From the IMG/VR virus record IMGVR_UViG_3300037067_004891, positions 288,001 to 352,000 of that record: a stretch of DNA of 64,000 nucleotides; one strand, 5' to 3'. Below, in pieces: positions 1 through 64,000 of this stretch. Origin of the DNA: a virus (lineage: Duplodnaviria > Caudoviricetes). Under the pieces are notes generated by a model. The model saw only the letters and a list, made by a program, of their open reading frames with translations, was not told where the DNA came from and ran no database searches. The translations under genes and the position numbers were made by a program. Positions within the stretch are counted from its first letter, which is position 1. Every line of letters begins with the position of its first letter.

Positions 1-231
1 TTTAATTCAAAAACATATTCATTTCTAATAGGCTCTGACTAACAACATATTAAGTGATGGTTTTATTACTTTTATGATTTTATTTTAACTAAGTTTTTAG
101 TTGAAAAACAGACAAATCAAAGAACTTAAAATAAAAACATATTTTATATATTAAAATGTTTTGATTTTGTTTTAAATTTTTGAAATTCATTCACGAAACT
201 AAAGATTTCGTGGTATTCTTTTATAAAAAAT
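1..231 (-). mobile_element. Non-autonomous IS200/IS605 mini-element, left-end portion (truncated by the window start)
   Basis: Left-end hairpin CACGAAA-CTAAAGA-TTTCGTG at ~192-212 is near-identical to those at 12729, 22812, 52422 and 55091. ATAAA (TTTAT on the minus strand) flanks it at 232-236. It shares an internal leader with the 52078 and 55072 elements. Confidence 0.75.
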
Positions 232-295
232 ATAAAAAAGTTTAAAAAAAAACTTTATATTATATGTTAAAAAAATAAAGTCCAAAAAATATTTT

Positions 296-304
296 TAATA
301 TATA
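296..304 (+). promoter_or_regulatory. Putative phage promoter motif TAATATATA (representative copy)
   Basis: The motif lies in the upstream intergenic region of many genes, usually ~10-45 nt before the start: 4168, 10199, 26210, 34663, 52572, 55449 and 57390 on +; 15439, 46931 and 51138 on -. It resembles the T4 late promoter TATAAATA. The AT-rich background lowers certainty. Confidence 0.55.
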
Positions 305-328
305 GTAAAAATAAAATAATAAAATAAT

Positions 329-757
329 ATGAAAACATTGAAAAATTTTATAAAATTTAATGAATCTTTGCATAATGATTTATTAAATATTACAACTCCA
401 ATTAATAAATATAATACAGAAAACAAAGAATTAATAACAAAATTACAATATACTATTACTTGTGCAGAAAAATATAAACATTCTTTTTTCTGGCACTCAT
501 CTACATCAGCTTCCCAAAGAAGATCAAACGAAAACAAATTTACCGATTTATATAAAGATTATGAATTTAAATATAATGGAGATAATTATGAAGTGAAATT
601 TAGTTATAGCGAATCAGCACACAACGTTTATTTTTCATTAAATATTTATAAAAACGGTAGTAAAAGTAATATAACAGTAATTAAAAATATATTAAAAAAA
701 CTCACAGACCTTAAAGAAATAAGAAAAGAAAAAATTAAATCTTTAGAGAAAAAATAA
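329..757 (+). CDS. Hypothetical phage protein with an N-terminal CTS-like motif and a C-terminal RKEKI motif
   Basis: 142-aa ORF after TAATATATA; starts MKTLKNFIKFNES. Confidence 0.7.
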   Translation: MKTLKNFIKFNESLHNDLLNITTPINKYNTENKELITKLQYTITCAEKYKHSFFWHSSTSASQRRSNENKFTDLYKDYEFKYNGDNYEVKFSYSESAHNVYFSLNIYKNGSKSNITVIKNILKKLTDLKEIRKEKIKSLEKK

Positions 758-766
758 TTTTTTATT

Positions 767-1237
767 TCATTTATAATTTTCATCTTGAATAATACCATAT
801 TTATGAAAATATCTCAGTGGTCTCCATTTATGTCCATTAACATAAAACCCCCATTTATGATAAGGACGACTACAAAGTAATATAGTCCATGCACCACCTT
901 TAGGAATGTCAAGATAATGCTTTTGTTCAGCTTTCATCCTACGAGGTTTCCACGCAACCGCTTTATATCTTACTGGGTTTCCGTTTTCATCGGGCATCAC
1001 ATTATAATAATAACCCTTTATAATAATTGATATTAAATCACAGGAATGGTCATGAAAAAATCTTCTGTCATCTGATCTGAGCCAATGATGAAGTCTGATA
1101 GTAAAACCAAAAAATATTAAAGACCAGCGATATAAATAAGGACACTCTGGACGACCCAAAGCCTCTTTTATTCTTATCTGGAAAATCTTTCCAAATAGAT
1201 GTTTTTCGTGGTCTTTATATACTATTAGTTTTTTCAT
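767..1237 (-). CDS. Cupin-fold hypothetical protein
   Basis: RLHHW...FHDH...GYY...H...WT.L...WGF pattern typical of small phage cupin-like proteins. Confidence 0.55.
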   Translation of the reverse strand: MKKLIVYKDHEKHLFGKIFQIRIKEALGRPECPYLYRWSLIFFGFTIRLHHWLRSDDRRFFHDHSCDLISIIIKGYYYNVMPDENGNPVRYKAVAWKPRRMKAEQKHYLDIPKGGAWTILLCSRPYHKWGFYVNGHKWRPLRYFHKYGIIQDENYK

Positions 1238-1239
1238 TT

Positions 1240-1833
1240 TTAATTAATCTTCTTCATTTTTAATTTTTTCATTAATATAATAGTTTCTTCTTTTAATTTG
1301 TTGAATTTTTCTAATTCTTCTTCTGTTAAATTAAAATTAGATAAATCTATTTTTTGAGAAAATAATATATTCTCAATATCTGCTTGGTCTTGTTTACTAA
1401 ATCTACCTAATTTAGAAAAAATTAAACCTTCTGGTGATGCAACACAAATGTTATTATTTTTAATGGCGGTTTTAAAAATCTGTTTTGCTAAATCATCTCT
1501 AAGATTTATGGATTGTGGTGTAATAACTTCAACTTCAACATGAGTCTTATTATGCTGAAATGCACCATTCCGAGTTTTTTTAAATCCCTTTAATGATAAT
1601 GGTATATCATTTTTTGTTAAAAATAACATATCAACATCTTGTGTCATTCGAGGTGTAACATAATATGATAATGCAATGCCACCAATTAATACACAGTTAT
1701 CCACATTAAGTGTTATCCAATCTTCTAAAGCTTTAATAACTTCAACATGAACTATTGATTCAAATAATGTTCTATTACCATCATTTGGTGTTTTCATTTT
1801 ATCAATCCTAAATTTATTATATTCAGTTATCAT
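1240..1833 (-). CDS. Pol-beta-fold nucleotidyltransferase (DUF6036/AbiEii-like)
   Basis: IGGIAL...PRMTQDVD motif, plus C-terminal K..R..QD..DI. Confidence 0.75.
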   Translation of the reverse strand: MITEYNKFRIDKMKTPNDGNRTLFESIVHVEVIKALEDWITLNVDNCVLIGGIALSYYVTPRMTQDVDMLFLTKNDIPLSLKGFKKTRNGAFQHNKTHVEVEVITPQSINLRDDLAKQIFKTAIKNNNICVASPEGLIFSKLGRFSKQDQADIENILFSQKIDLSNFNLTEEELEKFNKLKEETIILMKKLKMKKIN

Positions 1834-1843
1834 ATGGGTTTTT

Positions 1844-2389
1844 TCATTTAATAATTTTAATAATCATAAATGGTTGTGACTTATATTCCTCAACAAAAGA
1901 ATAATCAGTCAACATTTTCAGATAATAATTTTTATCTTCTAACCATTTTCTGAATCGAACCTGATGTTCCGAATTCTTAATTGTCCATGTTGGGTGTGTC
2001 AAAGAAACTATACTACCACCGACCTTCAAAAATTTATACATATGCATGATGTGTTCAACATCAATATTATCCTTAAAATTCGGACAAGCAATAATATAAT
2101 CATAACGTTTTTCAGTGACAAATTTAAAAAAATCCTCACCAACAACATTATAACCTTTTTGTTTTAATTGATTTCTTAATTCCTGATTTAATTCGATACA
2201 ATCGATGTTAAAGTCGTAAAATGTATTATATTGGATTATACCATCGATTAAATCACCAGAACCAGCAGAGGGTTCTAAAATAGATATACAGTCAAAACCA
2301 CCAGAAAAACGACATTCGTTGAGAATTTGCTTCACAACATTTATACTCGTTTTTCTGATGGTTTTTTCCATATCTTTATTATTAAACAT
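1844..2389 (-). CDS. SAM-dependent methyltransferase with an atypical catalytic motif
   Basis: ILEPSAGSG motif I, CIELN and GEDF are present; the expected NPPF reads CPNF. Confidence 0.75.
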   Translation of the reverse strand: MFNNKDMEKTIRKTSINVVKQILNECRFSGGFDCISILEPSAGSGDLIDGIIQYNTFYDFNIDCIELNQELRNQLKQKGYNVVGEDFFKFVTEKRYDYIIACPNFKDNIDVEHIMHMYKFLKVGGSIVSLTHPTWTIKNSEHQVRFRKWLEDKNYYLKMLTDYSFVEEYKSQPFMIIKIIK

Positions 2390-2449
2390 TTAGTCAATCA
2401 TTTGATTGTGCAGTAATCACCACGAGCAGGTAGTTTAACTTTGATTACT

Positions 2450-2637
2450 TCAGTTTGGGACGAGTCGAACATCCGACCTCACACAAGTAACATCTGAAAT
2501 AACCACCTTACATATTCTGGGATTTGTCCGTGTCAATTACTCACCAACTCCACCCTTAATAATATAATTAGGCTATTTCATCTGTCCAATCCGCTAAGAC
2601 TGATGTGTGCGCTCTGAACCAACTGAGCTACAAACCG
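2450..2637 (-). tRNA. tRNA-like RNA (Ile-like body) with a 120-nt insert in the anticodon loop; no encoded CCA
   Basis: Acceptor stem CGGTTTG/CAAACTG, D-arm GCTC-AGTTGGTTCA-GAGC, anticodon stem CACAC/GTGTG, variable loop AGGTC, T-arm GGATG-TTCGACT-CGTCC. The insert spans 2485-2604. Confidence 0.8.
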
Positions 2638-2753
2638 TTTTTACAAAATTTAAAAGAACTTTATTTTTTGTTATTGTTACGTAAAGTAATTTTTAAAGTT
2701 TCAAAAATAATCATTAAAATATTATAAAAAAATTATTTAACATATTTTAATAA

Positions 2754-3107
2754 TTATTCGAAATAAACTCTATCATTCCATACCACACTTCTGTGTTTAC
2801 ATTTAAGACCAGAATATAAACATCTTGGAATTTCATCATCTCTTGTAAAAGTCAATAATCTCATCGGATTATCTGCATATTCACCACACTTTGAACAATG
2901 AACACCAGATAATATTACACCAGATGCATCTTTACGACCATCTTTTAATACAATCCAACAACTATTATCACCTTCATAATATGTAGTATAATATACATTT
3001 ATATCATGTTTCCCATCCAATGACTTTTCGGTTGCTTTATGGTTTGTTTTAGATGGGTCTGGTGTAGTTAGGAATAATAAAAAAAATATACTTATAATAA
3101 TTTTCAT
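2754..3107 (-). CDS. Hypothetical exported protein
   Basis: Hydrophobic signal-like N-terminus and a CxxC-containing body. Confidence 0.55.
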   Translation of the reverse strand: MKIIISIFFLLFLTTPDPSKTNHKATEKSLDGKHDINVYYTTYYEGDNSCWIVLKDGRKDASGVILSGVHCSKCGEYADNPMRLLTFTRDDEIPRCLYSGLKCKHRSVVWNDRVYFE

Positions 3108-3134
3108 AATTAAATTTTATTTTTTAAGAATTTA

Positions 3135-3464
3135 TTAACACCAACAGGACATATCATCAATTTTCGATAATAACGTTTTATCTTCAATGAGTGATATATC
3201 AAACCCTGTTAATGATCGTAAATCGAATTTAGGGTCTCTATCAAATTTTGTTGCCCAATAACCAACTTCGTTAGCCTCAACCAGAAGTTTATTATCATCA
3301 GTTATTTGAATATTTTCCACATTAAAATAATGAGTTTTAGTTTCAAAAACGACTTTAACTTTGTTATCTCTAATAACATTATCATCCGTAATAAATGTTA
3401 TAACAGTACCTAATATTTTCTGAATACTGGTCGTTTTAATTTTACCTATTAGTTTTTCTTCCAT
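3135..3464 (-). CDS. Hypothetical protein
   Basis: 109-aa ORF in a co-oriented cluster. Confidence 0.6.
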   Translation of the reverse strand: MEEKLIGKIKTTSIQKILGTVITFITDDNVIRDNKVKVVFETKTHYFNVENIQITDDNKLLVEANEVGYWATKFDRDPKFDLRSLTGFDISLIEDKTLLSKIDDMSCWC

Positions 3465-3485
3465 GATATATTTATTATTTAAAAA

Positions 3486-3785
3486 TTAGTCTCTTAACCA
3501 CGCATAAACACCTTTCATTTGATATGAATCAGATTCTGGTGTTTGATTATCAACATCTGAAAATAAAAATTTAAATCCTTTATGTCTACTTGAATTTAAA
3601 ATTTCATCTATTTTAATAGTTTCCAATGGAACTCCTACTGATTTAGCAAATTGCACGGATACTTTATAGGCATCAATAATATTAACAGCACCACCACCAA
3701 AATATCCCAATACCCAAATATTTTTCTTTGTCTCAGTATCATAATATTTATTGAAATCCCCGTGTGTTCTAATATTATATGACAT
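3486..3785 (-). CDS. Hypothetical protein
   Basis: 99-aa ORF in a co-oriented cluster. Confidence 0.6.
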   Translation of the reverse strand: MSYNIRTHGDFNKYYDTETKKNIWVLGYFGGGAVNIIDAYKVSVQFAKSVGVPLETIKIDEILNSSRHKGFKFLFSDVDNQTPESDSYQMKGVYAWLRD

Positions 3786-3786
3786 A

Positions 3787-4116
3787 TTATTTTTTTGGGT
3801 AATTTATACGTAATATATTTCTAAAAAGTTGTATATAAAATTTTTTTCTGGTATCAACATTAGTAACAGGATAACTTTCAACAGTTATAATTTTTTTATT
3901 ATTCCAACAATCATTATCCATTTTTGTCCAGACCACACATATTCGAGAATTTCGTGTATCATTACACAAATTGAAACATTTCCACGTTCCACCATATATT
4001 TTTCGATACCATTTTTTATTAACTTTTGATGATTTCCAATATAAATTTTCTTGTTTTCGTAATAAATCAATATCTTCAACTGTTAATAAATTTGTTTTTT
4101 CGAGTTTGGTGTTCAT
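3787..4116 (-). CDS. Hypothetical protein
   Basis: 109-aa ORF abutting the next gene. Confidence 0.55.
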   Translation of the reverse strand: MNTKLEKTNLLTVEDIDLLRKQENLYWKSSKVNKKWYRKIYGGTWKCFNLCNDTRNSRICVVWTKMDNDCWNNKKIITVESYPVTNVDTRKKFYIQLFRNILRINYPKK

Positions 4117-4195
4117 TTAATTTTATTTAAAACTGGGATAAAAATAATAAAAAAATATTAATTTTATTAATATATACAAAAAAATAATTGTTTAT

Positions 4196-4564
4196 ATGAA
4201 ACATTTAAAATTATTCGAAGAATTTCAAATACATAATAGTGATAATACATCAAAGTTACAGATTGGTGATTTGGTTTGGGCAAAAGACATGGGTATGCGT
4301 GGTTTAGTAGGTTTAGTAGTTTCCGAACCAAGACAAGATGCAGATGATATTACAGTATATGACATATATTATAGAGGTTTAAAAGGTGATGTTATTGAAA
4401 CTCCAGAAGTTGAAATTAAAGATATTATTGAAGCTGATGAATTATTCAATGCTGAAAGTAATGGTGATTTAATGCATTATCCAAATATCGCTAAAAAACT
4501 AAATATTACAATCAATCCAAAATATCAGCAATATCTTACTGATGTTCAAGAAGAAAATATGTAA
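4196..4564 (+). CDS. Hypothetical protein with an N-terminal CTS-like motif
   Basis: Starts MKHLKLFEEF; TAATATATA at 4168; contains an SH3/KOW-like GDLVW segment. Confidence 0.7.
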   Translation: MKHLKLFEEFQIHNSDNTSKLQIGDLVWAKDMGMRGLVGLVVSEPRQDADDITVYDIYYRGLKGDVIETPEVEIKDIIEADELFNAESNGDLMHYPNIAKKLNITINPKYQQYLTDVQEENM

Positions 4565-4567
4565 TTT

Positions 4568-4801
4568 ATGAGAAAATATATAAAAACATTCGAATCATTA
4601 ACAGACGATAGTTCTCGTTTTGAACTTGGAACACCTGTTGTCTATACCGTAGAAACTGGATACCCATTAAGATTACAAGAATTATCGGGTGAGATAGTTA
4701 AAGAAAATGGTATAAAAGGAATATCCTTATATTTACAAGCCGATCAACACTCTTTTATCGTACCCGATGATTGGTCAAAAGTTAAAAAGTTTTCTGAATA
4801 A
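4568..4801 (+). CDS. Hypothetical protein with an N-terminal CTS-like motif
   Basis: Starts MRKYIKTFES. Confidence 0.65.
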   Translation: MRKYIKTFESLTDDSSRFELGTPVVYTVETGYPLRLQELSGEIVKENGIKGISLYLQADQHSFIVPDDWSKVKKFSE

Positions 4802-4829
4802 AAAAGGCGTGAAATTCACGCCTTTTTTT
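4801..4829. terminator. Bidirectional intrinsic terminator
   Basis: AAAAAGGCGTGAA-A-TTCACGCCTTTTTTT between convergent genes. Confidence 0.8.
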
Positions 4830-4843
4830 AATTATTGATTTTA

Positions 4844-5215
4844 TTAAAAAGCAATATTATACTTTTTTAACTCACCAATTTTAGAATTTTCAATTTTCTG
4901 ACCTATTGGCGTTTTAAAAAATAAATGTGAACCAACCACAATAATGTCTTTATCACAAAATTTATTATCAGGGTGTGAAATAATTATTTCATCCCGAACA
5001 CCATTAGTGTATAATCTAACTCTTACAGATTTAGGATTAATCTTAACATAAGGATTAACACCAAAAACTGATAAAACCACACCATCATCAAACTGATAAT
5101 ATTGTTTCTCCATAAGAGCAAGAAGAAAGGTTAGTAACTTGGTTATTGCGATTTGCGAATAACCGTTTTCGCTTAGATACGAGCGAAGTGAGAACAAATT
5201 TGTTCTATCATTCAT
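4844..5215 (-). CDS. Hypothetical protein
   Basis: 123-aa ORF. Confidence 0.6.
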   Translation of the reverse strand: MNDRTNLFSLRSYLSENGYSQIAITKLLTFLLALMEKQYYQFDDGVVLSVFGVNPYVKINPKSVRVRLYTNGVRDEIIISHPDNKFCDKDIIVVGSHLFFKTPIGQKIENSKIGELKKYNIAF

Positions 5216-5298
5216 GTTTTTACTTTTTAAGGGTAGTAATACCCAGTTAATACCAGCTTATACTAATATTTGAGAATGTGAAAATATGAAAAATAAAT

Positions 5299-6732
5299 TT
5301 AATATCCTAATTTTTTAATATTATTTTTAAATTCTTCTTCTATTTTATTTCCTTTTGAACTATTTAAATATTTTTTAGTCCAACATAAATTATTCGGATT
5401 AGATGCTTCCTCTATACTAATACCTTCTATAAAACATTCAAATAAAGATTTTTTATGGTCAATAGTTGGATATAATTTACTTGTAGGGTGAAATGAAAAA
5501 TTATTTTTGATGTAATAATCATCATAATAATCATATCCGTCCCAATCGTTTATTAGTTGTTTTTTAATTTTCTTAATATACGTATTGTTCGAATTTCTAT
5601 ATTTTCTAAATTTTGATATATTTTCTTCCAATACCCAAACGTTGTTTAATTCATTTGTTTTTCTTATCTTATTTTTTATTTCCACAGATTGAAATGGGTT
5701 TTTAAAACCAAATTTTTCTATATTAGTTTTAATCCTTTTTATATCACCACATTTTTTACAACCACAACCACGTAGATGAATATTAGAAGATTGTTTAAAT
5801 TTTCCATGTATTGGGCATATAATAACACTTTTGGTAGTATTGTTTATATAAATAAATTCAGAATAATCATAAAAAACCCCATGAACTTTATTTGAGTTTA
5901 ATTTAAAATCTTCATAAGTTAATACACACCCAGCGCATTTTGGACAATTTGTGTTTTGATTTATAAAATTATCATAAGTTGCTATCCATTCATACCCATC
6001 AATATCACATTTTAAATATATTTTTGAATCAACATTTTCATGAATATACGGATATAATAAAGTATACTTTTTTTCTTTACATTTATTGTAAATTTTCATA
6101 TTTGTATATTCAGATGATAATTTTAACTTACCGCCACATTTTGGACAACCCTGTTTTAAATTTATAAAATTATCATAAGATATATTCCATTCATATCCAT
6201 CAATATCACATTTTAAATAAATTCTTGAATCAATATTTTCATGAATATATGGCTGTAATAATGTATAATTTTTTTCTTTACATTTAGTTAAAATTTTAAG
6301 TTCAGTTTCTTCTTGTGTTAATTTTAATTTACCACTGCATTTATGACAATTTCTATCTTTATTTATAAAATTTTTATAACTTGAAACCCATTCATATTCA
6401 TCAATATCGCATTTTAAATATATTTTTGAATCAACATTTTCATGAATATATGGCTGTAATAATGTATAATTTTTTTCTTTACATTTAGTTAAAATTTTTC
6501 CTTCTGCTACTTCCTGTGTCAACTTTAACGAACCACCACACTTTGGACACCCAACATTTCTCATAAAATTTTTATAAGATATATTCCATTCATACCCATC
6601 AATTTTACATTTTAAATTTATTCTCGAATTCCCATTATCATGAAAATATGGTTTTAATAAAATATAATTTTTTTCTTTACATTTATTTAAAACATTTACT
6701 TCTGCTACTTCTTGTAATATTTTTGATGGCAT
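5299..6732 (-). CDS. Homing-endonuclease-like protein with ~67-aa zinc-ribbon repeats and a C-terminal HNH-like domain
   Basis: Four KC.IDGYEW...CPKC repeats, a CPIHG unit and TIDH...NL...NSSKGNK; lies directly downstream of the topoisomerase. Confidence 0.7.
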   Translation of the reverse strand: MPSKILQEVAEVNVLNKCKEKNYILLKPYFHDNGNSRINLKCKIDGYEWNISYKNFMRNVGCPKCGGSLKLTQEVAEGKILTKCKEKNYTLLQPYIHENVDSKIYLKCDIDEYEWVSSYKNFINKDRNCHKCSGKLKLTQEETELKILTKCKEKNYTLLQPYIHENIDSRIYLKCDIDGYEWNISYDNFINLKQGCPKCGGKLKLSSEYTNMKIYNKCKEKKYTLLYPYIHENVDSKIYLKCDIDGYEWIATYDNFINQNTNCPKCAGCVLTYEDFKLNSNKVHGVFYDYSEFIYINNTTKSVIICPIHGKFKQSSNIHLRGCGCKKCGDIKRIKTNIEKFGFKNPFQSVEIKNKIRKTNELNNVWVLEENISKFRKYRNSNNTYIKKIKKQLINDWDGYDYYDDYYIKNNFSFHPTSKLYPTIDHKKSLFECFIEGISIEEASNPNNLCWTKKYLNSSKGNKIEEEFKNNIKKLGY

Positions 6733-6735
6733 TTA

Positions 6736-9700
6736 TTAATTTAATTTTTTAATTTCCCTTTTCAATTCTGATAAATCACCCAACCAAATTTCTTGTATAG
6801 TTTTTTTAGAATATTCTTCTAAATCTTTTAATTTATCCGATAATTGGTTTTTTAAATTATCATATTTTTCTTTAGATAGTGAATATATAACCATGTTTAA
6901 CAAGTAATCATAAGAATTATCTAACTTATCAAGCTTATTATTTTCACACTCTTGTTCAATATATTCTTTATTCTTATTAGATATCAAAATTTTATTATTA
7001 ATAATCAAATCAATAAAATTACATCTGTTTGTTAATATTTGGATATCCTTGTTTATTTTTCCAATTATATTCTGCCTACGTTGTTCATAAAAAGGTAAAC
7101 GGTTAATATAAAATTCATTAATTATATCATATACAGTATCATATTTTTTTATTTTACTATTTATATCAAATAAATGCATATTAGACATATTTATCCTCGA
7201 TGTTAATTGAAATAAATCATATAATTTATCATCTTTTATTGGATATTCTTTTGATAAATTGATTATTATATTAACGTCATCATCATTACATTTTTTAATA
7301 TAATTTTTAATGATTTTATTATCAATCAATTTATCTAAAAAATTATAGTAATTTTCATTCCAAGTACCAACTGGTAATTCAGTAATATTTAATTGATTAT
7401 CGTTAATTCTATTTATAATACCAGTTGTGATACAATTATCAACAGCTTCATCATATTGGATTTTACCTTTAAATTTATTATAAAAAGGTGTTAGGGTTAT
7501 ATTTTTTTTCTTATCTTTTAATTTATTTTCTAAATAAACAATCAAATCGTTTATATTAAATTTAGGTATAGTTGTTGAAAAACCCGTGCCTATCCCATTA
7601 CACCCGTTCACAAGTATTAAACATATACAAGGGATATAATATTGTGGTTCAACTATTTTACCATCCGATTCTAAATAATTTAAAAGTTCTTTATCAGAGT
7701 CTTTGAATATTGTTTTTGTTATTTGTCTTAATTCAGTATGAATATATCTTGCAGCAGCACTATCTTCACCACCATGTAACCGTGTTCCAAAACTACCAAT
7801 AGGTTCTATTAATGGCAAATTATTCGAACCCACGAAATCTTGCGCCATAGTTATTATAGCTTCTTCTAATGATTGTGGGCCATGATTGTAAATAGCAATG
7901 GACTTAACATACCCAAATAATTCTCCAACATTAATTTCACCACTTTTGTTTAATTTTAATAATGTGTATAATATTTTTCTTTGACTGGGTTTCAAACCAT
8001 CCATAATATTAGGAACGTTACGCACAACATCAAAAAGAGAATATTCTATAAATTCATTATTCATAAAACTTTCATAAGTGGTCTTTTGGGATAACTTATC
8101 AAAATTATTGTTGATATCATATTCACCCATCCATTTTTTTCTATCGTCAGCCCTGTTTTTTCTAAAAGCTAAATCAATTACATCTTTTGTTTTTTCTGGA
8201 TTAGTATAATGAAATTTAATTAAATGTTTATCTATATTTTCAAAAACCATTTTAACTTCATCCTTACTAAGAGTACCCAAACCTTTAAAATGTTTTATAG
8301 TATAACCCGTTAAATCATTAGTATCTTTCCATTTATCATAATCTTTTATTTTATAAAAATACTTATGCTTGCCATTTTTTGTTATTCTTAATATAGGGGT
8401 TATAAACTCATACATAAAATTATTCAATAGAGAAGGAAAGAACATTTCTATGTAATTTAAAATCAAACCTTTGATGTGATACCCATCACAATCGGCATCC
8501 GTCATTAATACCAGTTTACCATACCTTAATGACGAAGTATCAGTATATTTTTTACCATATTCCAATCCCAATATTTGTGCTATATTAGAAAGTTCTTCGT
8601 TTTGTTTTAATTTTGAAATAGATATATCACGAACATTTATCGGCTTTCCTTTTATTGGAAAAGACCCATAGTAATCTCTACCTGTATATTTAAACCCAGA
8701 TACTGCAAAACTTGATGCACTATCACCTTCAGTAATAAATAGAAAACATTTATCTGATTCTTTTGTGCCAGCTTTATTAGCATCTACTAATTTTTGAACT
8801 TTTGGTGTTTTATTATTTTTATTCTGAACTGATTTTTTTAAAGCTAATTGTTCTTTAAGTTCAATATAATCTAAAATTTCCTGAGTAATATCAGATTTCA
8901 GTATTTTCTTAATAAAATTATCAGAAATTTCAACGTCTTTAAAAGTTGACACTTTTGTATTTAATATTTCTTTAACCTGACTATCAAATTCTGGATTAAA
9001 AATTTTTGAATTTAAAAATAAAAATATTTTTGACTTAATATCATTAGGGTTTATTTCAAACTTATTTCCTCTTGAAAGAGAAACTTTTAATTTACTTGTA
9101 ATTTGATTTATAATATAATTAACATGTGTTCCCCCTTGTAAGGTTGCTAATCCATTAACTAATGAAATTTGTTCGAATGAATCAGTTGATGTTTTCATAA
9201 TACCAACTTCCCAGAAATCATTTATTTTTTCATAAATAATTTCTTGATCATCTGGCATGAACAATTTCATATAATCTTTAAAAGTTTTAATATTAATCAA
9301 GTTATTATTAAAATATACTTTGACATTCGGATTATAAGCAGCTATATCAATGGTTCTTTTTATCATTACGGATTTGATATCATCAGTTAATTCAGTGAAC
9401 CCAAACCGTTCATAATCTGGTAAAAAAGATATTTTGGTAAACTTCTTAGAAGTTGCTCTGATATGAGGTTTTGGTAATTTACCCTTTTTATCTGTTGATA
9501 AATTATCGGTGAATACTTGTTTATAATAATTTTTTCCATCGGCAGTTTCAACCATGAACTCTTTGGAGAATATATTACATGCCTTAGAACCAATTCCATT
9601 ACGCCCACCCCCAATACGTTGTTCTGTATCATCATAATTTTCGCCAGTTAAAAGATGACCAAAAATTAATTCAGGAACATATACTTTTTCGTCCTTATGT

Positions 9701-10026
9701 ATTACAACAGGTATACCATCACCATCATTCCAAACGGATATTCGGTTATTTTCTATTTCAACCTTAATTACTTTAACACGACCAGTTTTAACACTATGAT
9801 CAGATGCATTAGTAATAATTTCATCAAATATTTTTATTAAACCAGCATTATAATTTATTTCTTTCTTGACAATTTTTAAATTTTCAAAATTGTTTATATC
9901 ATCAACTGTAAACACTAATCTTCTTTCAGAATTTATAGAACCAATATAAGTATCGCTACGTTGTAGTACATGTTCTCTCTGTGAAAGTTTCTTATACTGT
10001 TCTTCAATCTTCTTTTTCTTAGCCAT
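6736..10026 (-). CDS. top2: Single-chain type IIA DNA topoisomerase (GyrB- and GyrA-like regions fused)
   Basis: EIITNASD, GGRNGIG, EGDSA, PIKGK, MTDADCDG, KGLGT, DGLKPSQRK and GTRLHGGEDSAAARY (catalytic Tyr). Confidence 0.95.
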   Translation of the reverse strand: MAKKKKIEEQYKKLSQREHVLQRSDTYIGSINSERRLVFTVDDINNFENLKIVKKEINYNAGLIKIFDEIITNASDHSVKTGRVKVIKVEIENNRISVWNDGDGIPVVIHKDEKVYVPELIFGHLLTGENYDDTEQRIGGGRNGIGSKACNIFSKEFMVETADGKNYYKQVFTDNLSTDKKGKLPKPHIRATSKKFTKISFLPDYERFGFTELTDDIKSVMIKRTIDIAAYNPNVKVYFNNNLINIKTFKDYMKLFMPDDQEIIYEKINDFWEVGIMKTSTDSFEQISLVNGLATLQGGTHVNYIINQITSKLKVSLSRGNKFEINPNDIKSKIFLFLNSKIFNPEFDSQVKEILNTKVSTFKDVEISDNFIKKILKSDITQEILDYIELKEQLALKKSVQNKNNKTPKVQKLVDANKAGTKESDKCFLFITEGDSASSFAVSGFKYTGRDYYGSFPIKGKPINVRDISISKLKQNEELSNIAQILGLEYGKKYTDTSSLRYGKLVLMTDADCDGYHIKGLILNYIEMFFPSLLNNFMYEFITPILRITKNGKHKYFYKIKDYDKWKDTNDLTGYTIKHFKGLGTLSKDEVKMVFENIDKHLIKFHYTNPEKTKDVIDLAFRKNRADDRKKWMGEYDINNNFDKLSQKTTYESFMNNEFIEYSLFDVVRNVPNIMDGLKPSQRKILYTLLKLNKSGEINVGELFGYVKSIAIYNHGPQSLEEAIITMAQDFVGSNNLPLIEPIGSFGTRLHGGEDSAAARYIHTELRQITKTIFKDSDKELLNYLESDGKIVEPQYYIPCICLILVNGCNGIGTGFSTTIPKFNINDLIVYLENKLKDKKKNITLTPFYNKFKGKIQYDEAVDNCITTGIINRINDNQLNITELPVGTWNENYYNFLDKLIDNKIIKNYIKKCNDDDVNIIINLSKEYPIKDDKLYDLFQLTSRINMSNMHLFDINSKIKKYDTVYDIINEFYINRLPFYEQRRQNIIGKINKDIQILTNRCNFIDLIINNKILISNKNKEYIEQECENNKLDKLDNSYDYLLNMVIYSLSKEKYDNLKNQLSDKLKDLEEYSKKTIQEIWLGDLSELKREIKKLN

Positions 10027-10104
10027 TCAGAATTTTTTATTTTTAGATGTTATGTTTTTATATAACTATTTTTACGTTTTGTTTTATTAAAATAAATTAT
10101 AAAT

Positions 10105-10132
10105 GAAAAAGCCCTATAAAATAAGGGCTTTC
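10105..10132. terminator. Hairpin, possibly a terminator
   Basis: AAAGCCCT-ATAAAATA-AGGGCTTT, but it lies between divergent genes. Confidence 0.4.
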
Positions 10133-10226
10133 AAATAATAACATTCAATCAACATAATGTTTTTGCTTATTTATATATTTATTTTAATATGACAAAAATA
10201 ATATATAAAACAAAAATTATTTTTTT

Positions 10227-11057
10227 ATGACATATATTCATAATTGGAAATCATTTAATGAAGAAATACATAATGATATATCATTATCAATCCAATTTAA
10301 TGATTTCGACTTTGTTTTAGAAGGAAATAATTCAATTGAATTTCTAAAAGAAAAAATTAAAAATATTTTCTTTAATTTAAAAACTAAAGCTCAAATAAAA
10401 AATTTTTTAAAATACTCCATTAGTAAAATATTTAATTCATCATTAACGAATAAAAGAATATTAATTATATTCATTTTATCATTAACAATGATAAAAATAT
10501 CATCTTCCGAAATTAAATCTATTGATTTTCATAATATAAAAATAAATAGTTATATAAATGATTTATTATTGGCTGGTATAGAACCACAACCTAATATAAA
10601 TTATAATGATGCTGTTTCAGATGAAACATTAGAATTTCTTGATAAATTATCATTTAGAGAATCCAGTAATAATTGGAAAAGTGCTAAAAAAGGATATGTT
10701 GGTCAATATCAATTTGGAAAATATGCATTTGCTGATATTGGAAAACAACCAATAGATTCTGATGAATTTATTAATAATCCAGATATTTATTCAAAAGAAG
10801 AACAAAATAAAGATGTTATAAAATTATTAAAGAAAAATAAATATTATTTAAGAAATTATTACAAATATATCGGACAAACTATAAATGGTGTTGAAATTAC
10901 TGAATCTGGTATGTTAGCAGCATCTCATTTAGTAGGTCAAAATGCTGTTAAAAGATTTTTAGCATCAAATGGTAAAAACAATGATACAGATGGTAATGGT
11001 GTTCCTTGTTCTAATTATTTAAAATATTTTACTGGATATAAATTAAATATAATTTAA
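10227..11057 (+). CDS. Lysozyme/lytic-transglycosylase-like protein with a CTS-like N-terminus
   Basis: RESSNN..GYVGQYQFG and GVEITESGMLAASHLVG motifs. Confidence 0.7.
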   Translation: MTYIHNWKSFNEEIHNDISLSIQFNDFDFVLEGNNSIEFLKEKIKNIFFNLKTKAQIKNFLKYSISKIFNSSLTNKRILIIFILSLTMIKISSSEIKSIDFHNIKINSYINDLLLAGIEPQPNINYNDAVSDETLEFLDKLSFRESSNNWKSAKKGYVGQYQFGKYAFADIGKQPIDSDEFINNPDIYSKEEQNKDVIKLLKKNKYYLRNYYKYIGQTINGVEITESGMLAASHLVGQNAVKRFLASNGKNNDTDGNGVPCSNYLKYFTGYKLNII

Positions 11058-11190
11058 ATGAACTACCGCTAAACTAAAAGATTTAGCGGTTTCCTACTTC
11101 GCAGACTTCGTAACCTCCGTCTCCATAGGTGTACTCGCCAGTTCCTGACGAGAGAAGGTTTAAACCTTCTGTTTCAATATTTTTAGCAGC
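11040..11190 (-). ncRNA. TnpB omega/reRNA overlapping the tnpB 3' end (approximate bounds; predicted guide begins TTTAAATTATATTT)
   Basis: Established TnpB architecture: the scaffold ends at the right end (GTAGTTCA) and the flank supplies the guide. Confidence 0.65.
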
Positions 11191-12243
11191 ATTTAAATCT
11201 CTATTATGTTTCTGACCACATATCGGACATTCCCATTGTCTTATATTTAATGGTAAGTCTTGTAATATATGTTTACACTTATGACATGTTTTTGATGATG
11301 GAAACCATCTGCTTATCTTTACCAGTTGCTTATCATTCCAGTCAGATTTATATTTTAAATATGTTAAAAATGCCCCCCAAGACACATCGGATATTGATTT
11401 ACTTAGTTTATCATTTTTTAACATACCTTTAATATTCAAATCTTCACAACAAATAATATCGTAATGACTGATTAAACGGGTACTTACTTTATGCAGCATA
11501 TCATTCCGAGAATTGACTATCTTCTCATGAATTCTTGCTACTTTAATTCTTTCTTTATTTTTATTATTACTTCCCTTTTTTTTCCTACTTAAATGTTGTT
11601 GCTCTCTCTTTAATTTCTTTTGATATTTAATTGTGTATTTATGATTTTCAAATTTATTATCATCTGATGTTATTACAAAATCTTTTAAACCCAAATCAAT
11701 ACCTACCGACTTCCCTGTCTTTTCTTTCGGTTGATATTCAACTTCACAAAGAAAGCTTATGTAATATTTACCTACTGGTGTTTTTGAAATGGTGCAGTTT
11801 CTTATATTTGTTATTTCAACGTTCTTCTGATTTACTTTAATACCTTCTTTAAATTTGGGTAAGAATACCTTTTTATCTATTAGTTCAATGTGTTGAGGGA
11901 TATGGAACGAATTCTTATCTTTTCTGGATTTGAATCTTGGAAACTGGGCTAACTTTTTAAAGAAATTAATATATGCTGTATCAAGGTGTCTTAAAGAATG
12001 TTGTAATGATTGACTATTAACTTCTTTTAGCCAAATATATTCTTCTTTCTTTTTAAGTTCAGTTAAATATTCTGCTTGTTTATAATAATTTAAAGTCTTA
12101 TTACCTTTTAAATATTCATCTTTTCTCTGGTTTAAAAAATAATTAAAAATGAATCTATTACAACCAAAATGTTTATTCAACAAAATTTCTTGTTGTTTGG
12201 TTGGTTTTAATTCAAATTTATATGTCTTTTTTATAACCTTCAT
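11083..12243 (-). CDS. tnpB: TnpB RNA-guided endonuclease
   Basis: HTH N-terminus, RuvC motifs GIDLG / CEDL / RDLNAA and a CxxC..CxxC zinc finger. Confidence 0.95.
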   Translation of the reverse strand: MKVIKKTYKFELKPTKQQEILLNKHFGCNRFIFNYFLNQRKDEYLKGNKTLNYYKQAEYLTELKKKEEYIWLKEVNSQSLQHSLRHLDTAYINFFKKLAQFPRFKSRKDKNSFHIPQHIELIDKKVFLPKFKEGIKVNQKNVEITNIRNCTISKTPVGKYYISFLCEVEYQPKEKTGKSVGIDLGLKDFVITSDDNKFENHKYTIKYQKKLKREQQHLSRKKKGSNNKNKERIKVARIHEKIVNSRNDMLHKVSTRLISHYDIICCEDLNIKGMLKNDKLSKSISDVSWGAFLTYLKYKSDWNDKQLVKISRWFPSSKTCHKCKHILQDLPLNIRQWECPICGQKHNRDLNAAKNIETEGLNLLSSGTGEYTYGDGGYEVCEVGNR

Positions 12244-12301
12244 AACTTATTATATGTATATATTTACAAAAAGTTGTCAAATTTAGTAAATATTTTCAAT
12301 T

Positions 12302-12705
12302 ATGTCTAAGTATTACAGAGAAAACCACTCAAAGTATATAATTAAATGTCATTTAATATTTGTATGTAAATACAGGAAACATCTGTTATTTGGTTCTTTG
12401 GATATGCACATGAAACAAATTATGTTAGATATATCAACGAAATCTGATTTTGATATTGAAGTAATGGAAACTGATAAGAATTATATATTCATTTCTTAAT
12501 ATGTTATCCACCGAAATTATCATTAACTTCAATTGTGAGAAGATTAAAACAAATTTCAACTATTAATATCTGGCATCTATATCCAAATTATTTACAACAA
12601 CATTTTTGGAAAGAACACACTTTCTGGTCTGATAGTTACTTTGTGTGTTCAATAGGTGATGCAAACCCAGATAATATTAGGAAATATATTGAGCAGCAAG
12701 GTTAA
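12302..12705 (+). pseudogene. tnpA: Y1 HUH transposase TnpA, frameshifted
   Basis: HLIFVCKYRK start. A +2 insertion near 12485 falls in the HUH motif (reads NYIH after repair). The downstream frame gives FWSDSYFVCSIG...KYIEQQG. Confidence 0.9.
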
Positions 12706-12793
12706 TATATACTAAGAGTGAAATTCATCCACGAAACTGAAGATTTCGTGGTTTTCTTTCACAAAAATATAAATATATTTATAAATCTCTTAT

Positions 12794-13009
12794 TTATTCT
12801 AAAATTTTTTTTAATTTCTCTTGCCTTAACACTTCTTCTATTATTTTCATTTCTTTTAAAACAGATTCATTCATATTTACATTTCGTTCAATAGAGTTTT
12901 TATACTCTTTTAATTTTCTTTCAAAAAAAATGATATGTCGTCTATAATATTCTCGGATAGAAATATCAATACTATATTTTGGTTTTATTATTTTTTCTTC
13001 TTTTTTCAT
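12794..13009 (-). CDS. Hypothetical protein with a C-terminal RQEKLKKI motif
   Basis: 71-aa ORF. Confidence 0.55.
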   Translation of the reverse strand: MKKEEKIIKPKYSIDISIREYYRRHIIFFERKLKEYKNSIERNVNMNESVLKEMKIIEEVLRQEKLKKILE

Positions 13010-13171
13010 TCTTAGTAAAAGTAATAATTTTTAATTTAATATGATTAATTTTTTAAAATATAAAAATATAATATATATATATATCATTAAGTTGTACCTT
13101 TTGAGGAAGTTTGAAATGCTACATTTTCATGTAATTGATAATGAGATTATTATAAATAATTTGTATATAGA

Positions 13172-14242
13172 TTAAAAACGTTGGGTAGATTGTGTAATAT
13201 CTTCTTTAAGTTTTATATAAAAAACAATTTCTTTTTGATTAATATCTACGGAGTAGTCAACTCTATAATTCCAATTGTATTTGAGTATCCAATTTTCCAA
13301 GGTTGTTAAAAATTGAAAGTGTGGTAAATTCGGATTTATAAAATCTTCATAATCGAATTTTTTATAACATATTTTATTGTTGATTATATAAACAGGTTTT
13401 TCTTTTAGAAATAATTTAAATTCCTTTCGAACTTTACACAAAAATGTTAAATTATTAAGATTGATTGTTTGTAAAACACTATATATAGGAATTATAGAAT
13501 TCATATTTAAAGATTTTAAAAATTTGGTTGTTACTTTAAACTGACCAGTTTGTATTAATTTGTGGTCGTGATTAACATAAAAACCATATTTTAAAATAAA
13601 AGATTCTATCGAAAAATAAAGTGATAAATTGGAAATGTTATTATTTGAAATTAATGTATTATAAGTAATTATAAGAGATTCTTTGTCTTTTAATTCTTCG
13701 TTTAATAATATGTAGTTATTAATATTTATCGTGTGAAAAAATAAATTATAATCACCAGTGTTCAGATATAATTTATCTTTTTGTTTAATAAAGTTAATAC
13801 TGAATTCTGATAAAATTCTTAAAAGTATAACAAAAGCTCGTTCACCATCGAACAATACTTTATTTTCTTTGAGTAATGTCGAAAATAATATTATTTTGCG
13901 TTCTGTTTCTAATTCCACATCATTTATCTGGTCTACGGTATAAAAGTTATTTTTAAATTTTTTGTAATATTTATCTAATAATATATTCACACATTCGTCA
14001 TATGGCTTAGTAGCAACACAACATTTTTCGACAATATCTTTAATACCTTGAACATCGTTATATTTATTAAGAAAAAAAGCATCATTAAAATCATTAATTT
14101 CATCTTTTGGTATGTTATACGGTTCACCCATTATTATATATTTTAATTCGTTTTGAACACCATCAAAATAATATTGATACATGGGATCAAAAATTGGACG
14201 TACACCTTTTAAATCTTTTTTTCTATTTAAATCTGTTAACAT
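13172..14242 (-). CDS. Hypothetical protein
   Basis: 356-aa ORF overlapping the upstream gene. Confidence 0.7.
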   Translation of the reverse strand: MLTDLNRKKDLKGVRPIFDPMYQYYFDGVQNELKYIIMGEPYNIPKDEINDFNDAFFLNKYNDVQGIKDIVEKCCVATKPYDECVNILLDKYYKKFKNNFYTVDQINDVELETERKIILFSTLLKENKVLFDGERAFVILLRILSEFSINFIKQKDKLYLNTGDYNLFFHTININNYILLNEELKDKESLIITYNTLISNNNISNLSLYFSIESFILKYGFYVNHDHKLIQTGQFKVTTKFLKSLNMNSIIPIYSVLQTINLNNLTFLCKVRKEFKLFLKEKPVYIINNKICYKKFDYEDFINPNLPHFQFLTTLENWILKYNWNYRVDYSVDINQKEIVFYIKLKEDITQSTQRF

Positions 14243-15428
14243 ATTTTTTAATTTTTAATATTTTACTTTCTTCCATCTGGACAGGTTCTTCTTCCTGAAC
14301 TTCTTCTTCAGTTTCCATTTCATCTTTCATTTCTTGATAATAATATGGGTCAAAATTATAGTCATTAAAAGATAACATATCAACATTATTGAAGAAATCT
14401 ACCATTTCAAGAAATTTTTTAAATTCTTCTTTTAATGAGTAGTCATTAAAATCATTATATTCATTTGATGAATTATAATATATTTTAGTTATAAATTTAG
14501 GCATAATTACACCACCATAACCAAATTTTCTATATGTAGAACCTATATACTTATTTTTTAGATATTTTAAAACTTCATTTTTATCGGATATATAATGTGG
14601 TTCTATTTTAGAATATATTTCATGGTCACCTTTATCACCTATATATGTTTTGAAAAAATCATAATCAAAATCTATTTTAGATATATCAATACCTGATGTA
14701 TCAATTTCAATAATAACAGGTGGCATATTATTAATATTTCCAGCTTTTCCAGCATGAAACATCGCACTTGTTTTTTCACCCGTTAAAAATGAATAATTTT
14801 TATGTTTTATATTTTTAAAGTTTGAGGGTGAAATATTGGGACGTAATCCAAGTTTTAATATATTTTCTAAATATTTAACTGATGTTCCATGATAAACATA
14901 TTTTGGTATTTTTCGAAACTGTACTTCTTTAGTAAAACTATCTATAAGATTATCGATATAAACTCTTTTTTCTATTGTTTCTGTATTATTATAACCAACT
15001 GTTTCATACATTTCTAAAGTATCAACACCTAATTTATTTTTCAATTCTTTAATAACATCAATAAAAAATTTTGAACTGTTAATATCTTGTGTGAACTCAT
15101 CATATACATCTATTTTTAGTGTATCTGGTGTACTTGTTTCATAATGAAATATCACAACGTTAGGATAATTTTCTTGTAAATCTCTTATTAAATTTGACAC
15201 TTCTTCATTTTTAATATCTTCAGTTTCCCCTTTATATGTGCCAAGTTCTTTTAAAATATCAGTATATATTCTTATAATACCTTTTGTGTCATAATCATCA
15301 ACTATATAAATATATTTTCTAAATGCTATAATGGTGCATTCTTCCGATTCTTTTATACTATTAAAATCGGGGTGTAATATTACTTCATTTAAAAAATCGT
15401 TGAATTTTATAATCTCCATTGATGGCAT
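14223..15428 (-). CDS. Tpt1/KptA- or ADP-ribosyltransferase-like domain protein with a CTS-like N-terminus
   Basis: YHGTS..LENILK.GLRP motif; N-terminus MEIIKFNDFLNE. Confidence 0.6.
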   Translation of the reverse strand: MPSMEIIKFNDFLNEVILHPDFNSIKESEECTIIAFRKYIYIVDDYDTKGIIRIYTDILKELGTYKGETEDIKNEEVSNLIRDLQENYPNVVIFHYETSTPDTLKIDVYDEFTQDINSSKFFIDVIKELKNKLGVDTLEMYETVGYNNTETIEKRVYIDNLIDSFTKEVQFRKIPKYVYHGTSVKYLENILKLGLRPNISPSNFKNIKHKNYSFLTGEKTSAMFHAGKAGNINNMPPVIIEIDTSGIDISKIDFDYDFFKTYIGDKGDHEIYSKIEPHYISDKNEVLKYLKNKYIGSTYRKFGYGGVIMPKFITKIYYNSSNEYNDFNDYSLKEEFKKFLEMVDFFNNVDMLSFNDYNFDPYYYQEMKDEMETEEEVQEEEPVQMEESKILKIKKYVNRFK

Positions 15429-15515
15429 AATTTTTTATTATATATTAAAATCAAAAAATTAAAACATTAGTCTTAAATTTGCATATACATTTAAAACAAA
15501 TAATCTAATTTTTTA

Positions 15516-17198
15516 ATGGTAGAATTCGAAGATGGTAAATATCAGCTTTATTATGAATTGAAATATGAACCCCGACAACAACAAATAGACGGGGTTAATT
15601 TTATTAAAAAAGCTATATTAACTGGTAATAAATATATGTTGTTGAACTTGCCCACTGGTGTTGGTAAGAGTTTCTTGGCTACTATGTTCATAAACTGGTA
15701 TCTAAATCATGTTAATGAAAAAGCTAAGTTTGATGTCCTGACTAATTCTAAGTTACTACAAGACCAGTATATAAAGGAATTTCCATATATACGGAATTTA
15801 AAAGGACGAGCCAATTATCCTTGTGACCCATATAATACAAATTGTGATGAGGGTATGGAAATTTGTACCGCTAAAAAGAAAAAATGTGATAGATGTCCAT
15901 ATTTGTTAGCTTTATCAAATTATATTGGAAGTCGAGTTTCAATGACTAATTTTCACATGTTTGATATTGCAAATATTTTCAGTACTTGTTTTAAGACTGT
16001 TAGAGAAAGTAAAGTTTTAATTGTAGATGAAGCTTCAGATTTTGATCAAGTTTTTTGTAATTATATGACAACAGAATTAAATGTTAATGTTTTTACAAAA
16101 TGTGGTTTCGAACAAACAAAAATAAATGAATATAAAAATATTATTTCATCTATTGTTGATATCACAACACTTGTTGATGTTATTATAAAAAATTTTTTAC
16201 CAGATTTGGATAAAAGAATTAAATATTTAAGATCAGAAATGTTGGATGCTGATCAACATAGTAAATCAACTCCAATTGATACATATAAAAAATGGGCTGC
16301 TCAGTCAAGAGAATGTTCTTCTAAATTTAATTCTCTGGATTTATTTATAAAAGAATTTCAAAACAATCCTGAAAATTGGTTTTTAGAAACTATTAATAAA
16401 TATGATAAAAGAAAAAAAGAATCTGGTGAATTTAAATCTTTGATTGTACAACCAGTTTGGGGAAGTGAATATATACCAAAATATGCTCTGAATCAATATG
16501 ACCATATTATATTTATGTCTGCTACCATATTAAATAAAAAATTATTTTGTTATATTAATGGACTGAATGAAGATATAACCAAATATTATGAAATACCTTC
16601 ACCATTCCCTGTTAAAAACAGACCTATTTATTATATCAAAGCTGGTAAAATGACTTATAAAGAAAAAGAAAATAGTTACAAATATCATTTTGATTATATT
16701 ATAAAAACTTTAAATAAATATAAGAACGATAAAGGTATTATACACACATTCAATTATGAACTGGCTACAAGGTTGAGTGATGACTTGAATAAAACGGAAT
16801 TTAAAGATAGAATTATTATTCATGATACTGCAAGTAGAAATGATAAATTAGATCAGCATATTAATAGTAAACTACCAACTGTTTTGATTTCTCCGAGTAT
16901 GATGATGGGTGTGGATTTAAAAGATGAATTAAGTCGTTTTCAGATAATAATGAAAATACCATATCCAAATATAAAATCTAAGTTGGTAAAGAAAAGACAA
17001 CAAACAAATCCAGATTGGTATCGATGGAAAACAATTGTAGATTTAGTTCAGCAATATGGTAGAAGTGTGCGTTCATCTGAGGACTGGGCTATTACTATCA
17101 TTCTGGATAGTTCTCTATCAGACATATTAAATTTTCACGGAGAATTTTTACCTAAATATTTTGTTGATGCTATTAAGATAATGAAGATTAAATATTAA
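15516..17198 (+). CDS. DinG/XPD (Rad3)-family SF2 helicase
   Basis: PTGVGKS, Fe-S-type Cys cluster (C..N C..C..CDRCPY), DEA, MSAT, GVD and QQYGRSVRS motifs. Confidence 0.9.
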   Translation: MVEFEDGKYQLYYELKYEPRQQQIDGVNFIKKAILTGNKYMLLNLPTGVGKSFLATMFINWYLNHVNEKAKFDVLTNSKLLQDQYIKEFPYIRNLKGRANYPCDPYNTNCDEGMEICTAKKKKCDRCPYLLALSNYIGSRVSMTNFHMFDIANIFSTCFKTVRESKVLIVDEASDFDQVFCNYMTTELNVNVFTKCGFEQTKINEYKNIISSIVDITTLVDVIIKNFLPDLDKRIKYLRSEMLDADQHSKSTPIDTYKKWAAQSRECSSKFNSLDLFIKEFQNNPENWFLETINKYDKRKKESGEFKSLIVQPVWGSEYIPKYALNQYDHIIFMSATILNKKLFCYINGLNEDITKYYEIPSPFPVKNRPIYYIKAGKMTYKEKENSYKYHFDYIIKTLNKYKNDKGIIHTFNYELATRLSDDLNKTEFKDRIIIHDTASRNDKLDQHINSKLPTVLISPSMMMGVDLKDELSRFQIIMKIPYPNIKSKLVKKRQQTNPDWYRWKTIVDLVQQYGRSVRSSEDWAITIILDSSLSDILNFHGEFLPKYFVDAIKIMKIKY

Positions 17199-17203
17199 AG
17201 TTT

Positions 17204-17239
17204 CTGAAATCACTAAGTCTTTAGCTTAGTGGTAGTTGA
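17204..17239 (+). repeat. Solo IS605 right-end hairpin
   Basis: GAAATCACTAAGTCTTTAGCTTAGTGGTAGTTGA is near-identical to the 52078 right end. Confidence 0.75.
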
Positions 17240-17342
17240 TGTAATATAAGAGGTATGAATGATGAAAGTCGCCAACAACTCGAAGATTATATAATTAAAC
17301 ATTAATATTTATTAATTAAAACATGTTTTTAATTTTTTTTTA

Positions 17343-17585
17343 CTATATAATTATTAAATATAATATACCATATGTGATAATAAAATCAAATGTTACTATT
17401 AAAGTGTTTTTTAATTTTTGTGTGATACTATTTTTTGTGTATCCTACACATTTACCACAATATTTAAAATGCATTCGTATCCAATAGGTTGTTTCTATTA
17501 CTTCTTTGATTTTGACTTGTAAACAAGAAATATATAATATACCAACCATCCAAAATAAGAAATATAACCAATCTAATTGTTTCAT
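17343..17585 (-). CDS. Small membrane protein
   Basis: Two hydrophobic segments and a CxxC. Confidence 0.45.
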   Translation of the reverse strand: MKQLDWLYFLFWMVGILYISCLQVKIKEVIETTYWIRMHFKYCGKCVGYTKNSITQKLKNTLIVTFDFIITYGILYLIII

Positions 17586-17699
17586 ATGTTTTATTTTTTT
17601 AGTAAAATTGATAATTTTTTACATCAATTAATTATTAACATTGAGTTACCTAATGTTCAATTATAATTTTTAATTGAGTTATGATTCGCACTATCAAAA

Positions 17700-18212
17700 T
17701 TATATTTTATTTTCTATAAGACAATATATATCATTTTTGGTTTTGTTATTAATCACTATAATATCTACTGTTTTAAATCCATTTTTTTTACCTATACCAC
17801 CACTATTATATCCTATTGATATAACACACCCATTAGACTTAATAATTCTTGAAATTTCTGTTTTTAAAAAAGTCCAATATTGTGTTCTTGTGTGATACAA
17901 TTTTCTTTTTATGTTTAAATCATCAAAATATTTTATTAATCGTGTTATATTATATGGAGGATCATATATTACTAAATCAACACTTTCATCTTTTATATTC
18001 TTTAAAAAATCGAGCGCATCTAATTGATATTCAGTATTATATGCTTTGTTTATATCATTGTTTATTTTGGTTAATTTATTCATACCTGCGAAGGGATTTA
18101 TTGATACAAAATCATCTTTGTTTTTTAAAAGATTTTTTATTTTTTCTAAAATCTGAGGTTGTTTTGTATAATCATTATATATGTTTAAATCTTTATATCT
18201 TATTATATTCAT
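17700..18212 (-). CDS. Small N6-adenine/N4-cytosine DNA methyltransferase (paralog 2)
   Basis: NPFAG...DALDFL...DPPY. Confidence 0.8.
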   Translation of the reverse strand: MNIIRYKDLNIYNDYTKQPQILEKIKNLLKNKDDFVSINPFAGMNKLTKINNDINKAYNTEYQLDALDFLKNIKDESVDLVIYDPPYNITRLIKYFDDLNIKRKLYHTRTQYWTFLKTEISRIIKSNGCVISIGYNSGGIGKKNGFKTVDIIVINNKTKNDIYCLIENKI

Positions 18213-18214
18213 TT

Positions 18215-18721
18215 TTAAAATAATTTATTTTCTACCACACATACAGTATCATAGTGAATCCCACCATGAGGAACAAATAAAACTTCTATTATTTCCAAAT
18301 TATTGGACATATTTATACCTGATGAGTTCCAACTAAATGTAATAATTTTTCCATTTTTTTTGAGTTTTTCATGATATTTTTTGAAAATTTGAAACCAATA
18401 ATCATAATTATCATTGAGATTTTTTGATTCTTTTTGAATATTATAACATTGTTTTAATTGATTAAAATTATATGGTGGATCATTTAAAATTAAATCAATT
18501 GATTCATTTTCAAAAATATCTAAAAAAATCAAAGCATCTAAATGATGTGTTGTATCATATGATATATCTAAATCATTTGTTATCTTTGCTAATTTACTAT
18601 TATTAGCGAAAGGGTCAACACTTAATAAATTAGGATTATTATATTTTTTTATAAGTTCTTTTATTGGTTTTATTGAAAATGTGTTTTTATTTGGCATTGA
18701 CCATATTCTATTTATAATCAT
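18215..18721 (-). CDS. Small N6-adenine/N4-cytosine DNA methyltransferase (paralog 1)
   Basis: WSMPNKNTF, DPFAN, DPPY and HGG.H.DT motifs. Confidence 0.85.
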   Translation of the reverse strand: MIINRIWSMPNKNTFSIKPIKELIKKYNNPNLLSVDPFANNSKLAKITNDLDISYDTTHHLDALIFLDIFENESIDLILNDPPYNFNQLKQCYNIQKESKNLNDNYDYWFQIFKKYHEKLKKNGKIITFSWNSSGINMSNNLEIIEVLFVPHGGIHYDTVCVVENKLF

Positions 18722-18869
18722 TAATATATAAACTTTTTTATTTTTATATATTAAACAATAATGGGTATAAATATTATTTTTTTATTTATAATTTTTTTTA
18801 TATAATATTTTATTGTATTTTTGAGTATTAATTTATTTAAATTTAATATAAATATTAAAAAATAAAATA

Positions 18870-21305
18870 ATGAATATAAAAAATATTAATTATGAAACAT
18901 TGTTTTATGATTTATTAAAAATTGTAAAAACAGATGATGTTGAAAAATATTTAAGTGCTAATGGTCTCCTAAACAGAGATTTATGGAAAAATATTAATGG
19001 TGTTGTAAACACAGATGGTATAATTAATAATAATAATGCTGATTGTGTACCAGCGTTAACAGAAAAATTAACAAATTCGGTAGATGCTATTATAGAAAGA
19101 GAAGTTGAATTATCAACAAATCCTATTTATCCAGACAAATATGAGAAAGTTATTAATGATTATTGTAGTCATATAAAAGTTGAAAACACTTTTAATAAAC
19201 ACCTACATACATTTAAAAATTTACCCAATATGTATATTGTTTCAAGAGATGGTACTATTATACCAACTTTAGATATAATAGATCGAGGTGTTGGACAAGA
19301 TATAACAACATTCGAAAAAACTTTTTTAACAATGACCAACTCAAATAAAATTACAAAATTTTGTTTGAATGGTGCATATAATACTGGTTCTTTTAGTATT
19401 GTTAGGCATTTGAAAAAACCTAATTATCAACTAATTATAAGTAAAAAACCAGCATCTTTAATCGAGAAAAATTGTAATAAATATATATGGAGTTTCACAA
19501 TTCTTCGAATATTTGAACCAAAAAAGGGAGATAAATTAAATGAATTTAAATTTTTATGTCCAAATAGTATAATTCCACATTTTGAATCTAAAGCAGGTAT
19601 AAAAGTTATTCCTATACGTGGTGATAAAAAAATTAGAGATCATCTCGAATATGGTACTCTTATTCAGTTGTATGAATGTGATACAAAAGGATTTAATTCT
19701 TTAATAACATCTGATTTAAGATATCGTTTAGATTGGTATTATCCAAATATACCTTTTCCAGTTTCGATGATAGAAGAAAGAGAAAAATATCATAATTCAA
19801 ATGCTGAACGAAGTAAATTAAATGGTGCGAAATTTGAATTTGATCAAAGTATAAAACTTAACGGGGAAGAGGTATTATATGATGTGAGTAACGTTGCAAA
19901 AGTGGGTAAATATAAAATACCATATCATATATATATCGAAAACATTATAACTACAAGAGGTGGTGGTAAAGAAAGAAATAAAAAAAATCAAGATCGAAAA
20001 AAGCGTGGAGATATAAGTTATTTCTTTACTGTAAACGGGCAAACACAAGCTACAAAAACTAATAATAGAATAAAAAAGATTTATAGTTATATTTTGAAGA
20101 ATATTGTCGTTTTTGTGGATTATTCGAGCATTGAACCACATGAACTTGGGGGTCATATTAAAACAGACCGTTCTGGTTTAAATTCGAATTCAAATATTAA
20201 TGAAAAGATTTTTGAGATAATTGATGACGAATTACGTAATAATCCTAATATTGTTGCAATAGAAGAAGACATTAGAAAATCGAAGTTAAATTCTTCTGAT
20301 GATTATGATCAAAATAAAGCTAAAGAAAAGGCATTAGATTTTGTCTGTAAATATTTAAAATTAAAAGAAACACCCATTGCAACTGATTATAATGGTATCA
20401 CATCAGAACATTATTCTGGTAAACAAAAAGGAATATTACCTAAAAATCATAATGGTAAAGATCATGACAATACTGTCAAAACAACACCTGTAATAACCAA
20501 TTATTCAACTATTGATGATTTTATATTGAAGTATTCAAACTATAATTTTAATAGTCCAAAAACTGGATATAAAGATGATACCAACAAAATTAAGTTATAT
20601 TCAGATGTAAGTGTTGATGTGAAAATTAAAGTAGACAACAAATTTATACAAAATGTTATTAATTCAGATTTTCCAGGTAATGCTACTATTTACATCAAAC
20701 ACTCAAGTGAAAATGGTTTTAGAGTTAATAAAAATTCCGAAGTGAATATTAAATTTTTTATTGATGCTGGTGTTAATGTTATAGAAAAAGAAGTTACTTA
20801 TAATGTAATGGTGTTCGAAAAAAGAGAAGAATCTAATAAACCTCAAATGGCTCGTAATAATTTTGGAAAAATTAATGATAAAATTAATGTAGTATTTCAA
20901 ACATATGATGTTCTTTCATCAGGTGTTCTCACAAATTCATTTAAATTTTCAAACGATGTGGTAGCTCTACCATTAATATCAGGTGAAAATAGTATCGATA
21001 TATATTTTAATCTAAGTAATCCGAAATTTGTTCGTGTTTTGGATGCTGGCGTTTTAATTGGAGAAAATGAACAAGAAAAAATAAAAGGTACAATAGACCT
21101 TGCTTTAAGAATTGAAACATTAAAACTTTATGATATTTATCATAGATTGAATGTTAATGATGAAAATGAGTCTAAAATTGAATATACTAATGATATTATA
21201 TCATTAGAAAGTATTATGAAAGATACTACATTAGAAAAACAACTGTTTAATCATTTTTATATTTTACAAGATAGTTTAATAAAATTATACAAAGATGAAT
21301 ATTAA
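18870..21305 (+). CDS. GHKL (MORC/Hsp90-like) ATPase-domain protein
   Basis: EKLTNSVDA, DRGVG and G.YNTG Bergerat-fold motifs; TATTTTTG box at 18816. Confidence 0.7.
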   Translation: MNIKNINYETLFYDLLKIVKTDDVEKYLSANGLLNRDLWKNINGVVNTDGIINNNNADCVPALTEKLTNSVDAIIEREVELSTNPIYPDKYEKVINDYCSHIKVENTFNKHLHTFKNLPNMYIVSRDGTIIPTLDIIDRGVGQDITTFEKTFLTMTNSNKITKFCLNGAYNTGSFSIVRHLKKPNYQLIISKKPASLIEKNCNKYIWSFTILRIFEPKKGDKLNEFKFLCPNSIIPHFESKAGIKVIPIRGDKKIRDHLEYGTLIQLYECDTKGFNSLITSDLRYRLDWYYPNIPFPVSMIEEREKYHNSNAERSKLNGAKFEFDQSIKLNGEEVLYDVSNVAKVGKYKIPYHIYIENIITTRGGGKERNKKNQDRKKRGDISYFFTVNGQTQATKTNNRIKKIYSYILKNIVVFVDYSSIEPHELGGHIKTDRSGLNSNSNINEKIFEIIDDELRNNPNIVAIEEDIRKSKLNSSDDYDQNKAKEKALDFVCKYLKLKETPIATDYNGITSEHYSGKQKGILPKNHNGKDHDNTVKTTPVITNYSTIDDFILKYSNYNFNSPKTGYKDDTNKIKLYSDVSVDVKIKVDNKFIQNVINSDFPGNATIYIKHSSENGFRVNKNSEVNIKFFIDAGVNVIEKEVTYNVMVFEKREESNKPQMARNNFGKINDKINVVFQTYDVLSSGVLTNSFKFSNDVVALPLISGENSIDIYFNLSNPKFVRVLDAGVLIGENEQEKIKGTIDLALRIETLKLYDIYHRLNVNDENESKIEYTNDIISLESIMKDTTLEKQLFNHFYILQDSLIKLYKDEY

Positions 21306-21600
21306 TGTCAACTACCCCTTGGTTAAAGACCAAGGGGCTTGAACCGTGAGGGTTAAGAGTAATTAGTTGATTAGGTGGCTTTTAAAAATTAAAATTAATT
21401 AATTTTAAGTGCAGAAGTTTAAAGGAAAGTTAAAGAACATACCAAGAAATGCTTCACAAGTTTCTTGCTCTATAAGTTCACAGTTAAACAAAGAAGAAAT
21501 TCTTAGTGCTGTGAGTGGGTGCAAAGCCTTCGGCTTTGACACCAGACTGACTTTAAACAACACCGAAGTGAATGAACGTCAAACAAAGAACAGACAGGTC
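21290..21600 (+). ncRNA. IscB omega RNA (approximate bounds; 5' guide from the upstream flank)
   Basis: Structured, GC-richer region starting GTCAACTACCCC immediately upstream of the PLMP domain. Confidence 0.75.
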
Positions 21601-22851
21601 TTACCGACATATGTGTTCGTTTTAAGTTTAGAAGGTCAAATTTTAATGCCTACTAAAGCCTCAAGAGCAAGAAGATTCATTAAAAATGGTAAAGCTGTTA
21701 TTATTAAAAAATATCCTTTCACAGTCCAGTTGACTGTTGAGTGTGATTCTCACACTCAACCTATCTCACTGGGAATCGATACTGGTTATGGTTTTATAGG
21801 ATTTTCAGCTACAACAAAAACAAAAGAATTATTATGTGGGACACTTAAACTGGATGGAAAAACAAAAGAAAGATTAGATGAAAAAAGAATGTACAGACGA
21901 CTTCGAAGAAGTCGTCACCACTGGTATAGAGAACCAAGGTTTGATAACAGAAAAAGAAAAAATGCTTGGTTACCACCGAGTGTTGAAAGAAGATATCAGA
22001 CACATTTAAATTTAATTCAAAGAATTAAATGTTTATTACCTATAACAGATGTAGTTATAGAGACAGCTAAATTTGATATACAAAAAATTGATAGACCAGA
22101 GATAAAAGGAATTAATTATCAACAAGGTAACAGGTATGATTATCAAAACGTTAGAGCATATTTAATGGTAAGAGAAAAAGGTTGCTGTCAATTTTGTTCT
22201 AAAGATTTTAAAGGACAACCAGCTCATTTACATCATATTAAACCACGTTCTAAAAGAGGTTCTGATAAGACATCAAATTTAGCACTATTACATGAAAAAT
22301 GTCATAACATTTTACATGAGAAACATTTAGAGGATAGTTTAAAATCAAATTCTAAAAATTATAAACCGAATACTTTTATGTCAATCATAAACAAAAGATT
22401 TTATGTTGACGTACCAGAGGTGAAAGTGACCTTCGGTCACGTCACCTTTGTGAACAGAAACGCTTTAAATATTGAGAAAAGTCATTTCAACGATGCTTTT
22501 GTTATTTCGGGTGGTAGTAAACAAATGAGATCAAAACCTGTTAACATTATACAAAAACATAGAAATAATAGAGTTATACAACTGAATAGGAAGGGCTTGC
22601 GCCCTTCCATCAGAAAGGAAAGATACAAAATTCAACTTCTTGATTTATTTTGGGTTGGTAAGAAAAAATATATTTCTAAAGGTGTTATGAACAAAGGTTT
22701 GTACGTTACTTTTGAAACAAAGGAAAAGAAGAATTATATTAAAACAGAAAATGTAAATAAAATATACAATTTTGGTAGCTTTGTTTGGTGTTGAAAATCT
22801 GTGAAATTCATCCACGAAGCTAAAGACTTCGTGGTTTTCTTTCACAAAAAT
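21308..22851 (+). mobile_element. IscB-encoding IS200/IS605-family element (no tnpA)
   Basis: End hairpin TCAACTACCCCTTGG-TTAAAGA-CCAAGGGG. The other end (22801-22851) is near-identical to the TnpB element left end and is followed by ATAAA. Confidence 0.9.
21409..22794 (+). CDS. iscB: IscB RNA-guided endonuclease (true start probably the GTG at 21568 or 21613)
   Basis: PLMP-like ILMPT, RuvC GIDTG / IE / HFNDA, RRLRR bridge helix and HNH (HHIKPRS..GSD..SNL..H). Confidence 0.95.
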   Translation: MQKFKGKLKNIPRNASQVSCSISSQLNKEEILSAVSGCKAFGFDTRLTLNNTEVNERQTKNRQVLPTYVFVLSLEGQILMPTKASRARRFIKNGKAVIIKKYPFTVQLTVECDSHTQPISLGIDTGYGFIGFSATTKTKELLCGTLKLDGKTKERLDEKRMYRRLRRSRHHWYREPRFDNRKRKNAWLPPSVERRYQTHLNLIQRIKCLLPITDVVIETAKFDIQKIDRPEIKGINYQQGNRYDYQNVRAYLMVREKGCCQFCSKDFKGQPAHLHHIKPRSKRGSDKTSNLALLHEKCHNILHEKHLEDSLKSNSKNYKPNTFMSIINKRFYVDVPEVKVTFGHVTFVNRNALNIEKSHFNDAFVISGGSKQMRSKPVNIIQKHRNNRVIQLNRKGLRPSIRKERYKIQLLDLFWVGKKKYISKGVMNKGLYVTFETKEKKNYIKTENVNKIYNFGSFVWC

Positions 22852-22898
22852 ATAAAAATGTGTAATTTTTTTCATAACAAATTTATATTAGGATGAAT

Positions 22899-22923
22899 AA
22901 AAACCCGAAATTTTCGGGTTTTT
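22899..22923. terminator. Bidirectional intrinsic terminator
   Basis: AAAAACCCGAAA-T-TTTCGGGTTTTT. Confidence 0.75.
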
Positions 22924-23152
22924 ATTTTCCAAAGTTTTGATGTTTTAAATCGTTAATTATTTTAAAAATCTTATTCATATCTATACATCTTTCTGTAAAA
23001 TTTAAGTCTTTTATTTCTTCATGTGTTTTTCGTATATAATTGATAATAACCTTATCTAAATAATTTAATTTCAACAGATTCATATCATTATTATATGAAT
23101 ATCTATCAAATATATATTTGATATCTTTTGATATTTTATCGATGTCTAACAT
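22922..23152 (-). CDS. Hypothetical protein
   Basis: 76-aa ORF. Confidence 0.45.
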   Translation of the reverse strand: MLDIDKISKDIKYIFDRYSYNNDMNLLKLNYLDKVIINYIRKTHEEIKDLNFTERCIDMNKIFKIINDLKHQNFGK

Positions 23153-23521
23153 AGTTATTTAGTGTGTTTTTATTTAAAATTAATCTCCTTTTTTTTTTTG
23201 AATATGTTGATACATTTTCAAAGGTGTATATGAATATTCATTTTTGTATCTTTATATAGTTTAATTGGATTTATAGATTTTATATCAATACCTAATATTT
23301 ACCCAATCATCGATATCATTTCTGAATTTTAATGTTATATTTTTTTCTTTATATTTTATATTTTTTATTATATATTAATTGTATGCGGTCATGATAAACG
23401 TAACTTTTTTATTGCGTAAAACGTAAAATCTACGATTCAAATATAATTTGGATATTTCTTTGAATATTTTTAATTATTTTGAATATTTTTTGTAGGATTT
23501 TTTTTATAATAATAAAGGTTT

Positions 23522-23529
23522 TATATTTG
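23522..23529 (+). promoter_or_regulatory. Bacteroidota-type -7 promoter box TAnnTTTG (representative copy)
   Basis: TATATTTG 37 nt upstream of the lipoprotein; similar boxes at 18816, 31590, 51200 (+) and 57336 (-). Confidence 0.5.
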
Positions 23530-23565
23530 TCACGTACAATAATTACAAACTAAAAATATACAATT

Positions 23566-25005
23566 ATGAAAACAATGAAAAATTTAATCTTAGCTTTAAC
23601 CCTGATAACAGGGATGATTTTTTTTACAAGTTGTGAAAAAGATGATGATTTCAATCCAATTGATCAGATTGAAAATCCTATTGATACTGTTAATAACCCT
23701 ATTGATACTGTTAATAACCCTATTGATACTATCAATAACCCTATTGATACCGTTAACAATCCTGTTGGTTATGTTCGCACATATGTTCACGAATTTGATT
23801 TTGTTGACATCAGCAAACTTCAGATTTTCAAACAAACCGATGGTACAGTTGACTCAATTTTTAAATTCAATGATGTTGATACAACTTTCATTACTCCTGA
23901 GTTCGGTAAAATAACTGCAAAAGATGGTAGCAAAACTACAACCTTCTCCACTATCGAATCAATCGAAAACGTGGGTGACTATATGAAGATTACTGCCGAT
24001 TTCGCAACTGGTCTTAAATCAGCAGGTGCAATGTCAACTGTTATGGTTGAAAAAGAAACTGGAGAAATTTCAACTGTTGCCGAAACTCCTGTTACCGATG
24101 GTGAATATGTAGTGATACCTAATAACGATTGGACTTGGGTTAATAATGCTGGTATATCTGTTACATTTACTGATAACGCTACTACTAAAACTGGTTCGGT
24201 TATTAATATTAATACTGCTGAATTTATTAATTTGATAACTGCTAATATTGCCGATTTTTATAATACAACTGGTTATGGTGTATCTGAACCTTTTCAGTTT
24301 GCATGTTCAAAAACTGTTAAAGATGCAAATGGTAATGTTTATGGTTATGTTACCTTTTCTCCGAATTCAACCGATGCATCAAATTTTGTAACTGTTGTTC
24401 AACTTATGACTGGTTCATCATTAACATTAAATTATGTAAAGACAAGTAATAAAGCAGAAATTCATTATGTTAATTCTTTTACTCTTATCGTAAATGATAA
24501 TTTAGACTTAGTGACTTATGGTTACACACCTGATATGCGTTCTTTAGTAAAAGGTAACAAAATTATATCGCAGATTAATACAGGAACACTTGATAGTTAT
24601 ACTTGGATGAAAGGTTATATGTATGCTCCTTCTTTTACAATATATGATAAAAATAACAATACATTAAACGCTTTTGCTAATCCATCTAATGTAAGCGGTG
24701 ATGGTTATAACAATCAAAAACTTACTTCTAAGATGATTTTATTCGGTGACTATATTTATTATGTAACTGAAGAAAGTGGTTCTAATTATGTAACTAAGAT
24801 TCAGATTAGCACAATCAATACAACAAGTCAATTCAATGTTGAAAAATTAGGAACAAAAACAATCAACTCTGCAATCGAATCAGTATTTACAACAGAAAAT
24901 GGTTACTTCATCTTAACAAGTGGTACAACTAACTACTTTATTTATGAAGATGGTCATATGGAAACTAAAACTGCCACTGATGCAGGTGATGTGATTGAGT
25001 TCTAA
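23566..25005 (+). CDS. Bacteroidota-type surface lipoprotein with NPIDTVN repeats
   Basis: Signal peptide II ending FTSC, followed by EKDDD (LES-like); Thr/Asn-rich beta-type body. Confidence 0.8.
   Translation: MKTMKNLILALTLITGMIFFTSCEKDDDFNPIDQIENPIDTVNNPIDTVNNPIDTINNPIDTVNNPVGYVRTYVHEFDFVDISKLQIFKQTDGTVDSIFKFNDVDTTFITPEFGKITAKDGSKTTTFSTIESIENVGDYMKITADFATGLKSAGAMSTVMVEKETGEISTVAETPVTDGEYVVIPNNDWTWVNNAGISVTFTDNATTKTGSVININTAEFINLITANIADFYNTTGYGVSEPFQFACSKTVKDANGNVYGYVTFSPNSTDASNFVTVVQLMTGSSLTLNYVKTSNKAEIHYVNSFTLIVNDNLDLVTYGYTPDMRSLVKGNKIISQINTGTLDSYTWMKGYMYAPSFTIYDKNNNTLNAFANPSNVSGDGYNNQKLTSKMILFGDYIYYVTEESGSNYVTKIQISTINTTSQFNVEKLGTKTINSAIESVFTTENGYFILTSGTTNYFIYEDGHMETKTATDAGDVIEF
23653..23766 (+). 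repeat. 21-bp in-frame tandem repeat, ~5.4 copies
   Basis: AAYCCTATTGATACTGTTAAT units. Confidence 0.9.
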
Positions 25006-25023
25006 AAGAAATTGAATTATAAG

Positions 25024-25054
25024 AAAAAACCCATCAATTTTTGGTGGGTTTTTT
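25024..25054 (+). terminator. Intrinsic terminator
   Basis: AAAAAACCCATCAA-TTT-TTGGTGGGTTTTTT. Confidence 0.75.
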
Positions 25055-25083
25055 ATAATATATAACAACAAAAAATATCTGAA

Positions 25084-25479
25084 ATGAAAAAACATATACT
25101 TAAAATAAACGAGTTTAAAGAACACACTGACCAACATTTGACTGAACAGGAATTACTTGAAATGTCAAATTATCGTGGTGAGAATTTTGGTATAGAAGGT
25201 AATGTTGTTTTATGGATTGGTTCTGTTTTATCATCACAACATCCAGATGGTAATAGAATAAAAGTGAGTAATTTACCAAATAAGGGAACAAGGGATACTT
25301 TTACTATCACTATACCTAAATTAGAAGTAATCGGGAAAGTAAACACAAAACACATTACTACTAAAAAATTGAACAATATTTTTGAATTCATTAAATTAAA
25401 CATGGATTTGATTATCGCTTTTTGTCAAGAAGATATTGACGGTTATGATTTTGCTCAAAACGTTAAAAAATTAGAGTAA
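25084..25479 (+). CDS. Hypothetical phage protein with a CTS-like N-terminus
   Basis: MKKHILKINEF; EMSN...LWI...H..RIKV pattern. Confidence 0.7.
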   Translation: MKKHILKINEFKEHTDQHLTEQELLEMSNYRGENFGIEGNVVLWIGSVLSSQHPDGNRIKVSNLPNKGTRDTFTITIPKLEVIGKVNTKHITTKKLNNIFEFIKLNMDLIIAFCQEDIDGYDFAQNVKKLE

Positions 25480-25490
25480 AGCGGTAATAT

Positions 25491-25566
25491 TAACTACTTT
25501 ATTTATGAAGATGGTCACATGACAACCGAAACTGCTGTTGAAGCTGGTGATGTTATCAACTTCTAA
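25491..25566 (+). pseudogene. Diverged duplicate of the last 76 bp of the lipoprotein gene
   Basis: Gap-free alignment to 24930-25005: NYFIYEDGHMTTETAVEAGDVINF* versus NYFIYEDGHMETKTATDAGDVIEF*. Confidence 0.85.
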
Positions 25567-25587
25567 AAAGAATATTATAAGAATGTG

Positions 25588-25615
25588 AAAGGCTGTTCGA
25601 ATGGACAGCTTTTTT
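25588..25615 (+). terminator. Intrinsic terminator
   Basis: AAAGGCTGTTC-GAAT-GGACAGCTTTTTT. Confidence 0.7.
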
Positions 25616-25618
25616 GTT

Positions 25619-26023
25619 TTATATTAATCCCAGATTACCATAGTGTGCTTTCAATAATGATTTAATATAGGGTTTGAAATACTTTAAACCATTATTCACT
25701 TCCACTAAAACATAAGACAACATATCAATATCATTGCATTTTATATCTTCAATAAAAATATCAAAGTCATCTAAATTGTTGAATTTTAACAATAACGAGA
25801 AGCTATAACCATTTATAAAAGATAACCCAATTCTGACATTAATTAGTATGGAATTATCATACGTTTTATCAATAATAAAACATTTGGGTTTGTAAATATT
25901 GCCTATTCGTGATATTACATAGTTGTTAAATTGTTCTTCGATTAAAATGTGTAAATTATTCATTTTACATGGTTTGGTAAGTGAATATAGTTTTTTAATT
26001 AATAAAAAAATTATTTTTTTCAT
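25619..26023 (-). CDS. Hypothetical protein
   Basis: 134-aa ORF. Confidence 0.55.
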   Translation of the reverse strand: MKKIIFLLIKKLYSLTKPCKMNNLHILIEEQFNNYVISRIGNIYKPKCFIIDKTYDNSILINVRIGLSFINGYSFSLLLKFNNLDDFDIFIEDIKCNDIDMLSYVLVEVNNGLKYFKPYIKSLLKAHYGNLGLI

Positions 26024-26223
26024 GACAAGAATATTTTTTCTTGTATATATTATATCCAGTTAGATCATCTGAATATTATTCAATAATAAAAACAGAAGAT
26101 TATTGTTTATATTATCAATCAAAAAAGCCATCCCGAAAGTCGGAATGACTTTAATGTTTTTAACGGCACTTTATATTTTAAGTGTCTTAAAATTGAATCT
26201 CCTTTGTTTTAATATATAATAAT

Positions 26224-27153
26224 ATGAAACTTAAAAATTATAATATTTTTTTAATTGAGGGGCGAGGTATATCTGATATAATTAAAAAATATTCTAAAAT
26301 AATAATTTCCTCTTTTAAAAAAGGTAATTTACAAAATCAATACGATTTTGATTATGAACCGTTGCCGTTATTAGATTTAAAAGTGATGTTTAAAGAATCA
26401 AACAAGTATTACGGATTATTTGATCCTACTTTTTCAAATTTGTTAAATGATAAATTATATAATATTATAATATCTATTAATTTTGTTAAAAATAATATTG
26501 ATTTAATTAAATTAGAAGGTATTATAGTTCACGAGCTAACTCACGTTAAAGAATATTTTGAAATAGAAAAGAAAAACATAACTTTAAAAGTGAAAATATT
26601 CCCAACTCACTTAGATATAAAATTTATAAACAAATCGGAAATAGCAGTTTATACATCATTTAATGAATTCTATAATTTATTATATCTATCATTAGATGAT
26701 GAAATAAATGCGAGAACAGCACAGATATACCCTTATTTATATTCATTGAAAATAAAAGATGAAAATGTTTTATTTGATAAGATAAAAGATACTGATAATT
26801 GGAAATATATCCAACTGTTAAAAAAATTTAATTATGACAAATTTATTCAGGATAATATTGATTCTATCGGGTTGAAAAGTTTTATAAAAATAACAAACGA
26901 AATAATAGAAAAATTTAGAGATAAAGATTTAAATAGAAAAACGAAATTGTTATATTTCTTAGAACCAGTGAATAACTTAATAGAATTAAATAAATTATAT
27001 AAAAATTGGTTTAAATATTTTTATAAAAAAGGCGATTCTTGTATTGAAAAATATAAATATTTAATCAAAGAAGTTATAGAAGATTTAAACGGTAATAGAC
27101 CTTGGAATGAAAATTATCGATGCGATGACCAAGATGTATATTTAAATATCTAA
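26224..27153 (+). CDS. Zincin-like (HExxH) protein with a CTS-like N-terminus
   Basis: HELTH and a downstream DEINA; starts MKLKNYNIFLIE. Confidence 0.65.
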   Translation: MKLKNYNIFLIEGRGISDIIKKYSKIIISSFKKGNLQNQYDFDYEPLPLLDLKVMFKESNKYYGLFDPTFSNLLNDKLYNIIISINFVKNNIDLIKLEGIIVHELTHVKEYFEIEKKNITLKVKIFPTHLDIKFINKSEIAVYTSFNEFYNLLYLSLDDEINARTAQIYPYLYSLKIKDENVLFDKIKDTDNWKYIQLLKKFNYDKFIQDNIDSIGLKSFIKITNEIIEKFRDKDLNRKTKLLYFLEPVNNLIELNKLYKNWFKYFYKKGDSCIEKYKYLIKEVIEDLNGNRPWNENYRCDDQDVYLNI

Positions 27154-28390
27154 CTTGTTTTTCTTTTTGCTCGTTTTGGTATGTGTGAACATATTTCATC
27201 GAGCCAATTATGTTTTAATGCAGAATTATAAGCACCATTAAATATTTTTTCTATTTCTTTTCTGGATTTACATTTTAATGCTGCTTCTTGATATTTTTCT
27301 TTTGTCCAATATCTATTTGGTTTTTGTATTGAATCATATGAGAACATATTTCATTAAGCCACTGAAAATCACATGATTTTTTATAAGCAGTGCCAAATTT
27401 TCGATTAAATTCTTTTCTGGATTTACATTTTAAAGCTACTTCTTGACATTTTTCTTTTGTCCAATAATATTTTGGTTTTTGTGTTGGTAACATATGAGAA
27501 CATATTTCATCTAACCAGTTATTTTTTAAAGAACTACCATATGACCCACTATATTTTCTTATAAAATCTGTTTTTGATTTACATTTTAATGCAGCTTTTT
27601 TACAAGATTCTTTATTCCATTTCATATAACCACCTAATGCTCCAGCTTTGGCTTTATTTAATAAATTCCAATTGTTGTTTTTATATAAATTAATATAATA
27701 TTCTTCTTCAATTTGTGCATTTTTCACATCTAATAACTCAGTTAAAATTATATTTTTTGGTATCAAATTTGTTTTTATTATATGTTTTAAAACAGGGCTT
27801 TTTTTATTGTTTAAATGATATTTTTTTCTTTTTTCTATATTACAAGTTAAACCGATATACATTGATTTATCTTCAAATTCCCATGCATAAATAAATCTTT
27901 TATATATATTTCCTAATAATATCATATGAGAACATATATCATCTAACCACTTATTTTTTCGACTAACGGTATAAGCTGTTTTATATTTTGTACCAAATTC
28001 TTTTCTGGATTTACATTTTAATGCTGCTTCTTTACATCTTTCTAAAGTCCAATACCCCTTTGGTTTATGAATAAAAAACATATGCTTACAATATTCATCA
28101 AGAAGACCATTAATTCTGATAATATTATAAACTTTATTATATTCTTTTTGTAATTCAAATCTGTTTTTATAATTTGATGCGATTTCTTTACATCTTTCTA
28201 AAGTCCAATACCCCTTTGGTTTGTTAATATAATCTAAATGCGAACACAATTCATTAATCCATCTCTTTGAAACAATTTTATTATAAACAACTTTATATTT
28301 TTTATTTAATTCTTTTCTGGATTTACATAGTGATGCAACTTCTTTACATTTATCATATGTCCAATATCCATTTGGTTTTCTTTCTTTCAC
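27150..28390 (-). CDS. GIY-YIG-like endonuclease with YWTKE.C repeats; last repeat (27150-27347) frameshifted
   Basis: FIYAWEF...MYIGLT core and ~51-aa repeats; a 1-nt deletion near 27330 separates the final repeat. Confidence 0.7.
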
Positions 28391-28481
28391 AAAAATAATT
28401 TTTATTTTTAATATATACCTATAATTTTATTATATATATCTAAACACAAATATAGTGATTTAAAAATTATAAATTTATAAT

Positions 28482-31400
28482 ATGAGTAATTTTCAGAAGA
28501 ATTCTTTTGTATCAATAGCTGAACAGGTTGCGCTTTTAAATCGTAACGCTATTGAACTTTTAACTAAGTTACAAGATGTTGTTGCATCAGATGCTTCTGC
28601 TGTGGAAGTAAATTTAACAGATGAAGCTGGTATAGAAACAACATTTAATATGCCTACTGTTGGATTTCTTAAAAAAGAAATTGATATAGCAAATAATAAT
28701 ATTAAACGTCTTTCTCAATTTCAAGATAAGACTACTTATATGATTGATGGAGAATCAACAAAAAAAGTGTATCAAGTGGATTTAAATAGAGAACCAAGTT
28801 CGATATCTAAATTGGATGTGGTTAGTCAATTTGTACCAATCAATAACTGGTTTTTTGAATCGTTGATGAATCCACTTTTAAGTGTTGAAATTAATCTTAC
28901 TGATTTAGTTGAAGATGGTGTTACAAAAGTATTATCAAGAAGATATATTGTTAAATTCACAAAAGATGCTGATGGTAATTTAACTCAAAAAGGTCAGCAA
29001 GCGTTGGACGACTTGCGCTCCATTTTTCTTGGAAGGACGGATGTCGATATTTACGAATTTCTGGATTGGTATAATAATCCAACTAACACAGGTGTTCTTA
29101 ATAATGATTCTAACGACACTAATGATTACGATGAAGAAATTTTTGAATTTGATTATAATCAATTGACAAGTTATGGGTTGTTTACTGTCTTGAAACAAGA
29201 AAAAGATTCATTAAATAATAAACTTTGGTATCATTTAAATACACTAACTTATTATGACACAGATGGAAATCCTAAGACACTTGCTATCGGAGATGAATTG
29301 ATTTTAAATAAAAAGGATTCTACTACTCGATATAAAATACACGAGGTAAATATAGCAGCTTCTAATTATAGGGTTATTTTAGAAAGAATAGAAGGATATG
29401 ATCCTGTTGTTACAGGTGTAAATACACTTAAATATTATAGTGGTATAGAGCTTGACAAAAAAGTAAAAATAACACTGGGTTTCGATGAATTCAATATAAT
29501 ATTCCTTAAACCCATAAACGGTTCTAATAATGTTATTTCATCGTTGTGGTCAAAAGGAACATGTTTTTATTCAAATGATTTGAAATTGAATACAGACTCT
29601 AATATAACATTATCTGAATATTATCTGGATACTGTTTTTGATTATGGAACATTATTAAAAGACCTTGTTAAAAAAAATATTCCAAGTGACGTTGGATTAA
29701 CCCCTAACGTTCCTGAATTAAATATTAATAATTTTAAAGTTGTTCAAATTAATAAACACTTAACAGAAACTGAAGACGTTAAAGAAATAAAAAATTTACA
29801 CTCACAAAAGAATCAATCAAAAGCAAAAATAGAACAAATAGCTGATGCTATAATTTTAAAAACAAGAGAATTAAAAACTAAACAATTTAAATCCATAGCA
29901 GAAAGATCGCAAAGCGAAAATGAGTTAAGCAAATTAAATAATCAATTTCAAACCGAATCTAAGCTTTTGAATTCAATAACAAAACAAATAACAAGTAATA
30001 ATACAACAAATGCAAAAGTAGACCCCAAATATCGTTTACGTGGTTTCTGGGATATACCTGAGGCACGTCAGGTCGAAGGCTTCCGAAATCAAGAGATAGT
30101 CCAATTTAAAATTCAATATAGATATTCATCAAAATCTGGTAAAGAAAATACAACTGAAGGTTATGATTTGGTATCTAATACCACTAAAACAGGTTATTTT
30201 TCAAATTGGAATCCATTAACAACTGATGCGAGAAAACGATATTATGATGAAACAACTCAGGAGTGGAAATGGCAAATAGAAGATGTTTCAGATGCTGACA
30301 CACCAAATATTAACCAGTTAGATATTTCTATGACTGCTGGCGAAAAAGTAGAAATAAGAATTAAATCTATTTCAGAAGTTGGGTGGCCTGATGCACCAAT
30401 TGAAAGTGATTGGTCTGAAATAATAACTATTGATTTTCCAGATGAATTATCAATTGTTTCAAGTGACGATTATATTTTGAAAGAGGCTTCTGATGACGAA
30501 TTAAAAATAGAATTTGAAGGAACACTGGATGCTAAAGGTTATACTAAACACGTTGGTGAATCTTTTTATGTAAATGAAAAATATTTTGCTCATTCTGACG
30601 ATACTATCCAAACATCATTTACGGATAGCACAGGTAATTCATTGTCATTACGAGAATATTTAGTTGTCATTACTAATAAAATAAATTCTCTTGAAGAACT
30701 TGTTAAACGTTCTAAAGGTGAAATTCAAGTTTTATTATTTAGAAATACAGATGAGGTTTCTATTAGTAATGGAGCTTCTATCACTCAAGTTGTAGAATGT
30801 GAAGATTATGGAAAACGAAGTGGTTCAACTGGAAGAATTTATTACAATGATGTATATCTTATTAGCTCGTATTATATCCGAATTGATAATATCGCCTCAG
30901 AGAATTCTTTGGGTTTGTTATCTGATAGAACATTTTCTTTATTAAGTTCAACAAATGGTAATTCTTTTTATCAAACAGACCACACTGCTGGATTAGTAAA
31001 TAAAGATAATATTTTTTATAAACAACAAGATAATCAATTCATATGGATTTCAGATTTTGATGGGACAAGAATTTATGATAATACTGGTTCAAGAGTTGGT
31101 GCATATTCATCAACACCTGTATCACCCGCAGCTTTATTTTCCCAATTTATTAATATTGGTCTAAACCCTGCTCTTACTGGGTATACTAATGGTGATGGGG
31201 TATCAACAGGGACAAGATGGGATATTATAGATGGTATAAATTGGTCAGACGTATCTTATGCTGGTGGTTTTTTAACAACCATTCATCCATTAATATCTGA
31301 TATTTCAGACCTAAAAGAAACTGGTCAAGAAAAGACTAAATTTTTAGCACCGAGTGAATCATTTGTATTGCCTATTAATATTTATTTTAAATTTCAAGGA

Positions 31401-31577
31401 AATACAAATGCATCAACAGGTGATTTTTCAGATGCATCAGTTACTGGTAATTTTACCGATCATACTAAAAAATTAAAAATATTTATTGAACCTACTAATT
31501 CAAATAGACCATTTGAGTTTACAATACAATTTAAATTACGACCATATAAAAAAGTTAATGTAACTTCTGGTATATAA
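28482..31577 (+). CDS. Large hypothetical protein, probably virion structural
   Basis: 1031 aa with a coiled coil and an FN3-like EIRIKSISE.G.P...ESDWS segment. Confidence 0.6.
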   Translation: MSNFQKNSFVSIAEQVALLNRNAIELLTKLQDVVASDASAVEVNLTDEAGIETTFNMPTVGFLKKEIDIANNNIKRLSQFQDKTTYMIDGESTKKVYQVDLNREPSSISKLDVVSQFVPINNWFFESLMNPLLSVEINLTDLVEDGVTKVLSRRYIVKFTKDADGNLTQKGQQALDDLRSIFLGRTDVDIYEFLDWYNNPTNTGVLNNDSNDTNDYDEEIFEFDYNQLTSYGLFTVLKQEKDSLNNKLWYHLNTLTYYDTDGNPKTLAIGDELILNKKDSTTRYKIHEVNIAASNYRVILERIEGYDPVVTGVNTLKYYSGIELDKKVKITLGFDEFNIIFLKPINGSNNVISSLWSKGTCFYSNDLKLNTDSNITLSEYYLDTVFDYGTLLKDLVKKNIPSDVGLTPNVPELNINNFKVVQINKHLTETEDVKEIKNLHSQKNQSKAKIEQIADAIILKTRELKTKQFKSIAERSQSENELSKLNNQFQTESKLLNSITKQITSNNTTNAKVDPKYRLRGFWDIPEARQVEGFRNQEIVQFKIQYRYSSKSGKENTTEGYDLVSNTTKTGYFSNWNPLTTDARKRYYDETTQEWKWQIEDVSDADTPNINQLDISMTAGEKVEIRIKSISEVGWPDAPIESDWSEIITIDFPDELSIVSSDDYILKEASDDELKIEFEGTLDAKGYTKHVGESFYVNEKYFAHSDDTIQTSFTDSTGNSLSLREYLVVITNKINSLEELVKRSKGEIQVLLFRNTDEVSISNGASITQVVECEDYGKRSGSTGRIYYNDVYLISSYYIRIDNIASENSLGLLSDRTFSLLSSTNGNSFYQTDHTAGLVNKDNIFYKQQDNQFIWISDFDGTRIYDNTGSRVGAYSSTPVSPAALFSQFINIGLNPALTGYTNGDGVSTGTRWDIIDGINWSDVSYAGGFLTTIHPLISDISDLKETGQEKTKFLAPSESFVLPINIYFKFQGNTNASTGDFSDASVTGNFTDHTKKLKIFIEPTNSNRPFEFTIQFKLRPYKKVNVTSGI

Positions 31578-31611
31578 CGAAATAAATAGTATATTTGTAT
31601 TATTTTATTAT

Positions 31612-32643
31612 ATGAGTAAACAAAAATATTGGATTAAAGAAAAATGTCAGGAAGAAGTATTAAAATATAATAGTTTCGCCGAATTAAAAGAAAAAAATTC
31701 AAAGGTTTATTATATTATATATGAAAATAAGTGGTGTTCAGAAGTATGTGCGCATTATTATTTAAATAGAAAACCTTCTAATTATTGGACAAAAGAAAGA
31801 TGTCAAGAAGAAGCATTAAAATATAAAACATGTAAAGAATTTAGAAAATTTTCTGGTAGTGCATATACACAATCTATTAAAAACAAATGGATATGTGATA
31901 TTAATAAGCATTTTTTAAAAACAAAACACCATAATAATTATTGGACAAAAGAAAACTGTCATATAGAGTCTTTAAAATATAATATAAAAACTGAATTTCA
32001 AAAGAAAAATTTAGCAGCATATTCAGCAGCCAGTAAAAAAGGGTGGATAGACGAAATATGTAAGCATATGTTTTTAATAAAAACCCCACATAAATTTTGG
32101 AATTATGAAAGGTGTCAAGAAGCAGCATTAAAATGTAAATCAAGAAAAGAATTAGCTAAAAAATATAATGGTGCATATAGTTCGGCTTTAAAACATGGTT
32201 GGTTAAATGAAATGTGCGTACATATGGAAACCACTGGTAATCGTTTTAATAGGTGTATTTATGTGTGGGAATTCGAAGATAAAACAACATATATTGGATT
32301 AACGTTTAATCTAAAAGAACGGAGCTATAACCATACACAAGATATTAATAGTCCAGTGTTAAAATATAACCAAAAAACAAAATTAATACCTATTTGTAAA
32401 CAATTAACTGAGTATATAAGTGTAGAAGAATCTCAAATTAAAGAAGATTTTTTCATTCAACAATATAAAAAATTAGGTTGGAATGTATTAAATAAAGTAA
32501 AAGGTGGTTCAACTGGGCGTAAAGAAAAATATTGGACAAAAGATAGATGTAAGGGAGAATCATTAAAATTTAAATCTAAAAAAGAATTTCGAGAAAAAAG
32601 TTGGGTAGCATATCAGAATATTTATAAAAACAAATGGGGTTAA
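31612..32643 (+). CDS. GIY-YIG-like endonuclease with YWTKE.C repeats, C-terminus cut by an IS607-like insertion
   Basis: CIYVWEF...YIGLT core; paralog of 27150-28390; ends mid-repeat at KNKWG*. Confidence 0.7.
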   Translation: MSKQKYWIKEKCQEEVLKYNSFAELKEKNSKVYYIIYENKWCSEVCAHYYLNRKPSNYWTKERCQEEALKYKTCKEFRKFSGSAYTQSIKNKWICDINKHFLKTKHHNNYWTKENCHIESLKYNIKTEFQKKNLAAYSAASKKGWIDEICKHMFLIKTPHKFWNYERCQEAALKCKSRKELAKKYNGAYSSALKHGWLNEMCVHMETTGNRFNRCIYVWEFEDKTTYIGLTFNLKERSYNHTQDINSPVLKYNQKTKLIPICKQLTEYISVEESQIKEDFFIQQYKKLGWNVLNKVKGGSTGRKEKYWTKDRCKGESLKFKSKKEFREKSWVAYQNIYKNKWG

Positions 32644-32725
32644 CCAACTGCTAACAAAAATATAATAAAATCTACAAATATTTAATAAAATTAAAACAAA
32701 ACGTTTTAATTTTAATATAAATTTA

Positions 32726-32875
32726 ATGTTAAAAGCGATAAAAATAAGGTTGTACCCTAATAAAAATCAAGAAGTTTATATTAATAAACTTCTTGGTTGT
32801 TACCGAATCAGAAATGGTTTGCTAAAAAGTAGTGAGAGTGTGAAACAAGAAGAAATATTTTTAACAAATTTGTAA
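32726..32875 (+). pseudogene. tnpB: Internally deleted tnpB (HTH start fused to the 3' end)
   Basis: MLKAIKIRLYPNKNQEVYINKLLGCYR then ...ESVKQE..., immediately before a right end. Confidence 0.75.
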
Positions 32876-33075
32876 TTTTTGTTAGATTTTTTTGAACGGT
32901 AATAAAAACGTTAAAAAGAATTTTAGTAAAAGAATTGACTCATTTACTGAAGATATTAAAAAATATGAAAATTTGTTCGAAAAAACAAATAATCAAAGAT
33001 ATTTAAATATAGCTAATAATCTTAGAGCAAGAAGTGGAGAATTACAATTTATATCAAAAAATTATTTTTAATTAA

Positions 33076-34209
33076 ATGCAAATAATTAGGTCAACCAAAT
33101 GTAGTTTAAAATTTTCTACTAAAAAGAAAATGAATGATTTGTTAATAATTTTAGATGAATACTCTAAAGTTGTTAATATTTTCATAAACTATTTTTGGTT
33201 AAATCCTGATGTTGCGAACAAAACTAATTTATTAAAACCAATTGTAGATATACCAGAAACTTGGTTAAGTGCGAGATTAAGAAAAGTTGCAGCAAGAGAA
33301 GCAATTGATATGATTAATGCTGCTAAATTAAGATGGAAAGATAAAGCAGTAATTCCTGTTCATAAAGGAAATAGAATGTATGTTAGTTGTACTATTGCTG
33401 ATTTAGTACCTACTAAAAACACTAATTATAAAACTGAAGAAAGTAGATTATTCGATGCTTGGTTACATCTTGCTTCTATAGGAAATAAAATGATAATGGA
33501 TTTACCAATTAAATATCATAAACATTTTAATAAGTACAATAACATTGGTAAAAGATTAAACTCATACATAATAACTAAAAATTACGTTCAATTCACTTTT
33601 GAAATTAATACTCAACCTAAAAAAGAAGGTAAACATTGTATTGGAATAGATACTGGAATTAACGCACTTGCAAGTTTGAATAATGGTAATCAATATGGAT
33701 TAGATATTAAGGAATGTATTGAGAGAATAAAACGTTGTGTGCAAGGAAGTAAAGGACAACAAGTAGCGAGACATGCTCTAAAACAACGTATTGATGAAGT
33801 AGTAAAAGAATTAATGATAAAAGAGAATCCAGATTTAATAGTTGTGGAAAGACTAAAGAATATGGGAAAGAAAAGTAAAGCCAAACGTTTATTGGCTAAA
33901 AATATTAGACGTTCTATCGGAACATGGAACTGGAAGTATTGGTTAAAAAGGTTAGAAGAATACTGTGAATTAAATCGTATTTCATTCAGAAGTGTTTTAT
34001 CTTTCTATACCAGTACAACTTGTCCTGTATGTGGTCATTCTGATAAGGGAAATCGAAATGGAGAAATATTCTTATGTCTTAAATGTGAACACAAAGATAA
34101 TGCTGATGTAAATGCAGGAAAGAATATTTTAAATCGGTTTCTCACAGGACAATACGGTGTCTGTTACAAAGAGGAGAGTTTAAGAGAGGCTATTAGTAGT
34201 TTTTGTTAG
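33076..34209 (+). CDS. tnpB: TnpB/Cas12f-like RNA-guided endonuclease
   Basis: GIDTG, VERL, CPVCG..CLKC and NADVNAGKNI motifs. Confidence 0.9.
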   Translation: MQIIRSTKCSLKFSTKKKMNDLLIILDEYSKVVNIFINYFWLNPDVANKTNLLKPIVDIPETWLSARLRKVAAREAIDMINAAKLRWKDKAVIPVHKGNRMYVSCTIADLVPTKNTNYKTEESRLFDAWLHLASIGNKMIMDLPIKYHKHFNKYNNIGKRLNSYIITKNYVQFTFEINTQPKKEGKHCIGIDTGINALASLNNGNQYGLDIKECIERIKRCVQGSKGQQVARHALKQRIDEVVKELMIKENPDLIVVERLKNMGKKSKAKRLLAKNIRRSIGTWNWKYWLKRLEEYCELNRISFRSVLSFYTSTTCPVCGHSDKGNRNGEIFLCLKCEHKDNADVNAGKNILNRFLTGQYGVCYKEESLREAISSFC

Positions 34210-34254
34210 ATTTAAATTAACGGTGAGTATTTAAATAATGTAAAAAATTGCAGT

Positions 34255-34656
34255 GTGGTAGAATTTATATTTGAATCTAAATTTGATGATGTGTTAAAAC
34301 ACAAGCCACAGATAGTATATCATGTAACAGAAAGAAGAAATATAGAAAAAATAATGAAAGTTGGGATAGTGCCTAAATATAAATATAAAAAAACATTTCA
34401 TTTAGAACGTATTTATATCACTTTACATTTGGATTCGGCTATAAAAATAAAAAATATGTTTATATATGATAAAGTAAGAAATAATAAATCATCAATTGGG
34501 TATGATGATATAAAAGATGATTATGTTATTTTAGAAATAGATATTACAGATAAATTTTATAAAGACATGAAAATCTATAAAGACCCAAATATGAAAGGTG
34601 GTTATTATGTTTATAATAATATACGACCACAAGATATCAAAATAATAGATGGTTAA
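34255..34656 (+). CDS. Tpt1/KptA- or ADP-ribosyltransferase-like protein
   Basis: YHVT...NIEKI...GI.P...RIY...DP..GG.Y...I.P motifs. Confidence 0.6.
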   Translation: MVEFIFESKFDDVLKHKPQIVYHVTERRNIEKIMKVGIVPKYKYKKTFHLERIYITLHLDSAIKIKNMFIYDKVRNNKSSIGYDDIKDDYVILEIDITDKFYKDMKIYKDPNMKGGYYVYNNIRPQDIKIIDG

Positions 34657-34706
34657 AAATTTTAATATATAACAAAAGATATTCTCTAAAAATAAAATAT
34701 TTTAAA

Positions 34707-37700
34707 TTGATAAACAAAAGTTTCCAGTTATTAAAAACCAACCCATTATTAACATCTAATTTCAGAGTGGTTGTTTCATCGGATTATAAAATTTATCTCG
34801 AATCGATAAATTCGAACAGGGAATTAAATTCGACAAAGTATAAACATTTTGGTTTATCTAAAAATTCATTAATTGAAGATAAAATAAACGAATTTTACGA
34901 TGGATTATCTCCTAATTTAGCATTTGAAGTAAAATTTGATAATGATGAAGATATCATGTATAATGATTTTGGTAATCAATATGATGATATTTATTCTGCT
35001 GGTGCAAAAAATGTAGAGGATCAGTGGTACAAAGAAGAATTTGAATATTTTGCTCCGTTGTTTATAAGAAAGGAAGATTTACCAAACAATTTTATCATAT
35101 TAAGAGTAGACGATCCTGCTGTATATAAAATAGAAGTTGATAAATATAGAATTCAGGGGTTAACACAAGATAATTTCAGAAGTGAAATAATAGATAAATG
35201 GAAATGTGTATCTGTTTTTGATTTACAAAGAACATCTGATCTGGGTGTGTTTTTAGCAAACAATATAACTGAAAATTCGAGATTTCCAATAAAATCATTT
35301 GAATTGGATATAAAAAAATATAATTTTTCAAGATGGTTTGGATATGATTATGATACTGGTATTTTTACCGAAAAATCATTAATACTTGATGATAAATTAT
35401 ATTATGAAACACCTGATTTCAAACTGGAAAAATTTATTACTGAGGGGTTTAAAAATAATAAATTAATTTATCCACATATTTTAAATCTAAAATTTTTATT
35501 TGATGACACACCAGCCACACCAGATGTTATAAGGAAATGGTCTATGAATAGATATTATGGTTTTTATATTGAGGATATGGAAAGAGTGAATAAATTGACA
35601 TCTTATATAACACCTGATGTCAGAGTTGATGTTAAATTAATAAACAATATTTTTGTTAAAATCAATACAATTGAAAGTGTAAATCCATTTATTATTAATT
35701 GGGATGACAATGTTGCATATTTTCTGTATGTAGAAAACGATTTGCATCGATTAAAAAGAATAATAGAAAACAACAAGTACATTTACAAAGTTATAAGTGA
35801 AAAAAAGTTAGATGATATTTTTGATTCATCTCAAATTAATGTAAATACAATAACAATAACATATAATAATGTTGATAGTAGAAGTTATATTCAAAATTTA
35901 TCAGGTGATTTATTGTTAAATTCTTATACGGATGGAGATGGTCGAGTTAATAGTATGGATGGAGATTTATTTTTGATTGATATTAATGGTAAATACCATG
36001 TGTTAAAAAACAATCAAGTATTAGTAGGAAATGTATATAATAATAATTATTATATACAGACCGATTATGCTATAAATTCGACTGACACTTATTTAGAATA
36101 TTGGATAGGTGAGAAAAATAGCGAGTATTACACAAAAATGAACATATTAAATTCTAACGTAGATATTCTTCCTTTGATGTATCAAGTTTATAGAATTCGG
36201 TTTTCTGATGTGAAAGATTTTGATTTTGATAGGGTTCACACTAATTTTTCAGATTTTGATTATGAAAAATCATATTATTATAAAACAAATGAAGTTAAGT
36301 TAAATGCTACTGAGTATAGAGATATAGATGATCCTAAAAATTACAAATTACATGAAAGTGGAGAAGATGGACAATTTGAAATAAAAAATATATCTTCTGA
36401 ATATATCGCAAATGATGAGTTATTTGAAATTTCATCAAATCACAAAAACATTAGTGATATATGGAGAAAAAATCAATCTGTATGTAAATGGGGATATGAG
36501 GGTTCAAACAGTCATTGTGATTATCCATATAAATTAAATAATTCTCTTAGAACTGGTTCTATATTTAACAAAGTTGTTAATCCGTTTAAATATGAAAGTG
36601 ATGATATACAGAAAACGCATGATTATTTTTATCGTATTGGTCATTTTCATAATACAAATGATGCATATCCCAGTGCAACAATACCTGTTTATTATTATAA
36701 ACAAACGACTAATATCACGACTGATTTATTAGATCAAACATTGAGTAACAAATTTAATCTTAATTTGTATATAAAATCCGATATGGATTATTTCACTTAT
36801 TTTTTTAAAAACAGTGAAATTTATTATGATTTTGGTTTACCAAAAGAAAGAAAATATGAAAAATATTCTATTTTTAATAGTGGTGATGATTATCAGAATT
36901 CAAGCACATTATTTAAAGGTTTAAAGGTTAATATTTATGGTGTAAATAATTTCATACTTGGGAGTGATAATAAAATAGAGCAAATTTTAGTTGATGAAAC
37001 TAAAAAATTTAATGGATACAAATTTTCTATTTTATTATCAGAATATTATATGCGATATATGTCAGACGGTACTCTTGTTGATGTCGAATCCGCTGGATTA
37101 CAAAATAACACATTAATAGATACAACAAAAAATGGTATTCATGTAATTTTAAATGAAAAATACAAAAATATATTAATTATAATAAATTTGGTTGTTCCAA
37201 TACTTGATACTGTTCGAGATTTCAACAATTTGGCTTATTTATTAAACGAAAAATATGGTTTATATTATGCTAAAACAAGTGGTGGAACAACAATTGATAA
37301 TTTTTTGGGTGTTAGTTCTTTGAATCGATATAAACCGACACTTATAACAGCCAATAATTTTAGTTCTTCATTAAATAATATGAATGATAAATATAGTTTT
37401 GATAATTATATTAATTTTTATTATGTAAACAGTGATGGTATATCGGGTAGAACTATGATTACTGAATATAATACATCAACATTGAGTGGTGTTACGGGTT
37501 GGAGCAAAAAAGTACCACCGTTTACTTTAAAAATTGAATTTCCAACTGAATTAGTATTAAAGAAAGATTCATATAAATATATTGGAATTATCGGCCCTGA
37601 TCACAATATTTATAATAGTTATTCAAGTGACCCAGCAAAATCTGTTAAAAGAAGCAATGAAATTGATGATTATTTAGCAAGAAATATACTAATAAACGAA

Positions 37701-38081
37701 AAAGAAGTAAAACTAAGATCGCAAGTTCATCAGGAAGAATTAATTTACAATTATTCTATTTATAGATATAGTGGTTCATATGAACCGATATTTAAAACTG
37801 TTGAATTATTTAATAATTATGCGATAGTATCTGGTGAAACATATTACAGACCATGTGGTTATCGTTTTGATGATACACATACTCGTTTTGGTATGATAGA
37901 CGAAATTATATATTCTAAGGTAAATCGAAAAGGAAATATTCTCATGTTGAGAAATGCAGAAAATGATAAATCGATTTATCCTATGGTTGATGAATTTGGT
38001 TATCAATATCGTGATTTTTTTATTTTTAAATCTGGTTGGGATGATAATTTATTCATAGAGACCGATTATCCAATAATATAA
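34707..38081 (+). CDS. Large hypothetical protein, probably virion structural
   Basis: 1124 aa with TAATATATA upstream; in an operon leading to uvsY/uvsW, as in T4-like baseplate regions. Confidence 0.6.
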   Translation: MINKSFQLLKTNPLLTSNFRVVVSSDYKIYLESINSNRELNSTKYKHFGLSKNSLIEDKINEFYDGLSPNLAFEVKFDNDEDIMYNDFGNQYDDIYSAGAKNVEDQWYKEEFEYFAPLFIRKEDLPNNFIILRVDDPAVYKIEVDKYRIQGLTQDNFRSEIIDKWKCVSVFDLQRTSDLGVFLANNITENSRFPIKSFELDIKKYNFSRWFGYDYDTGIFTEKSLILDDKLYYETPDFKLEKFITEGFKNNKLIYPHILNLKFLFDDTPATPDVIRKWSMNRYYGFYIEDMERVNKLTSYITPDVRVDVKLINNIFVKINTIESVNPFIINWDDNVAYFLYVENDLHRLKRIIENNKYIYKVISEKKLDDIFDSSQINVNTITITYNNVDSRSYIQNLSGDLLLNSYTDGDGRVNSMDGDLFLIDINGKYHVLKNNQVLVGNVYNNNYYIQTDYAINSTDTYLEYWIGEKNSEYYTKMNILNSNVDILPLMYQVYRIRFSDVKDFDFDRVHTNFSDFDYEKSYYYKTNEVKLNATEYRDIDDPKNYKLHESGEDGQFEIKNISSEYIANDELFEISSNHKNISDIWRKNQSVCKWGYEGSNSHCDYPYKLNNSLRTGSIFNKVVNPFKYESDDIQKTHDYFYRIGHFHNTNDAYPSATIPVYYYKQTTNITTDLLDQTLSNKFNLNLYIKSDMDYFTYFFKNSEIYYDFGLPKERKYEKYSIFNSGDDYQNSSTLFKGLKVNIYGVNNFILGSDNKIEQILVDETKKFNGYKFSILLSEYYMRYMSDGTLVDVESAGLQNNTLIDTTKNGIHVILNEKYKNILIIINLVVPILDTVRDFNNLAYLLNEKYGLYYAKTSGGTTIDNFLGVSSLNRYKPTLITANNFSSSLNNMNDKYSFDNYINFYYVNSDGISGRTMITEYNTSTLSGVTGWSKKVPPFTLKIEFPTELVLKKDSYKYIGIIGPDHNIYNSYSSDPAKSVKRSNEIDDYLARNILINEKEVKLRSQVHQEELIYNYSIYRYSGSYEPIFKTVELFNNYAIVSGETYYRPCGYRFDDTHTRFGMIDEIIYSKVNRKGNILMLRNAENDKSIYPMVDEFGYQYRDFFIFKSGWDDNLFIETDYPII

Positions 38082-38090
38082 TGATTAATT

Positions 38091-38816
38091 ATGAAAAGTG
38101 ATTTGATGTTAAAAAAATATAGTACTACTTATGTATCTGGCACAGTCAGTGAAAAAGAGTTCAGACGTATATTTGGTAGTAAAATGTTAGAAATAGAAGA
38201 TATTATTACGATAGACGACAAATCTATTCAGTTTTCTGATGTTATATCAGATGATAATAATAATGGTTTTCAAGATTTTGTATATAATTCAATGGAAGAA
38301 ATACGAAATATTAATTTATACAATTTAAAATATGATAATTCTTCCATAGAACAACAATCACAAACTGAATTAGATAAAGTAAATAATACAAAGTGGTTAT
38401 TAAACATAAATGCAAAGAAAATATTACAAGATTATTTGTTTTATAAAATAAAAGAAAATCGCACATTCAAATGTATTTATTATGAAGATTTGTATGGATA
38501 TGATGTGAACACTTTTATCAGAAAATATATTGATGAAAATGTTTTGAACCGATATCAATTTGATAGTATAAAATTATATGTAAAATATATAAATTTATTA
38601 ATAGAAAGTGATATTTATTCTTCTATAAAATTGAAATATGATCCAACATTTAATAGAACAATTAATATAAATGATTTTGTTATAAAAAATGTTAATATTG
38701 GGGAGATAAACAATATATTATATTTGGATAACTTAGAAGTATATTACAATCAAACTAAAAAATCTACTGAGTATAAATTTGATTATTATTTTGATTTAAT
38801 ATTCACAAAAATATAA
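38091..38816 (+). CDS. Hypothetical protein
   Basis: 241-aa ORF. Confidence 0.65.
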   Translation: MKSDLMLKKYSTTYVSGTVSEKEFRRIFGSKMLEIEDIITIDDKSIQFSDVISDDNNNGFQDFVYNSMEEIRNINLYNLKYDNSSIEQQSQTELDKVNNTKWLLNINAKKILQDYLFYKIKENRTFKCIYYEDLYGYDVNTFIRKYIDENVLNRYQFDSIKLYVKYINLLIESDIYSSIKLKYDPTFNRTININDFVIKNVNIGEINNILYLDNLEVYYNQTKKSTEYKFDYYFDLIFTKI

Positions 38817-38831
38817 ACAATAATTGTTTAT

Positions 38832-39341
38832 ATGAATATAATTAAAAAACATTTTATTATGACAGATAAAAGTGGCGTATTTAAGGAACAAGACATAAAA
38901 GTTTTTGAAGATAATTTAATAAAACTTAGTGATAAGTGTGAAAAAGAAGATAAACTTTGGAATTTGAAAATATCTAATTTATCACATCGATTTAAGACAA
39001 AAGATGGTGTAGAAATGGTTGATTTTATGGGTGATGTTTTAAATGAAAAACAAATGGTTTTAGAAGATATTAGGCAAACTGCTGATAATTTGAGTAAATG
39101 TTTGAAGAAAAAAAGAGAATTGGGTGAACAAATATCACAAATTTATTCTAATAACAATCAATTAAAAATGACTGATACGAGATTAAATAAAAAGGTAGAA
39201 GCGGAACTCAGTGTACATATTCGTCAAATAAACATTTATGAAATTCATATTGAACATTTAAAAGAAACAGCAAAAAACATTGAACAAATAAATTATCACA
39301 TAAAGAACCGTATTGATTTAATGGGTATTTTAAAAATATAA
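38832..39341 (+). CDS. uvsY: UvsY-like recombination mediator
   Basis: All-helical, C-terminal IEQINYHIKNRID pattern, adjacent to uvsW. Confidence 0.55.
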   Translation: MNIIKKHFIMTDKSGVFKEQDIKVFEDNLIKLSDKCEKEDKLWNLKISNLSHRFKTKDGVEMVDFMGDVLNEKQMVLEDIRQTADNLSKCLKKKRELGEQISQIYSNNNQLKMTDTRLNKKVEAELSVHIRQINIYEIHIEHLKETAKNIEQINYHIKNRIDLMGILKI

Positions 39342-39347
39342 AATTAT

Positions 39348-39545
39348 ATGGATGATAAAGATATAAGTGAACTTTTAACATTAATGCTTGGTAGAAACAC
39401 TTTTGATAATTCTATTTCGAGTTTTGAAACTGCTAAATCTTTAGTTTAGTTTAGTGGTAGTTCATTTGTTAATTTAAAACACATCTTACCACAGCATTTA
39501 TTTGAACAAAAAATTTTAAAATTCAAAGATTTCTTCCAATTATAA
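39348..39545 (+). pseudogene. Small ORF interrupted in frame by a 42-nt IS right-end hairpin (39423-39464)
   Basis: Removing the insert gives MDDKDISELL...SISSFVNLKHILPQHLFEQKILKFKDFFQL*. The insert carries a TAG and ends GGTAGTTCA. Confidence 0.55.
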
Positions 39546-39599
39546 ACTTTACCACCATTTTTGAATATATATAATATATTCAAAAAATAAATATGATGG

Positions 39600-40763
39600 A
39601 TGAAGTTTAAATTCAATGCAGATAAATCCAAAATAATTCTCACTGAAGCCACTCAGATAGAAATTCACCAATTAAAAATATGGTTTATTAGATATGCCAA
39701 AGATTATAGGTTTATGACAAAATTTAAACTTGGTGTTTGGGATGGTAAAATTGACAATTATACAGATGGATATTTTCGTTTTGGTTTATGGCATGAAATT
39801 GTAAAAGTTTGTAAACAATATGATTTTAAATTAAAATTTCCTGATAAAAACGATTTTCCTTTCGATAATGATATCACTTATGAAAATGTAGATAAATTCG
39901 CCAAGGAATATTTTGATGGATATAAACAGACAGATGGTACAAATTTTTTGCCTTATGACCATCAAGTGGATTCTGTTTATAGAATGTTAAAATATAAATT
40001 CGGTTGTATTGAAGTTGCTACTGCTGGTGGTAAATCTTTAATATTGGGATTATTTTTGTTTTATTATCTTAAATATATTAATCCAGATGCTAAATTATTA
40101 TTAATAGTTCCAAGTATTTCTTTGGTACAACAATTTAATGATGACTTGGTAGATTATAATTTAGGATATAATAAGGAACAGAAAAAACCTTTTGATTTAA
40201 GGGTTCAAGAATATATGTCAGATAAACCAAGGAAAGTTAGAGAGGGTGAAGAACCAAATGTGTGTATCGGTACATATCAATCTCTTGAAAAATACCCTGA
40301 ACAGTGGTTTAGTCAGTTTGATATAGTAGTATGTGATGAATGTCTACACCCAGATACTTTAATAAAAATGGGTTATGGTAAAAATAAAAAAATAAAAGAT
40401 ATTAATATAGGTGATTTAGTATACACTTTAAATGAAAAAACAAATGTTTATGAAATTAAAGAAGTTGAATATGTTTATAAAAATTTAACTAAAAATGTCG
40501 ATGTTTATGAAATAGAAATGGATAATGGTGAAAAAATTATATTAACTGGTAATCATAAAATATACTTAAAATGTGGTGTTTGGAAAAGAGTGGACGAATT
40601 AAATAATGGAGATGATATAGTTTACTATAATTTATATGAAAATGAAAAAAATAGATGTTGTCCTGTATGCAAATCTAATTATATTTTTGAATTAAAAAAA
40701 CAGAAAGGTCGAAACATACATTATAGATGTTGCAATTGTAAGCATAAATTTAAAACAATTTGA
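39600..40763 (+). CDS. uvsW: UvsW-like SF2 helicase N-half plus split-intein N-fragment
   Basis: WDGKI, ATAGGKS and TYQS motifs; VCDE|CLHPDT (intein block A) and LTGNH (block B). Confidence 0.9.
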   Translation: MKFKFNADKSKIILTEATQIEIHQLKIWFIRYAKDYRFMTKFKLGVWDGKIDNYTDGYFRFGLWHEIVKVCKQYDFKLKFPDKNDFPFDNDITYENVDKFAKEYFDGYKQTDGTNFLPYDHQVDSVYRMLKYKFGCIEVATAGGKSLILGLFLFYYLKYINPDAKLLLIVPSISLVQQFNDDLVDYNLGYNKEQKKPFDLRVQEYMSDKPRKVREGEEPNVCIGTYQSLEKYPEQWFSQFDIVVCDECLHPDTLIKMGYGKNKKIKDINIGDLVYTLNEKTNVYEIKEVEYVYKNLTKNVDVYEIEMDNGEKIILTGNHKIYLKCGVWKRVDELNNGDDIVYYNLYENEKNRCCPVCKSNYIFELKKQKGRNIHYRCCNCKHKFKTI

Positions 40764-41696
40764 ATGAAAATAAAAACAATTAAGAAAATAGAATATGATG
40801 GTGATGTTTTTAATTTAAGAATAAAATCACCAGAAGATACGAATCATAATTATTTTGCTAATAATATTTGCGTTTCTAATTGTCATATGGCAAAAGCACC
40901 CACATTGGATAGTATATTATCAAGAACATTTGGTTCAGCTAAAAGTAGATTAGGTATGAGTGGTACATATCCAGATGAGGATAGTGCAGATTTTATGTCT
41001 ATTACATCATTACTTGGACCGAGCTTATTAACCATTGGTGCAAGAAAATTAATGGAGCAAAAAATCATATCAGAGGTTAAAATAAAAGCTATGATTATTA
41101 ATCATAATGACCCAACATTTGCCGATAATCTGTCTGTGATAAAACGTGCTGGTGATGGTAAGAGAGCATATCTTTTAGAGAAAGAATATGTTCAGAAATC
41201 ACATAAAAGAAAAGAATTTATAAAAAAACTTATTGGAAAATTTAATCAAAATTCATTATTGCTGTTTCATACAATAGAATATGGTAAAGAAGTGTTTGAG
41301 TATATGAGTAATAATGTAACGAATAAAAATTTTTATTATATAGATGGTACAACCCCAGCAGATAAACGCAATGTTATCAAGAAAAACATGGAGATTACTA
41401 CTGGTAAACCACAGATATTAATTGCATCGTTCGGGACACTCTCGATTGGGGTTAATATCAAAGCTATTTGTAACATCGTTTTCTTAGATAGTTTCAAAAG
41501 CGACAAAATGATTAGACAATCGATAGGTAGAGGTTTAAGATTGCACATTTTAAAACAAAAACTTATTGTTTTTGATATAGTCGATATGTTTTCAAAGTCA
41601 TATAAAAATACATTGTATAAACATTATGAAGCCAGACGGGAAACTATTTATAAAAAACAGGATTTTCCTTTTGATGAATTAAAAATAATTTTATAA
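40764..41696 (+). CDS. uvsW: Split-intein C-fragment plus UvsW helicase C-half
   Basis: MKIKTIKK...VFNL...HNYFANNICVSN|CH, then GMSGT, IDG, GVNI and QSIGRGLR. Confidence 0.9.
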   Translation: MKIKTIKKIEYDGDVFNLRIKSPEDTNHNYFANNICVSNCHMAKAPTLDSILSRTFGSAKSRLGMSGTYPDEDSADFMSITSLLGPSLLTIGARKLMEQKIISEVKIKAMIINHNDPTFADNLSVIKRAGDGKRAYLLEKEYVQKSHKRKEFIKKLIGKFNQNSLLLFHTIEYGKEVFEYMSNNVTNKNFYYIDGTTPADKRNVIKKNMEITTGKPQILIASFGTLSIGVNIKAICNIVFLDSFKSDKMIRQSIGRGLRLHILKQKLIVFDIVDMFSKSYKNTLYKHYEARRETIYKKQDFPFDELKIIL

Positions 41697-41697
41697 T

Positions 41698-43548
41698 ATG
41701 ATACTAACTAAGTCTGTAAAAGTTAAAATAAAAAAAGATAATATAGATTATTATAAAAATAAAATTGGTAATGATAATATCAAATGTAAAGATATCGTAG
41801 AAATAAAACCAACATTATTAACTATTGGTAGTGGAAAATTGATATTAGTAGCTTGTGATATATGCGGTTGTGAAAAAGAAATGACATATGGAACATATAT
41901 ACTATCAATTAAAAATGGTGGTTATTATTCATGTTGTAAATGTAAACATAAAAAATTTAAAGAAACTTTTTTAAAAAGATATGGTGTTGAGTCACCGTTA
42001 CAATCAAAAGAAATCATGAATAAACTTGTTAATACTAATATGGAAAGATATGGAGTTAAATATACAGTATTAGATGATAACGTTAAAATTAAAATGAAAG
42101 ATACTAATTTTAAACGTTATGGTAATAATTCATCATTACATGGAATGAATCAAGAAAAAACTGAAAAAATATTTTTAGAAAAATATGGAACAAAATTTCC
42201 ATCTCAAAATGAAGAAGTAAAATTAAAAATTAAAAACACATTTCTGAATAAATATGGTGTTGAGTCACCGTTACAATCAAAAGAAATCATGAATAAACTT
42301 GTTAATACTAATATGGAAAGATATGGAGTTAAAAATGTTGGAGAAAATGAAAACATAAAAAATAAGATAAAGAAAACTATATTAAAACGATATGGTGTTG
42401 AATATTATTTTCAAACGGAAGAATTTAAAGAAAAATATAAGAATTATTATTTAGAAAAATATGGAGTTGAAAATTATTCTATGAGTGAGGATTTCAAGAA
42501 TCAAAGAGAAGAAATAAACACAAAAATAATAGAGTATAAAAAAAATAAACAATTTGAGAAATATCCTAATATAGTTGGAATTGATTATGAAAAAGATGAA
42601 TATACTGTATATTGCGAGGTTTGTAATTCTACATATACTATTTCTACTAATTTATTTTTTAGTAGATTAGGTTATAATTGTTCTACGTGTATAAATTGTA
42701 ATCCTATTACTAATAATGAATCTTTTAAAGAAAAAGAATTATTAGAATTCATTCAAAATAATTATAATGATAGAATAATAATTAATGATAGAAAAATATT
42801 ATCTGGGTTAGAATTAGATATATATCTTCCAGATTTAAACTTAGCTTTTGAATATAATGGATTATATTGGCACAGTGAAGAATTTAAATCAAATAATTAC
42901 CATATAAATAAAACGGATATGTGTGAAACGCAAGGAATAAAACTCATACATATTTATGAAGACGAATGGAATAATAAAAAAGAAATAATTAAATCAAACA
43001 TTCTTGGTCTATTAAATAAAACTTCAGTTAAAATTAATTCAAAAAAATGTGCGATTAAAGAAATAAATTCAAAAACCTCAAAAGATTTCTTAGATATCAA
43101 CCACATACAAGGAGATATAAATTCTGATATTAAACTCGGATTATTTTATAATGATGAATTAGTTTATTTGGTGGTATTTAATTCTAATGTATTAATAAAT
43201 GAATATGAAATATTAAGATTTTGTAGTAAATTGAATACTACTGTAATAGGTGGTGCGAGTAAATTGTTTAAATATTTTGTTGAAAATTACGACCCAAAAT
43301 CTATAATAACTTTTGTTGATAGAAGTTGGTCAAGTGATGATTTATATTTAAATTTGGGTTTTAAATTTATACATAAAACTAAACCAAATTATGATTATGT
43401 GATAAATGGTAAACGAATCGACAAAAATGTTTTTGAAAAACATATATTGATAAAAGAAGGTTTTGATGTCAATAAAAATATGCAAAATAAAAAATATTAT
43501 AGAATATTTGATTCTGGTAGTATAAAATTCATATTTACAAGTCAATAA
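41698..43548 (+). CDS. Homing-endonuclease-like protein (KYGV repeats plus a PD-(D/E)XK-type domain)
   Basis: RYGV repeats; ELDIYLP..LAFEYNGLYWH and IHIYEDEW; FVDRS...DSG C-terminus. Confidence 0.75.
   Translation: MILTKSVKVKIKKDNIDYYKNKIGNDNIKCKDIVEIKPTLLTIGSGKLILVACDICGCEKEMTYGTYILSIKNGGYYSCCKCKHKKFKETFLKRYGVESPLQSKEIMNKLVNTNMERYGVKYTVLDDNVKIKMKDTNFKRYGNNSSLHGMNQEKTEKIFLEKYGTKFPSQNEEVKLKIKNTFLNKYGVESPLQSKEIMNKLVNTNMERYGVKNVGENENIKNKIKKTILKRYGVEYYFQTEEFKEKYKNYYLEKYGVENYSMSEDFKNQREEINTKIIEYKKNKQFEKYPNIVGIDYEKDEYTVYCEVCNSTYTISTNLFFSRLGYNCSTCINCNPITNNESFKEKELLEFIQNNYNDRIIINDRKILSGLELDIYLPDLNLAFEYNGLYWHSEEFKSNNYHINKTDMCETQGIKLIHIYEDEWNNKKEIIKSNILGLLNKTSVKINSKKCAIKEINSKTSKDFLDINHIQGDINSDIKLGLFYNDELVYLVVFNSNVLINEYEILRFCSKLNTTVIGGASKLFKYFVENYDPKSIITFVDRSWSSDDLYLNLGFKFIHKTKPNYDYVINGKRIDKNVFEKHILIKEGFDVNKNMQNKKYYRIFDSGSIKFIFTSQ
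41979..42333 (+). repeat. 82-bp exact direct repeat (41979-42060 and 42252-42333)
   Basis: Both copies encode YGVESPLQSKEIMNKLVNTNMERYGVK. Confidence 0.85.
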
Positions 43549-43553
43549 ATGTT

Positions 43554-43874
43554 ATGAACTATATTGATGATGTATATACCAGATATGTAAAAGAAAAATA
43601 TAATTATTTTTTTTCTATATACAGTAAAAATTGTTCCAAAACTGAATATAAAAAATATTTAGAACAAGATATAAAGGCGTTTGTAATGGTCGATTTAAAA
43701 TTAATCGGTATAAGTTTTAAAGATGTTAAATTTAATTTTAGTGTTACTGTTAAATATGATTATTCTTTGGGATTGTTGATGATATTAGCTGATAATAAAA
43801 CTATAAATTTATTTCATAAAAGAAGAATTGAAATTGAACGATTATCTAAATTAAAGAATATTTTCGATGAATGA
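43554..43874 (+). CDS. Hypothetical protein with a C-terminal RLSKLKNIF motif
   Basis: First of a tandem cluster of similar small ORFs. Confidence 0.6.
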   Translation: MNYIDDVYTRYVKEKYNYFFSIYSKNCSKTEYKKYLEQDIKAFVMVDLKLIGISFKDVKFNFSVTVKYDYSLGLLMILADNKTINLFHKRRIEIERLSKLKNIFDE

Positions 43875-44214
43875 TATTAATTTAATTGATAGCAACAGCA
43901 AATTCATACTTGAGAATATTCAGGATATCATCAAAACTGAGTTATCCGAAGTATTTGATGTTGATCAGAAAAATAAAGTAGATTTCAAAATAACAATAAA
44001 AAAAAGAATTATTGCACTGGTAAAAGAAATGGTAATTGATTTGAATATTGAAAATTTTCGATTTGATATTGAAGTCATTATTTTAGAAAACGGTGATGAT
44101 AAATTATTAAAAATGAGTATAAAACCCACTCATCCATATGCAGAAAAAATATTTAAAGAAAATAATTTTCACATATTATACAGAAGAATTAAAATCAATA
44201 AAATTTTCGAATAA
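43867..44214 (+). CDS. Hypothetical protein with a C-terminal RRIKINKIF motif
   Basis: Overlaps the previous gene (ATGAATGA). Confidence 0.6.
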   Translation: MNDINLIDSNSKFILENIQDIIKTELSEVFDVDQKNKVDFKITIKKRIIALVKEMVIDLNIENFRFDIEVIILENGDDKLLKMSIKPTHPYAEKIFKENNFHILYRRIKINKIFE

Positions 44215-44583
44215 TGACATTTTTTTTTTAATAAAAATATTAATTATTTAACATATGAATTAAACCCCCATATACAAAGAGTTTATAGTTTGCTTTATTA
44301 TAGTGCTGACAATCGAAAGGTTTCTATTAAAAATTATATAATTAAACACATATATTATCTAACTGGTGTATTAGTTAAGAGTTTTGATATAGATATATCA
44401 ATGAATGATAATATATATATATATATATAATTTGCAAATTTACAATATGGATCAAAAACAACTAACATTTTTTATAATTATGATTTCGAAAAGTTGAAAA
44501 AAGTAAAAGAAAGAAAGCTTAAAATAAAAGAAATATTTAATGGGGAATTTGAACACGGAAATACAATATCGGGGATTTTATAA
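44214..44583 (+). pseudogene. Degraded member of the RxxKIxxIF cluster
   Basis: A T10 tract shifts the frame after ATG ACA; an in-frame TAA follows an (AT)n tract at ~44428; the tail reads KERKLKIKEIF. Confidence 0.5.
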
Positions 44584-44893
44584 AAAGAATTCACGTTTTC
44601 TTTTTGATCATTTTTATGAGAGAATAAACAGTTTGGTATTTTCAAATAACACAAAAAGATTAGAAGAGGAAATTAAACGATTTATCGAGCAATTAATTAA
44701 TTTACCTTGTAGTGGTTTGTGCATATGTATATATTTTTCTAATGATATTAAAATTGAAATAATAGAAGCATCAGATATTTTATATAAATACGATTTAGAA
44801 TATTGTTATATGGCAAGATTAAGAAAACAAAAATTAAAACAGATATTTTCCGATGAATGGAATACATGTGAATTGGACGAAACCTCATTTTAA
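44540..44893 (+). CDS. Hypothetical protein with a near-C-terminal RKQKLKQIF motif
   Basis: 117-aa ORF. Confidence 0.6.
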   Translation: MGNLNTEIQYRGFYKKNSRFLFDHFYERINSLVFSNNTKRLEEEIKRFIEQLINLPCSGLCICIYFSNDIKIEIIEASDILYKYDLEYCYMARLRKQKLKQIFSDEWNTCELDETSF

Positions 44894-45836
44894 TAGAGAA
44901 AAAAGAGTGAATGGTACTTTTCTCGTCAATGGTAAACGAGATATTAGACCGTATAAAATATCCAATTATCTTTTATTGTGCCAGATATTATCAATTCTGT
45001 TTTGGAAAAAATATAATGGTGAGATACATTTATATACAGATAGAGAAGGTTTTAATTATTATCAAAAGCTTGGGATACATAAGTTTTATGATTATGTTAA
45101 TATTGATTTGCTGGAAAATTATGAAAATGTTAACCCAGAAGTGTTCTGGGCTGCTGGAAAGTTGCAAGTTCAAGCTCACTTACCATGTCCATTTGTTATG
45201 CTTGATATGGATTTATTCATTGAAATGAATTTAAACGAAGTTAATTATTTCAACTATCCAGTTAGTTCTACACACTTAGAAGACCCTTATGAACCATATT
45301 ATCCATCAATGGATAAAGTGTTGTTTCATACAAATTATGAATTCCCAGATATTTTTAAATGGAATAAACGGGCATTTAATGTATCTCTTTTATATTGGGG
45401 AGATGATAAGATAAAAAAAGATTACCTTGATATAGCATTTGAATATATGGATAATTCTAACCCCAAAAAGGTAGATATTGATGAATATCAAAGTCGGATA
45501 GTTTTTGCAGAACAAAGATTACTGGGCGAATACGTTTTTAGTAACAATATACCGTTTACTACATTGATTAAAGAATCTTACAATCCAAGAGGTGTGAATA
45601 AATATGATGAACAATTATGGTATGATTGTGGTAATGGTGAAAATAAAGATGTAATAAACGAAAAACTTTTACATATTTGGGGTAAAAAAAAGATATTTGA
45701 TGTTAATAATTCAGAAAGAAATTTTATTGAAAAATATTTTTTTGATTTAATAGATATAAATTTTCCTGAATATAAAAATCAAATAACCTCTATCTTTAAT
45801 ATGAATAAAGACAAAGGTTATTATTTTACAAACTAA
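44853..45836 (+). CDS. Glycosyltransferase-like protein (GT-A, DUF6734-like)
   Basis: LYTD, FWAAGKL, MLDMD (DxD), EQRLL and HIWG motifs. Confidence 0.6.
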   Translation: MNGIHVNWTKPHFNREKRVNGTFLVNGKRDIRPYKISNYLLLCQILSILFWKKYNGEIHLYTDREGFNYYQKLGIHKFYDYVNIDLLENYENVNPEVFWAAGKLQVQAHLPCPFVMLDMDLFIEMNLNEVNYFNYPVSSTHLEDPYEPYYPSMDKVLFHTNYEFPDIFKWNKRAFNVSLLYWGDDKIKKDYLDIAFEYMDNSNPKKVDIDEYQSRIVFAEQRLLGEYVFSNNIPFTTLIKESYNPRGVNKYDEQLWYDCGNGENKDVINEKLLHIWGKKKIFDVNNSERNFIEKYFFDLIDINFPEYKNQITSIFNMNKDKGYYFTN

Positions 45837-45842
45837 AATATT

Positions 45843-46325
45843 TTACCAGAGAAATATAAAGTAATAAAAATTTCTCAGTTTATCTTGAAATGTCAAATGT
45901 GTCTGGGTTTTAGTCTCATACATAGAATGAACAAGGCATGGGAAAAGTTCGTCATAAATTGACCGATACATTCTAATAGCTTTTCTATACATGAAATATT
46001 TTAGAATAAAAAATAAGACACCTAAAATCGGTAAGAATAATATGAATATCTTACTTATGATACATAAAAATGTTATTCCAAGTGTTACATAGCCGAGATA
46101 TTCGAAAAGAAAGGAAAATGATAAGTAGATGTGTGTTGATTCCAATGTCATTTGATTCATTCGTTCGATAAAAAGGTTTTGGTCAACTCCCCTATTTATA
46201 AGGTCATTGAAATATTCATACCCTTTAAATTGATTCCAAACGTTTTCTTTGTTTTTTCTGAACACTAAGCCACTGAAAGCATAATCTTCATTTAGGCTAA
46301 ATGTTTTTTGTTGCAAGATATTCAT
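45843..46325 (-). CDS. Membrane protein
   Basis: Two adjacent hydrophobic helices. Confidence 0.6.
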   Translation of the reverse strand: MNILQQKTFSLNEDYAFSGLVFRKNKENVWNQFKGYEYFNDLINRGVDQNLFIERMNQMTLESTHIYLSFSFLFEYLGYVTLGITFLCIISKIFILFLPILGVLFFILKYFMYRKAIRMYRSIYDELFPCLVHSMYETKTQTHLTFQDKLRNFYYFIFLW

Positions 46326-46437
46326 ATATATTATTTTTAGTTTATTATACGTTTTATTTTTTCTTTATGATACAAATAAAACAAATAAACCCGTATAAAA
46401 AAAATCATACGGGTTAAAAATAACATTTAAAATATTT

Positions 46438-46887
46438 TTAATATGAACCAACAGCAGAATGAAGTCCACTTGGGCCTGCTACATTACCAGTTTTAGCGTA
46501 AAGTTTACCCATACGATCTAATCCATAAAATTTCGTTACTTTACTATTCTTTAATGAATCAGAATAAACTTTTATAAAGTTTAAAATAATATCTGGGTTA
46601 CCTTTTGGATTCGCAATAATTTCTTTTTTCTTGGCGATAGCTGCATTACCATTATGTGTACCTGGGTTGGATAAAGAGAAAGAATCCATTATTTTGCTAA
46701 TTAATTTTTTTTGCATTAATGCATCAATGTCAGTTTCTTCTAATTTACCTTTAGCTGCTAAGTTATCGATAAGTTGTTTTTCTTCATTACTCATACCAAT
46801 ACCCATAAACTTTTCATTAGTTTCTGTTGTATTATCAGTATCTAATGAATATTGTTCAAACGTTTTAAGATGTTTTAAGTCTTTCAT
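46438..46887 (-). CDS. Hypothetical protein with a CTS-like N-terminus
   Basis: MKDLKHLKTFEQY; TAATATATA at 46931-46939 (-). Confidence 0.7.
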   Translation of the reverse strand: MKDLKHLKTFEQYSLDTDNTTETNEKFMGIGMSNEEKQLIDNLAAKGKLEETDIDALMQKKLISKIMDSFSLSNPGTHNGNAAIAKKKEIIANPKGNPDIILNFIKVYSDSLKNSKVTKFYGLDRMGKLYAKTGNVAGPSGLHSAVGSY

Positions 46888-47043
46888 TTTTTTATTTATT
46901 AATTTTTTATTTTTTTATTAATTTTTTATTTATATATTAAATATTTTTATTTATATTTTCAATCGATATTATATATTAAAAAATATTAAAAAAATTCTAA
47001 TGGAACTCTATATACAAAATATATAAGAATAAAAATATATATT

Positions 47044-47373
47044 TTGACTACGATATATTTAATTGAATGTATAAATGAATATGATGAACCTTTATATAAA
47101 ATAGGTCACACTAAAAATAATCCTTTAAAAAGATTACAACAGTTACAAACAGGTAATGCTCATAAATTAAAAATGGTTGGTGAGTATTCAACCAGATATG
47201 GTACAAAACTTGAAAAAACATTACATCGACATTTCTCACATTTAAATATTAATAACGAATGGTTTAAATTAACATTCGATGAAGTTGTTGATTTTAAAAA
47301 AACATGTGAAAACATTGAAAGAGGATTTAAAATATTAGAAGAAACAAACAATTATTTTTTTGATAAAATTTGA
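47044..47373 (+). CDS. T5orf172/Mug113 (GIY-YIG-like) nuclease-domain protein
   Basis: IYLI...YKIG.T....RL.QLQTGN...E..LH..F...EWF. Confidence 0.8.
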   Translation: MTTIYLIECINEYDEPLYKIGHTKNNPLKRLQQLQTGNAHKLKMVGEYSTRYGTKLEKTLHRHFSHLNINNEWFKLTFDEVVDFKKTCENIERGFKILEETNNYFFDKI

Positions 47374-47464
47374 ATCTTTTGTTAAAAAAAATCGTTTAGT
47401 CTTTAAAAGTTACTTATTGTTATGTTAATCCAACTTAAATATTCAAAAATAAAAAGAAAAAAAT

Positions 47465-47950
47465 ATGATTATAACAATTAAACCAGAAGATATTATAAAA
47501 AGATGTTTATGGTCAGAATATAAAAGATTTGCGTTAAGAAATATATCAGAAGAAGAAATTGTTGAAATTGTTGAAAAAAATGAACCAACTGTTATTTCCG
47601 AGGATGTCGCTTTTGTTATAGGGTTGTTGAAATGTGTTGAAACGGATAATTTAATTCATAGATTCAATCAATATTTATTGGAAACACTTCAAATGAAAAG
47701 TAATATTTATGAAGATAATCTTTATATAAATAAAAATGTTGTTTCTAAAGATGTTGTGAATTTTAAATATAGATTTCCTGATTCATATAAACCAGAAAAA
47801 AATTATGAAACTGCTATTAAGAATCTTATTGTTTATATTGATATTTTAAAAGCGAAAATAGATAATCTGACAATAAAAATCATTATTAATAATGAAAAAA
47901 CATATGAATGTTTAAGTTCTAACGAAATAAAGAAATTGTTAACTTTATAG
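47465..47950 (+). CDS. Hypothetical protein
   Basis: 161-aa ORF. Confidence 0.65.
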   Translation: MIITIKPEDIIKRCLWSEYKRFALRNISEEEIVEIVEKNEPTVISEDVAFVIGLLKCVETDNLIHRFNQYLLETLQMKSNIYEDNLYINKNVVSKDVVNFKYRFPDSYKPEKNYETAIKNLIVYIDILKAKIDNLTIKIIINNEKTYECLSSNEIKKLLTL

Positions 47951-48751
47951 TTCACCATCTTCATAATAAGGTTTTATAGATATTATTTTAACCTCTGATT
48001 CGGGGAATAATGTTATTTCATTTTCAACCACCCATACACTATTTGTTAACAGTGTACTTTCAAGGTCTATATTAGATTTATCTGTTTCTATCTCATAGAG
48101 GAACATAGGGGAATCATAATCTATACCTATATCTTCTAAGAAGTGGTCGTCAATATACATAGGGTCAATTGTATAATGGTCTCCTAAATCAGATGTATCG
48201 ATTTCATCTATATTTTCAGAAGAAAGAATTCTATATAATGTGATTGGATTTGGTTGTTTTTGTATATAATGAACATGTTTTATTAAATGCTCTAAAATTT
48301 CATCGTATTCAAAAATACTATCACCAGATGTACCAACATATTCTAAAAACATTTCGACATCTTTATCTGTAATATCATTAATGTCAGAATTTTTTATTTT
48401 ATCAACTATTGTGTTGTTATGAAAATCTTCAAAAACTTTAATATATTTTAATTTTTTTTTATAAAATTCTAATATAGTATTTAGTTCAGGTTGTTTATCT
48501 AATATTGTTTTTTTAATATCATCACTTAATTTATATAAATATTTTTTCAACCATTTTACAAGTGTAGGTCTTTCTATTATAATTCTGGCAATATCAACAT
48601 CTAATAATTTATCAAACATATATATGGGCATATTAAAAAATGAAATGGGGTTTTCAATTATTTTATTTGCCAATGTTTTACTATATTTTTGTGGGTTTTT
48701 ATCAAAAATGTGTAAAAATTCATTTAAATTATCATAATTATCTTTACTCAT
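47945..48751 (-). CDS. Hypothetical protein with a C-terminal ART-like domain and an internal CTS-like motif
   Basis: LYR...LG.HYT...ENEITL (ExE); internal KLKYIKVFEDF. Confidence 0.5.
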   Translation of the reverse strand: MSKDNYDNLNEFLHIFDKNPQKYSKTLANKIIENPISFFNMPIYMFDKLLDVDIARIIIERPTLVKWLKKYLYKLSDDIKKTILDKQPELNTILEFYKKKLKYIKVFEDFHNNTIVDKIKNSDINDITDKDVEMFLEYVGTSGDSIFEYDEILEHLIKHVHYIQKQPNPITLYRILSSENIDEIDTSDLGDHYTIDPMYIDDHFLEDIGIDYDSPMFLYEIETDKSNIDLESTLLTNSVWVVENEITLFPESEVKIISIKPYYEDGEL

Positions 48752-48755
48752 ATTA

Positions 48756-51113
48756 TTATTTGAAATTTTTTGTTTCTACATTTTGTGTATATATTTTTCT
48801 ATTAGCATTGTCAGCTATGATTAAATGTCCAGCATCTTTTATTATATTTTGAGCCAATATATTGAACAGATTTTCATTTTCTATAATATCGTCAAATATT
48901 CTTAAATTTGAATAACATATATCTGAACCATATAATTTAATACTCTCGGCATGTGAGTATTCTTGTGGTTCAATAGCTTCGTATATGTTTTCATATAACA
49001 CCACAAAAGAAGATACTGCTGGTTCTATGTATTCTGAATTTAGAACTGGTTTATAACCATTATTCAAAGCTTCTGTTTTGCCAGATAAATCAGTAAAATC
49101 TAAAAACAGTCTTTCGTAAGAATCAACTTGAAAATAAGTAACATCAACATTAGTGTTTCTTTTAAGAAGTTTTAAATTAATAATTTGTTGGCGTTGATTC
49201 ATATTCACAACCAAACCATACCAAATGTTGGTGGATAAATCAGGAACATCTAAAATATACGTTTGTTGATTTAAAATAAAATATATCTGTTTATTCTTAT
49301 AAAAATATTTATAACCAACGTGATTGTTAACATCATAATTATCCAATAAATGAAACGTGCTGGCTTGATTTATATTATATGAAGAAAAAGTTTTTTTGGT
49401 TAACGCTCTATCTTCTTCATACACAGAATTAAATTTAAACCATGATATAAATGAACGGTCATCACCTTTAGTTAATATATTATCAACATGTTGATATTCA
49501 ATAGCTTTTTTATTCATCATATTGGTTAATATATAATAATTTTTAATAAAATCAATTTCTCCACTATAAACAGGTTGATTAACAATACTAACTTTAGCTG
49601 AAATTGATTGTCTTATTTTATCCATAGATTTTGGTATAGTCTGGTTTTTGTTTGCTATTTTATCTTCATCTTTTTTATTTTCGAATCCAAATAATGCATC
49701 TATTGTGGTATTATTGGTAAGTGATTCAATAGCATTTTTAGTTGTTTCTTGTTTGTGTTTAATATTCACTTTTTCTTCATATTTTTCAAGAATAACTTTA
49801 TAATAAATACCAGCATGTAAAATATCTTTGTGTAAATGTGCGTGTTTCACATAATATAATCTATTAGGTATACAGAAAAATAAAATATCATTTTCTGCTG
49901 GTCGTTCTTCTATTCCGAAAGCATTTTTAAAAATATCTTTCAAAATATGAACTTCAAATGTATCGAATAAATCTAAATTAAAATTGTTTATTTTAATTGT
50001 ATTATCTGGAAATTGATTTTCAGGAACAATTACTTTAATTTGTTTTAATGATATAATATTATATAAACCATATTCATGTAATTGATAATCTATTCCATTT
50101 TTATCTGGGTCTGATTTATAATAATCAACAGCCCATCCAAATATAGTATTTGTTTGATTAGCTAACGTATTGTAAAAATCTGTTATCTTCGTTATTGAAG
50201 TACTATCATATGGATTCCATATGGTTGAAGAAGTCGTTGATGTTGATGTTGATGTTGCTATGGTGTCAGAATAACAACCTAAACCGTTTGTTTCACCATT
50301 ATAAACTAACTGTTTTTCTATTTCAGCACTTAATGTTTCACCACTTGACATAGCTGAAATACAATCTTCCCTCAAACCATATTTATTTGTTTTAAGTCCG
50401 TTGGCAGAAACATTTTGAAAATCACCAACTAATATAATATCAAATATTCTTATAGATGATGAACTATTATCAGTCTTTTTAATTAAATATTGAACTTTAG
50501 CAAATCGCAACTCATTTATATCTTTTCGGATAGCTTGTATGTTCTCTTTTGTTAGAGGATACCATTTAGTAAATGTATATCCATTATCCTGAGTTATTTT
50601 AAATTTAATATCTAAATCGTTTTCATCGATTAATCCAGCTTGTAATACTATAAAATCTTCTAATTCAAATATTTTATATGTATCTTTCGGTTCTAATATT
50701 ATTTCTTCACCAGCAGTTGTTAATGTGATTATACCATCAGTTACTAATATATTATATTCAGTTTCTACTACTATATTAGAAATAGTGATTGCAGGAGCAG
50801 ATGTAACACCTTCATTTACAAAAAAGAAATATATTTTTAATTCCAAAGGGCATAATTCATTTAATACTATACTTGATAATTCAGATATTTCTAATAAATC
50901 TGACCAGAACTCACAAGTTTTTATTTTAAATTTAACTTGTATAAATTCATTTGATGGTGTAAAATCATAATCTATTCCAACAATATTTGTAATACCTGAT
51001 ATTGGTTCGGGAGTTTCTAAAATTAATATATTGTTTGTAGAATCTAATACTACCGACCCAATAAAGTTAATCGAAGCTGTCCCATTATATCTTTTATTTA
51101 ATATATATTGCAT
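48756..51113 (-). CDS. Probable virion structural protein (central region possibly neck/gp14-like)
   Basis: 785 aa; FGW.VDYY...D..LHEY segment; beta-rich termini; TAATATATA upstream. Confidence 0.5.
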   Translation of the reverse strand: MQYILNKRYNGTASINFIGSVVLDSTNNILILETPEPISGITNIVGIDYDFTPSNEFIQVKFKIKTCEFWSDLLEISELSSIVLNELCPLELKIYFFFVNEGVTSAPAITISNIVVETEYNILVTDGIITLTTAGEEIILEPKDTYKIFELEDFIVLQAGLIDENDLDIKFKITQDNGYTFTKWYPLTKENIQAIRKDINELRFAKVQYLIKKTDNSSSSIRIFDIILVGDFQNVSANGLKTNKYGLREDCISAMSSGETLSAEIEKQLVYNGETNGLGCYSDTIATSTSTSTTSSTIWNPYDSTSITKITDFYNTLANQTNTIFGWAVDYYKSDPDKNGIDYQLHEYGLYNIISLKQIKVIVPENQFPDNTIKINNFNLDLFDTFEVHILKDIFKNAFGIEERPAENDILFFCIPNRLYYVKHAHLHKDILHAGIYYKVILEKYEEKVNIKHKQETTKNAIESLTNNTTIDALFGFENKKDEDKIANKNQTIPKSMDKIRQSISAKVSIVNQPVYSGEIDFIKNYYILTNMMNKKAIEYQHVDNILTKGDDRSFISWFKFNSVYEEDRALTKKTFSSYNINQASTFHLLDNYDVNNHVGYKYFYKNKQIYFILNQQTYILDVPDLSTNIWYGLVVNMNQRQQIINLKLLKRNTNVDVTYFQVDSYERLFLDFTDLSGKTEALNNGYKPVLNSEYIEPAVSSFVVLYENIYEAIEPQEYSHAESIKLYGSDICYSNLRIFDDIIENENLFNILAQNIIKDAGHLIIADNANRKIYTQNVETKNFK

Positions 51114-51243
51114 TAAAAAGTTTTATATATTTTTAATTATATATTATTTTTTTTTATCAAAAACAAATATCAATTTGAAAATATTAAAATAAAATGTTTT
51201 ATATTTGTTATTATGTAATTATTAATCATTTAAAATTTTTATA

Positions 51244-51489
51244 ATGATAGAAACACAATTTAACGGAAACTTTGGATTAGATTGGATAAAAAAAATAAGG
51301 TTAAGAAACAATGGACTTAATACAGTTTATGAAATGAGATTTGTAAACGATAAACGTATAATAATTGCTACTAAATTACATTGTTTCTTAACCGATGAAA
51401 GACAACCTAAAATTTCAAATGAATTAAAAGCTGGCGATAAAATATGGATTAATACAAGTGAACTAAGTAAATTTGAAGTGCGTAAATAA
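51244..51489 (+). CDS. Stand-alone intein/HINT core fragment
   Basis: VYEMRF..DK..IIAT..H.FLT...ELKAGDKI (block B region); no N-terminal Cys and no C-terminal Asn. Confidence 0.6.
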   Translation: MIETQFNGNFGLDWIKKIRLRNNGLNTVYEMRFVNDKRIIIATKLHCFLTDERQPKISNELKAGDKIWINTSELSKFEVRK

Positions 51490-51571
51490 TTGTGAATATC
51501 GGTTAGGTATTTGTGTTGTACATCTTAACCACAAATTTTAAAATTTAGTATAACATTTAAAAAATTATAAT

Positions 51572-52051
51572 ATGGAAGCTGATATTTGTTATGTTTCGTG
51601 GTTTGAATTTATCAGATTATCTGATTTATTAATCAAAAAAGTAAATAAAAAAACATACGATTCTATTGTATGTATTGGTAATGGTGGATTGATTTTAGGT
51701 AAGATAGTTAGTGAACAACTATCTTTGCCGTTGGCTGTTATTTCTGCAAAATCATATGATAACTGTGATTTTGAAAGAAAAAATACTGAAGTTTTAATTG
51801 GGTCTATTTCGTCAAGCTTTAAAATAAAAGGACATATTTTATTGATTGATGATTTGGTCGATGGTGGATTTACCATGAAAAAGGTAAAGGAACATCTTCT
51901 GAAAATTGAATTAGTTAAAGAAATTACTACTGCAACTTTATATAAAAAGTCTCATACAATTTTTATACCCGATTATTTCATTCAAGAATTAAATGATTGG
52001 ATAAAATTTCCATATGAAAAATATGAATTTCACAAAGAGAACGTTGTGTAA
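51572..52051 (+). CDS. Type I phosphoribosyltransferase (purine PRTase-like)
   Basis: GGL, LLIDDLVDGGFTM (PRPP loop), PDY and W..FPYE motifs. Confidence 0.85.
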   Translation: MEADICYVSWFEFIRLSDLLIKKVNKKTYDSIVCIGNGGLILGKIVSEQLSLPLAVISAKSYDNCDFERKNTEVLIGSISSSFKIKGHILLIDDLVDGGFTMKKVKEHLLKIELVKEITTATLYKKSHTIFIPDYFIQELNDWIKFPYEKYEFHKENVV

Positions 52052-52077
52052 TTTTTATAATATAATTTATAATATTA

Positions 52078-52463
52078 TGAACTACCACTAAGCTAAAGAC
52101 TTAGTGGTTTCAGGAAATAAATTCCGTCTCTTTAAATGCTTCACAGACTGTGCTTTATATATAACTTAAAAGTTAAAAAGTCTTAATTATCTCCACATTC
52201 GTAATCAGTCGTTCCAACTGATGTATATTTTTAAATTAAATTTAAAAATTAGTTACTACTTTTTGATTTTACTTGAAACAAGATTTTTCGTTTCAAAACC
52301 AAATTAAATCAAAGAACTTAAGTTAAAAAACTTATTTTCGTTTCTAACTATATTTTTTATATTAAAATATTTTAATAAAGTTTTAAATTATTTAGTTTAT
52401 TTTACTATTTTTGAAATTCATCCACGAAGCTAAAAGACTTCGTGGTTCTTTTTCAATAAAAAT
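52078..52463 (-). mobile_element. Non-autonomous IS605 mini-element retaining an omega-RNA scaffold
   Basis: Left-end hairpin at 52422-52445; tnpB-3'-like CAGTTGGAACGACTG...GGAG...GTCTGTGAAG; right end ending GGTAGTTCA; no ORF. Confidence 0.85.
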
Positions 52464-52476
52464 ATAGAAATTTTAT

Positions 52477-52523
52477 AATTTTGTGAAAGAAAACCACTAA
52501 ATCTTCAGTTCAGTGGTAGTTCA
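52477..52523 (+). mobile_element. 47-nt collapsed IS element (left-end tip plus right-end hairpin)
   Basis: TTTAT|AATTTTGTGAAAGAAAACCAC (left-end tip) runs directly into TAAATCTTCAGTTCAGTGGTAGTTCA (right end). Confidence 0.75.
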
Positions 52524-52601
52524 AGTTATATATTAATACTTAAAAAAATTCGGATTTTTATTTTCACAAATTAATATATAAAGAAAAATAATATTTCTTT
52601 A

Positions 52602-54470
52602 ATGTATATTCAAAATAGTTCATTCTTATCTCCAACATTCAAAGTTATTCGACCATATGAATGTTCTATGGTTGTAATTGATGGTGTGGATACCGTAGGA
52701 AAAATATCTTTACAAAGTCTTGAAATAGAATATGATTCTTTTTTCACTTCTAAAATGACTTTAAGAGCAAATGAACAGAATAAACCAATTTTATATGGGT
52801 TTCTGGGTAATGATATAACTTTTTTAATGATCAAAGTTATATATGATAACGAAATAGACCCAAGATGTTGCAGTTCAACAGAAGATGAAAGATATATTGA
52901 GTATTTTTTTGCAGATGCCCCAGATATTATACGACCAATTAATCAGTTGATGATTTTATCGGGTAGTGAATCACATAGATTACCACAGGCTTTTTTAAAC
53001 AATCCACACAATTATCCTATTATAGTTGAAATAATGGTTGCAAGTCTTGTTTCTTTATCAGATACAAATATAGATACAAATATTACACAAGCTGTTATAG
53101 ATGGTCTTTATTATAATTCATTAATAACTGATGTTATTTTAAGTGGTTCTACACAATTTGAAATAATTAACGAAAATAATGATATTGTGTTTGTTTTACC
53201 AATTGAATTATTCGACACTGATGCAAATATTCATAATATCGAACAAACTGGTAACATTTTAACTATAACTACCGAAAATACACAAAAGGCTATACTTAAA
53301 TTTTTATCTATATGGGATGCTAATCAAGCTCATAGTAGATTTGATTGGATATTAGAAAATCCTGTTCATAGATATTTAACAAAAGATTCACCATCATCAG
53401 ATTTAATTGCTCCTGTTATGAATATAAACCCGTATGTTGATGGAATATTTAATAGTACTGGAGCTACAAGTGATCTACTGAGAACATATTATATTATTGA
53501 TGTATATGATGAAAGAGACGGTGAAATAGAGGTTAGTAATGTTGCAGTAATAATAAGGGAACATGATTTTATTACTACAATAAGTGAGATAACATCCGAA
53601 GGTATATATGATATTCTTTTTAGTATATCAGATATTGCTGGTAATGTGTCAAATATAATGAAAACTGCAATTTTTGATGCAACACCACCCGTTATTACTT
53701 TTACAACTGTTGCTGCTGGTAGTATCATACCTATGTCAATAACAAATGATAGTCAGTTGGTAATATCAGAAGGTTTGACTCAAATGGATGTTATCAGATT
53801 TTGTATCGATAGTGTTGTTGATAATATCGATGGTGTTATTGCTAATAGTGCTGTTACATTATCAATTACTGGAACTACTTTTCCAATAACAGTTGGTGGT
53901 TCGATACCAATTTCTTTTTCTATATCTGATATGGCACAGAATGAAACTTTAATTACAGGTAAAACGTTGCTTATTACTGATGATATTCCATCCGTTTTGA
54001 CAGATGGTATGATGTATTCAACTCCAACTGGTATAACAGGTGGTTTAGTAAGTGGTTATACATTCTATATTAATGGTGATTCTGGAACTACTTATAATTT
54101 ACAGTTTGTATCTGGTATTACAAAAGATAAGGATTTAGTAGTTGGACAATATTTTTCATTTACAATTATTGATGTTATCTTACCAAGTGGGAGTACGTAT
54201 CCAAGTTTAGATGCATATTTCTTAATGAATTTTGAAACTGGTACAACATTAGATTATTATGTTGATATGGCTAATGGTTTAGAGCCATTCTTTAATGTGA
54301 GTGGCGGTACAGTAGAACCTATAATTGACGGGTGTCTTGACACAATAGATTTAATTATACGTGGTGATTTTCCAACATCTACTTTACTTGTTAGTGGTTC
54401 AATTGAAGATCAACAGGGTAATGTGAATTCAATAATGTTTACTATGATTGTGGTAAACCCATTTGTTTAG
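52602..54470 (+). CDS. Probable structural protein with Ig-like repeats
   Basis: DLIAPV / DATPPVIT and D..DG...SD.AGN repeats; acidic and Thr-rich. Confidence 0.6.
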   Translation: MYIQNSSFLSPTFKVIRPYECSMVVIDGVDTVGKISLQSLEIEYDSFFTSKMTLRANEQNKPILYGFLGNDITFLMIKVIYDNEIDPRCCSSTEDERYIEYFFADAPDIIRPINQLMILSGSESHRLPQAFLNNPHNYPIIVEIMVASLVSLSDTNIDTNITQAVIDGLYYNSLITDVILSGSTQFEIINENNDIVFVLPIELFDTDANIHNIEQTGNILTITTENTQKAILKFLSIWDANQAHSRFDWILENPVHRYLTKDSPSSDLIAPVMNINPYVDGIFNSTGATSDLLRTYYIIDVYDERDGEIEVSNVAVIIREHDFITTISEITSEGIYDILFSISDIAGNVSNIMKTAIFDATPPVITFTTVAAGSIIPMSITNDSQLVISEGLTQMDVIRFCIDSVVDNIDGVIANSAVTLSITGTTFPITVGGSIPISFSISDMAQNETLITGKTLLITDDIPSVLTDGMMYSTPTGITGGLVSGYTFYINGDSGTTYNLQFVSGITKDKDLVVGQYFSFTIIDVILPSGSTYPSLDAYFLMNFETGTTLDYYVDMANGLEPFFNVSGGTVEPIIDGCLDTIDLIIRGDFPTSTLLVSGSIEDQQGNVNSIMFTMIVVNPFV

Positions 54471-54490
54471 TATTGAGTTTTTATATTTTT

Positions 54491-54524
54491 AAATCACCTA
54501 TTTTTAAATGGGTGATTTTTTTTT
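54491..54524 (+). terminator. Intrinsic terminator
   Basis: AAATCACCTATTT..AAATGGGTGATTTTTTTTT. Confidence 0.7.
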
Positions 54525-54595
54525 AATAAAATGAGGAAAAAAGTCATTTAGACCCAAATAAGTTAAATATATATAAACAAAAAAGTTATTATTTT

Positions 54596-55063
54596 ATGAA
54601 AAATTTAGATTTATTTAGATTAAAAGAAGGTTTAAATGACGTATCAAATTTAAAAGGTGTTAAATTTGCATATGTTGTTTTGAAAAATAAAAAATATATT
54701 GATGAAGAAATAGAATCTCTTCAAAAATCTATTGAAATGTCAGTTGATTTTCAAGAATTTGATAGGATGCGTATTAATCTTTGTGAACAACACTCTGAAA
54801 AAAACACAGACGGTTCTCCTGTTATTATAAATAATGCATATAATATTTTAGATAAAAAAACATTCGAAGATGATGTATTGAAACTAAAAAACAAATTTGT
54901 TGAAGCAGTATCTGAAAGAGACAATCAATTAAGAGAATACGATAAATTGTTAAAAGATGATTGTACAATATTCGATAAACTTGTTAAAATAAAAATAGAA
55001 TATATTCCAGATGATATTTCTTCTAATCAATTAGAAAATATTAAAGAAATTATTGAAGACTAA
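54596..55063 (+). CDS. Hypothetical protein (helical, possibly a tail-assembly chaperone)
   Basis: 155 aa; KFAY...KN...I..E..R..L pattern near tail genes. Confidence 0.55.
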   Translation: MKNLDLFRLKEGLNDVSNLKGVKFAYVVLKNKKYIDEEIESLQKSIEMSVDFQEFDRMRINLCEQHSEKNTDGSPVIINNAYNILDKKTFEDDVLKLKNKFVEAVSERDNQLREYDKLLKDDCTIFDKLVKIKIEYIPDDISSNQLENIKEIIED

Positions 55064-55071
55064 AAATTTAT

Positions 55072-55388
55072 GGTTTTCTTGAAAGAAAAACCACGAAGTC
55101 TTTAGCTTCGTGGATGAATTTCAAAATTAATTCAAAAAAGAAATAATTCAAAAACTTAAAACAAAACCAAAACCAAAACCAAAACAATTTAATATATAAT
55201 AAAAAAAGTTCTTTAATATATTTGATTTTTAACTAAAATCTTAATAAAATCTTAATAAAAAGTAATTAAATATTAAAATATTATCTGGTTCAGGAACTGA
55301 GTTGGATATAAAACAAAAACAGGTGGAGGCGTTATCATTAAGTCTACGAAACTTGAAACCTCTCAATCTTTAGTTTAGAGGTAGTTCA
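55072..55388 (+). mobile_element. Non-autonomous IS605 mini-element retaining an omega-RNA scaffold
   Basis: TTTAT at 55067-55071; left-end hairpin at 55091-55113; TCAGGAACTG...GGAG...AAGTCTACGAA...GAAACC..hairpin..GGTAGTTCA is homologous to the tnpB 3' end at 11059-11150. Confidence 0.85.
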
Positions 55389-55410
55389 TATATTTTTGTT
55401 ATATTAACTT

Positions 55411-55436
55411 CCCAACTTAATTAAGTTGGGTTTTTT
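55411..55436 (+). terminator. Intrinsic terminator 22 nt after the mini-element right end
   Basis: CCCAACTT-AATT-AAGTTGGG-TTTTTT. Confidence 0.7.
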
Positions 55437-55478
55437 ATTTTCACAAATTAATATATAAAGAAAAACATTTAAATAATA

Positions 55479-56060
55479 ATGGCATCATTTAATTATACAT
55501 TGGAAACTTTTTTGGCTAATCCAGCCCCTGGTGACACCCAATTGCGTGTTTATGATAAAAATAGAGTAATAAAACATACACTTAACCCAGATTTATCATC
55601 TTTTTTTGTTAAGAATAATTTAGTTATTATCAAAGTAGAAAACACAAATGATATTATATTAAATTTTGAAACAACCCCAGTTGCAATTCAAGCATTAGCT
55701 AAATTGAATTGGGCTAAAAAAGAAGTATCAAAATCCCCAGTTATTATCGTTTCAACAGTTGTGTTTTCGCTGGCGAACTTAAATATGGACGGACAGATCA
55801 CCGTAGTTGATGGGGATTTAGCTTGTGATCAACCAATAGGTGATGACCCACTATCAAATGTTAGAGTGTTTATAAATGGTGTAGAAGTTAGTGTTGGAGC
55901 AGATTTAGACTGTTTCTTTTCACCAGATGGTGGTACTACAAAAAGAAACCCAGCCGAAGCAGTGAGTGGCGACTTTTTACATTGGAATGGTAGTTATATA
56001 GGTTTTCAATTAGATGCTATTGATCAAATAGATTTTATTTATCTGATTAAAAATAACTAA
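55479..56060 (+). CDS. Probable structural protein sharing a C-terminal domain with 59566-60816
   Basis: VFINGV..VG..DCFFS.DGGTT...GD.L.W...GF.L.A.D...F.Y. Confidence 0.6.
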   Translation: MASFNYTLETFLANPAPGDTQLRVYDKNRVIKHTLNPDLSSFFVKNNLVIIKVENTNDIILNFETTPVAIQALAKLNWAKKEVSKSPVIIVSTVVFSLANLNMDGQITVVDGDLACDQPIGDDPLSNVRVFINGVEVSVGADLDCFFSPDGGTTKRNPAEAVSGDFLHWNGSYIGFQLDAIDQIDFIYLIKNN

Positions 56061-56065
56061 ATGAT

Positions 56066-56806
56066 ATGATTAAAAAATTTGAAGATTTTCTTTTTGAGAA
56101 AATGGATATTAGAAACGATATCGATTTACAAAAAGAATTTGATGATATAAATAAAAGGTGTTTTAATAATGAAGTAGAAAAAATTCCTTTAGTTTGGATA
56201 AAAAGTAAAAAGGTTTGTGGAAGAACTCATGCTACATATTACCCAGCTTCTAAAACATATAAAGTAGAAAAAATAGAAATATCTTATTTTTATGAATTAG
56301 ATTACGAAAAATTTAAGGATATCATGGCACATGAAATGATTCATGCCTATATGTATCAGAAAAATATAAAAGAATATGGTGGTTCTCACGGAATTCGTTT
56401 TAAAGAATGGATGGATAAGTTAAATAAAATGGGGTTCAATATTAATATTAAGGATGATGCAGAATTTTTTAAAGTTTCAAATGATAATGAATTAAGTAGT
56501 CCAGTTGTAGTTATCTTAATAAAGGATGAAAAGAATAATAATATAAATTTTTCGATAGCACTATTCCAAGAAAATTTTATTACCGATGAAACCAAAGACT
56601 GGATAATAAAAATGTTTAAAAGAAATAATATTTATAATCACATGAAATATTATTTAACTTTTATTAAATCCAAAGATTCTCGTTTGAAAAAATTTCAAGT
56701 TAAAAGAAGTGCATCATCATTCGGGACATATACTATATCTGAACAATTTTATAACGAATTAATGGAACAAGGTGATATTTTGTATAACACTACTCTCATA
56801 GAGTAG
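56066..56806 (+). CDS. SprT-like zinc metalloprotease with a CTS-like N-terminus
   Basis: HEMIH...HG..F; starts MIKKFEDFLFE. Confidence 0.8.
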   Translation: MIKKFEDFLFEKMDIRNDIDLQKEFDDINKRCFNNEVEKIPLVWIKSKKVCGRTHATYYPASKTYKVEKIEISYFYELDYEKFKDIMAHEMIHAYMYQKNIKEYGGSHGIRFKEWMDKLNKMGFNINIKDDAEFFKVSNDNELSSPVVVILIKDEKNNNINFSIALFQENFITDETKDWIIKMFKRNNIYNHMKYYLTFIKSKDSRLKKFQVKRSASSFGTYTISEQFYNELMEQGDILYNTTLIE

Positions 56807-57308
56807 ATTCGAAAATACTATCTAATTTAGCCTTTCTTACAAATGCTTTTAATTCACTATCAGTTTTGAATACTTTTTCCAATTCTTTTTCCGAAATTAT
56901 ATTTAAAATATTAAATTTAATCAAAGGAAAATCATCCAAATAAAGTCTGAATTCACCTGAAAAATTTACACCACCATTAAAAGTTCCAGTATGGAAACCA
57001 AGTTGTGTTGAAAAACAAGCGGTTTGACAGAAAGGTGAATCAATCAAATTTTTCGTTGGTAATACTAACCATTCGCCCTTAATCCAACCTCTGAACCCTA
57101 AATAATTTTTACTTGTATTATTAGAATAACGTCTAACAACATTTAATGGGTTATCGTGGGAGATGTTTATAAATTCAAAATGGAAATCTTTCCAATTTTT
57201 AAATTTAACAACACCACCATGTATAATTTTCATATTTCGAATATAATTTTTTTCCAATTCGTCTAAATTTTTTGAATTTAAACGAGCCTGATTTTTTAAT
57301 GTATTCAT
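56796..57308 (-). CDS. Hypothetical protein with a C-terminal RKAKLDSIF motif
   Basis: 170-aa ORF; TATCTTTG box upstream. Confidence 0.6.
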   Translation of the reverse strand: MNTLKNQARLNSKNLDELEKNYIRNMKIIHGGVVKFKNWKDFHFEFINISHDNPLNVVRRYSNNTSKNYLGFRGWIKGEWLVLPTKNLIDSPFCQTACFSTQLGFHTGTFNGGVNFSGEFRLYLDDFPLIKFNILNIISEKELEKVFKTDSELKAFVRKAKLDSIFESTL

Positions 57309-57593
57309 TTATTTAATCATCAATAATATTTTAAACAAAGATAGTAAAAAATATATTATACGTATAAAAATATTTTTATTTTAAAAAATTAATATATAAA
57401 AATATATTGAATAATTTGATTTTAATATATATTTTTATAAAAAACGCTAAAATTAAATATAGAGTTTCAATCGATGAATTAAATTATCGATTGTTTTCGA
57501 GTCAAAAATATAATAATTTAATAAATGTTTTAACCGATTTTTATTAATTTTTATCATTTTGATATTTAAAACAAAAGTAATTTTTAAAATATT

Positions 57594-59369
57594 ATGCCTA
57601 AAATTCGTGGAAAGCAAATAAACGCTGATACTTTACCTGTAAACCCATATGATGTGGTTAATAAAGCATACGCTGATAGTTTAGTTATATCAGGTGGCAC
57701 AGGTGCTATCACTATTCAAGACGAAGGAATTCTTGTTAGTTCTGGTGCAACTGTTTTGAATTTTATAGGTACATCGGTTTTAGCTCAACAAGGAATAGGT
57801 AGAGTTGATATTTTTATACCAGCACCAACATATTCTTCACATTTTAATACAAGTGACGGAACTACAAATGCTGTGTTATCAAATATTGCAACCACAAACA
57901 GATATATTTCAAGTCCAACAACAGAAGGAGACCCCTTTAAAATAGGTAGCTGGGTTGGTGGTTCTACTCATACATCAATAAGAAACATAACAAACCCATC
58001 TTATTTAACACCAGAAACATTTTCTATTTTTAATAGTGCAACAACTTTAAGAACAAGATTATATGATGCCGATGGAACATCAATTTTAGCTGAAAATCTT
58101 ATTACATTAAATGCTGACGGTGTGTTTTCAACTGGTGGTATAATGTACACTGTTACTGGGTGGAGTTCTGATTCTGATAGGTATAAGGCAACTGTTTCTA
58201 TTAGTATACAAATACCTACTGGTGGAAGATATAGTATTGAAATAATACATAATAATGGTGCTGATGGCACTTATACTTTTACTCAAACTAATATATTCAA
58301 AGACTCTGAAATACTGAATGCTAACCTTGACACATCAGTGTTAACGATAGAAGAAGGAACAAGTATTATTACTAAACATATTAGTGGCGTTGAATTTTAT
58401 ACATTAAATACACAATGGCACATCCATGTAACGAATGTAAATAATCTAAATAGTATATCTTTTCCGACTACACAACAAATGGTGTTAAGTGAAAGTAACT
58501 TATTTATATCAACTGATTTAAATGTACATGGTTTGGGTGGTTCTTATGATACTTTTTCTGGGACTACATGGACAAACTTGCATAATAATACGGGCGCAAC
58601 TTATGATAAATTAAACTGGGCTACCAATCAGACTAATCAGATAAACTGGAATAATGGTAGTGGAACAATAAATCCGAATACAATTACTGCAAGTGTATAC
58701 GACTGGAGTTTAGTTGATACTGCTATATCATCTGGATATAATTATTTGATTGACACATTAGTAGACGGTTCAGATAGAAATTCTGAAATGTTCAGAAGTG
58801 AAAACACTGCTGGCTATCCAAGATTACAATCAGGTTTAACAACATCTTGGGATAGTTCGGTTTCTTTATTAACCCAAGATGGTGGTTCAGGATTACAAAT
58901 CTTAGGCGATAGATTAGTATATCCAAAAAATAATTTTACTATTTATAACCCGAATATGGGTTCTCAACCTAATTATACATCTTCAAGTGGTAATAAACAT
59001 TATTATAGAAGATTTGATACTAATGGTGCTAATATATCAAATGGTATTATTGTTTTTTCAGACCATAATTTAGTTGAATCTGATTTAACTGGTAATACAG
59101 TACATTTTGATATTTCAATTGATAATGGTGCAAGCTGGTTTAATTTAAATTCTCAATATGTTGGTGGTTCATTGTCAGATGGTTCTGGATGTAGAACTGA
59201 TGTATTAGAATATGGATTAGGTGCTGGTACAACTAATAATAATGCATTAAGATTCACATTGGGACTTGGTGGTACATCAACCTTTATTTATTTGAGAATA
59301 ATATACAGTTCATCTGCTATTAATAAATATATAGGTGGAATTGATATCACTGATGCTAATTGGATTTAA
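57594..59369 (+). CDS. Tail fibre/virion structural protein
   Basis: MPKI.GKQI, VVNKAYAD and IQDEG...LNFIG motifs; Gly/Ser/Thr-rich. Confidence 0.65.
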   Translation: MPKIRGKQINADTLPVNPYDVVNKAYADSLVISGGTGAITIQDEGILVSSGATVLNFIGTSVLAQQGIGRVDIFIPAPTYSSHFNTSDGTTNAVLSNIATTNRYISSPTTEGDPFKIGSWVGGSTHTSIRNITNPSYLTPETFSIFNSATTLRTRLYDADGTSILAENLITLNADGVFSTGGIMYTVTGWSSDSDRYKATVSISIQIPTGGRYSIEIIHNNGADGTYTFTQTNIFKDSEILNANLDTSVLTIEEGTSIITKHISGVEFYTLNTQWHIHVTNVNNLNSISFPTTQQMVLSESNLFISTDLNVHGLGGSYDTFSGTTWTNLHNNTGATYDKLNWATNQTNQINWNNGSGTINPNTITASVYDWSLVDTAISSGYNYLIDTLVDGSDRNSEMFRSENTAGYPRLQSGLTTSWDSSVSLLTQDGGSGLQILGDRLVYPKNNFTIYNPNMGSQPNYTSSSGNKHYYRRFDTNGANISNGIIVFSDHNLVESDLTGNTVHFDISIDNGASWFNLNSQYVGGSLSDGSGCRTDVLEYGLGAGTTNNNALRFTLGLGGTSTFIYLRIIYSSSAINKYIGGIDITDANWI

Positions 59370-59386
59370 AAAATAAAATATAAATC

Positions 59387-59548
59387 ATGTCAGATTTTGA
59401 AATAAAAAAAATATCAGAAAATAAGTATTACTTAAATTTAATTAAGGATGTTGAAGGTAATATTTCTTCAAATGGTTTGTCTTTTGATAAAAACGAATTG
59501 TACAAATTGTATATGAAGTTGCGTGATATTTTCAGCGTTGCTGAATAA
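59387..59548 (+). CDS. Small hypothetical protein (53 aa, not in the ORF track)
   Basis: MSDFEIKKISENKYYLNL...; fills the gap between two co-oriented genes. Confidence 0.5.
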   Translation: MSDFEIKKISENKYYLNLIKDVEGNISSNGLSFDKNELYKLYMKLRDIFSVAE

Positions 59549-59565
59549 AAATTAAAAACTTTTAA

Positions 59566-60816
59566 ATGGGTTCATTATCAACAAACGAACAAAGAAAGCT
59601 GGCATATTTTCATGCACTAAGTAAAACTATGACCGAAGGTACACAAGATGCGTATGAAACAAGATATAAATCTTCGCATAATGTTACTTTGAATGAAGTA
59701 TGGGCTGATAATATATATTTTGCTGCTGATTATACAACTGCTGTTGCAGAATCTTTGACTAATTCAGCCGTTACATTATTTGAACAGGTAGAAATGGATA
59801 TGATTTATGGTTCAAATGGTCAGGCATATTCTTATATTTCTGGTGGTACATATAAAGATTCTTCATATCCATTAAACGAACGTGGACAATTAACATCTGG
59901 TGCAACATATATTCGTCCTTGGATTGCTTCAACTGATATACCACATCCGATAACAAACGACCCAAGTAATGGTTATGCTCTTAGGTTATTCAGGGGTAAT
60001 AATACTGAAATATTTTTAACAGAGGGGGCATGGAGTGTTGATTATTATTCTGGTGTTATTCACTTTGCACAAGGTTACGCACCTGCTGATTTAAATTGGG
60101 GTGCGATAAAAGCTACATTTTTTCAATATTCGGGTAATTATGGTGCATCTGGTACAACTGGTGGTTTTACTTCGGCTCAATTTAATTCTGGTACAAGCCA
60201 AATAATTTTTAATTCAGGTGAGACAAGTGAAACAGTATTAGATTTAAGTTCACTTAATAATTTAAGTGGTTTCACAACTGCAATTTTTGATAATTTAACA
60301 AATCATTTAGTTTTTAACTCAGGTGGAACTAATCAAACAATTGTTGATTTAAGCTGGTTAAAAGATAATAGTGGATTTACTTCTGTTGAATTTAATTCAG
60401 GTAATAATTATTTGATTTTTAACTCAGGTGGAACAAATCAACAGACGGTGGATTTAACAAGTTTAAAAAGTATCACAGGATTAACTATTTTGTTATCCAA
60501 TTTGAATATTGACATGTCAACTAATACAACAAATTCTGGTTCAACTTTAGCTTGTAATACTGCTTTATTAAACAGTTCTATAATAAATTCATATGTATCA
60601 GTTTATGTTAATGGTATTCAAATGATAGTTGGTGATGGTGTTAAAACTAAAGATTGTTACTTTAGTAGCGATGGTGGAACAACTGCTAAACCATCCAATA
60701 ATGTTATATTTGGTGATTTATTATATTGGAGTTATGATATTGGTGGTAATCCTATTTCGGGGTTCAATTTAAATGCTGCTACCGATAAGGTGACGTTTAT
60801 TTATTTGACACTATAA
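59566..60816 (+). CDS. Tail/virion structural protein with three internal repeats
   Basis: GFT.A.F....L.FNSG.T.Q..VDLS.L three times; C-terminal domain shared with 55479. Confidence 0.65.
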   Translation: MGSLSTNEQRKLAYFHALSKTMTEGTQDAYETRYKSSHNVTLNEVWADNIYFAADYTTAVAESLTNSAVTLFEQVEMDMIYGSNGQAYSYISGGTYKDSSYPLNERGQLTSGATYIRPWIASTDIPHPITNDPSNGYALRLFRGNNTEIFLTEGAWSVDYYSGVIHFAQGYAPADLNWGAIKATFFQYSGNYGASGTTGGFTSAQFNSGTSQIIFNSGETSETVLDLSSLNNLSGFTTAIFDNLTNHLVFNSGGTNQTIVDLSWLKDNSGFTSVEFNSGNNYLIFNSGGTNQQTVDLTSLKSITGLTILLSNLNIDMSTNTTNSGSTLACNTALLNSSIINSYVSVYVNGIQMIVGDGVKTKDCYFSSDGGTTAKPSNNVIFGDLLYWSYDIGGNPISGFNLNAATDKVTFIYLTL

Positions 60817-62393
60817 TTACACCATTCAAATATTAAATTACCAGAATCATATATTTTATTGATATGTTTGATATTTTTTTGAAGTATTTTTTCTTTTTCG
60901 ATAAATATTTCATTATTATGGTGATAAAAACAATTAGGTTCTGTTTTTGATAATAATTTAAATCCAAAATTTGAAAATAGAAAATTTGGATAAGAACGGT
61001 TCATAATATATTTAACATTATCTGGTTTATGTTTTAATATGAAATAATCAAATAATTTCATATATCCATCAATTATATTATAATTATTTTTATTACAAAT
61101 TGATATTATATTGTATTTGTTTTTATGTTTTTGTATTCCAATTATAGAAATTAAAATATCTTCATAATACAAACCATATCTTATATTAGATTTATTATCA
61201 CTTAAAATATTGTTATTCTTAATAAATAAACAAAAATCTGTTTTTGATACTTTTTTTAAAATACAATTTTCAGATGATATTATTTTCGAATATGAATTTA
61301 AACATTGTAATATGTAATTTTTTACACATTCTTCTTTCGTATCCAAATCATGTTCCCAAATATGAATTAATTTTATGTTCTTTTCTTCACATAAATCTGA
61401 TTTTATTTTATGATAATATTTAGATTTATTTAGATTGTTATGCCAGTACATACCATTAAATTCAAAAGCTAAATTTAAATTTGGTAGAAATATATCCAAT
61501 TCGTATGGGTGTATTATATTTTTTGTATTTGTTATTATATCATAATTATAATTATTTCTAATGAAATCTAATATATTATGTTCTTTATTTGATTTATTTA
61601 GATTTCCGACTGGATTGCAAATTGTACAAACTGTACATTTAGAAACATTTTTTCTAAGATAATATAAACTACTGCTTATTTTAAATGTGTGAGTTAAATT
61701 TTTATCACAATTTAGTAAATAAAATCCACTTTCATCAATATCTAATATATCTTCATTTTTATTTTTAATATTATTTTGTCTGGTTTTCTTAATTTTAATT
61801 TTAGTGTCATCTAAACGTAGAGGATAATCTATATTATATTTTGATATGTTTGTTTCTATTGTTTTTCGTTTTATATTTTCATTTTTAGCTGGAATTTCAT
61901 AACCATATTTATTTTTACATGTATGTTTTATATTTTCTTGAATTTCTTTGTTTGAAAGTGGATTATCAACACCAAAATTTATTCGACAAGTTTCTTTAAA
62001 TTTGTCTTTATATTCTACCGTTTTTGAATAATGTTCAACACCATATTTATCTAAGCAGGTAGCCTTATAATTATCTCTAACTTGTTTATTTTTATTTGGA
62101 TGTGTTTCGTTATATTTTATGATACATGTATTTTGAAATTTATTTTTAGAACACTTTGAAGAACACGAATAATATCCACCTTTACTAATACTTCTATTAT
62201 ATTCATTAAAAGATAATAGTTTTTCTTTACCACAAATATCACATTTCACTCTTATAAGAACACTACTACCTTTTTTTAAATCGATAACTTTAACTTTTAT
62301 TTTTGTGTGACATTTAACAACATAACCTAAATTTTTAAAATGTTTATGATTACTTGGAGTAATCATAATATCAACAAGTTCATCTAAAATCAT
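60801..62393 (-). CDS. Homing-endonuclease-like protein (paralog of 41698)
   Basis: KYG repeats, ELDIFLP..LAFEFNGMYWH, IHIWE and YDSG motifs. Confidence 0.75.
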   Translation of the reverse strand: MILDELVDIMITPSNHKHFKNLGYVVKCHTKIKVKVIDLKKGSSVLIRVKCDICGKEKLLSFNEYNRSISKGGYYSCSSKCSKNKFQNTCIIKYNETHPNKNKQVRDNYKATCLDKYGVEHYSKTVEYKDKFKETCRINFGVDNPLSNKEIQENIKHTCKNKYGYEIPAKNENIKRKTIETNISKYNIDYPLRLDDTKIKIKKTRQNNIKNKNEDILDIDESGFYLLNCDKNLTHTFKISSSLYYLRKNVSKCTVCTICNPVGNLNKSNKEHNILDFIRNNYNYDIITNTKNIIHPYELDIFLPNLNLAFEFNGMYWHNNLNKSKYYHKIKSDLCEEKNIKLIHIWEHDLDTKEECVKNYILQCLNSYSKIISSENCILKKVSKTDFCLFIKNNNILSDNKSNIRYGLYYEDILISIIGIQKHKNKYNIISICNKNNYNIIDGYMKLFDYFILKHKPDNVKYIMNRSYPNFLFSNFGFKLLSKTEPNCFYHHNNEIFIEKEKILQKNIKHINKIYDSGNLIFEWCNYSVK

Positions 62394-62442
62394 TATTTAA
62401 ATTTATATTTTTAATATATATTATAAAAATATGGTCTCATTA

Positions 62443-62644
62443 ATGAATTCGATATTATCATATACTAATTTTTTGAATGAAAATAAATCAAATAAAAATT
62501 ATTAAATATATTGAAACAAATGGTGCTATATTAATAGTAAATGATATTCTTTGTGATGGTGTGATTGATTCACACAATGAGCAAATAATGGATGCTGTAA
62601 TTTTTAACAGTGAACAAATATTAACAATAAAAAAATATTTATAA
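62443..62644 (+). pseudogene. Deleted or frameshifted relic resembling the downstream ART-like gene
   Basis: MNSILSYTNFLNE start; the shifted frame ends DGVI...VIFNSEQI. Confidence 0.35.
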
Positions 62645-62647
62645 AAT

Positions 62648-63718
62648 ATGATAACCAAATTTTTAAAATTCATAAACGAATCAATTAATAATAAAGTCAC
62701 TTTATATAGAGGTGATTCAATTTATATTGACAATTTTAATTATGAAAAATTTGATGCGAAAGCTATTTATGGTCTTGGGTTATACTTGACTGATAATAAA
62801 AGAGTGGCATATTCTTACACTTTAAAAGGTGATAATTCTTCCGTAGTCGTAGAACTGTTTCCAAGTTCTGAAAAGCAAAAAGATGCTGAATTATGTTTTG
62901 TTATAGAAAAACTTTTAAATGAAGTCAATGGGACTAATATATCTGATGACGAATTACATGATATTTTTGACACATTAAAGACATATGAATATGGATATGG
63001 TAAAGAAATGATTGAAAGATATAAAAAAGGTGATAAATTATTCTGGACTGATAAAGAAAAAACTGATAAACTTTCACCAGAAGAACGTGAAGAAACAATA
63101 AAAGAATATAATTTTCTATTAGATAGTATAGTAAATCATATTAAAAAATTAGAAGACGTTCACAAAAAATATGATGCTTTTATAAATAAAGCATTGGCCT
63201 ATTATAAAACAGTTAAAAACCAGTATGATTTTTTATATGATGGAAGTGAAAGTTGGAAAGTAATTAGTAAAGAAAAAAATATTGGTCATGTAAGTGAATT
63301 TTTAGTTGACCAAAATGTAATTGATAAATGTTATAATGCAAATATTCCAATGTCCGATGATATTATTAGTGTTTTAAGAAGAATGGTCAATCGTTATTTG
63401 AAAAATGAAAAAATTGTTAATTATTTAAAAAAACATTATTATTTCGTTAAAAAATTTAGTTTTAAATCTTTTATAACTTATATTTCTGATTATCAAAATA
63501 AAAATAATATAACACTGGCTAATTTTTTATATGAAAATAGTGTTTTTAGAGATAAAGATACTCACTTTGAAACAACTGAGTGGAACTATTTTACATCCGA
63601 AATGAAAAAATTAGGATATAAAGGTATTGTGTACGATGGTGGTGAACATTTAAATTCTCCAATAAAACATAAAGCTTATGTTATATGGGATTTGAATGAT
63701 GTAGAAAGAGTGAAATAA
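62648..63718 (+). CDS. ADP-ribosyltransferase-like (ART-PolyVal-type) protein with a CTS-like N-terminus
   Basis: LYRG...YG.GLYLTD....A..Y and LGYKGI.Y...YVIWD; starts MITKFLKFINES. Confidence 0.6.
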   Translation: MITKFLKFINESINNKVTLYRGDSIYIDNFNYEKFDAKAIYGLGLYLTDNKRVAYSYTLKGDNSSVVVELFPSSEKQKDAELCFVIEKLLNEVNGTNISDDELHDIFDTLKTYEYGYGKEMIERYKKGDKLFWTDKEKTDKLSPEEREETIKEYNFLLDSIVNHIKKLEDVHKKYDAFINKALAYYKTVKNQYDFLYDGSESWKVISKEKNIGHVSEFLVDQNVIDKCYNANIPMSDDIISVLRRMVNRYLKNEKIVNYLKKHYYFVKKFSFKSFITYISDYQNKNNITLANFLYENSVFRDKDTHFETTEWNYFTSEMKKLGYKGIVYDGGEHLNSPIKHKAYVIWDLNDVERVK

Positions 63719-63722
63719 TTAT

Positions 63723-64000
63723 TTAATGTGTATTACTCCAAATATATTTTAAATTACCTGCATTGTATATTCGGTATATATTTCTTTCTAACATTATTTC
63801 ATGTTCCGTTTTGTTAACATCAAATCCTTCTTTAATTAATGTTTTTTTACTAAACTCAACACTATTTTCTCGGTTTTCGTTTATAACGTAATAATAATTA
63901 GGTTCAGATTTATATAAAAAATTAAAACCTAATTTTTCATAAATTTTACCATTAAAATAACTTCTATCAACAAATGTTATTACTTTTTTAGGATTATAAT
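63723..64000 (-). CDS. C-terminal part of a third 41698-like endonuclease (runs off the window)
   Basis: ITFVDRSY...LGF....EPNY.YV...LIKEGFDVNK...IYNAGNLKY. Confidence 0.75.
   Translation of the reverse strand, partial: YNPKKVITFVDRSYFNGKIYEKLGFNFLYKSEPNYYYVINENRENSVEFSKKTLIKEGFDVNKTEHEIMLERNIYRIYNAGNLKYIWSNTH

Follow-up and report, generated by a model that had tools for sequence, protein, structure and literature searches.

The window analysed here is a 64,000-nt stretch of DNA that corresponds to bases 288001–352000 of an IMG/VR virus record. Close to its first position, the minus strand of the window encodes a 188-nt tRNA-Val-shaped RNA without an encoded CCA (positions 2450..2637). The RNA is followed by an HDV-like (theta-type) self-cleaving ribozyme candidate (2382..2449) and by three protein-coding genes on the same strand, which encode a 175-aa SAM methyltransferase (1847..2371), a DUF6036/AbiEii-like nucleotidyltransferase (1240..1833) and a 156-aa three-histidine cupin (767..1237). 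The record that carries the window comprises 421,673 bp with a G+C content of 25.7%, lacks end repeats and has a CheckV completeness of 59%. Elsewhere, it contains 12 ordinary tRNA genes, including a normal tRNA-Val(UAC) gene at 56600–56675, and an RtcB gene at 98542–99708 (169.8 bits). The nearest relatives that were located are virus records of 640 and 676 kb. A CCA-adding-type nucleotidyltransferase is encoded in all three megaphages, 16–18 kb from the RNA. A phage ValRS-type synthetase was rejected as a general partner of the RNA, being represented by a 464-aa class I fragment in only one of the three. In size, base composition and oversized tRNAs, the phage matches the Lak-type megaphages and can be described as Lak-like on the basis of these properties. 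Lak-type megaphages are phages of gut Prevotella (PMC6784885; PMC8346664).

Cloverleaf body and structured insert

The cloverleaf body of the RNA runs from 2637 to 2450 on the minus strand, and its acceptor, D, anticodon and T stems all pair, in agreement with the initial annotation of this DNA. The acceptor stem has seven base pairs (CGGTTTG/CAAACTG; 2637–2631 and 2457–2451). The D arm (GCTC-AGTTGGTTCA-GAGC) is built on a GCTC/GAGC stem, and the anticodon stem is formed by CACAC and GTGTG (2609–2605 and 2484–2480). The variable loop (AGGTC) and the T arm (GGATG-TTCGACT-CGTCC, with the T loop TTCGACT) complete the cloverleaf, which ends with the discriminator base A2450. The lack of a CCA, as stated previously, is evident from the sequence. 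The G18G19 dinucleotide and the T-loop UUCRA motif are present, and all of the stems covary among homologues. The minimum free energy (MFE) fold of the whole RNA has a z score of −4.19 and beats 200 of 200 shuffled sequences.

ARAGORN and Rfam searches had been recommended for this locus. Default ARAGORN and the Rfam tRNA model (RF00005) call no tRNA, and ARAGORN with introns allowed (option -i) reports a tRNA-Val(tac) with a 113-nt insert and the non-canonical loop g-t-tac-t-t. The resemblance to tRNA-Ile that was originally proposed for the body is incorrect. The D arm is identical at 20 of 20 positions to that of the phage's own tRNA-Val(UAC). Moreover, a covariance model built from the RNA (R1) detects one copy per genome in the three megaphages, and its next-best match is the ordinary tRNA-Val. 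Judging from these similarities, the body of the RNA is derived from the phage's tRNA-Val(UAC). A MITE or other mobile element was rejected as the source of the feature, given that no second copy is found in the genome.

Upstream of the RNA, the boxA-like element of the initial annotation is present as AAGTTCTTT at 2661–2653 (2653..2661, minus strand). It is a possible promoter element, and GTTC(T/A)TT recurs 7–15 nt upstream in 10 of 14 related RNAs. GTTCTTT was rejected as a genome-wide promoter motif because its intergenic enrichment is weak in this genome. A sigma-70-like promoter match (TTAAAA-18-TATAAT; 2721..2750, minus strand) is kept in the related loci L124 and L295 and agrees with the consensus at 10 of 12 positions, a level of matching that is common in such AT-rich DNA.

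The insert (2485..2604, minus strand) is located between tRNA nucleotides 31 and 32. As the initial annotation described, 120 nt (2604–2485) with their own helices separate CACAC from GTGTG. In the MFE and RNAalifold structures, the insert consists of a hairpin (H1; 2602–2587) and a long interrupted rod (2586–2489). Its helices include CAGTC/GATTG and TGAAATAGCC/GGTTATTTCA in addition to several others. The rod contains tandem G·A-type internal loops and is capped by the 9-nt terminal loop AGUAAUUGA (2541–2533), which is mostly palindromic among homologues and follows the pattern UARYUR (UAAUUG, UAAUUA, UAGCUA and UAGCUG).

Covariation and valine identity nucleotides

Pattern scans and neighbour-gene searches identified the close homologues L002, L124 (identical to L207) and L295. 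In total, 12 related RNAs, each from a different metagenomic phage contig or genome, were assembled from L002, L124 and ten further loci that encode homologues of the methyltransferase (51–80% identity). Other searches contributed little. A BLAST search of the region against GenBank phages gave no match, three long motifs, used as exact patterns against IMG/VR, returned nothing or the same relative only, and IMG/VR scans with the neighbouring proteins returned only two already-known relatives. The hits of 14-mer and 17-mer pattern scans were mostly due to chance, and screening kept only L207 among the matches listed.

In the four-sequence alignment, 98.2% of cells are paired and 13 pairs are changed on both sides, compared with 4.8 ± 1.6 double-changed pairs in column shuffles and one to two with slid partners. 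In the ten-sequence alignment of more diverged RNAs, 92.9% of cells are paired and 44 of 57 pairs are double-changed, compared with 27.5 ± 2.8 in shuffles and 17–27 with slid partners; this alignment was fitted to the model, and its pair counts therefore lean towards structure. The homologue comparison that the initial annotation called for thus indicates that the helices of both the cloverleaf and the insert are kept by compensatory changes at levels above the controls. The architecture of the insert is the same in the ten diverged RNAs. Six new RNAs match R1 from end to end with 61–110 bits. Three others (L294, L296 and L297) keep the cloverleaf, carry a different insert of ∼150 nt and score 37–47 bits against R1.

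The distribution of changes differs between the parts of the RNA. Among the close homologues, hardly any change is seen in the D arm and the anticodon stem, identity in the insert is 86–91%, and the acceptor and T arms are the most diverged parts, yet still paired. Changes in the insert are compensatory, semi-compensatory or located in loops, except for two mismatches that are confined to L295. Only nine columns of the entire insert region are invariant in the alignment of ten diverged RNAs. They include A35 and C36, and among the others are a pair of terminal-loop uridines and one adenine on each side of a YRGA/RAAY internal loop. With an insert that has changed less than the acceptor and T arms, the RNA shows the opposite of the pattern expected for a passive intron in a conserved tRNA. 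This pattern of substitution indicates purifying selection on the structure of the insert.

A vestigial valine anticodon, U-A-C, is found at 2487..2489 (minus strand), where A2488 and C2487 correspond to A35 and C36. The AC dinucleotide, three bases ahead of the anticodon stem's 3′ half, is present in 13 of 13 RNAs. The C1–G72 pair, U71 and A73 are likewise kept in all 13, and G2·U71 in 12. Valine identity depends mainly on A35, C36 and A73, which the plant-virus TLS-Val also retains; large stem-loop insertions are tolerated for valylation in that family (PMC9976931). The arm exits the anticodon loop on its 5′ side, and A35 and C36 consequently stay single-stranded; we infer that, like their counterparts in an ordinary tRNA, they can stack on the anticodon stem. 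The identity pattern suggests that the RNA is probably recognised by ValRS and perhaps charged. Charging is made uncertain by the conserved G2·U71 wobble in the acceptor helix, as G·U pairs at positions 3 or 4 impair Escherichia coli ValRS (PMC9976931). The minor valine element G20 is a U in the window RNA.

The decoding features of the anticodon loop are less regular. At the wobble position, U, A and G all occur. Eight of the 13 RNAs have A34, which is unusual for bacterial decoders. U33 is present in seven family members, and position 37 is a purine in six and a pyrimidine in seven. In L002, the change of U33 to G is compensatory with a partner in the insert. The best 7-nt loop remnant in the window RNA is GUUACUU, which lacks the canonical combination of U33 and purine-37, so that the earlier statement that no splice choice yields a canonical loop holds for this RNA.

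The 3′ ribozyme candidate and the neighbouring enzymes

The first base of the ribozyme candidate, 2449, directly abuts the discriminator A2450. The candidate was identified by the Rfam model RF02682 with 32.2 bits (E values of 3e-4 in a 500-nt scan and 6.4e-5 in a scan of the genome). The scores of 32.2 bits in the window and 32.9 bits in L295 are below the gathering score of 44. In the covariance-model alignment, P1 contains seven base pairs (AGUAAUC/GAUUACU), P3 three base pairs with a 7-nt L3 loop, and P4 five base pairs. The 6-bp P2 (UUAAAC/GUUUAA), which the covariance model does not score, and the 2-bp P1.1 (GC/GC) were assigned by inspection and a descriptor scan. The region is thereby predicted to form the full nested double pseudoknot of P1, P1.1, P2, P3 and P4. 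The catalytic C is found at the start of J4/2, where A-C-U-A-A aligns with the consensus G-C-U-A-A. The first base is an A that forms A1–U38 rather than a G at +1 in a G·U wobble, and a register shifted by one gives a G–C pair. A custom descriptor scan of both genome strands (843 kb) returned the ribozyme site and just two AT-rich chance sites. In L295, the same ribozyme follows the same RNA, with differences confined to unpaired positions; overall, the ribozyme is present in two of the 13 family members. The AGTAATCA/TGATTACT hairpin that was previously reported after the 3′ end of the RNA is indeed present and constitutes P1 of this fold. The initial annotation had missed both the ribozyme and the methyltransferase–cupin partnership.

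Theta ribozymes are minimal HDV-like ribozymes that abut the 3′ ends of phage tRNAs and have G1 at the cleavage site (PMC10879173). The candidate resembles them in forming a double pseudoknot that starts within ±1 nt of a CCA-less tRNA-like end, in the presence of an encoded CCA-adding enzyme and in its Bacteroidota-type phage context. It differs from them in its sub-threshold score, in having A instead of G1 and in its upstream ‘tRNA’, which is the 188-nt RNA.

The methyltransferase corresponds to the catalytic domain of gamma-class N6-adenine methyltransferases, without the target-recognition domain, according to Pfam and PHROG profiles. Its motif IV reads CPNF, and CPTY in most homologues, not NPPY. 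PDB profile matches include BseCI and Erm, with Erm/KsgA rRNA methyltransferases among them. The AlphaFold model has a pLDDT of 90.6, and its best Foldseek matches are CamA, M.BseCI and M.TaqI (TMq 0.70–0.77). An ordinary DNA methyltransferase would fit the modelled fold equally well. The cupin belongs to a ‘cysteine dioxygenase-like’ PHROG (phrog_4786, E 3e-25) and contains the conserved motifs HH, HDH and H. Its fold model is poor (pLDDT 64) and gives weak cupin-enzyme matches only, and a profile search against the PDB returned no sequence match for it. The DUF6036/AbiEii-like gene (Pfam PF19502, E 2e-11) is found only in the window and L002 and is absent from the other 11 loci; it is hence regarded as a variable passenger.

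The RNA is located upstream of the methyltransferase gene in the window and in all 12 related loci. A cupin homologue is also encoded in 12 of 12, usually directly after the methyltransferase. The RNA is the nearest upstream feature in 11 of the 12 loci and lies two genes up in L298. The genes that flank these elements vary among loci and include terminase, RNA ligase, holin/radical SAM and R2K genes. Methyltransferase homologues are numerous in metagenomes, and no such RNA is present at L317, the locus of a longer methyltransferase with 39% identity. Part of the linkage between the RNA and the enzymes among related phages is inherited synteny.

A probable non-decoding tRNA mimic and its alternatives

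Taken on its conservation, the RNA is a real and functional feature. We consider it somewhat more probable than all other explanations together that the RNA is a tRNA mimic which does not decode, probably accepts valine and acts together with the methyltransferase and the cupin. The initial annotation had offered two possibilities, a small intron or a tRNA-mimic noncoding RNA; the identity and structure pattern favours the latter, and the intron is the less favoured of the two. The mimic is preferred because the insert is under selection, the nucleotides read by ValRS are invariant, the decoding features are lost and no known intron class fits. In addition, the genome already encodes a normal tRNA-Val(UAC).

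From the structure, conservation, identity-nucleotide pattern and gene linkage described above, we infer the following course of processing, valylation and partner binding. The mimic would have evolved from the phage tRNA-Val(UAC) into a stand-alone RNA that is transcribed together with, or just ahead of, the methyltransferase–cupin operon. Its 5′ end would be trimmed by RNase P. In this phage, the 3′ end would be cut by the HDV-like ribozyme exactly after A73, whereas in relatives it may be generated by host nucleases or, in two contigs, by a terminator. The phage's own CCA-adding enzyme would presumably complete the CCA end. With the 120-nt arm leaving the anticodon loop on the 5′ side (31/32), A35 and C36 would remain where ValRS reads them, and the full-length RNA would be too bulky for ribosomal decoding. 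The conserved arm, with its internal and terminal loops, would provide a functional surface, most likely for the docking of the two co-inherited enzymes or of another partner.

The best-surviving alternative, which we regard as unlikely, is an intron-containing tRNA-Val. An endonuclease or a ribozyme would excise 113–120 nt and RtcB would join the halves into a decoding tRNA whose maturation is regulated in infection, and the insert would be a Lak ‘enigmatic intron’. The phage encodes RtcB, as this pathway requires. The seven nucleotides that precede the 3′ half of the anticodon stem read like a loop N-N-N-A-C-N-N, with a valine anticodon, in 13 of 13 RNAs, and a tRNA-Val that decodes after splicing would be expected to conserve N-A-C as well. 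The resulting loop is fully canonical in L309 (CUAACAA) and L311 (UUAACGA). Moreover, tRNA introns do occur in this phage group, since the tRNA-Asn of the relative L299 contains a 224-nt group I intron that scores 70.1 bits, splices to a perfect CUGUUAA loop and served as a positive control.

Several observations, however, argue against splicing. The group I model (RF00028), which recovers the L299 intron, gives no match at E ≤ 10 in a 500-nt scan around the RNA. The insert shares with the L299 intron a position inside the anticodon loop of a tRNA gene of bacterial type, but it is half the size of that intron, lacks P1/guide pairing by inspection and leaves no canonical loop. An insert of 113–120 nt is also well below the sizes of natural group I introns. 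A group I intron follows a 5′ exon that ends in U and itself ends in G. In close homologues, a U at alignment column 35 and a G at column 147 are invariant, but ligation at these positions would leave a loop of 8 nt, and inspection revealed no guide sequence. Hammerhead, twister, pistol, hatchet and hairpin ribozymes were not detected inside the insert in an Rfam scan at E ≤ 10. A bulge-helix-bulge is absent by inspection, as the initial annotation suspected: the 4-bp helix at the borders (52–55/146–149) is flanked by a hairpin and a 2 × 2 loop and not by 3-nt bulges on opposite strands. A search of the phage genome, a 59%-complete record, with PF01974 gave no splicing endonuclease. None of the known intron classes, a match to which the initial annotation had listed as counter-evidence, thus fits the insert, with the L299 intron as a positive control. 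A spliced loop would also lack U33 in six of the 13 RNAs and purine-37 in seven, and eight would have A34. Finally, the insert covaries and has diverged less than the acceptor and T arms, and a normal tRNA-Val(UAC) is already present.

Lak megaphages have been reported to encode tRNAs of unusual size whose inserts are unexplained and match nothing in Rfam (PMC6784885). The Lak inserts, in tRNAs for Tyr, Phe, Gly and Thr, are located at 37/38, have canonical loops and contain T-arm-like sequences (PMC6784885; restated in PMC8346664). The RNA in the window shares with the ‘enigmatic’ introns an AT-rich megaphage genome, an oversized tRNA that is unrecognised in bacterial mode, an insert in the range of ∼80–115 nt and the absence of an Rfam match. 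It differs in the location of its insert at 31/32 and in its non-canonical loop. Two motifs of the insert gave no matches in Table S6 of PMC6784885. The covariation, the ValRS identity pattern, the 3′ ribozyme and the enzyme linkage are additions that are not reported in that study. In the literature searched, no explanation was found for the Lak tRNA inserts, which were reported in 2019.

An improbable second alternative is a cis-acting leader. The tRNA shape would be a signal for processing by RNase P and RNase Z (or the ribozyme) and for stabilisation, giving the methyltransferase–cupin mRNA a short defined 5′ end without any function in trans, as in mascRNA/MALAT1 or mitochondrial tRNA punctuation. 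The spacing in six of the 13 loci is consistent with this proposal, in that A73 lies 12–15 nt before the ATG of the methyltransferase with no terminator between; in the window, the interval from the RNA to the gene likewise has no predicted terminator, and a ribozyme cut would leave a leader of ∼10 nt. A processing signal, however, needs neither a covarying 120-nt arm nor invariant A35 and C36. A terminator-like hairpin and T-run of its own follows the RNA in L310 and L298, where the distance to the gene is 346 and 1140 nt, respectively, and in L124 another ORF separates the RNA from the methyltransferase.

A third possibility, more doubtful still, is a decoy or sponge that acts against a host tRNA-targeting defence (an anticodon nuclease or a MenT/AbiEii-type nucleotidyltransferase) or against ValRS, with no relation to the neighbouring enzymes. 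Phage tRNAs are known to counter tRNA-depleting defences, and the RNA combines a tRNA-Val shape and intact identity nucleotides with, here and in L002, a DUF6036/AbiEii-like gene in the same cluster. The nucleotidyltransferase is nevertheless missing from 11 of the 13 loci, the anticodon loop that such nucleases usually target is the remodelled part of the RNA, and a decoy would not account for the strict association with the methyltransferase and the cupin. A decayed tRNA pseudogene disrupted by an insertion, suggested by the failure of standard tRNA finders to make a call and by the two A·C mismatches in the acceptor stem and the degenerate T loop of L002, is effectively refuted by the covariation counts, in line with the compensatory evolution throughout 13 members (methyltransferase identities of 51–100%), the single conserved copy per genome and the dedicated ribozyme.

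The mimic reading also accommodates a more specific proposal, which we put forward as a long shot. The RNA might be a dedicated, ribosome-excluded carrier of valine that host ValRS charges via A35, C36 and A73. The cupin and the methyltransferase would dock on the conserved arm and either modify the amino acid attached to the RNA or have the RNA as their specificity subunit. The first option would amount to a tRNA-dependent amino-acid modification pathway and the second to an RNA-guided methyltransferase; a literature search found no description of either in phages. The valine signature, the ribozyme link and the enzyme triad were likewise not found in the literature searched. These features turn one unexplained Lak-type tRNA insert into a defined RNA family with a structure, a valine signature, a ribozyme end and a fixed enzyme pair. 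Should the RNA prove to be such a mimic, aminoacyl-tRNA mimicry would also serve DNA phages outside translation, a use that to our knowledge is known only from plant RNA viruses, and small self-cleaving ribozymes would be linked to the maturation of non-tRNA products.

Among known systems, the proposed mimic can be compared with tRNA-like RNAs of three kinds. The TLS-Val of plant viruses such as TYMV is a viral RNA that keeps A35 and C36 without decoding (PMC7749636; PMC9976931), and the mimic has A73 as well. TLS-Val forms the 3′ terminus of an RNA genome and has a pseudoknotted acceptor, whereas the mimic is encoded by a separate gene of a DNA phage, has a normal 7-bp acceptor stem with full D and T arms, and is a putative substrate for valylation. 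The YrlA Y RNAs (RF02553) similarly join tRNA mimicry to a long protein-binding stem. YrlA ends at its Ro-binding stem, whereas the mimic ends at its acceptor end; no TROVE/Ro60 gene was found in the genome, and Rfam scans of the locus gave no match to RF02553. Species 1 and 2 of phage T4 (rnaC and rnaD) are stable, tRNA-processed RNAs. They resemble the mimic in being phage-encoded, in the tRNA-type processing that is predicted for it and in joining a tRNA body to a non-tRNA domain, and the mimic family is distinguished from them by its valine signature and its fixed set of two partner enzymes.

Variant tRNA-shaped RNAs and their 3' neighbors

Three related metagenomic phage loci contain, at the same syntenic site, a family variant of the tRNA-shaped RNA with a different multi-helix insert of ~150 nt (L294:2777-2988, L296:2376-2582 and L297:2151-2358). 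All three variant RNAs retain the cloverleaf as well as the AAC-A-U remnant, and seven compensatory pairs are observed across these three sequences. Immediately upstream of the L296 variant lies a second tRNA-shaped RNA (L296:2126-2338), which is unrelated to the first, has a large insert and forms a CAAGGTG/CACCTTG acceptor stem with the discriminator A73.

In L297 (2360-2490) and L296 (2584-2720), a conserved ~125-nt element separates the tRNA-shaped RNA from the methyltransferase gene. The element combines internal hairpins with a long-range pairing between AATCGTTCT and AGAACGATT, has no Rfam match and may represent a further 3'-processing element or an ncRNA. In L310 and L298, the two loci that lack a methyltransferase gene directly after the RNA, a terminator-like hairpin with a T-run immediately follows the tRNA-shaped RNA (L310:2170-2200 and L298:1361-1390). 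The neighborhood of P0063, a homologue 46% identical to the methyltransferase, displays a weak match to PTH2 (peptidyl-tRNA hydrolase), followed downstream by a 627-nt gap without genes.

RNA-processing enzymes of the phage

Outside the window, the whole phage record (G000) encodes an RtcB RNA ligase on the minus strand (C1:98542-99708; PF01139, 169.8 bits). A CCA-adding/poly(A) polymerase domain is encoded on the plus strand ~15 kb before the window (C1:272781-273170; PF01743, 115 bits) as part of an 850-aa open frame. This domain is kept in both megaphage relatives at a similar distance to the tRNA-shaped RNA.

Interrupted tRNAs and other ncRNA

The tRNA-Asn(GUU) of a relative (L299:1768-2038) harbors a genuine group I intron (1787-2010; RF00028, 70.1 bits), and joining of the intron flanks generates a canonical CUGUUAA loop. 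Further oversized tRNAs are found in the same cluster, including a tRNA-Leu in which 54 nt are inserted after position 38. The identity of an 87-nt tRNA in the phage record (C1:57029-57115) is ambiguous: default ARAGORN assigns Tyr(gta), whereas Leu(taa) with a 15-nt insert is returned when introns are allowed.

The window also contains a HEARO (IscB-associated omega) RNA on the plus strand (21307-21577; RF02033, 103.3 bits, exceeding the gathering score), within which a 461-aa ORF (21409-22794) starts.

Follow-up and report, generated by a model that had tools for sequence, protein, structure and literature searches.

Gene-free IS200/IS605 derivatives of a huge phage join a conserved leader to putative TnpB omega RNA scaffolds

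The window analysed here is a stretch of 64,000 nt from a 422-kb phage genome (G000), which hosts small ORF-less derivatives of IS200/IS605 elements (hereafter minis), including the three that lie wholly or partly in the window and are referred to as A, B and C. These three share a layout of left-end (LE) hairpin, promoter-like motif (in the minis TATATAAA), ~70-nt leader, scaffold and right end (RE). The window also contains a full-length element with both transposon genes, and the features discussed below are as follows, G003 being a syntenic 640-kb phage.

1-231, minus strand: LE half of mini-element C (whole element at 287849-288231 of G000), with promoter at 143-156 and leader at 61-131
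11058-12768, minus strand: full reference element, with TnpB at 11083-12243 (catalytic motifs present) and tnpA at 12302-12712; no leader
52061-52076, minus strand: predicted guide of B, assigned by position
52077-52463, minus strand: mini-element B, 387 nt, with TCTAT target at 52464-52468 (minus strand)
52077-52226, minus strand: putative omega RNA scaffold and right end of B, 85% identity to the 3' end of tnpB G003_38101 and of L037 in contig G001
52251-52323, minus strand: leader of B, hairpin TTGAAAC/GTTTCAA (HMM E=8.7e-10, CM 69.5 bits)
52354-52367, minus strand: promoter-like motif of B, TTTTAATATAAAAA
52478-52527, plus strand: single-hairpin LE/RE chimera of ~50 nt after TTTAT, with neither leader nor scaffold; one of many such minimal elements
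55067-55071, plus strand: target/TAM TTTAT at the left end of A, 4 nt past the stop codon of ORF 54596-55063
55072-55389, plus strand: mini-element A, an ORF-less derivative of IS200/IS605, 318 nt long and inserted relative to G003
55091-55113, plus strand: LE subterminal hairpin of A, matching the LE hairpin of tnpA/tnpB and IscB elements
55188-55199, plus strand: promoter-like motif of A, TTTAATATATAA, directed at the right end
55202-55270, plus strand: leader of A, AAGTTCTTTAAT ... AAAAAGTA, a degenerate copy (HMM E=1.3e-6, CM 47.8 bits)
55280-55389, plus strand: putative omega RNA scaffold and RE hairpin of A, 88% identity to the 3' end of tnpB G002_89015 (T144 lineage)
55390-55405, plus strand: predicted 16-nt guide of A in the RE flank, assigned by position and by analogy with ISDra2 (PMC10097598)
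55411-55436, plus strand: intrinsic terminator belonging to the gene upstream (54596-55063), which would also stop a transcript leaving A

An earlier sequence-only reading of this DNA had reported ORF-less elements with IS605 ends, and all are present where it described them; the right end of A, which terminates in GTTCAT at 55389, differs by 1 nt from the 55388 given there because the cut is placed differently. B extends from its RE at 52077 to an LE end at 52463 that adjoins TCTAT. The LE hairpins of the minis display 0–3 mismatches to those of tnpA/tnpB and IscB elements and their REs 0–4 mismatches to tnpB right ends, while in all elements examined the 5' flank of the LE is TTTAT or TCTAT. 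An ORF scan identified no frame of at least 40 aa on the element strand of A, B or C (the sole frame of this size starts at TTG, measures 41 aa and lies on the other strand of A), and tblastn with TnpB, IscB and TnpA gave no match inside any of the three, each of which lies in an intergenic spacer directly after a stop codon. From this anatomy, A, B and C are probably non-autonomous IS200/IS605 elements of the PATE kind residing in a huge phage, and it seems rather likely that the minis keep both of the ends recognised by TnpA as well as a complete TnpB omega RNA scaffold at the right end. A megablast search of the region against GenBank phages returned zero matches. Plain deletion derivatives occur in the same genome; in E, F and I the start codon of tnpB and several codons after it are retained and are followed by the scaffold. 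L036 in G001 is a partially deleted tnpB. Deletion boundaries were placed by eye; lenient local alignment ran too far in this AT-rich sequence.

The minis are mobile. The orthologous sites of A and of a further mini, H, are empty in G003, and the related contig G001 contains copies 96–99% identical to B at two other sites, near-identical copies of B thus occupying three sites in two genomes. In public DNA runs the minis reach 3–7x summed depth and are repeat-like, with several different flanks; no clean empty-site joint was found among the public DNA contigs matched to the region. A search of public runs listed no RNA run containing it. The sole tnpA in this genome is a pseudogene, being frameshifted and with the first H of the HUH motif replaced by Y; G003 has an intact tnpA of 133 aa at 90–92% identity. 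Excision, and with it the need for rescue, may therefore be rare in this phage.

In A the sequence-only reading had noted TTTAATATATA at 55188, which it took for a phage promoter motif, and AAGTTCTTT at 55206. Genome-wide enrichment and a fitting position upstream of ATGs agree with the former claim: the 14-mer motif occurs 55 times in the genome compared to ~20 in shuffles, and 26 of the 55 lie 5–45 nt upstream of an ORF ATG, compared to 4 of 23 in the reversed control. Among the minis, 10 of 11 copies have the motif 4–40 nt ahead of the leader, and a terminator scan detected no top-strand terminator between promoter and RE. By its own account that reading would have failed had the leader proved to be the usual 5' region of a tnpB-only parent. 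In two such parents, T144 in this genome and L037 in a related phage, the LE is indeed followed by a phage-type promoter; judged from these sequences, tnpB-only parents ordinarily begin with this combination of LE and promoter, and only the ~70-nt module, which is absent beside tnpB, is special.

This module is present in 13 copies, six in this genome, three in related phage contigs and four in other metagenome contigs, one of the 13 being without a clear left-end hairpin. The search covered 1.37 Mb of five related genomes and three more metagenome contigs, and part of a 233-kb contig with two further leader copies. HMM and covariance-model (CM) matches fell in ORF-less minis only (E from 1e-6 to 1e-16), and none lay beside tnpB among ~19 tnpB-like ORFs in the five related genomes and the fetched loci; nor was there any HMM or CM match at 11058-12768, in agreement with the earlier statement that the full tnpA/tnpB element has no leader. 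The ordered leader which that reading saw in the minis is thus real and conserved, with a degenerate copy in A. It comprises a single-stranded invariant AAGUUCUUUGAU, then a covarying hairpin between UUUGGUU and AAAAUCAAAAAGUA. In six of the nine pairs of the helix both partners have changed, pairing holds in 93% of cells, and its covariation of 0.48 compares with 0.175 in shuffles (0 of 500 reach 0.48) and at most 0.14 in slid controls. RNAalifold recovers the same helix from an unfitted alignment, and single-sequence folds display the hairpin in 6 of 8 copies; that of B is recovered in its predicted fold. The G-U pairs of the hairpin fall on the LE-to-RE strand, and in every copy the leader is oriented toward the right end. 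In A the hairpin is broken, with an 11-nt duplication and no fold (z=+0.54), although public DNA runs contain a variant of the A leader lacking the duplication; in D the leader is half deleted and in G the left-end hairpin is truncated, decay therefore also taking place.

At least four different TnpB-type scaffolds follow one and the same leader type across several phages and metagenomes, and the TnpBs of these scaffold lineages are only ~35–55% identical to each other, therefore a single deleted parent cannot explain the minis. The earlier view that these are not random deletion relics is supported accordingly by the covarying leader and promoter-like motif that accompany the different scaffolds. 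A search of Rfam 15 with six leader-type minis on both strands (E<=1) gave no match except one chance miRNA, and neither the leader nor the TnpB scaffolds fell into a family at gathering threshold. Exact leader-pattern scans of bacterial and archaeal genomes recovered chance matches in coding regions only, including a conserved Chryseobacterium/Flavobacterium gene, none of which is a boxA site. A Cas12-like gene has AAGTTCTTTGA at its stop codon (G000 192272, kept in G003), but this occurrence is coding and within chance expectation, and was not used. The leader may not be specific to these elements: in L157, a copy from a metagenome, no clear IS605 left end accompanies it.

The scaffold portion of the minis consists of ~110–150 nt homologous to tnpB 3' ends, the retained parts beginning with the first hairpin of the scaffold, at roughly -110 to -150 relative to the right end. 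Each best fits the 3' end of one tnpB lineage (84–88% identity), and at least four scaffold types are represented, so that the scaffolds following the leader do differ from each other, as had been claimed. Read by eye from the sequences, the first scaffold hairpin contains G-U and compensatory pairs, and its GGAAC loop could pair with the GTTC of the RE. We considered and rejected the possibility that the scaffold of B, C and D is an opposite-strand IscB/HEARO RNA, as it had no HEARO match (the Rfam family matched at the IscB element only) and clear homology to tnpB 3' ends of G001 and G003. The TnpB at 11083-12243 is a close homologue of that of ISDra2 (E 4e-77) in which the D, E and D motifs are present. 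The cognate tnpB of A is 3'-truncated in this genome and that of B, C and D is absent from it apart from a remnant; only H has cognate tnpBs here, while a mini and its cognate tnpB occur together in G001 and in G002. For nine guides, no TAM-adjacent 16-nt match with fewer than two mismatches was found elsewhere in five genomes (1.37 Mb), secondary targets being AT-rich near-matches with 2–3 mismatches only. The TTTAT-adjacent targets which the sequence-only reading proposed to look for are thus lacking in these genomes, and with the cognate nucleases truncated or absent for A, B, C and D its picture of a guide library for the phage's TnpBs is not supported. That reading also drew on a strong terminator 22 nt past A, about one guide length away. 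The terminator exists (hairpin proper at 55411-55430 in the terminator scan) but belongs to the upstream gene and is kept at the empty site in G003, and none follows B.

The arrangement can be compared with ISDra2, whose functional scaffold measures 116 nt, with a dispensable 5' part (Nakagawa et al. 2023, PMC10097598), and for which omega RNA (reRNA) structures are available (8BF8, 8EXA and 8H1J). As in ISDra2, the scaffold lies at the right end, overlapping the tnpB 3' end in the parents, with the flank as the predicted guide and a T-rich TAM of 5 nt at the opposite end; the mini scaffold starts at about the start of the minimal 116-nt ISDra2 scaffold, and the loop of its first hairpin could form a pseudoknot with the final nucleotides. 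However, the ISDra2 RNA is cut from the tnpB mRNA, whereas the minis are without tnpB and would make their RNA from a promoter and leader dedicated to it. We propose that the promoter would give rise to an RNA of ~190–330 nt (190–235 for A, ~300–330 for B), running through the scaffold into the RE flank, which would supply the guide; that TnpB from a full-length element of the matching lineage would bind this RNA in trans; and that it would cut genomes with the empty site (TTTAT plus flank), so that the mini could be restored or copied by recombination. Using TnpA through its ends and TnpB in trans, a mini would therefore be a parasite of both, and that the minis are parasites borrowing TnpB from other elements is, we believe, the most likely reading.

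It has to be weighed against the alternative that the minis are decaying relics of tnpB elements from an unsampled lineage, moved only by TnpA, in which the leader was the normal 5' UTR and neither scaffold nor leader has any present function. The plain deletion derivatives (E, F, I and L036), the phage-type promoter found after the LE in tnpB-only parents too, and the damage to the copies in A, D and G all fit such decay, but we think it unlikely, since the leader stands beside none of the ~19 tnpB-like ORFs or fetched tnpB loci, precedes scaffolds of at least four lineages with such dissimilar TnpBs and has a hairpin kept by compensatory changes, and since the junction is always immediately upstream of the first scaffold hairpin. 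It is also conceivable, if very unlikely, that the role of the leader RNA, or of the element as DNA, lies in phage gene expression and not with TnpB, as a mobile promoter/terminator cassette or small regulatory RNA, with the LE hairpin terminating one strand and the internal promoter giving antisense or read-out RNA on the other. The terminator scan scores the LE hairpin of A and its T-run, read on the minus strand, as resembling a bottom-strand intrinsic terminator; in B this terminator-like hairpin is in sense orientation immediately downstream of ORF 51572-52051, and the predicted B transcript would enter the 3' end of that ORF in antisense; all three window copies follow stop codons; and in L157 the leader occurs in another context. 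Yet insertion sites differ between related phages, the invariant partner of the leader is the TnpB scaffold and right end and not any class of neighbouring gene, and A already precedes the gene's own terminator, which argues against a role of this kind.

We give very little credence to the version put forward in the sequence-only reading, in which the phage keeps the cassettes as a beneficial dispersed guide library, with boxA/Nus antitermination of the RNAs, TnpBs directed at rival phages or the host, and a useful new guide arising with each insertion. The invariant GTTCTTTGA of the leader presumably resembles boxA of low-GC bacteria and is followed by a hairpin in a layout like that of lambda nut; CRISPR-type systems are also found in huge phages of this group, and in mixed infections TnpB would cleave the empty sites of related phages. 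Against this, the guides are merely AT-rich flanks with no close TAM-adjacent match elsewhere in the five related genomes, most copies are without a cognate TnpB here, a literature search on the boxA sequence was uninformative and found no boxA support, the motif matches in bacterial genomes are coding regions, and the terminator argument fails, since the same hairpin is present at the empty site in G003. The selfish reading, in which TnpB is hijacked for the mini's own retention or homing, is simpler than a guide library.

What the leader itself may do for a parasitic mini is, most likely, one of the following: to protect or mature the 5' end of an untranslated RNA, or to prevent premature termination. 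Close to where the predicted untranslated RNA begins, it has a short invariant U-rich single-stranded GUUCUUUGA and, beyond a spacer, a hairpin whose loop is A-rich; in this it may resemble lambda nut and the boxA of rrn and CRISPR leaders, although the mini RNA would be short by comparison with these systems. A tentative possibility is that the ~70-nt leader is an undescribed huge-phage RNA module that makes a bare scaffold a self-sufficient guide RNA gene, by means of a promoter and a 5' domain that would protect or process the RNA or act in antitermination, and has spread between IS605/TnpB lineages by recombination. The minis might in that case be a distinct class of mobile 'guide-only' genes maintained by selection, intermediate between omega RNAs tied to a transposon and independent guide genes like those for tracrRNA/crRNA.

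The general concept has precedent in the PATEs of Geobacillus stearothermophilus, palindrome-associated ORF-less IS200/IS605 derivatives which 'often encode omega RNAs' and need TnpB in trans (Meers et al. 2023, 10.1101/2023.03.14.532601). Like PATEs, the minis are gene-free and multicopy with LE and RE hairpins as in coding elements; PATEs are mobilised in trans by TnpA, as the minis may be. Unlike PATEs, they lie in huge-phage genomes with the phage's own promoter-like motif and carry a covarying 5' leader that is common to different scaffold lineages and absent from all coding elements searched; we found no description of such a leader module. The omega RNA-encoding PATE is therefore an already published concept (Meers et al. 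2023) and the leader module is the new part. Other precedents for a guide RNA encoded apart from its nuclease are CRISPR arrays and, reportedly, the stand-alone omega RNA loci of Altae-Tran and colleagues (2021). The minis differ from both in being transposons with one fixed guide set by the insertion site, and from CRISPR arrays in having neither array nor adaptation.

If the RNAs are made and loaded, the minis would represent a guide RNA uncoupled from its nuclease gene, with its own expression signals and still mobile, which would bear on the origin of CRISPR-type guide genes from TnpB systems and on how transposons parasitise one another within viral genomes. The leader would be a compact natural 5' module for omega RNA expression and could inform the design of TnpB tools. 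Minis may also explain many 'orphan' repeats of published huge-phage genomes, which have been read as CRISPR-like or left unannotated.

The stretch comes from a single contig of 421,673 bp with a G+C content of 25.7%; the topoisomerases closest to the phage's own are those of uncultured megaphages of 636–735 kb, and the public DNA runs that contain the region originate from groundwater and landfill. The genome holds approximately 27 right-end-like and 9 left-end-like matches to IS200/IS605 termini, together with five full tnpB genes, two or three partial ones, and one IscB with a HEARO RNA. The tnpA and IscB features are as follows (window positions unless stated):

12302–12712: tnpA, the sole copy in the genome, frameshifted near the HUH motif; YIH replaces HIH (Y for the first H)
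144332–144730 of the related 640-kb phage G003: intact tnpA, 90–92% identical to the broken copy
21307–22864: IscB element
21307–21577: HEARO RNA of the IscB element (103 bits)
beyond the HEARO RNA, up to 22794: RRXRR+HNH protein of the IscB element
22801–22864: end hairpin of the IscB element, sharing 91% identity with the tnpA/tnpB element's left end

The IscB and TnpB elements of this genome appear to have a single TnpA and a single target motif in common, and the TnpB of the window is closely homologous to that of ISDra2 and retains its catalytic motifs. Two solo right-end hairpins have no left end or scaffold nearby, one (17201–17240) immediately after the helicase gene 15516–17198 and the other (39441–39465) approximately 100 nt past the ORF 38832–39341.

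The anatomy described by the sequence-only reading for ORF-less mini-elements is borne out in A, B and C, in which an ORF search found none of note:

55072–55389, + strand: mini-element A, by sequence reading
52077–52463, − strand: mini-element B, by sequence reading
287849–288231 of the whole genome, − strand: mini-element C, its left half alone inside the window

All three share one order of parts from left end to right end: an external TTTAT or TCTAT flank; a left-end hairpin, also found in tnpA/tnpB and IscB elements; an AT-rich segment; a promoter-like motif, TTTTAATATATAAA or a close variant; the leader, in which AAGTTCTTTGAT is followed by a hairpin and AAAATCAAAAAGTA; a spacer; 110–150 nt aligning to tnpB 3' ends; and a right-end hairpin with terminal GTTCAT. 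Three other mini-elements of this genome (E, F and I) are simple internal deletions, with the parental promoter, the tnpB start codon and a few further codons, then scaffold. There are also dozens of single-hairpin chimeras of left and right end (approximately 50 nt, e.g. 52478–52527), which have neither leader nor scaffold. At genome positions 119801–120451, outside the window, a leader-type element with an internal deletion (D) and the plain tnpB deletion E lie head to head, left ends facing, with approximately 75 nt between them; the corresponding position in G003 holds an ordinary gene.

The claim that the mini-elements carry differing TnpB-type omega scaffolds is correct, because their 3' halves match separate tnpB lineages and the scaffold layout is ISDra2-like. 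The best match of A is the tnpB type of T144 in this genome and G002_89015 in a relative (88%), that of B and C the type of G003_38101 and locus L037 in the related contig G001 (84–85%), and that of leader-type element H the type of T275 and G003_373384 (81–88%); a fourth scaffold type, in leader-type element G and the metagenome copy L122, had no parent among the sequences found. In ISDra2 the functional scaffold is the final 116 nt 5' of the guide, the more upstream part being dispensable (PMC10097598). Homology to tnpB in the leader-type elements starts just 5' of the first scaffold hairpin, whose GGAAC-type loop is, as read by eye, complementary to the right-end GTTC, a candidate pairing that resembles the ISDra2 pseudoknot. 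An early suspicion of an IscB-type RNA on the opposite strand of B, C and D was rejected. The full tnpB at L037 (G001 94939–96300) has an apparent ATT (or CTG) start rather than ATG, abutting an in-frame TAA, and is either a gene with a non-canonical start or one recently inactivated.

The promoter-like motif occurs 55 times in the genome compared to approximately 20 in shuffles, and 26 of the 55 lie 5–45 nt ahead of an ORF ATG (4 of 23 in the reversed control); by these counts it behaves like a promoter signal of the phage. A phage-type promoter between left end and tnpB is also present in tnpB-only parents (GATTTAATATATTAG at T144, AAATTAATATATAGA at L037). The possibility that the leader is the ordinary 5' region of such a parent, which the sequence-only reading had itself raised, therefore holds for the promoter but not for the 70-nt module behind it. 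A separate block of approximately 36 nt, TTTTCACAAATTAATATATAAAGAAAAA, is repeated directly 5' of three consecutive + strand genes (52549–52590, 55427–55466 and 57372–57407) and looks like a common promoter or 5' UTR for a structural-gene block.

Profile-HMM and covariance-model searches found the module confined to ORF-less elements. In this genome A, B, C, G and H each carry a full copy, while in D half of it is deleted; G001, G002 and G004, related contigs from the same IMG sample, have one each, with a further B-type element truncated by the G001 contig start. Two copies lie on a 233-kb contig of another sample, and L119 and L157, both small metagenome contigs, supply two more. The module was not found in G003 (a complete phage genome of 640 kb, syntenic with this one), beside any of the approximately 19 tnpB-like ORFs of five genomes, or in 99 bacterial and archaeal loci matching the seed pattern, and Rfam holds nothing resembling it. 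Decay is visible in the left-end hairpin of G, which is truncated, and in the leader of A, which is degenerate; a variant without its 11-nt duplication occurs in public DNA runs. At L157 the leader follows a TATATAAG motif without a clear IS605 left end, so the module may serve more widely than in IS605 mini-elements.

The leader hairpin is retained with seven different stems (ACTAA/TTAGT, GTTTTAA/TTAAAAC, TTGAAAC/GTTTCAA, GTGTTTTA/TAAAGCAC, ATCACTT/AAGTGAT, GTGTGA/TCACAC and GATCTA/TAGATC). In the model-fitted alignment both sides have changed in 6 of 9 pairs and 93% of cells are paired; the covariation score is 0.48, compared to 0.175 for shuffled alignments (none of 500 attains 0.48) and at most 0.14 for slid partners. 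RNAalifold recovers the same helix from an unfitted MAFFT alignment, and of 8 copies folded as single sequences 6 form the hairpin. Read on the left-to-right strand the wobble pairs are G-U, whereas on the opposite strand they would be C-A, which together with promoter orientation indicates an RNA running toward the right end. Most copies have AAGTTC beginning 4–13 nt 3' of the promoter motif, which places the module at the 5' end of the predicted transcript.

The leader motif GTTCTTTGA resembles boxA of low-GC bacteria, and its layout, a single-stranded motif and then a hairpin, recalls nut sites. A literature search on the boxA sequence returned nothing, all matches of the motif in bacterial genomes are coding, and the leader is no less likely to protect or process the 5' end than to act in antitermination. 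Outside the window, genome positions 191010–192870 hold a compact type V-like locus with a Cas12/TnpB-like gene ending ...EEVL*, approximately 250 nt of non-coding sequence, then a 36-nt repeat (GATGGGTTAAACCACAAATTGAGAGGTATGCCCAGC) present seven times, its spacers approximately 30 nt long. The gene's final codons, AAGTTCTTTGA, are an 11-mer identical to the leader's, probably by chance since a genome is expected to contain approximately 0.65 matches of this kind. G003 has a CRISPR-like array at approximately 177.6 kb (L052, repeat GTCTAATTCACTATATAAATTCCTACTATTGTAGGT).

The strong terminator noted beyond A is real but does not belong to a designed cassette:

55411–55430: terminator hairpin 3' of A, confirmed by terminator scan

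G003, syntenic with this genome at 75–83% identity and empty at the A and H sites, has the same CCCAACTT...AAGTTGGG terminator behind the orthologous gene without an element, and no terminator follows B or was seen in the right-end flank of C. A is inserted between the stop codon and the terminator of the corresponding gene here, and its predicted transcript would end at that terminator, approximately 45 nt beyond the right end. Terminator scoring also picks out the left-end and solo hairpins with their T-runs as intrinsic terminators, in each case opposite in strand to the element (52422–52445, +; 55113–55091, −; 52517–52493, −), that of B (52422–52445) lying in sense direction just after the ORF 51572–52051. 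Mobility is indicated by the empty sites in G003 and by two other sites in G001 with B-type copies (96–99% identical); in four public DNA runs, moreover, summed depth over the mini-element regions is 3–7 times that of adjacent sequence, and the right-end hairpin is joined to several different flanks.

The anatomy is real, and these elements amount to more than debris. The same leader is borne by at least four scaffold lineages with protein identities of only 35–55%, and must therefore have moved between lineages, a single deletion event being insufficient. The mini-elements are putative omega-RNA genes that likely act in trans. The proposal that they form a guide library for the phage's TnpB proteins fares poorly. 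The predicted guides are AT-rich flanks, and across 1.37 Mb of five genomes every TAM-adjacent near-match elsewhere differs from them at 2 or more of the 16 nt. In this genome the cognate tnpB of A is truncated near residue 281 and lacks a right end, that of B, C and D is absent except for a small remnant, and only H has cognate genes; mini-element and cognate tnpB do occur together in G001 and G002. It is simpler to regard the mini-elements, following the published reading of PATE-kind elements (Meers 2023, 10.1101/2023.03.14.532601), as selfish elements using TnpA to move and TnpB for retention or homing, which in phages would be relevant mainly to mixed infections with empty-site genomes. 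The general concept is known; what is novel is the module of promoter and leader, and the fact that in huge phages it has been shuffled from one scaffold lineage to another.

Large ORFs of the window also contain in-frame tandem or dispersed coding repeats (5930–6750, 27181–28363, 31624–32613 and 23653–23757) with units of approximately 200, 156 and 21 nt, those at 27–28 kb and 31–32 kb being mutually inverted copies.
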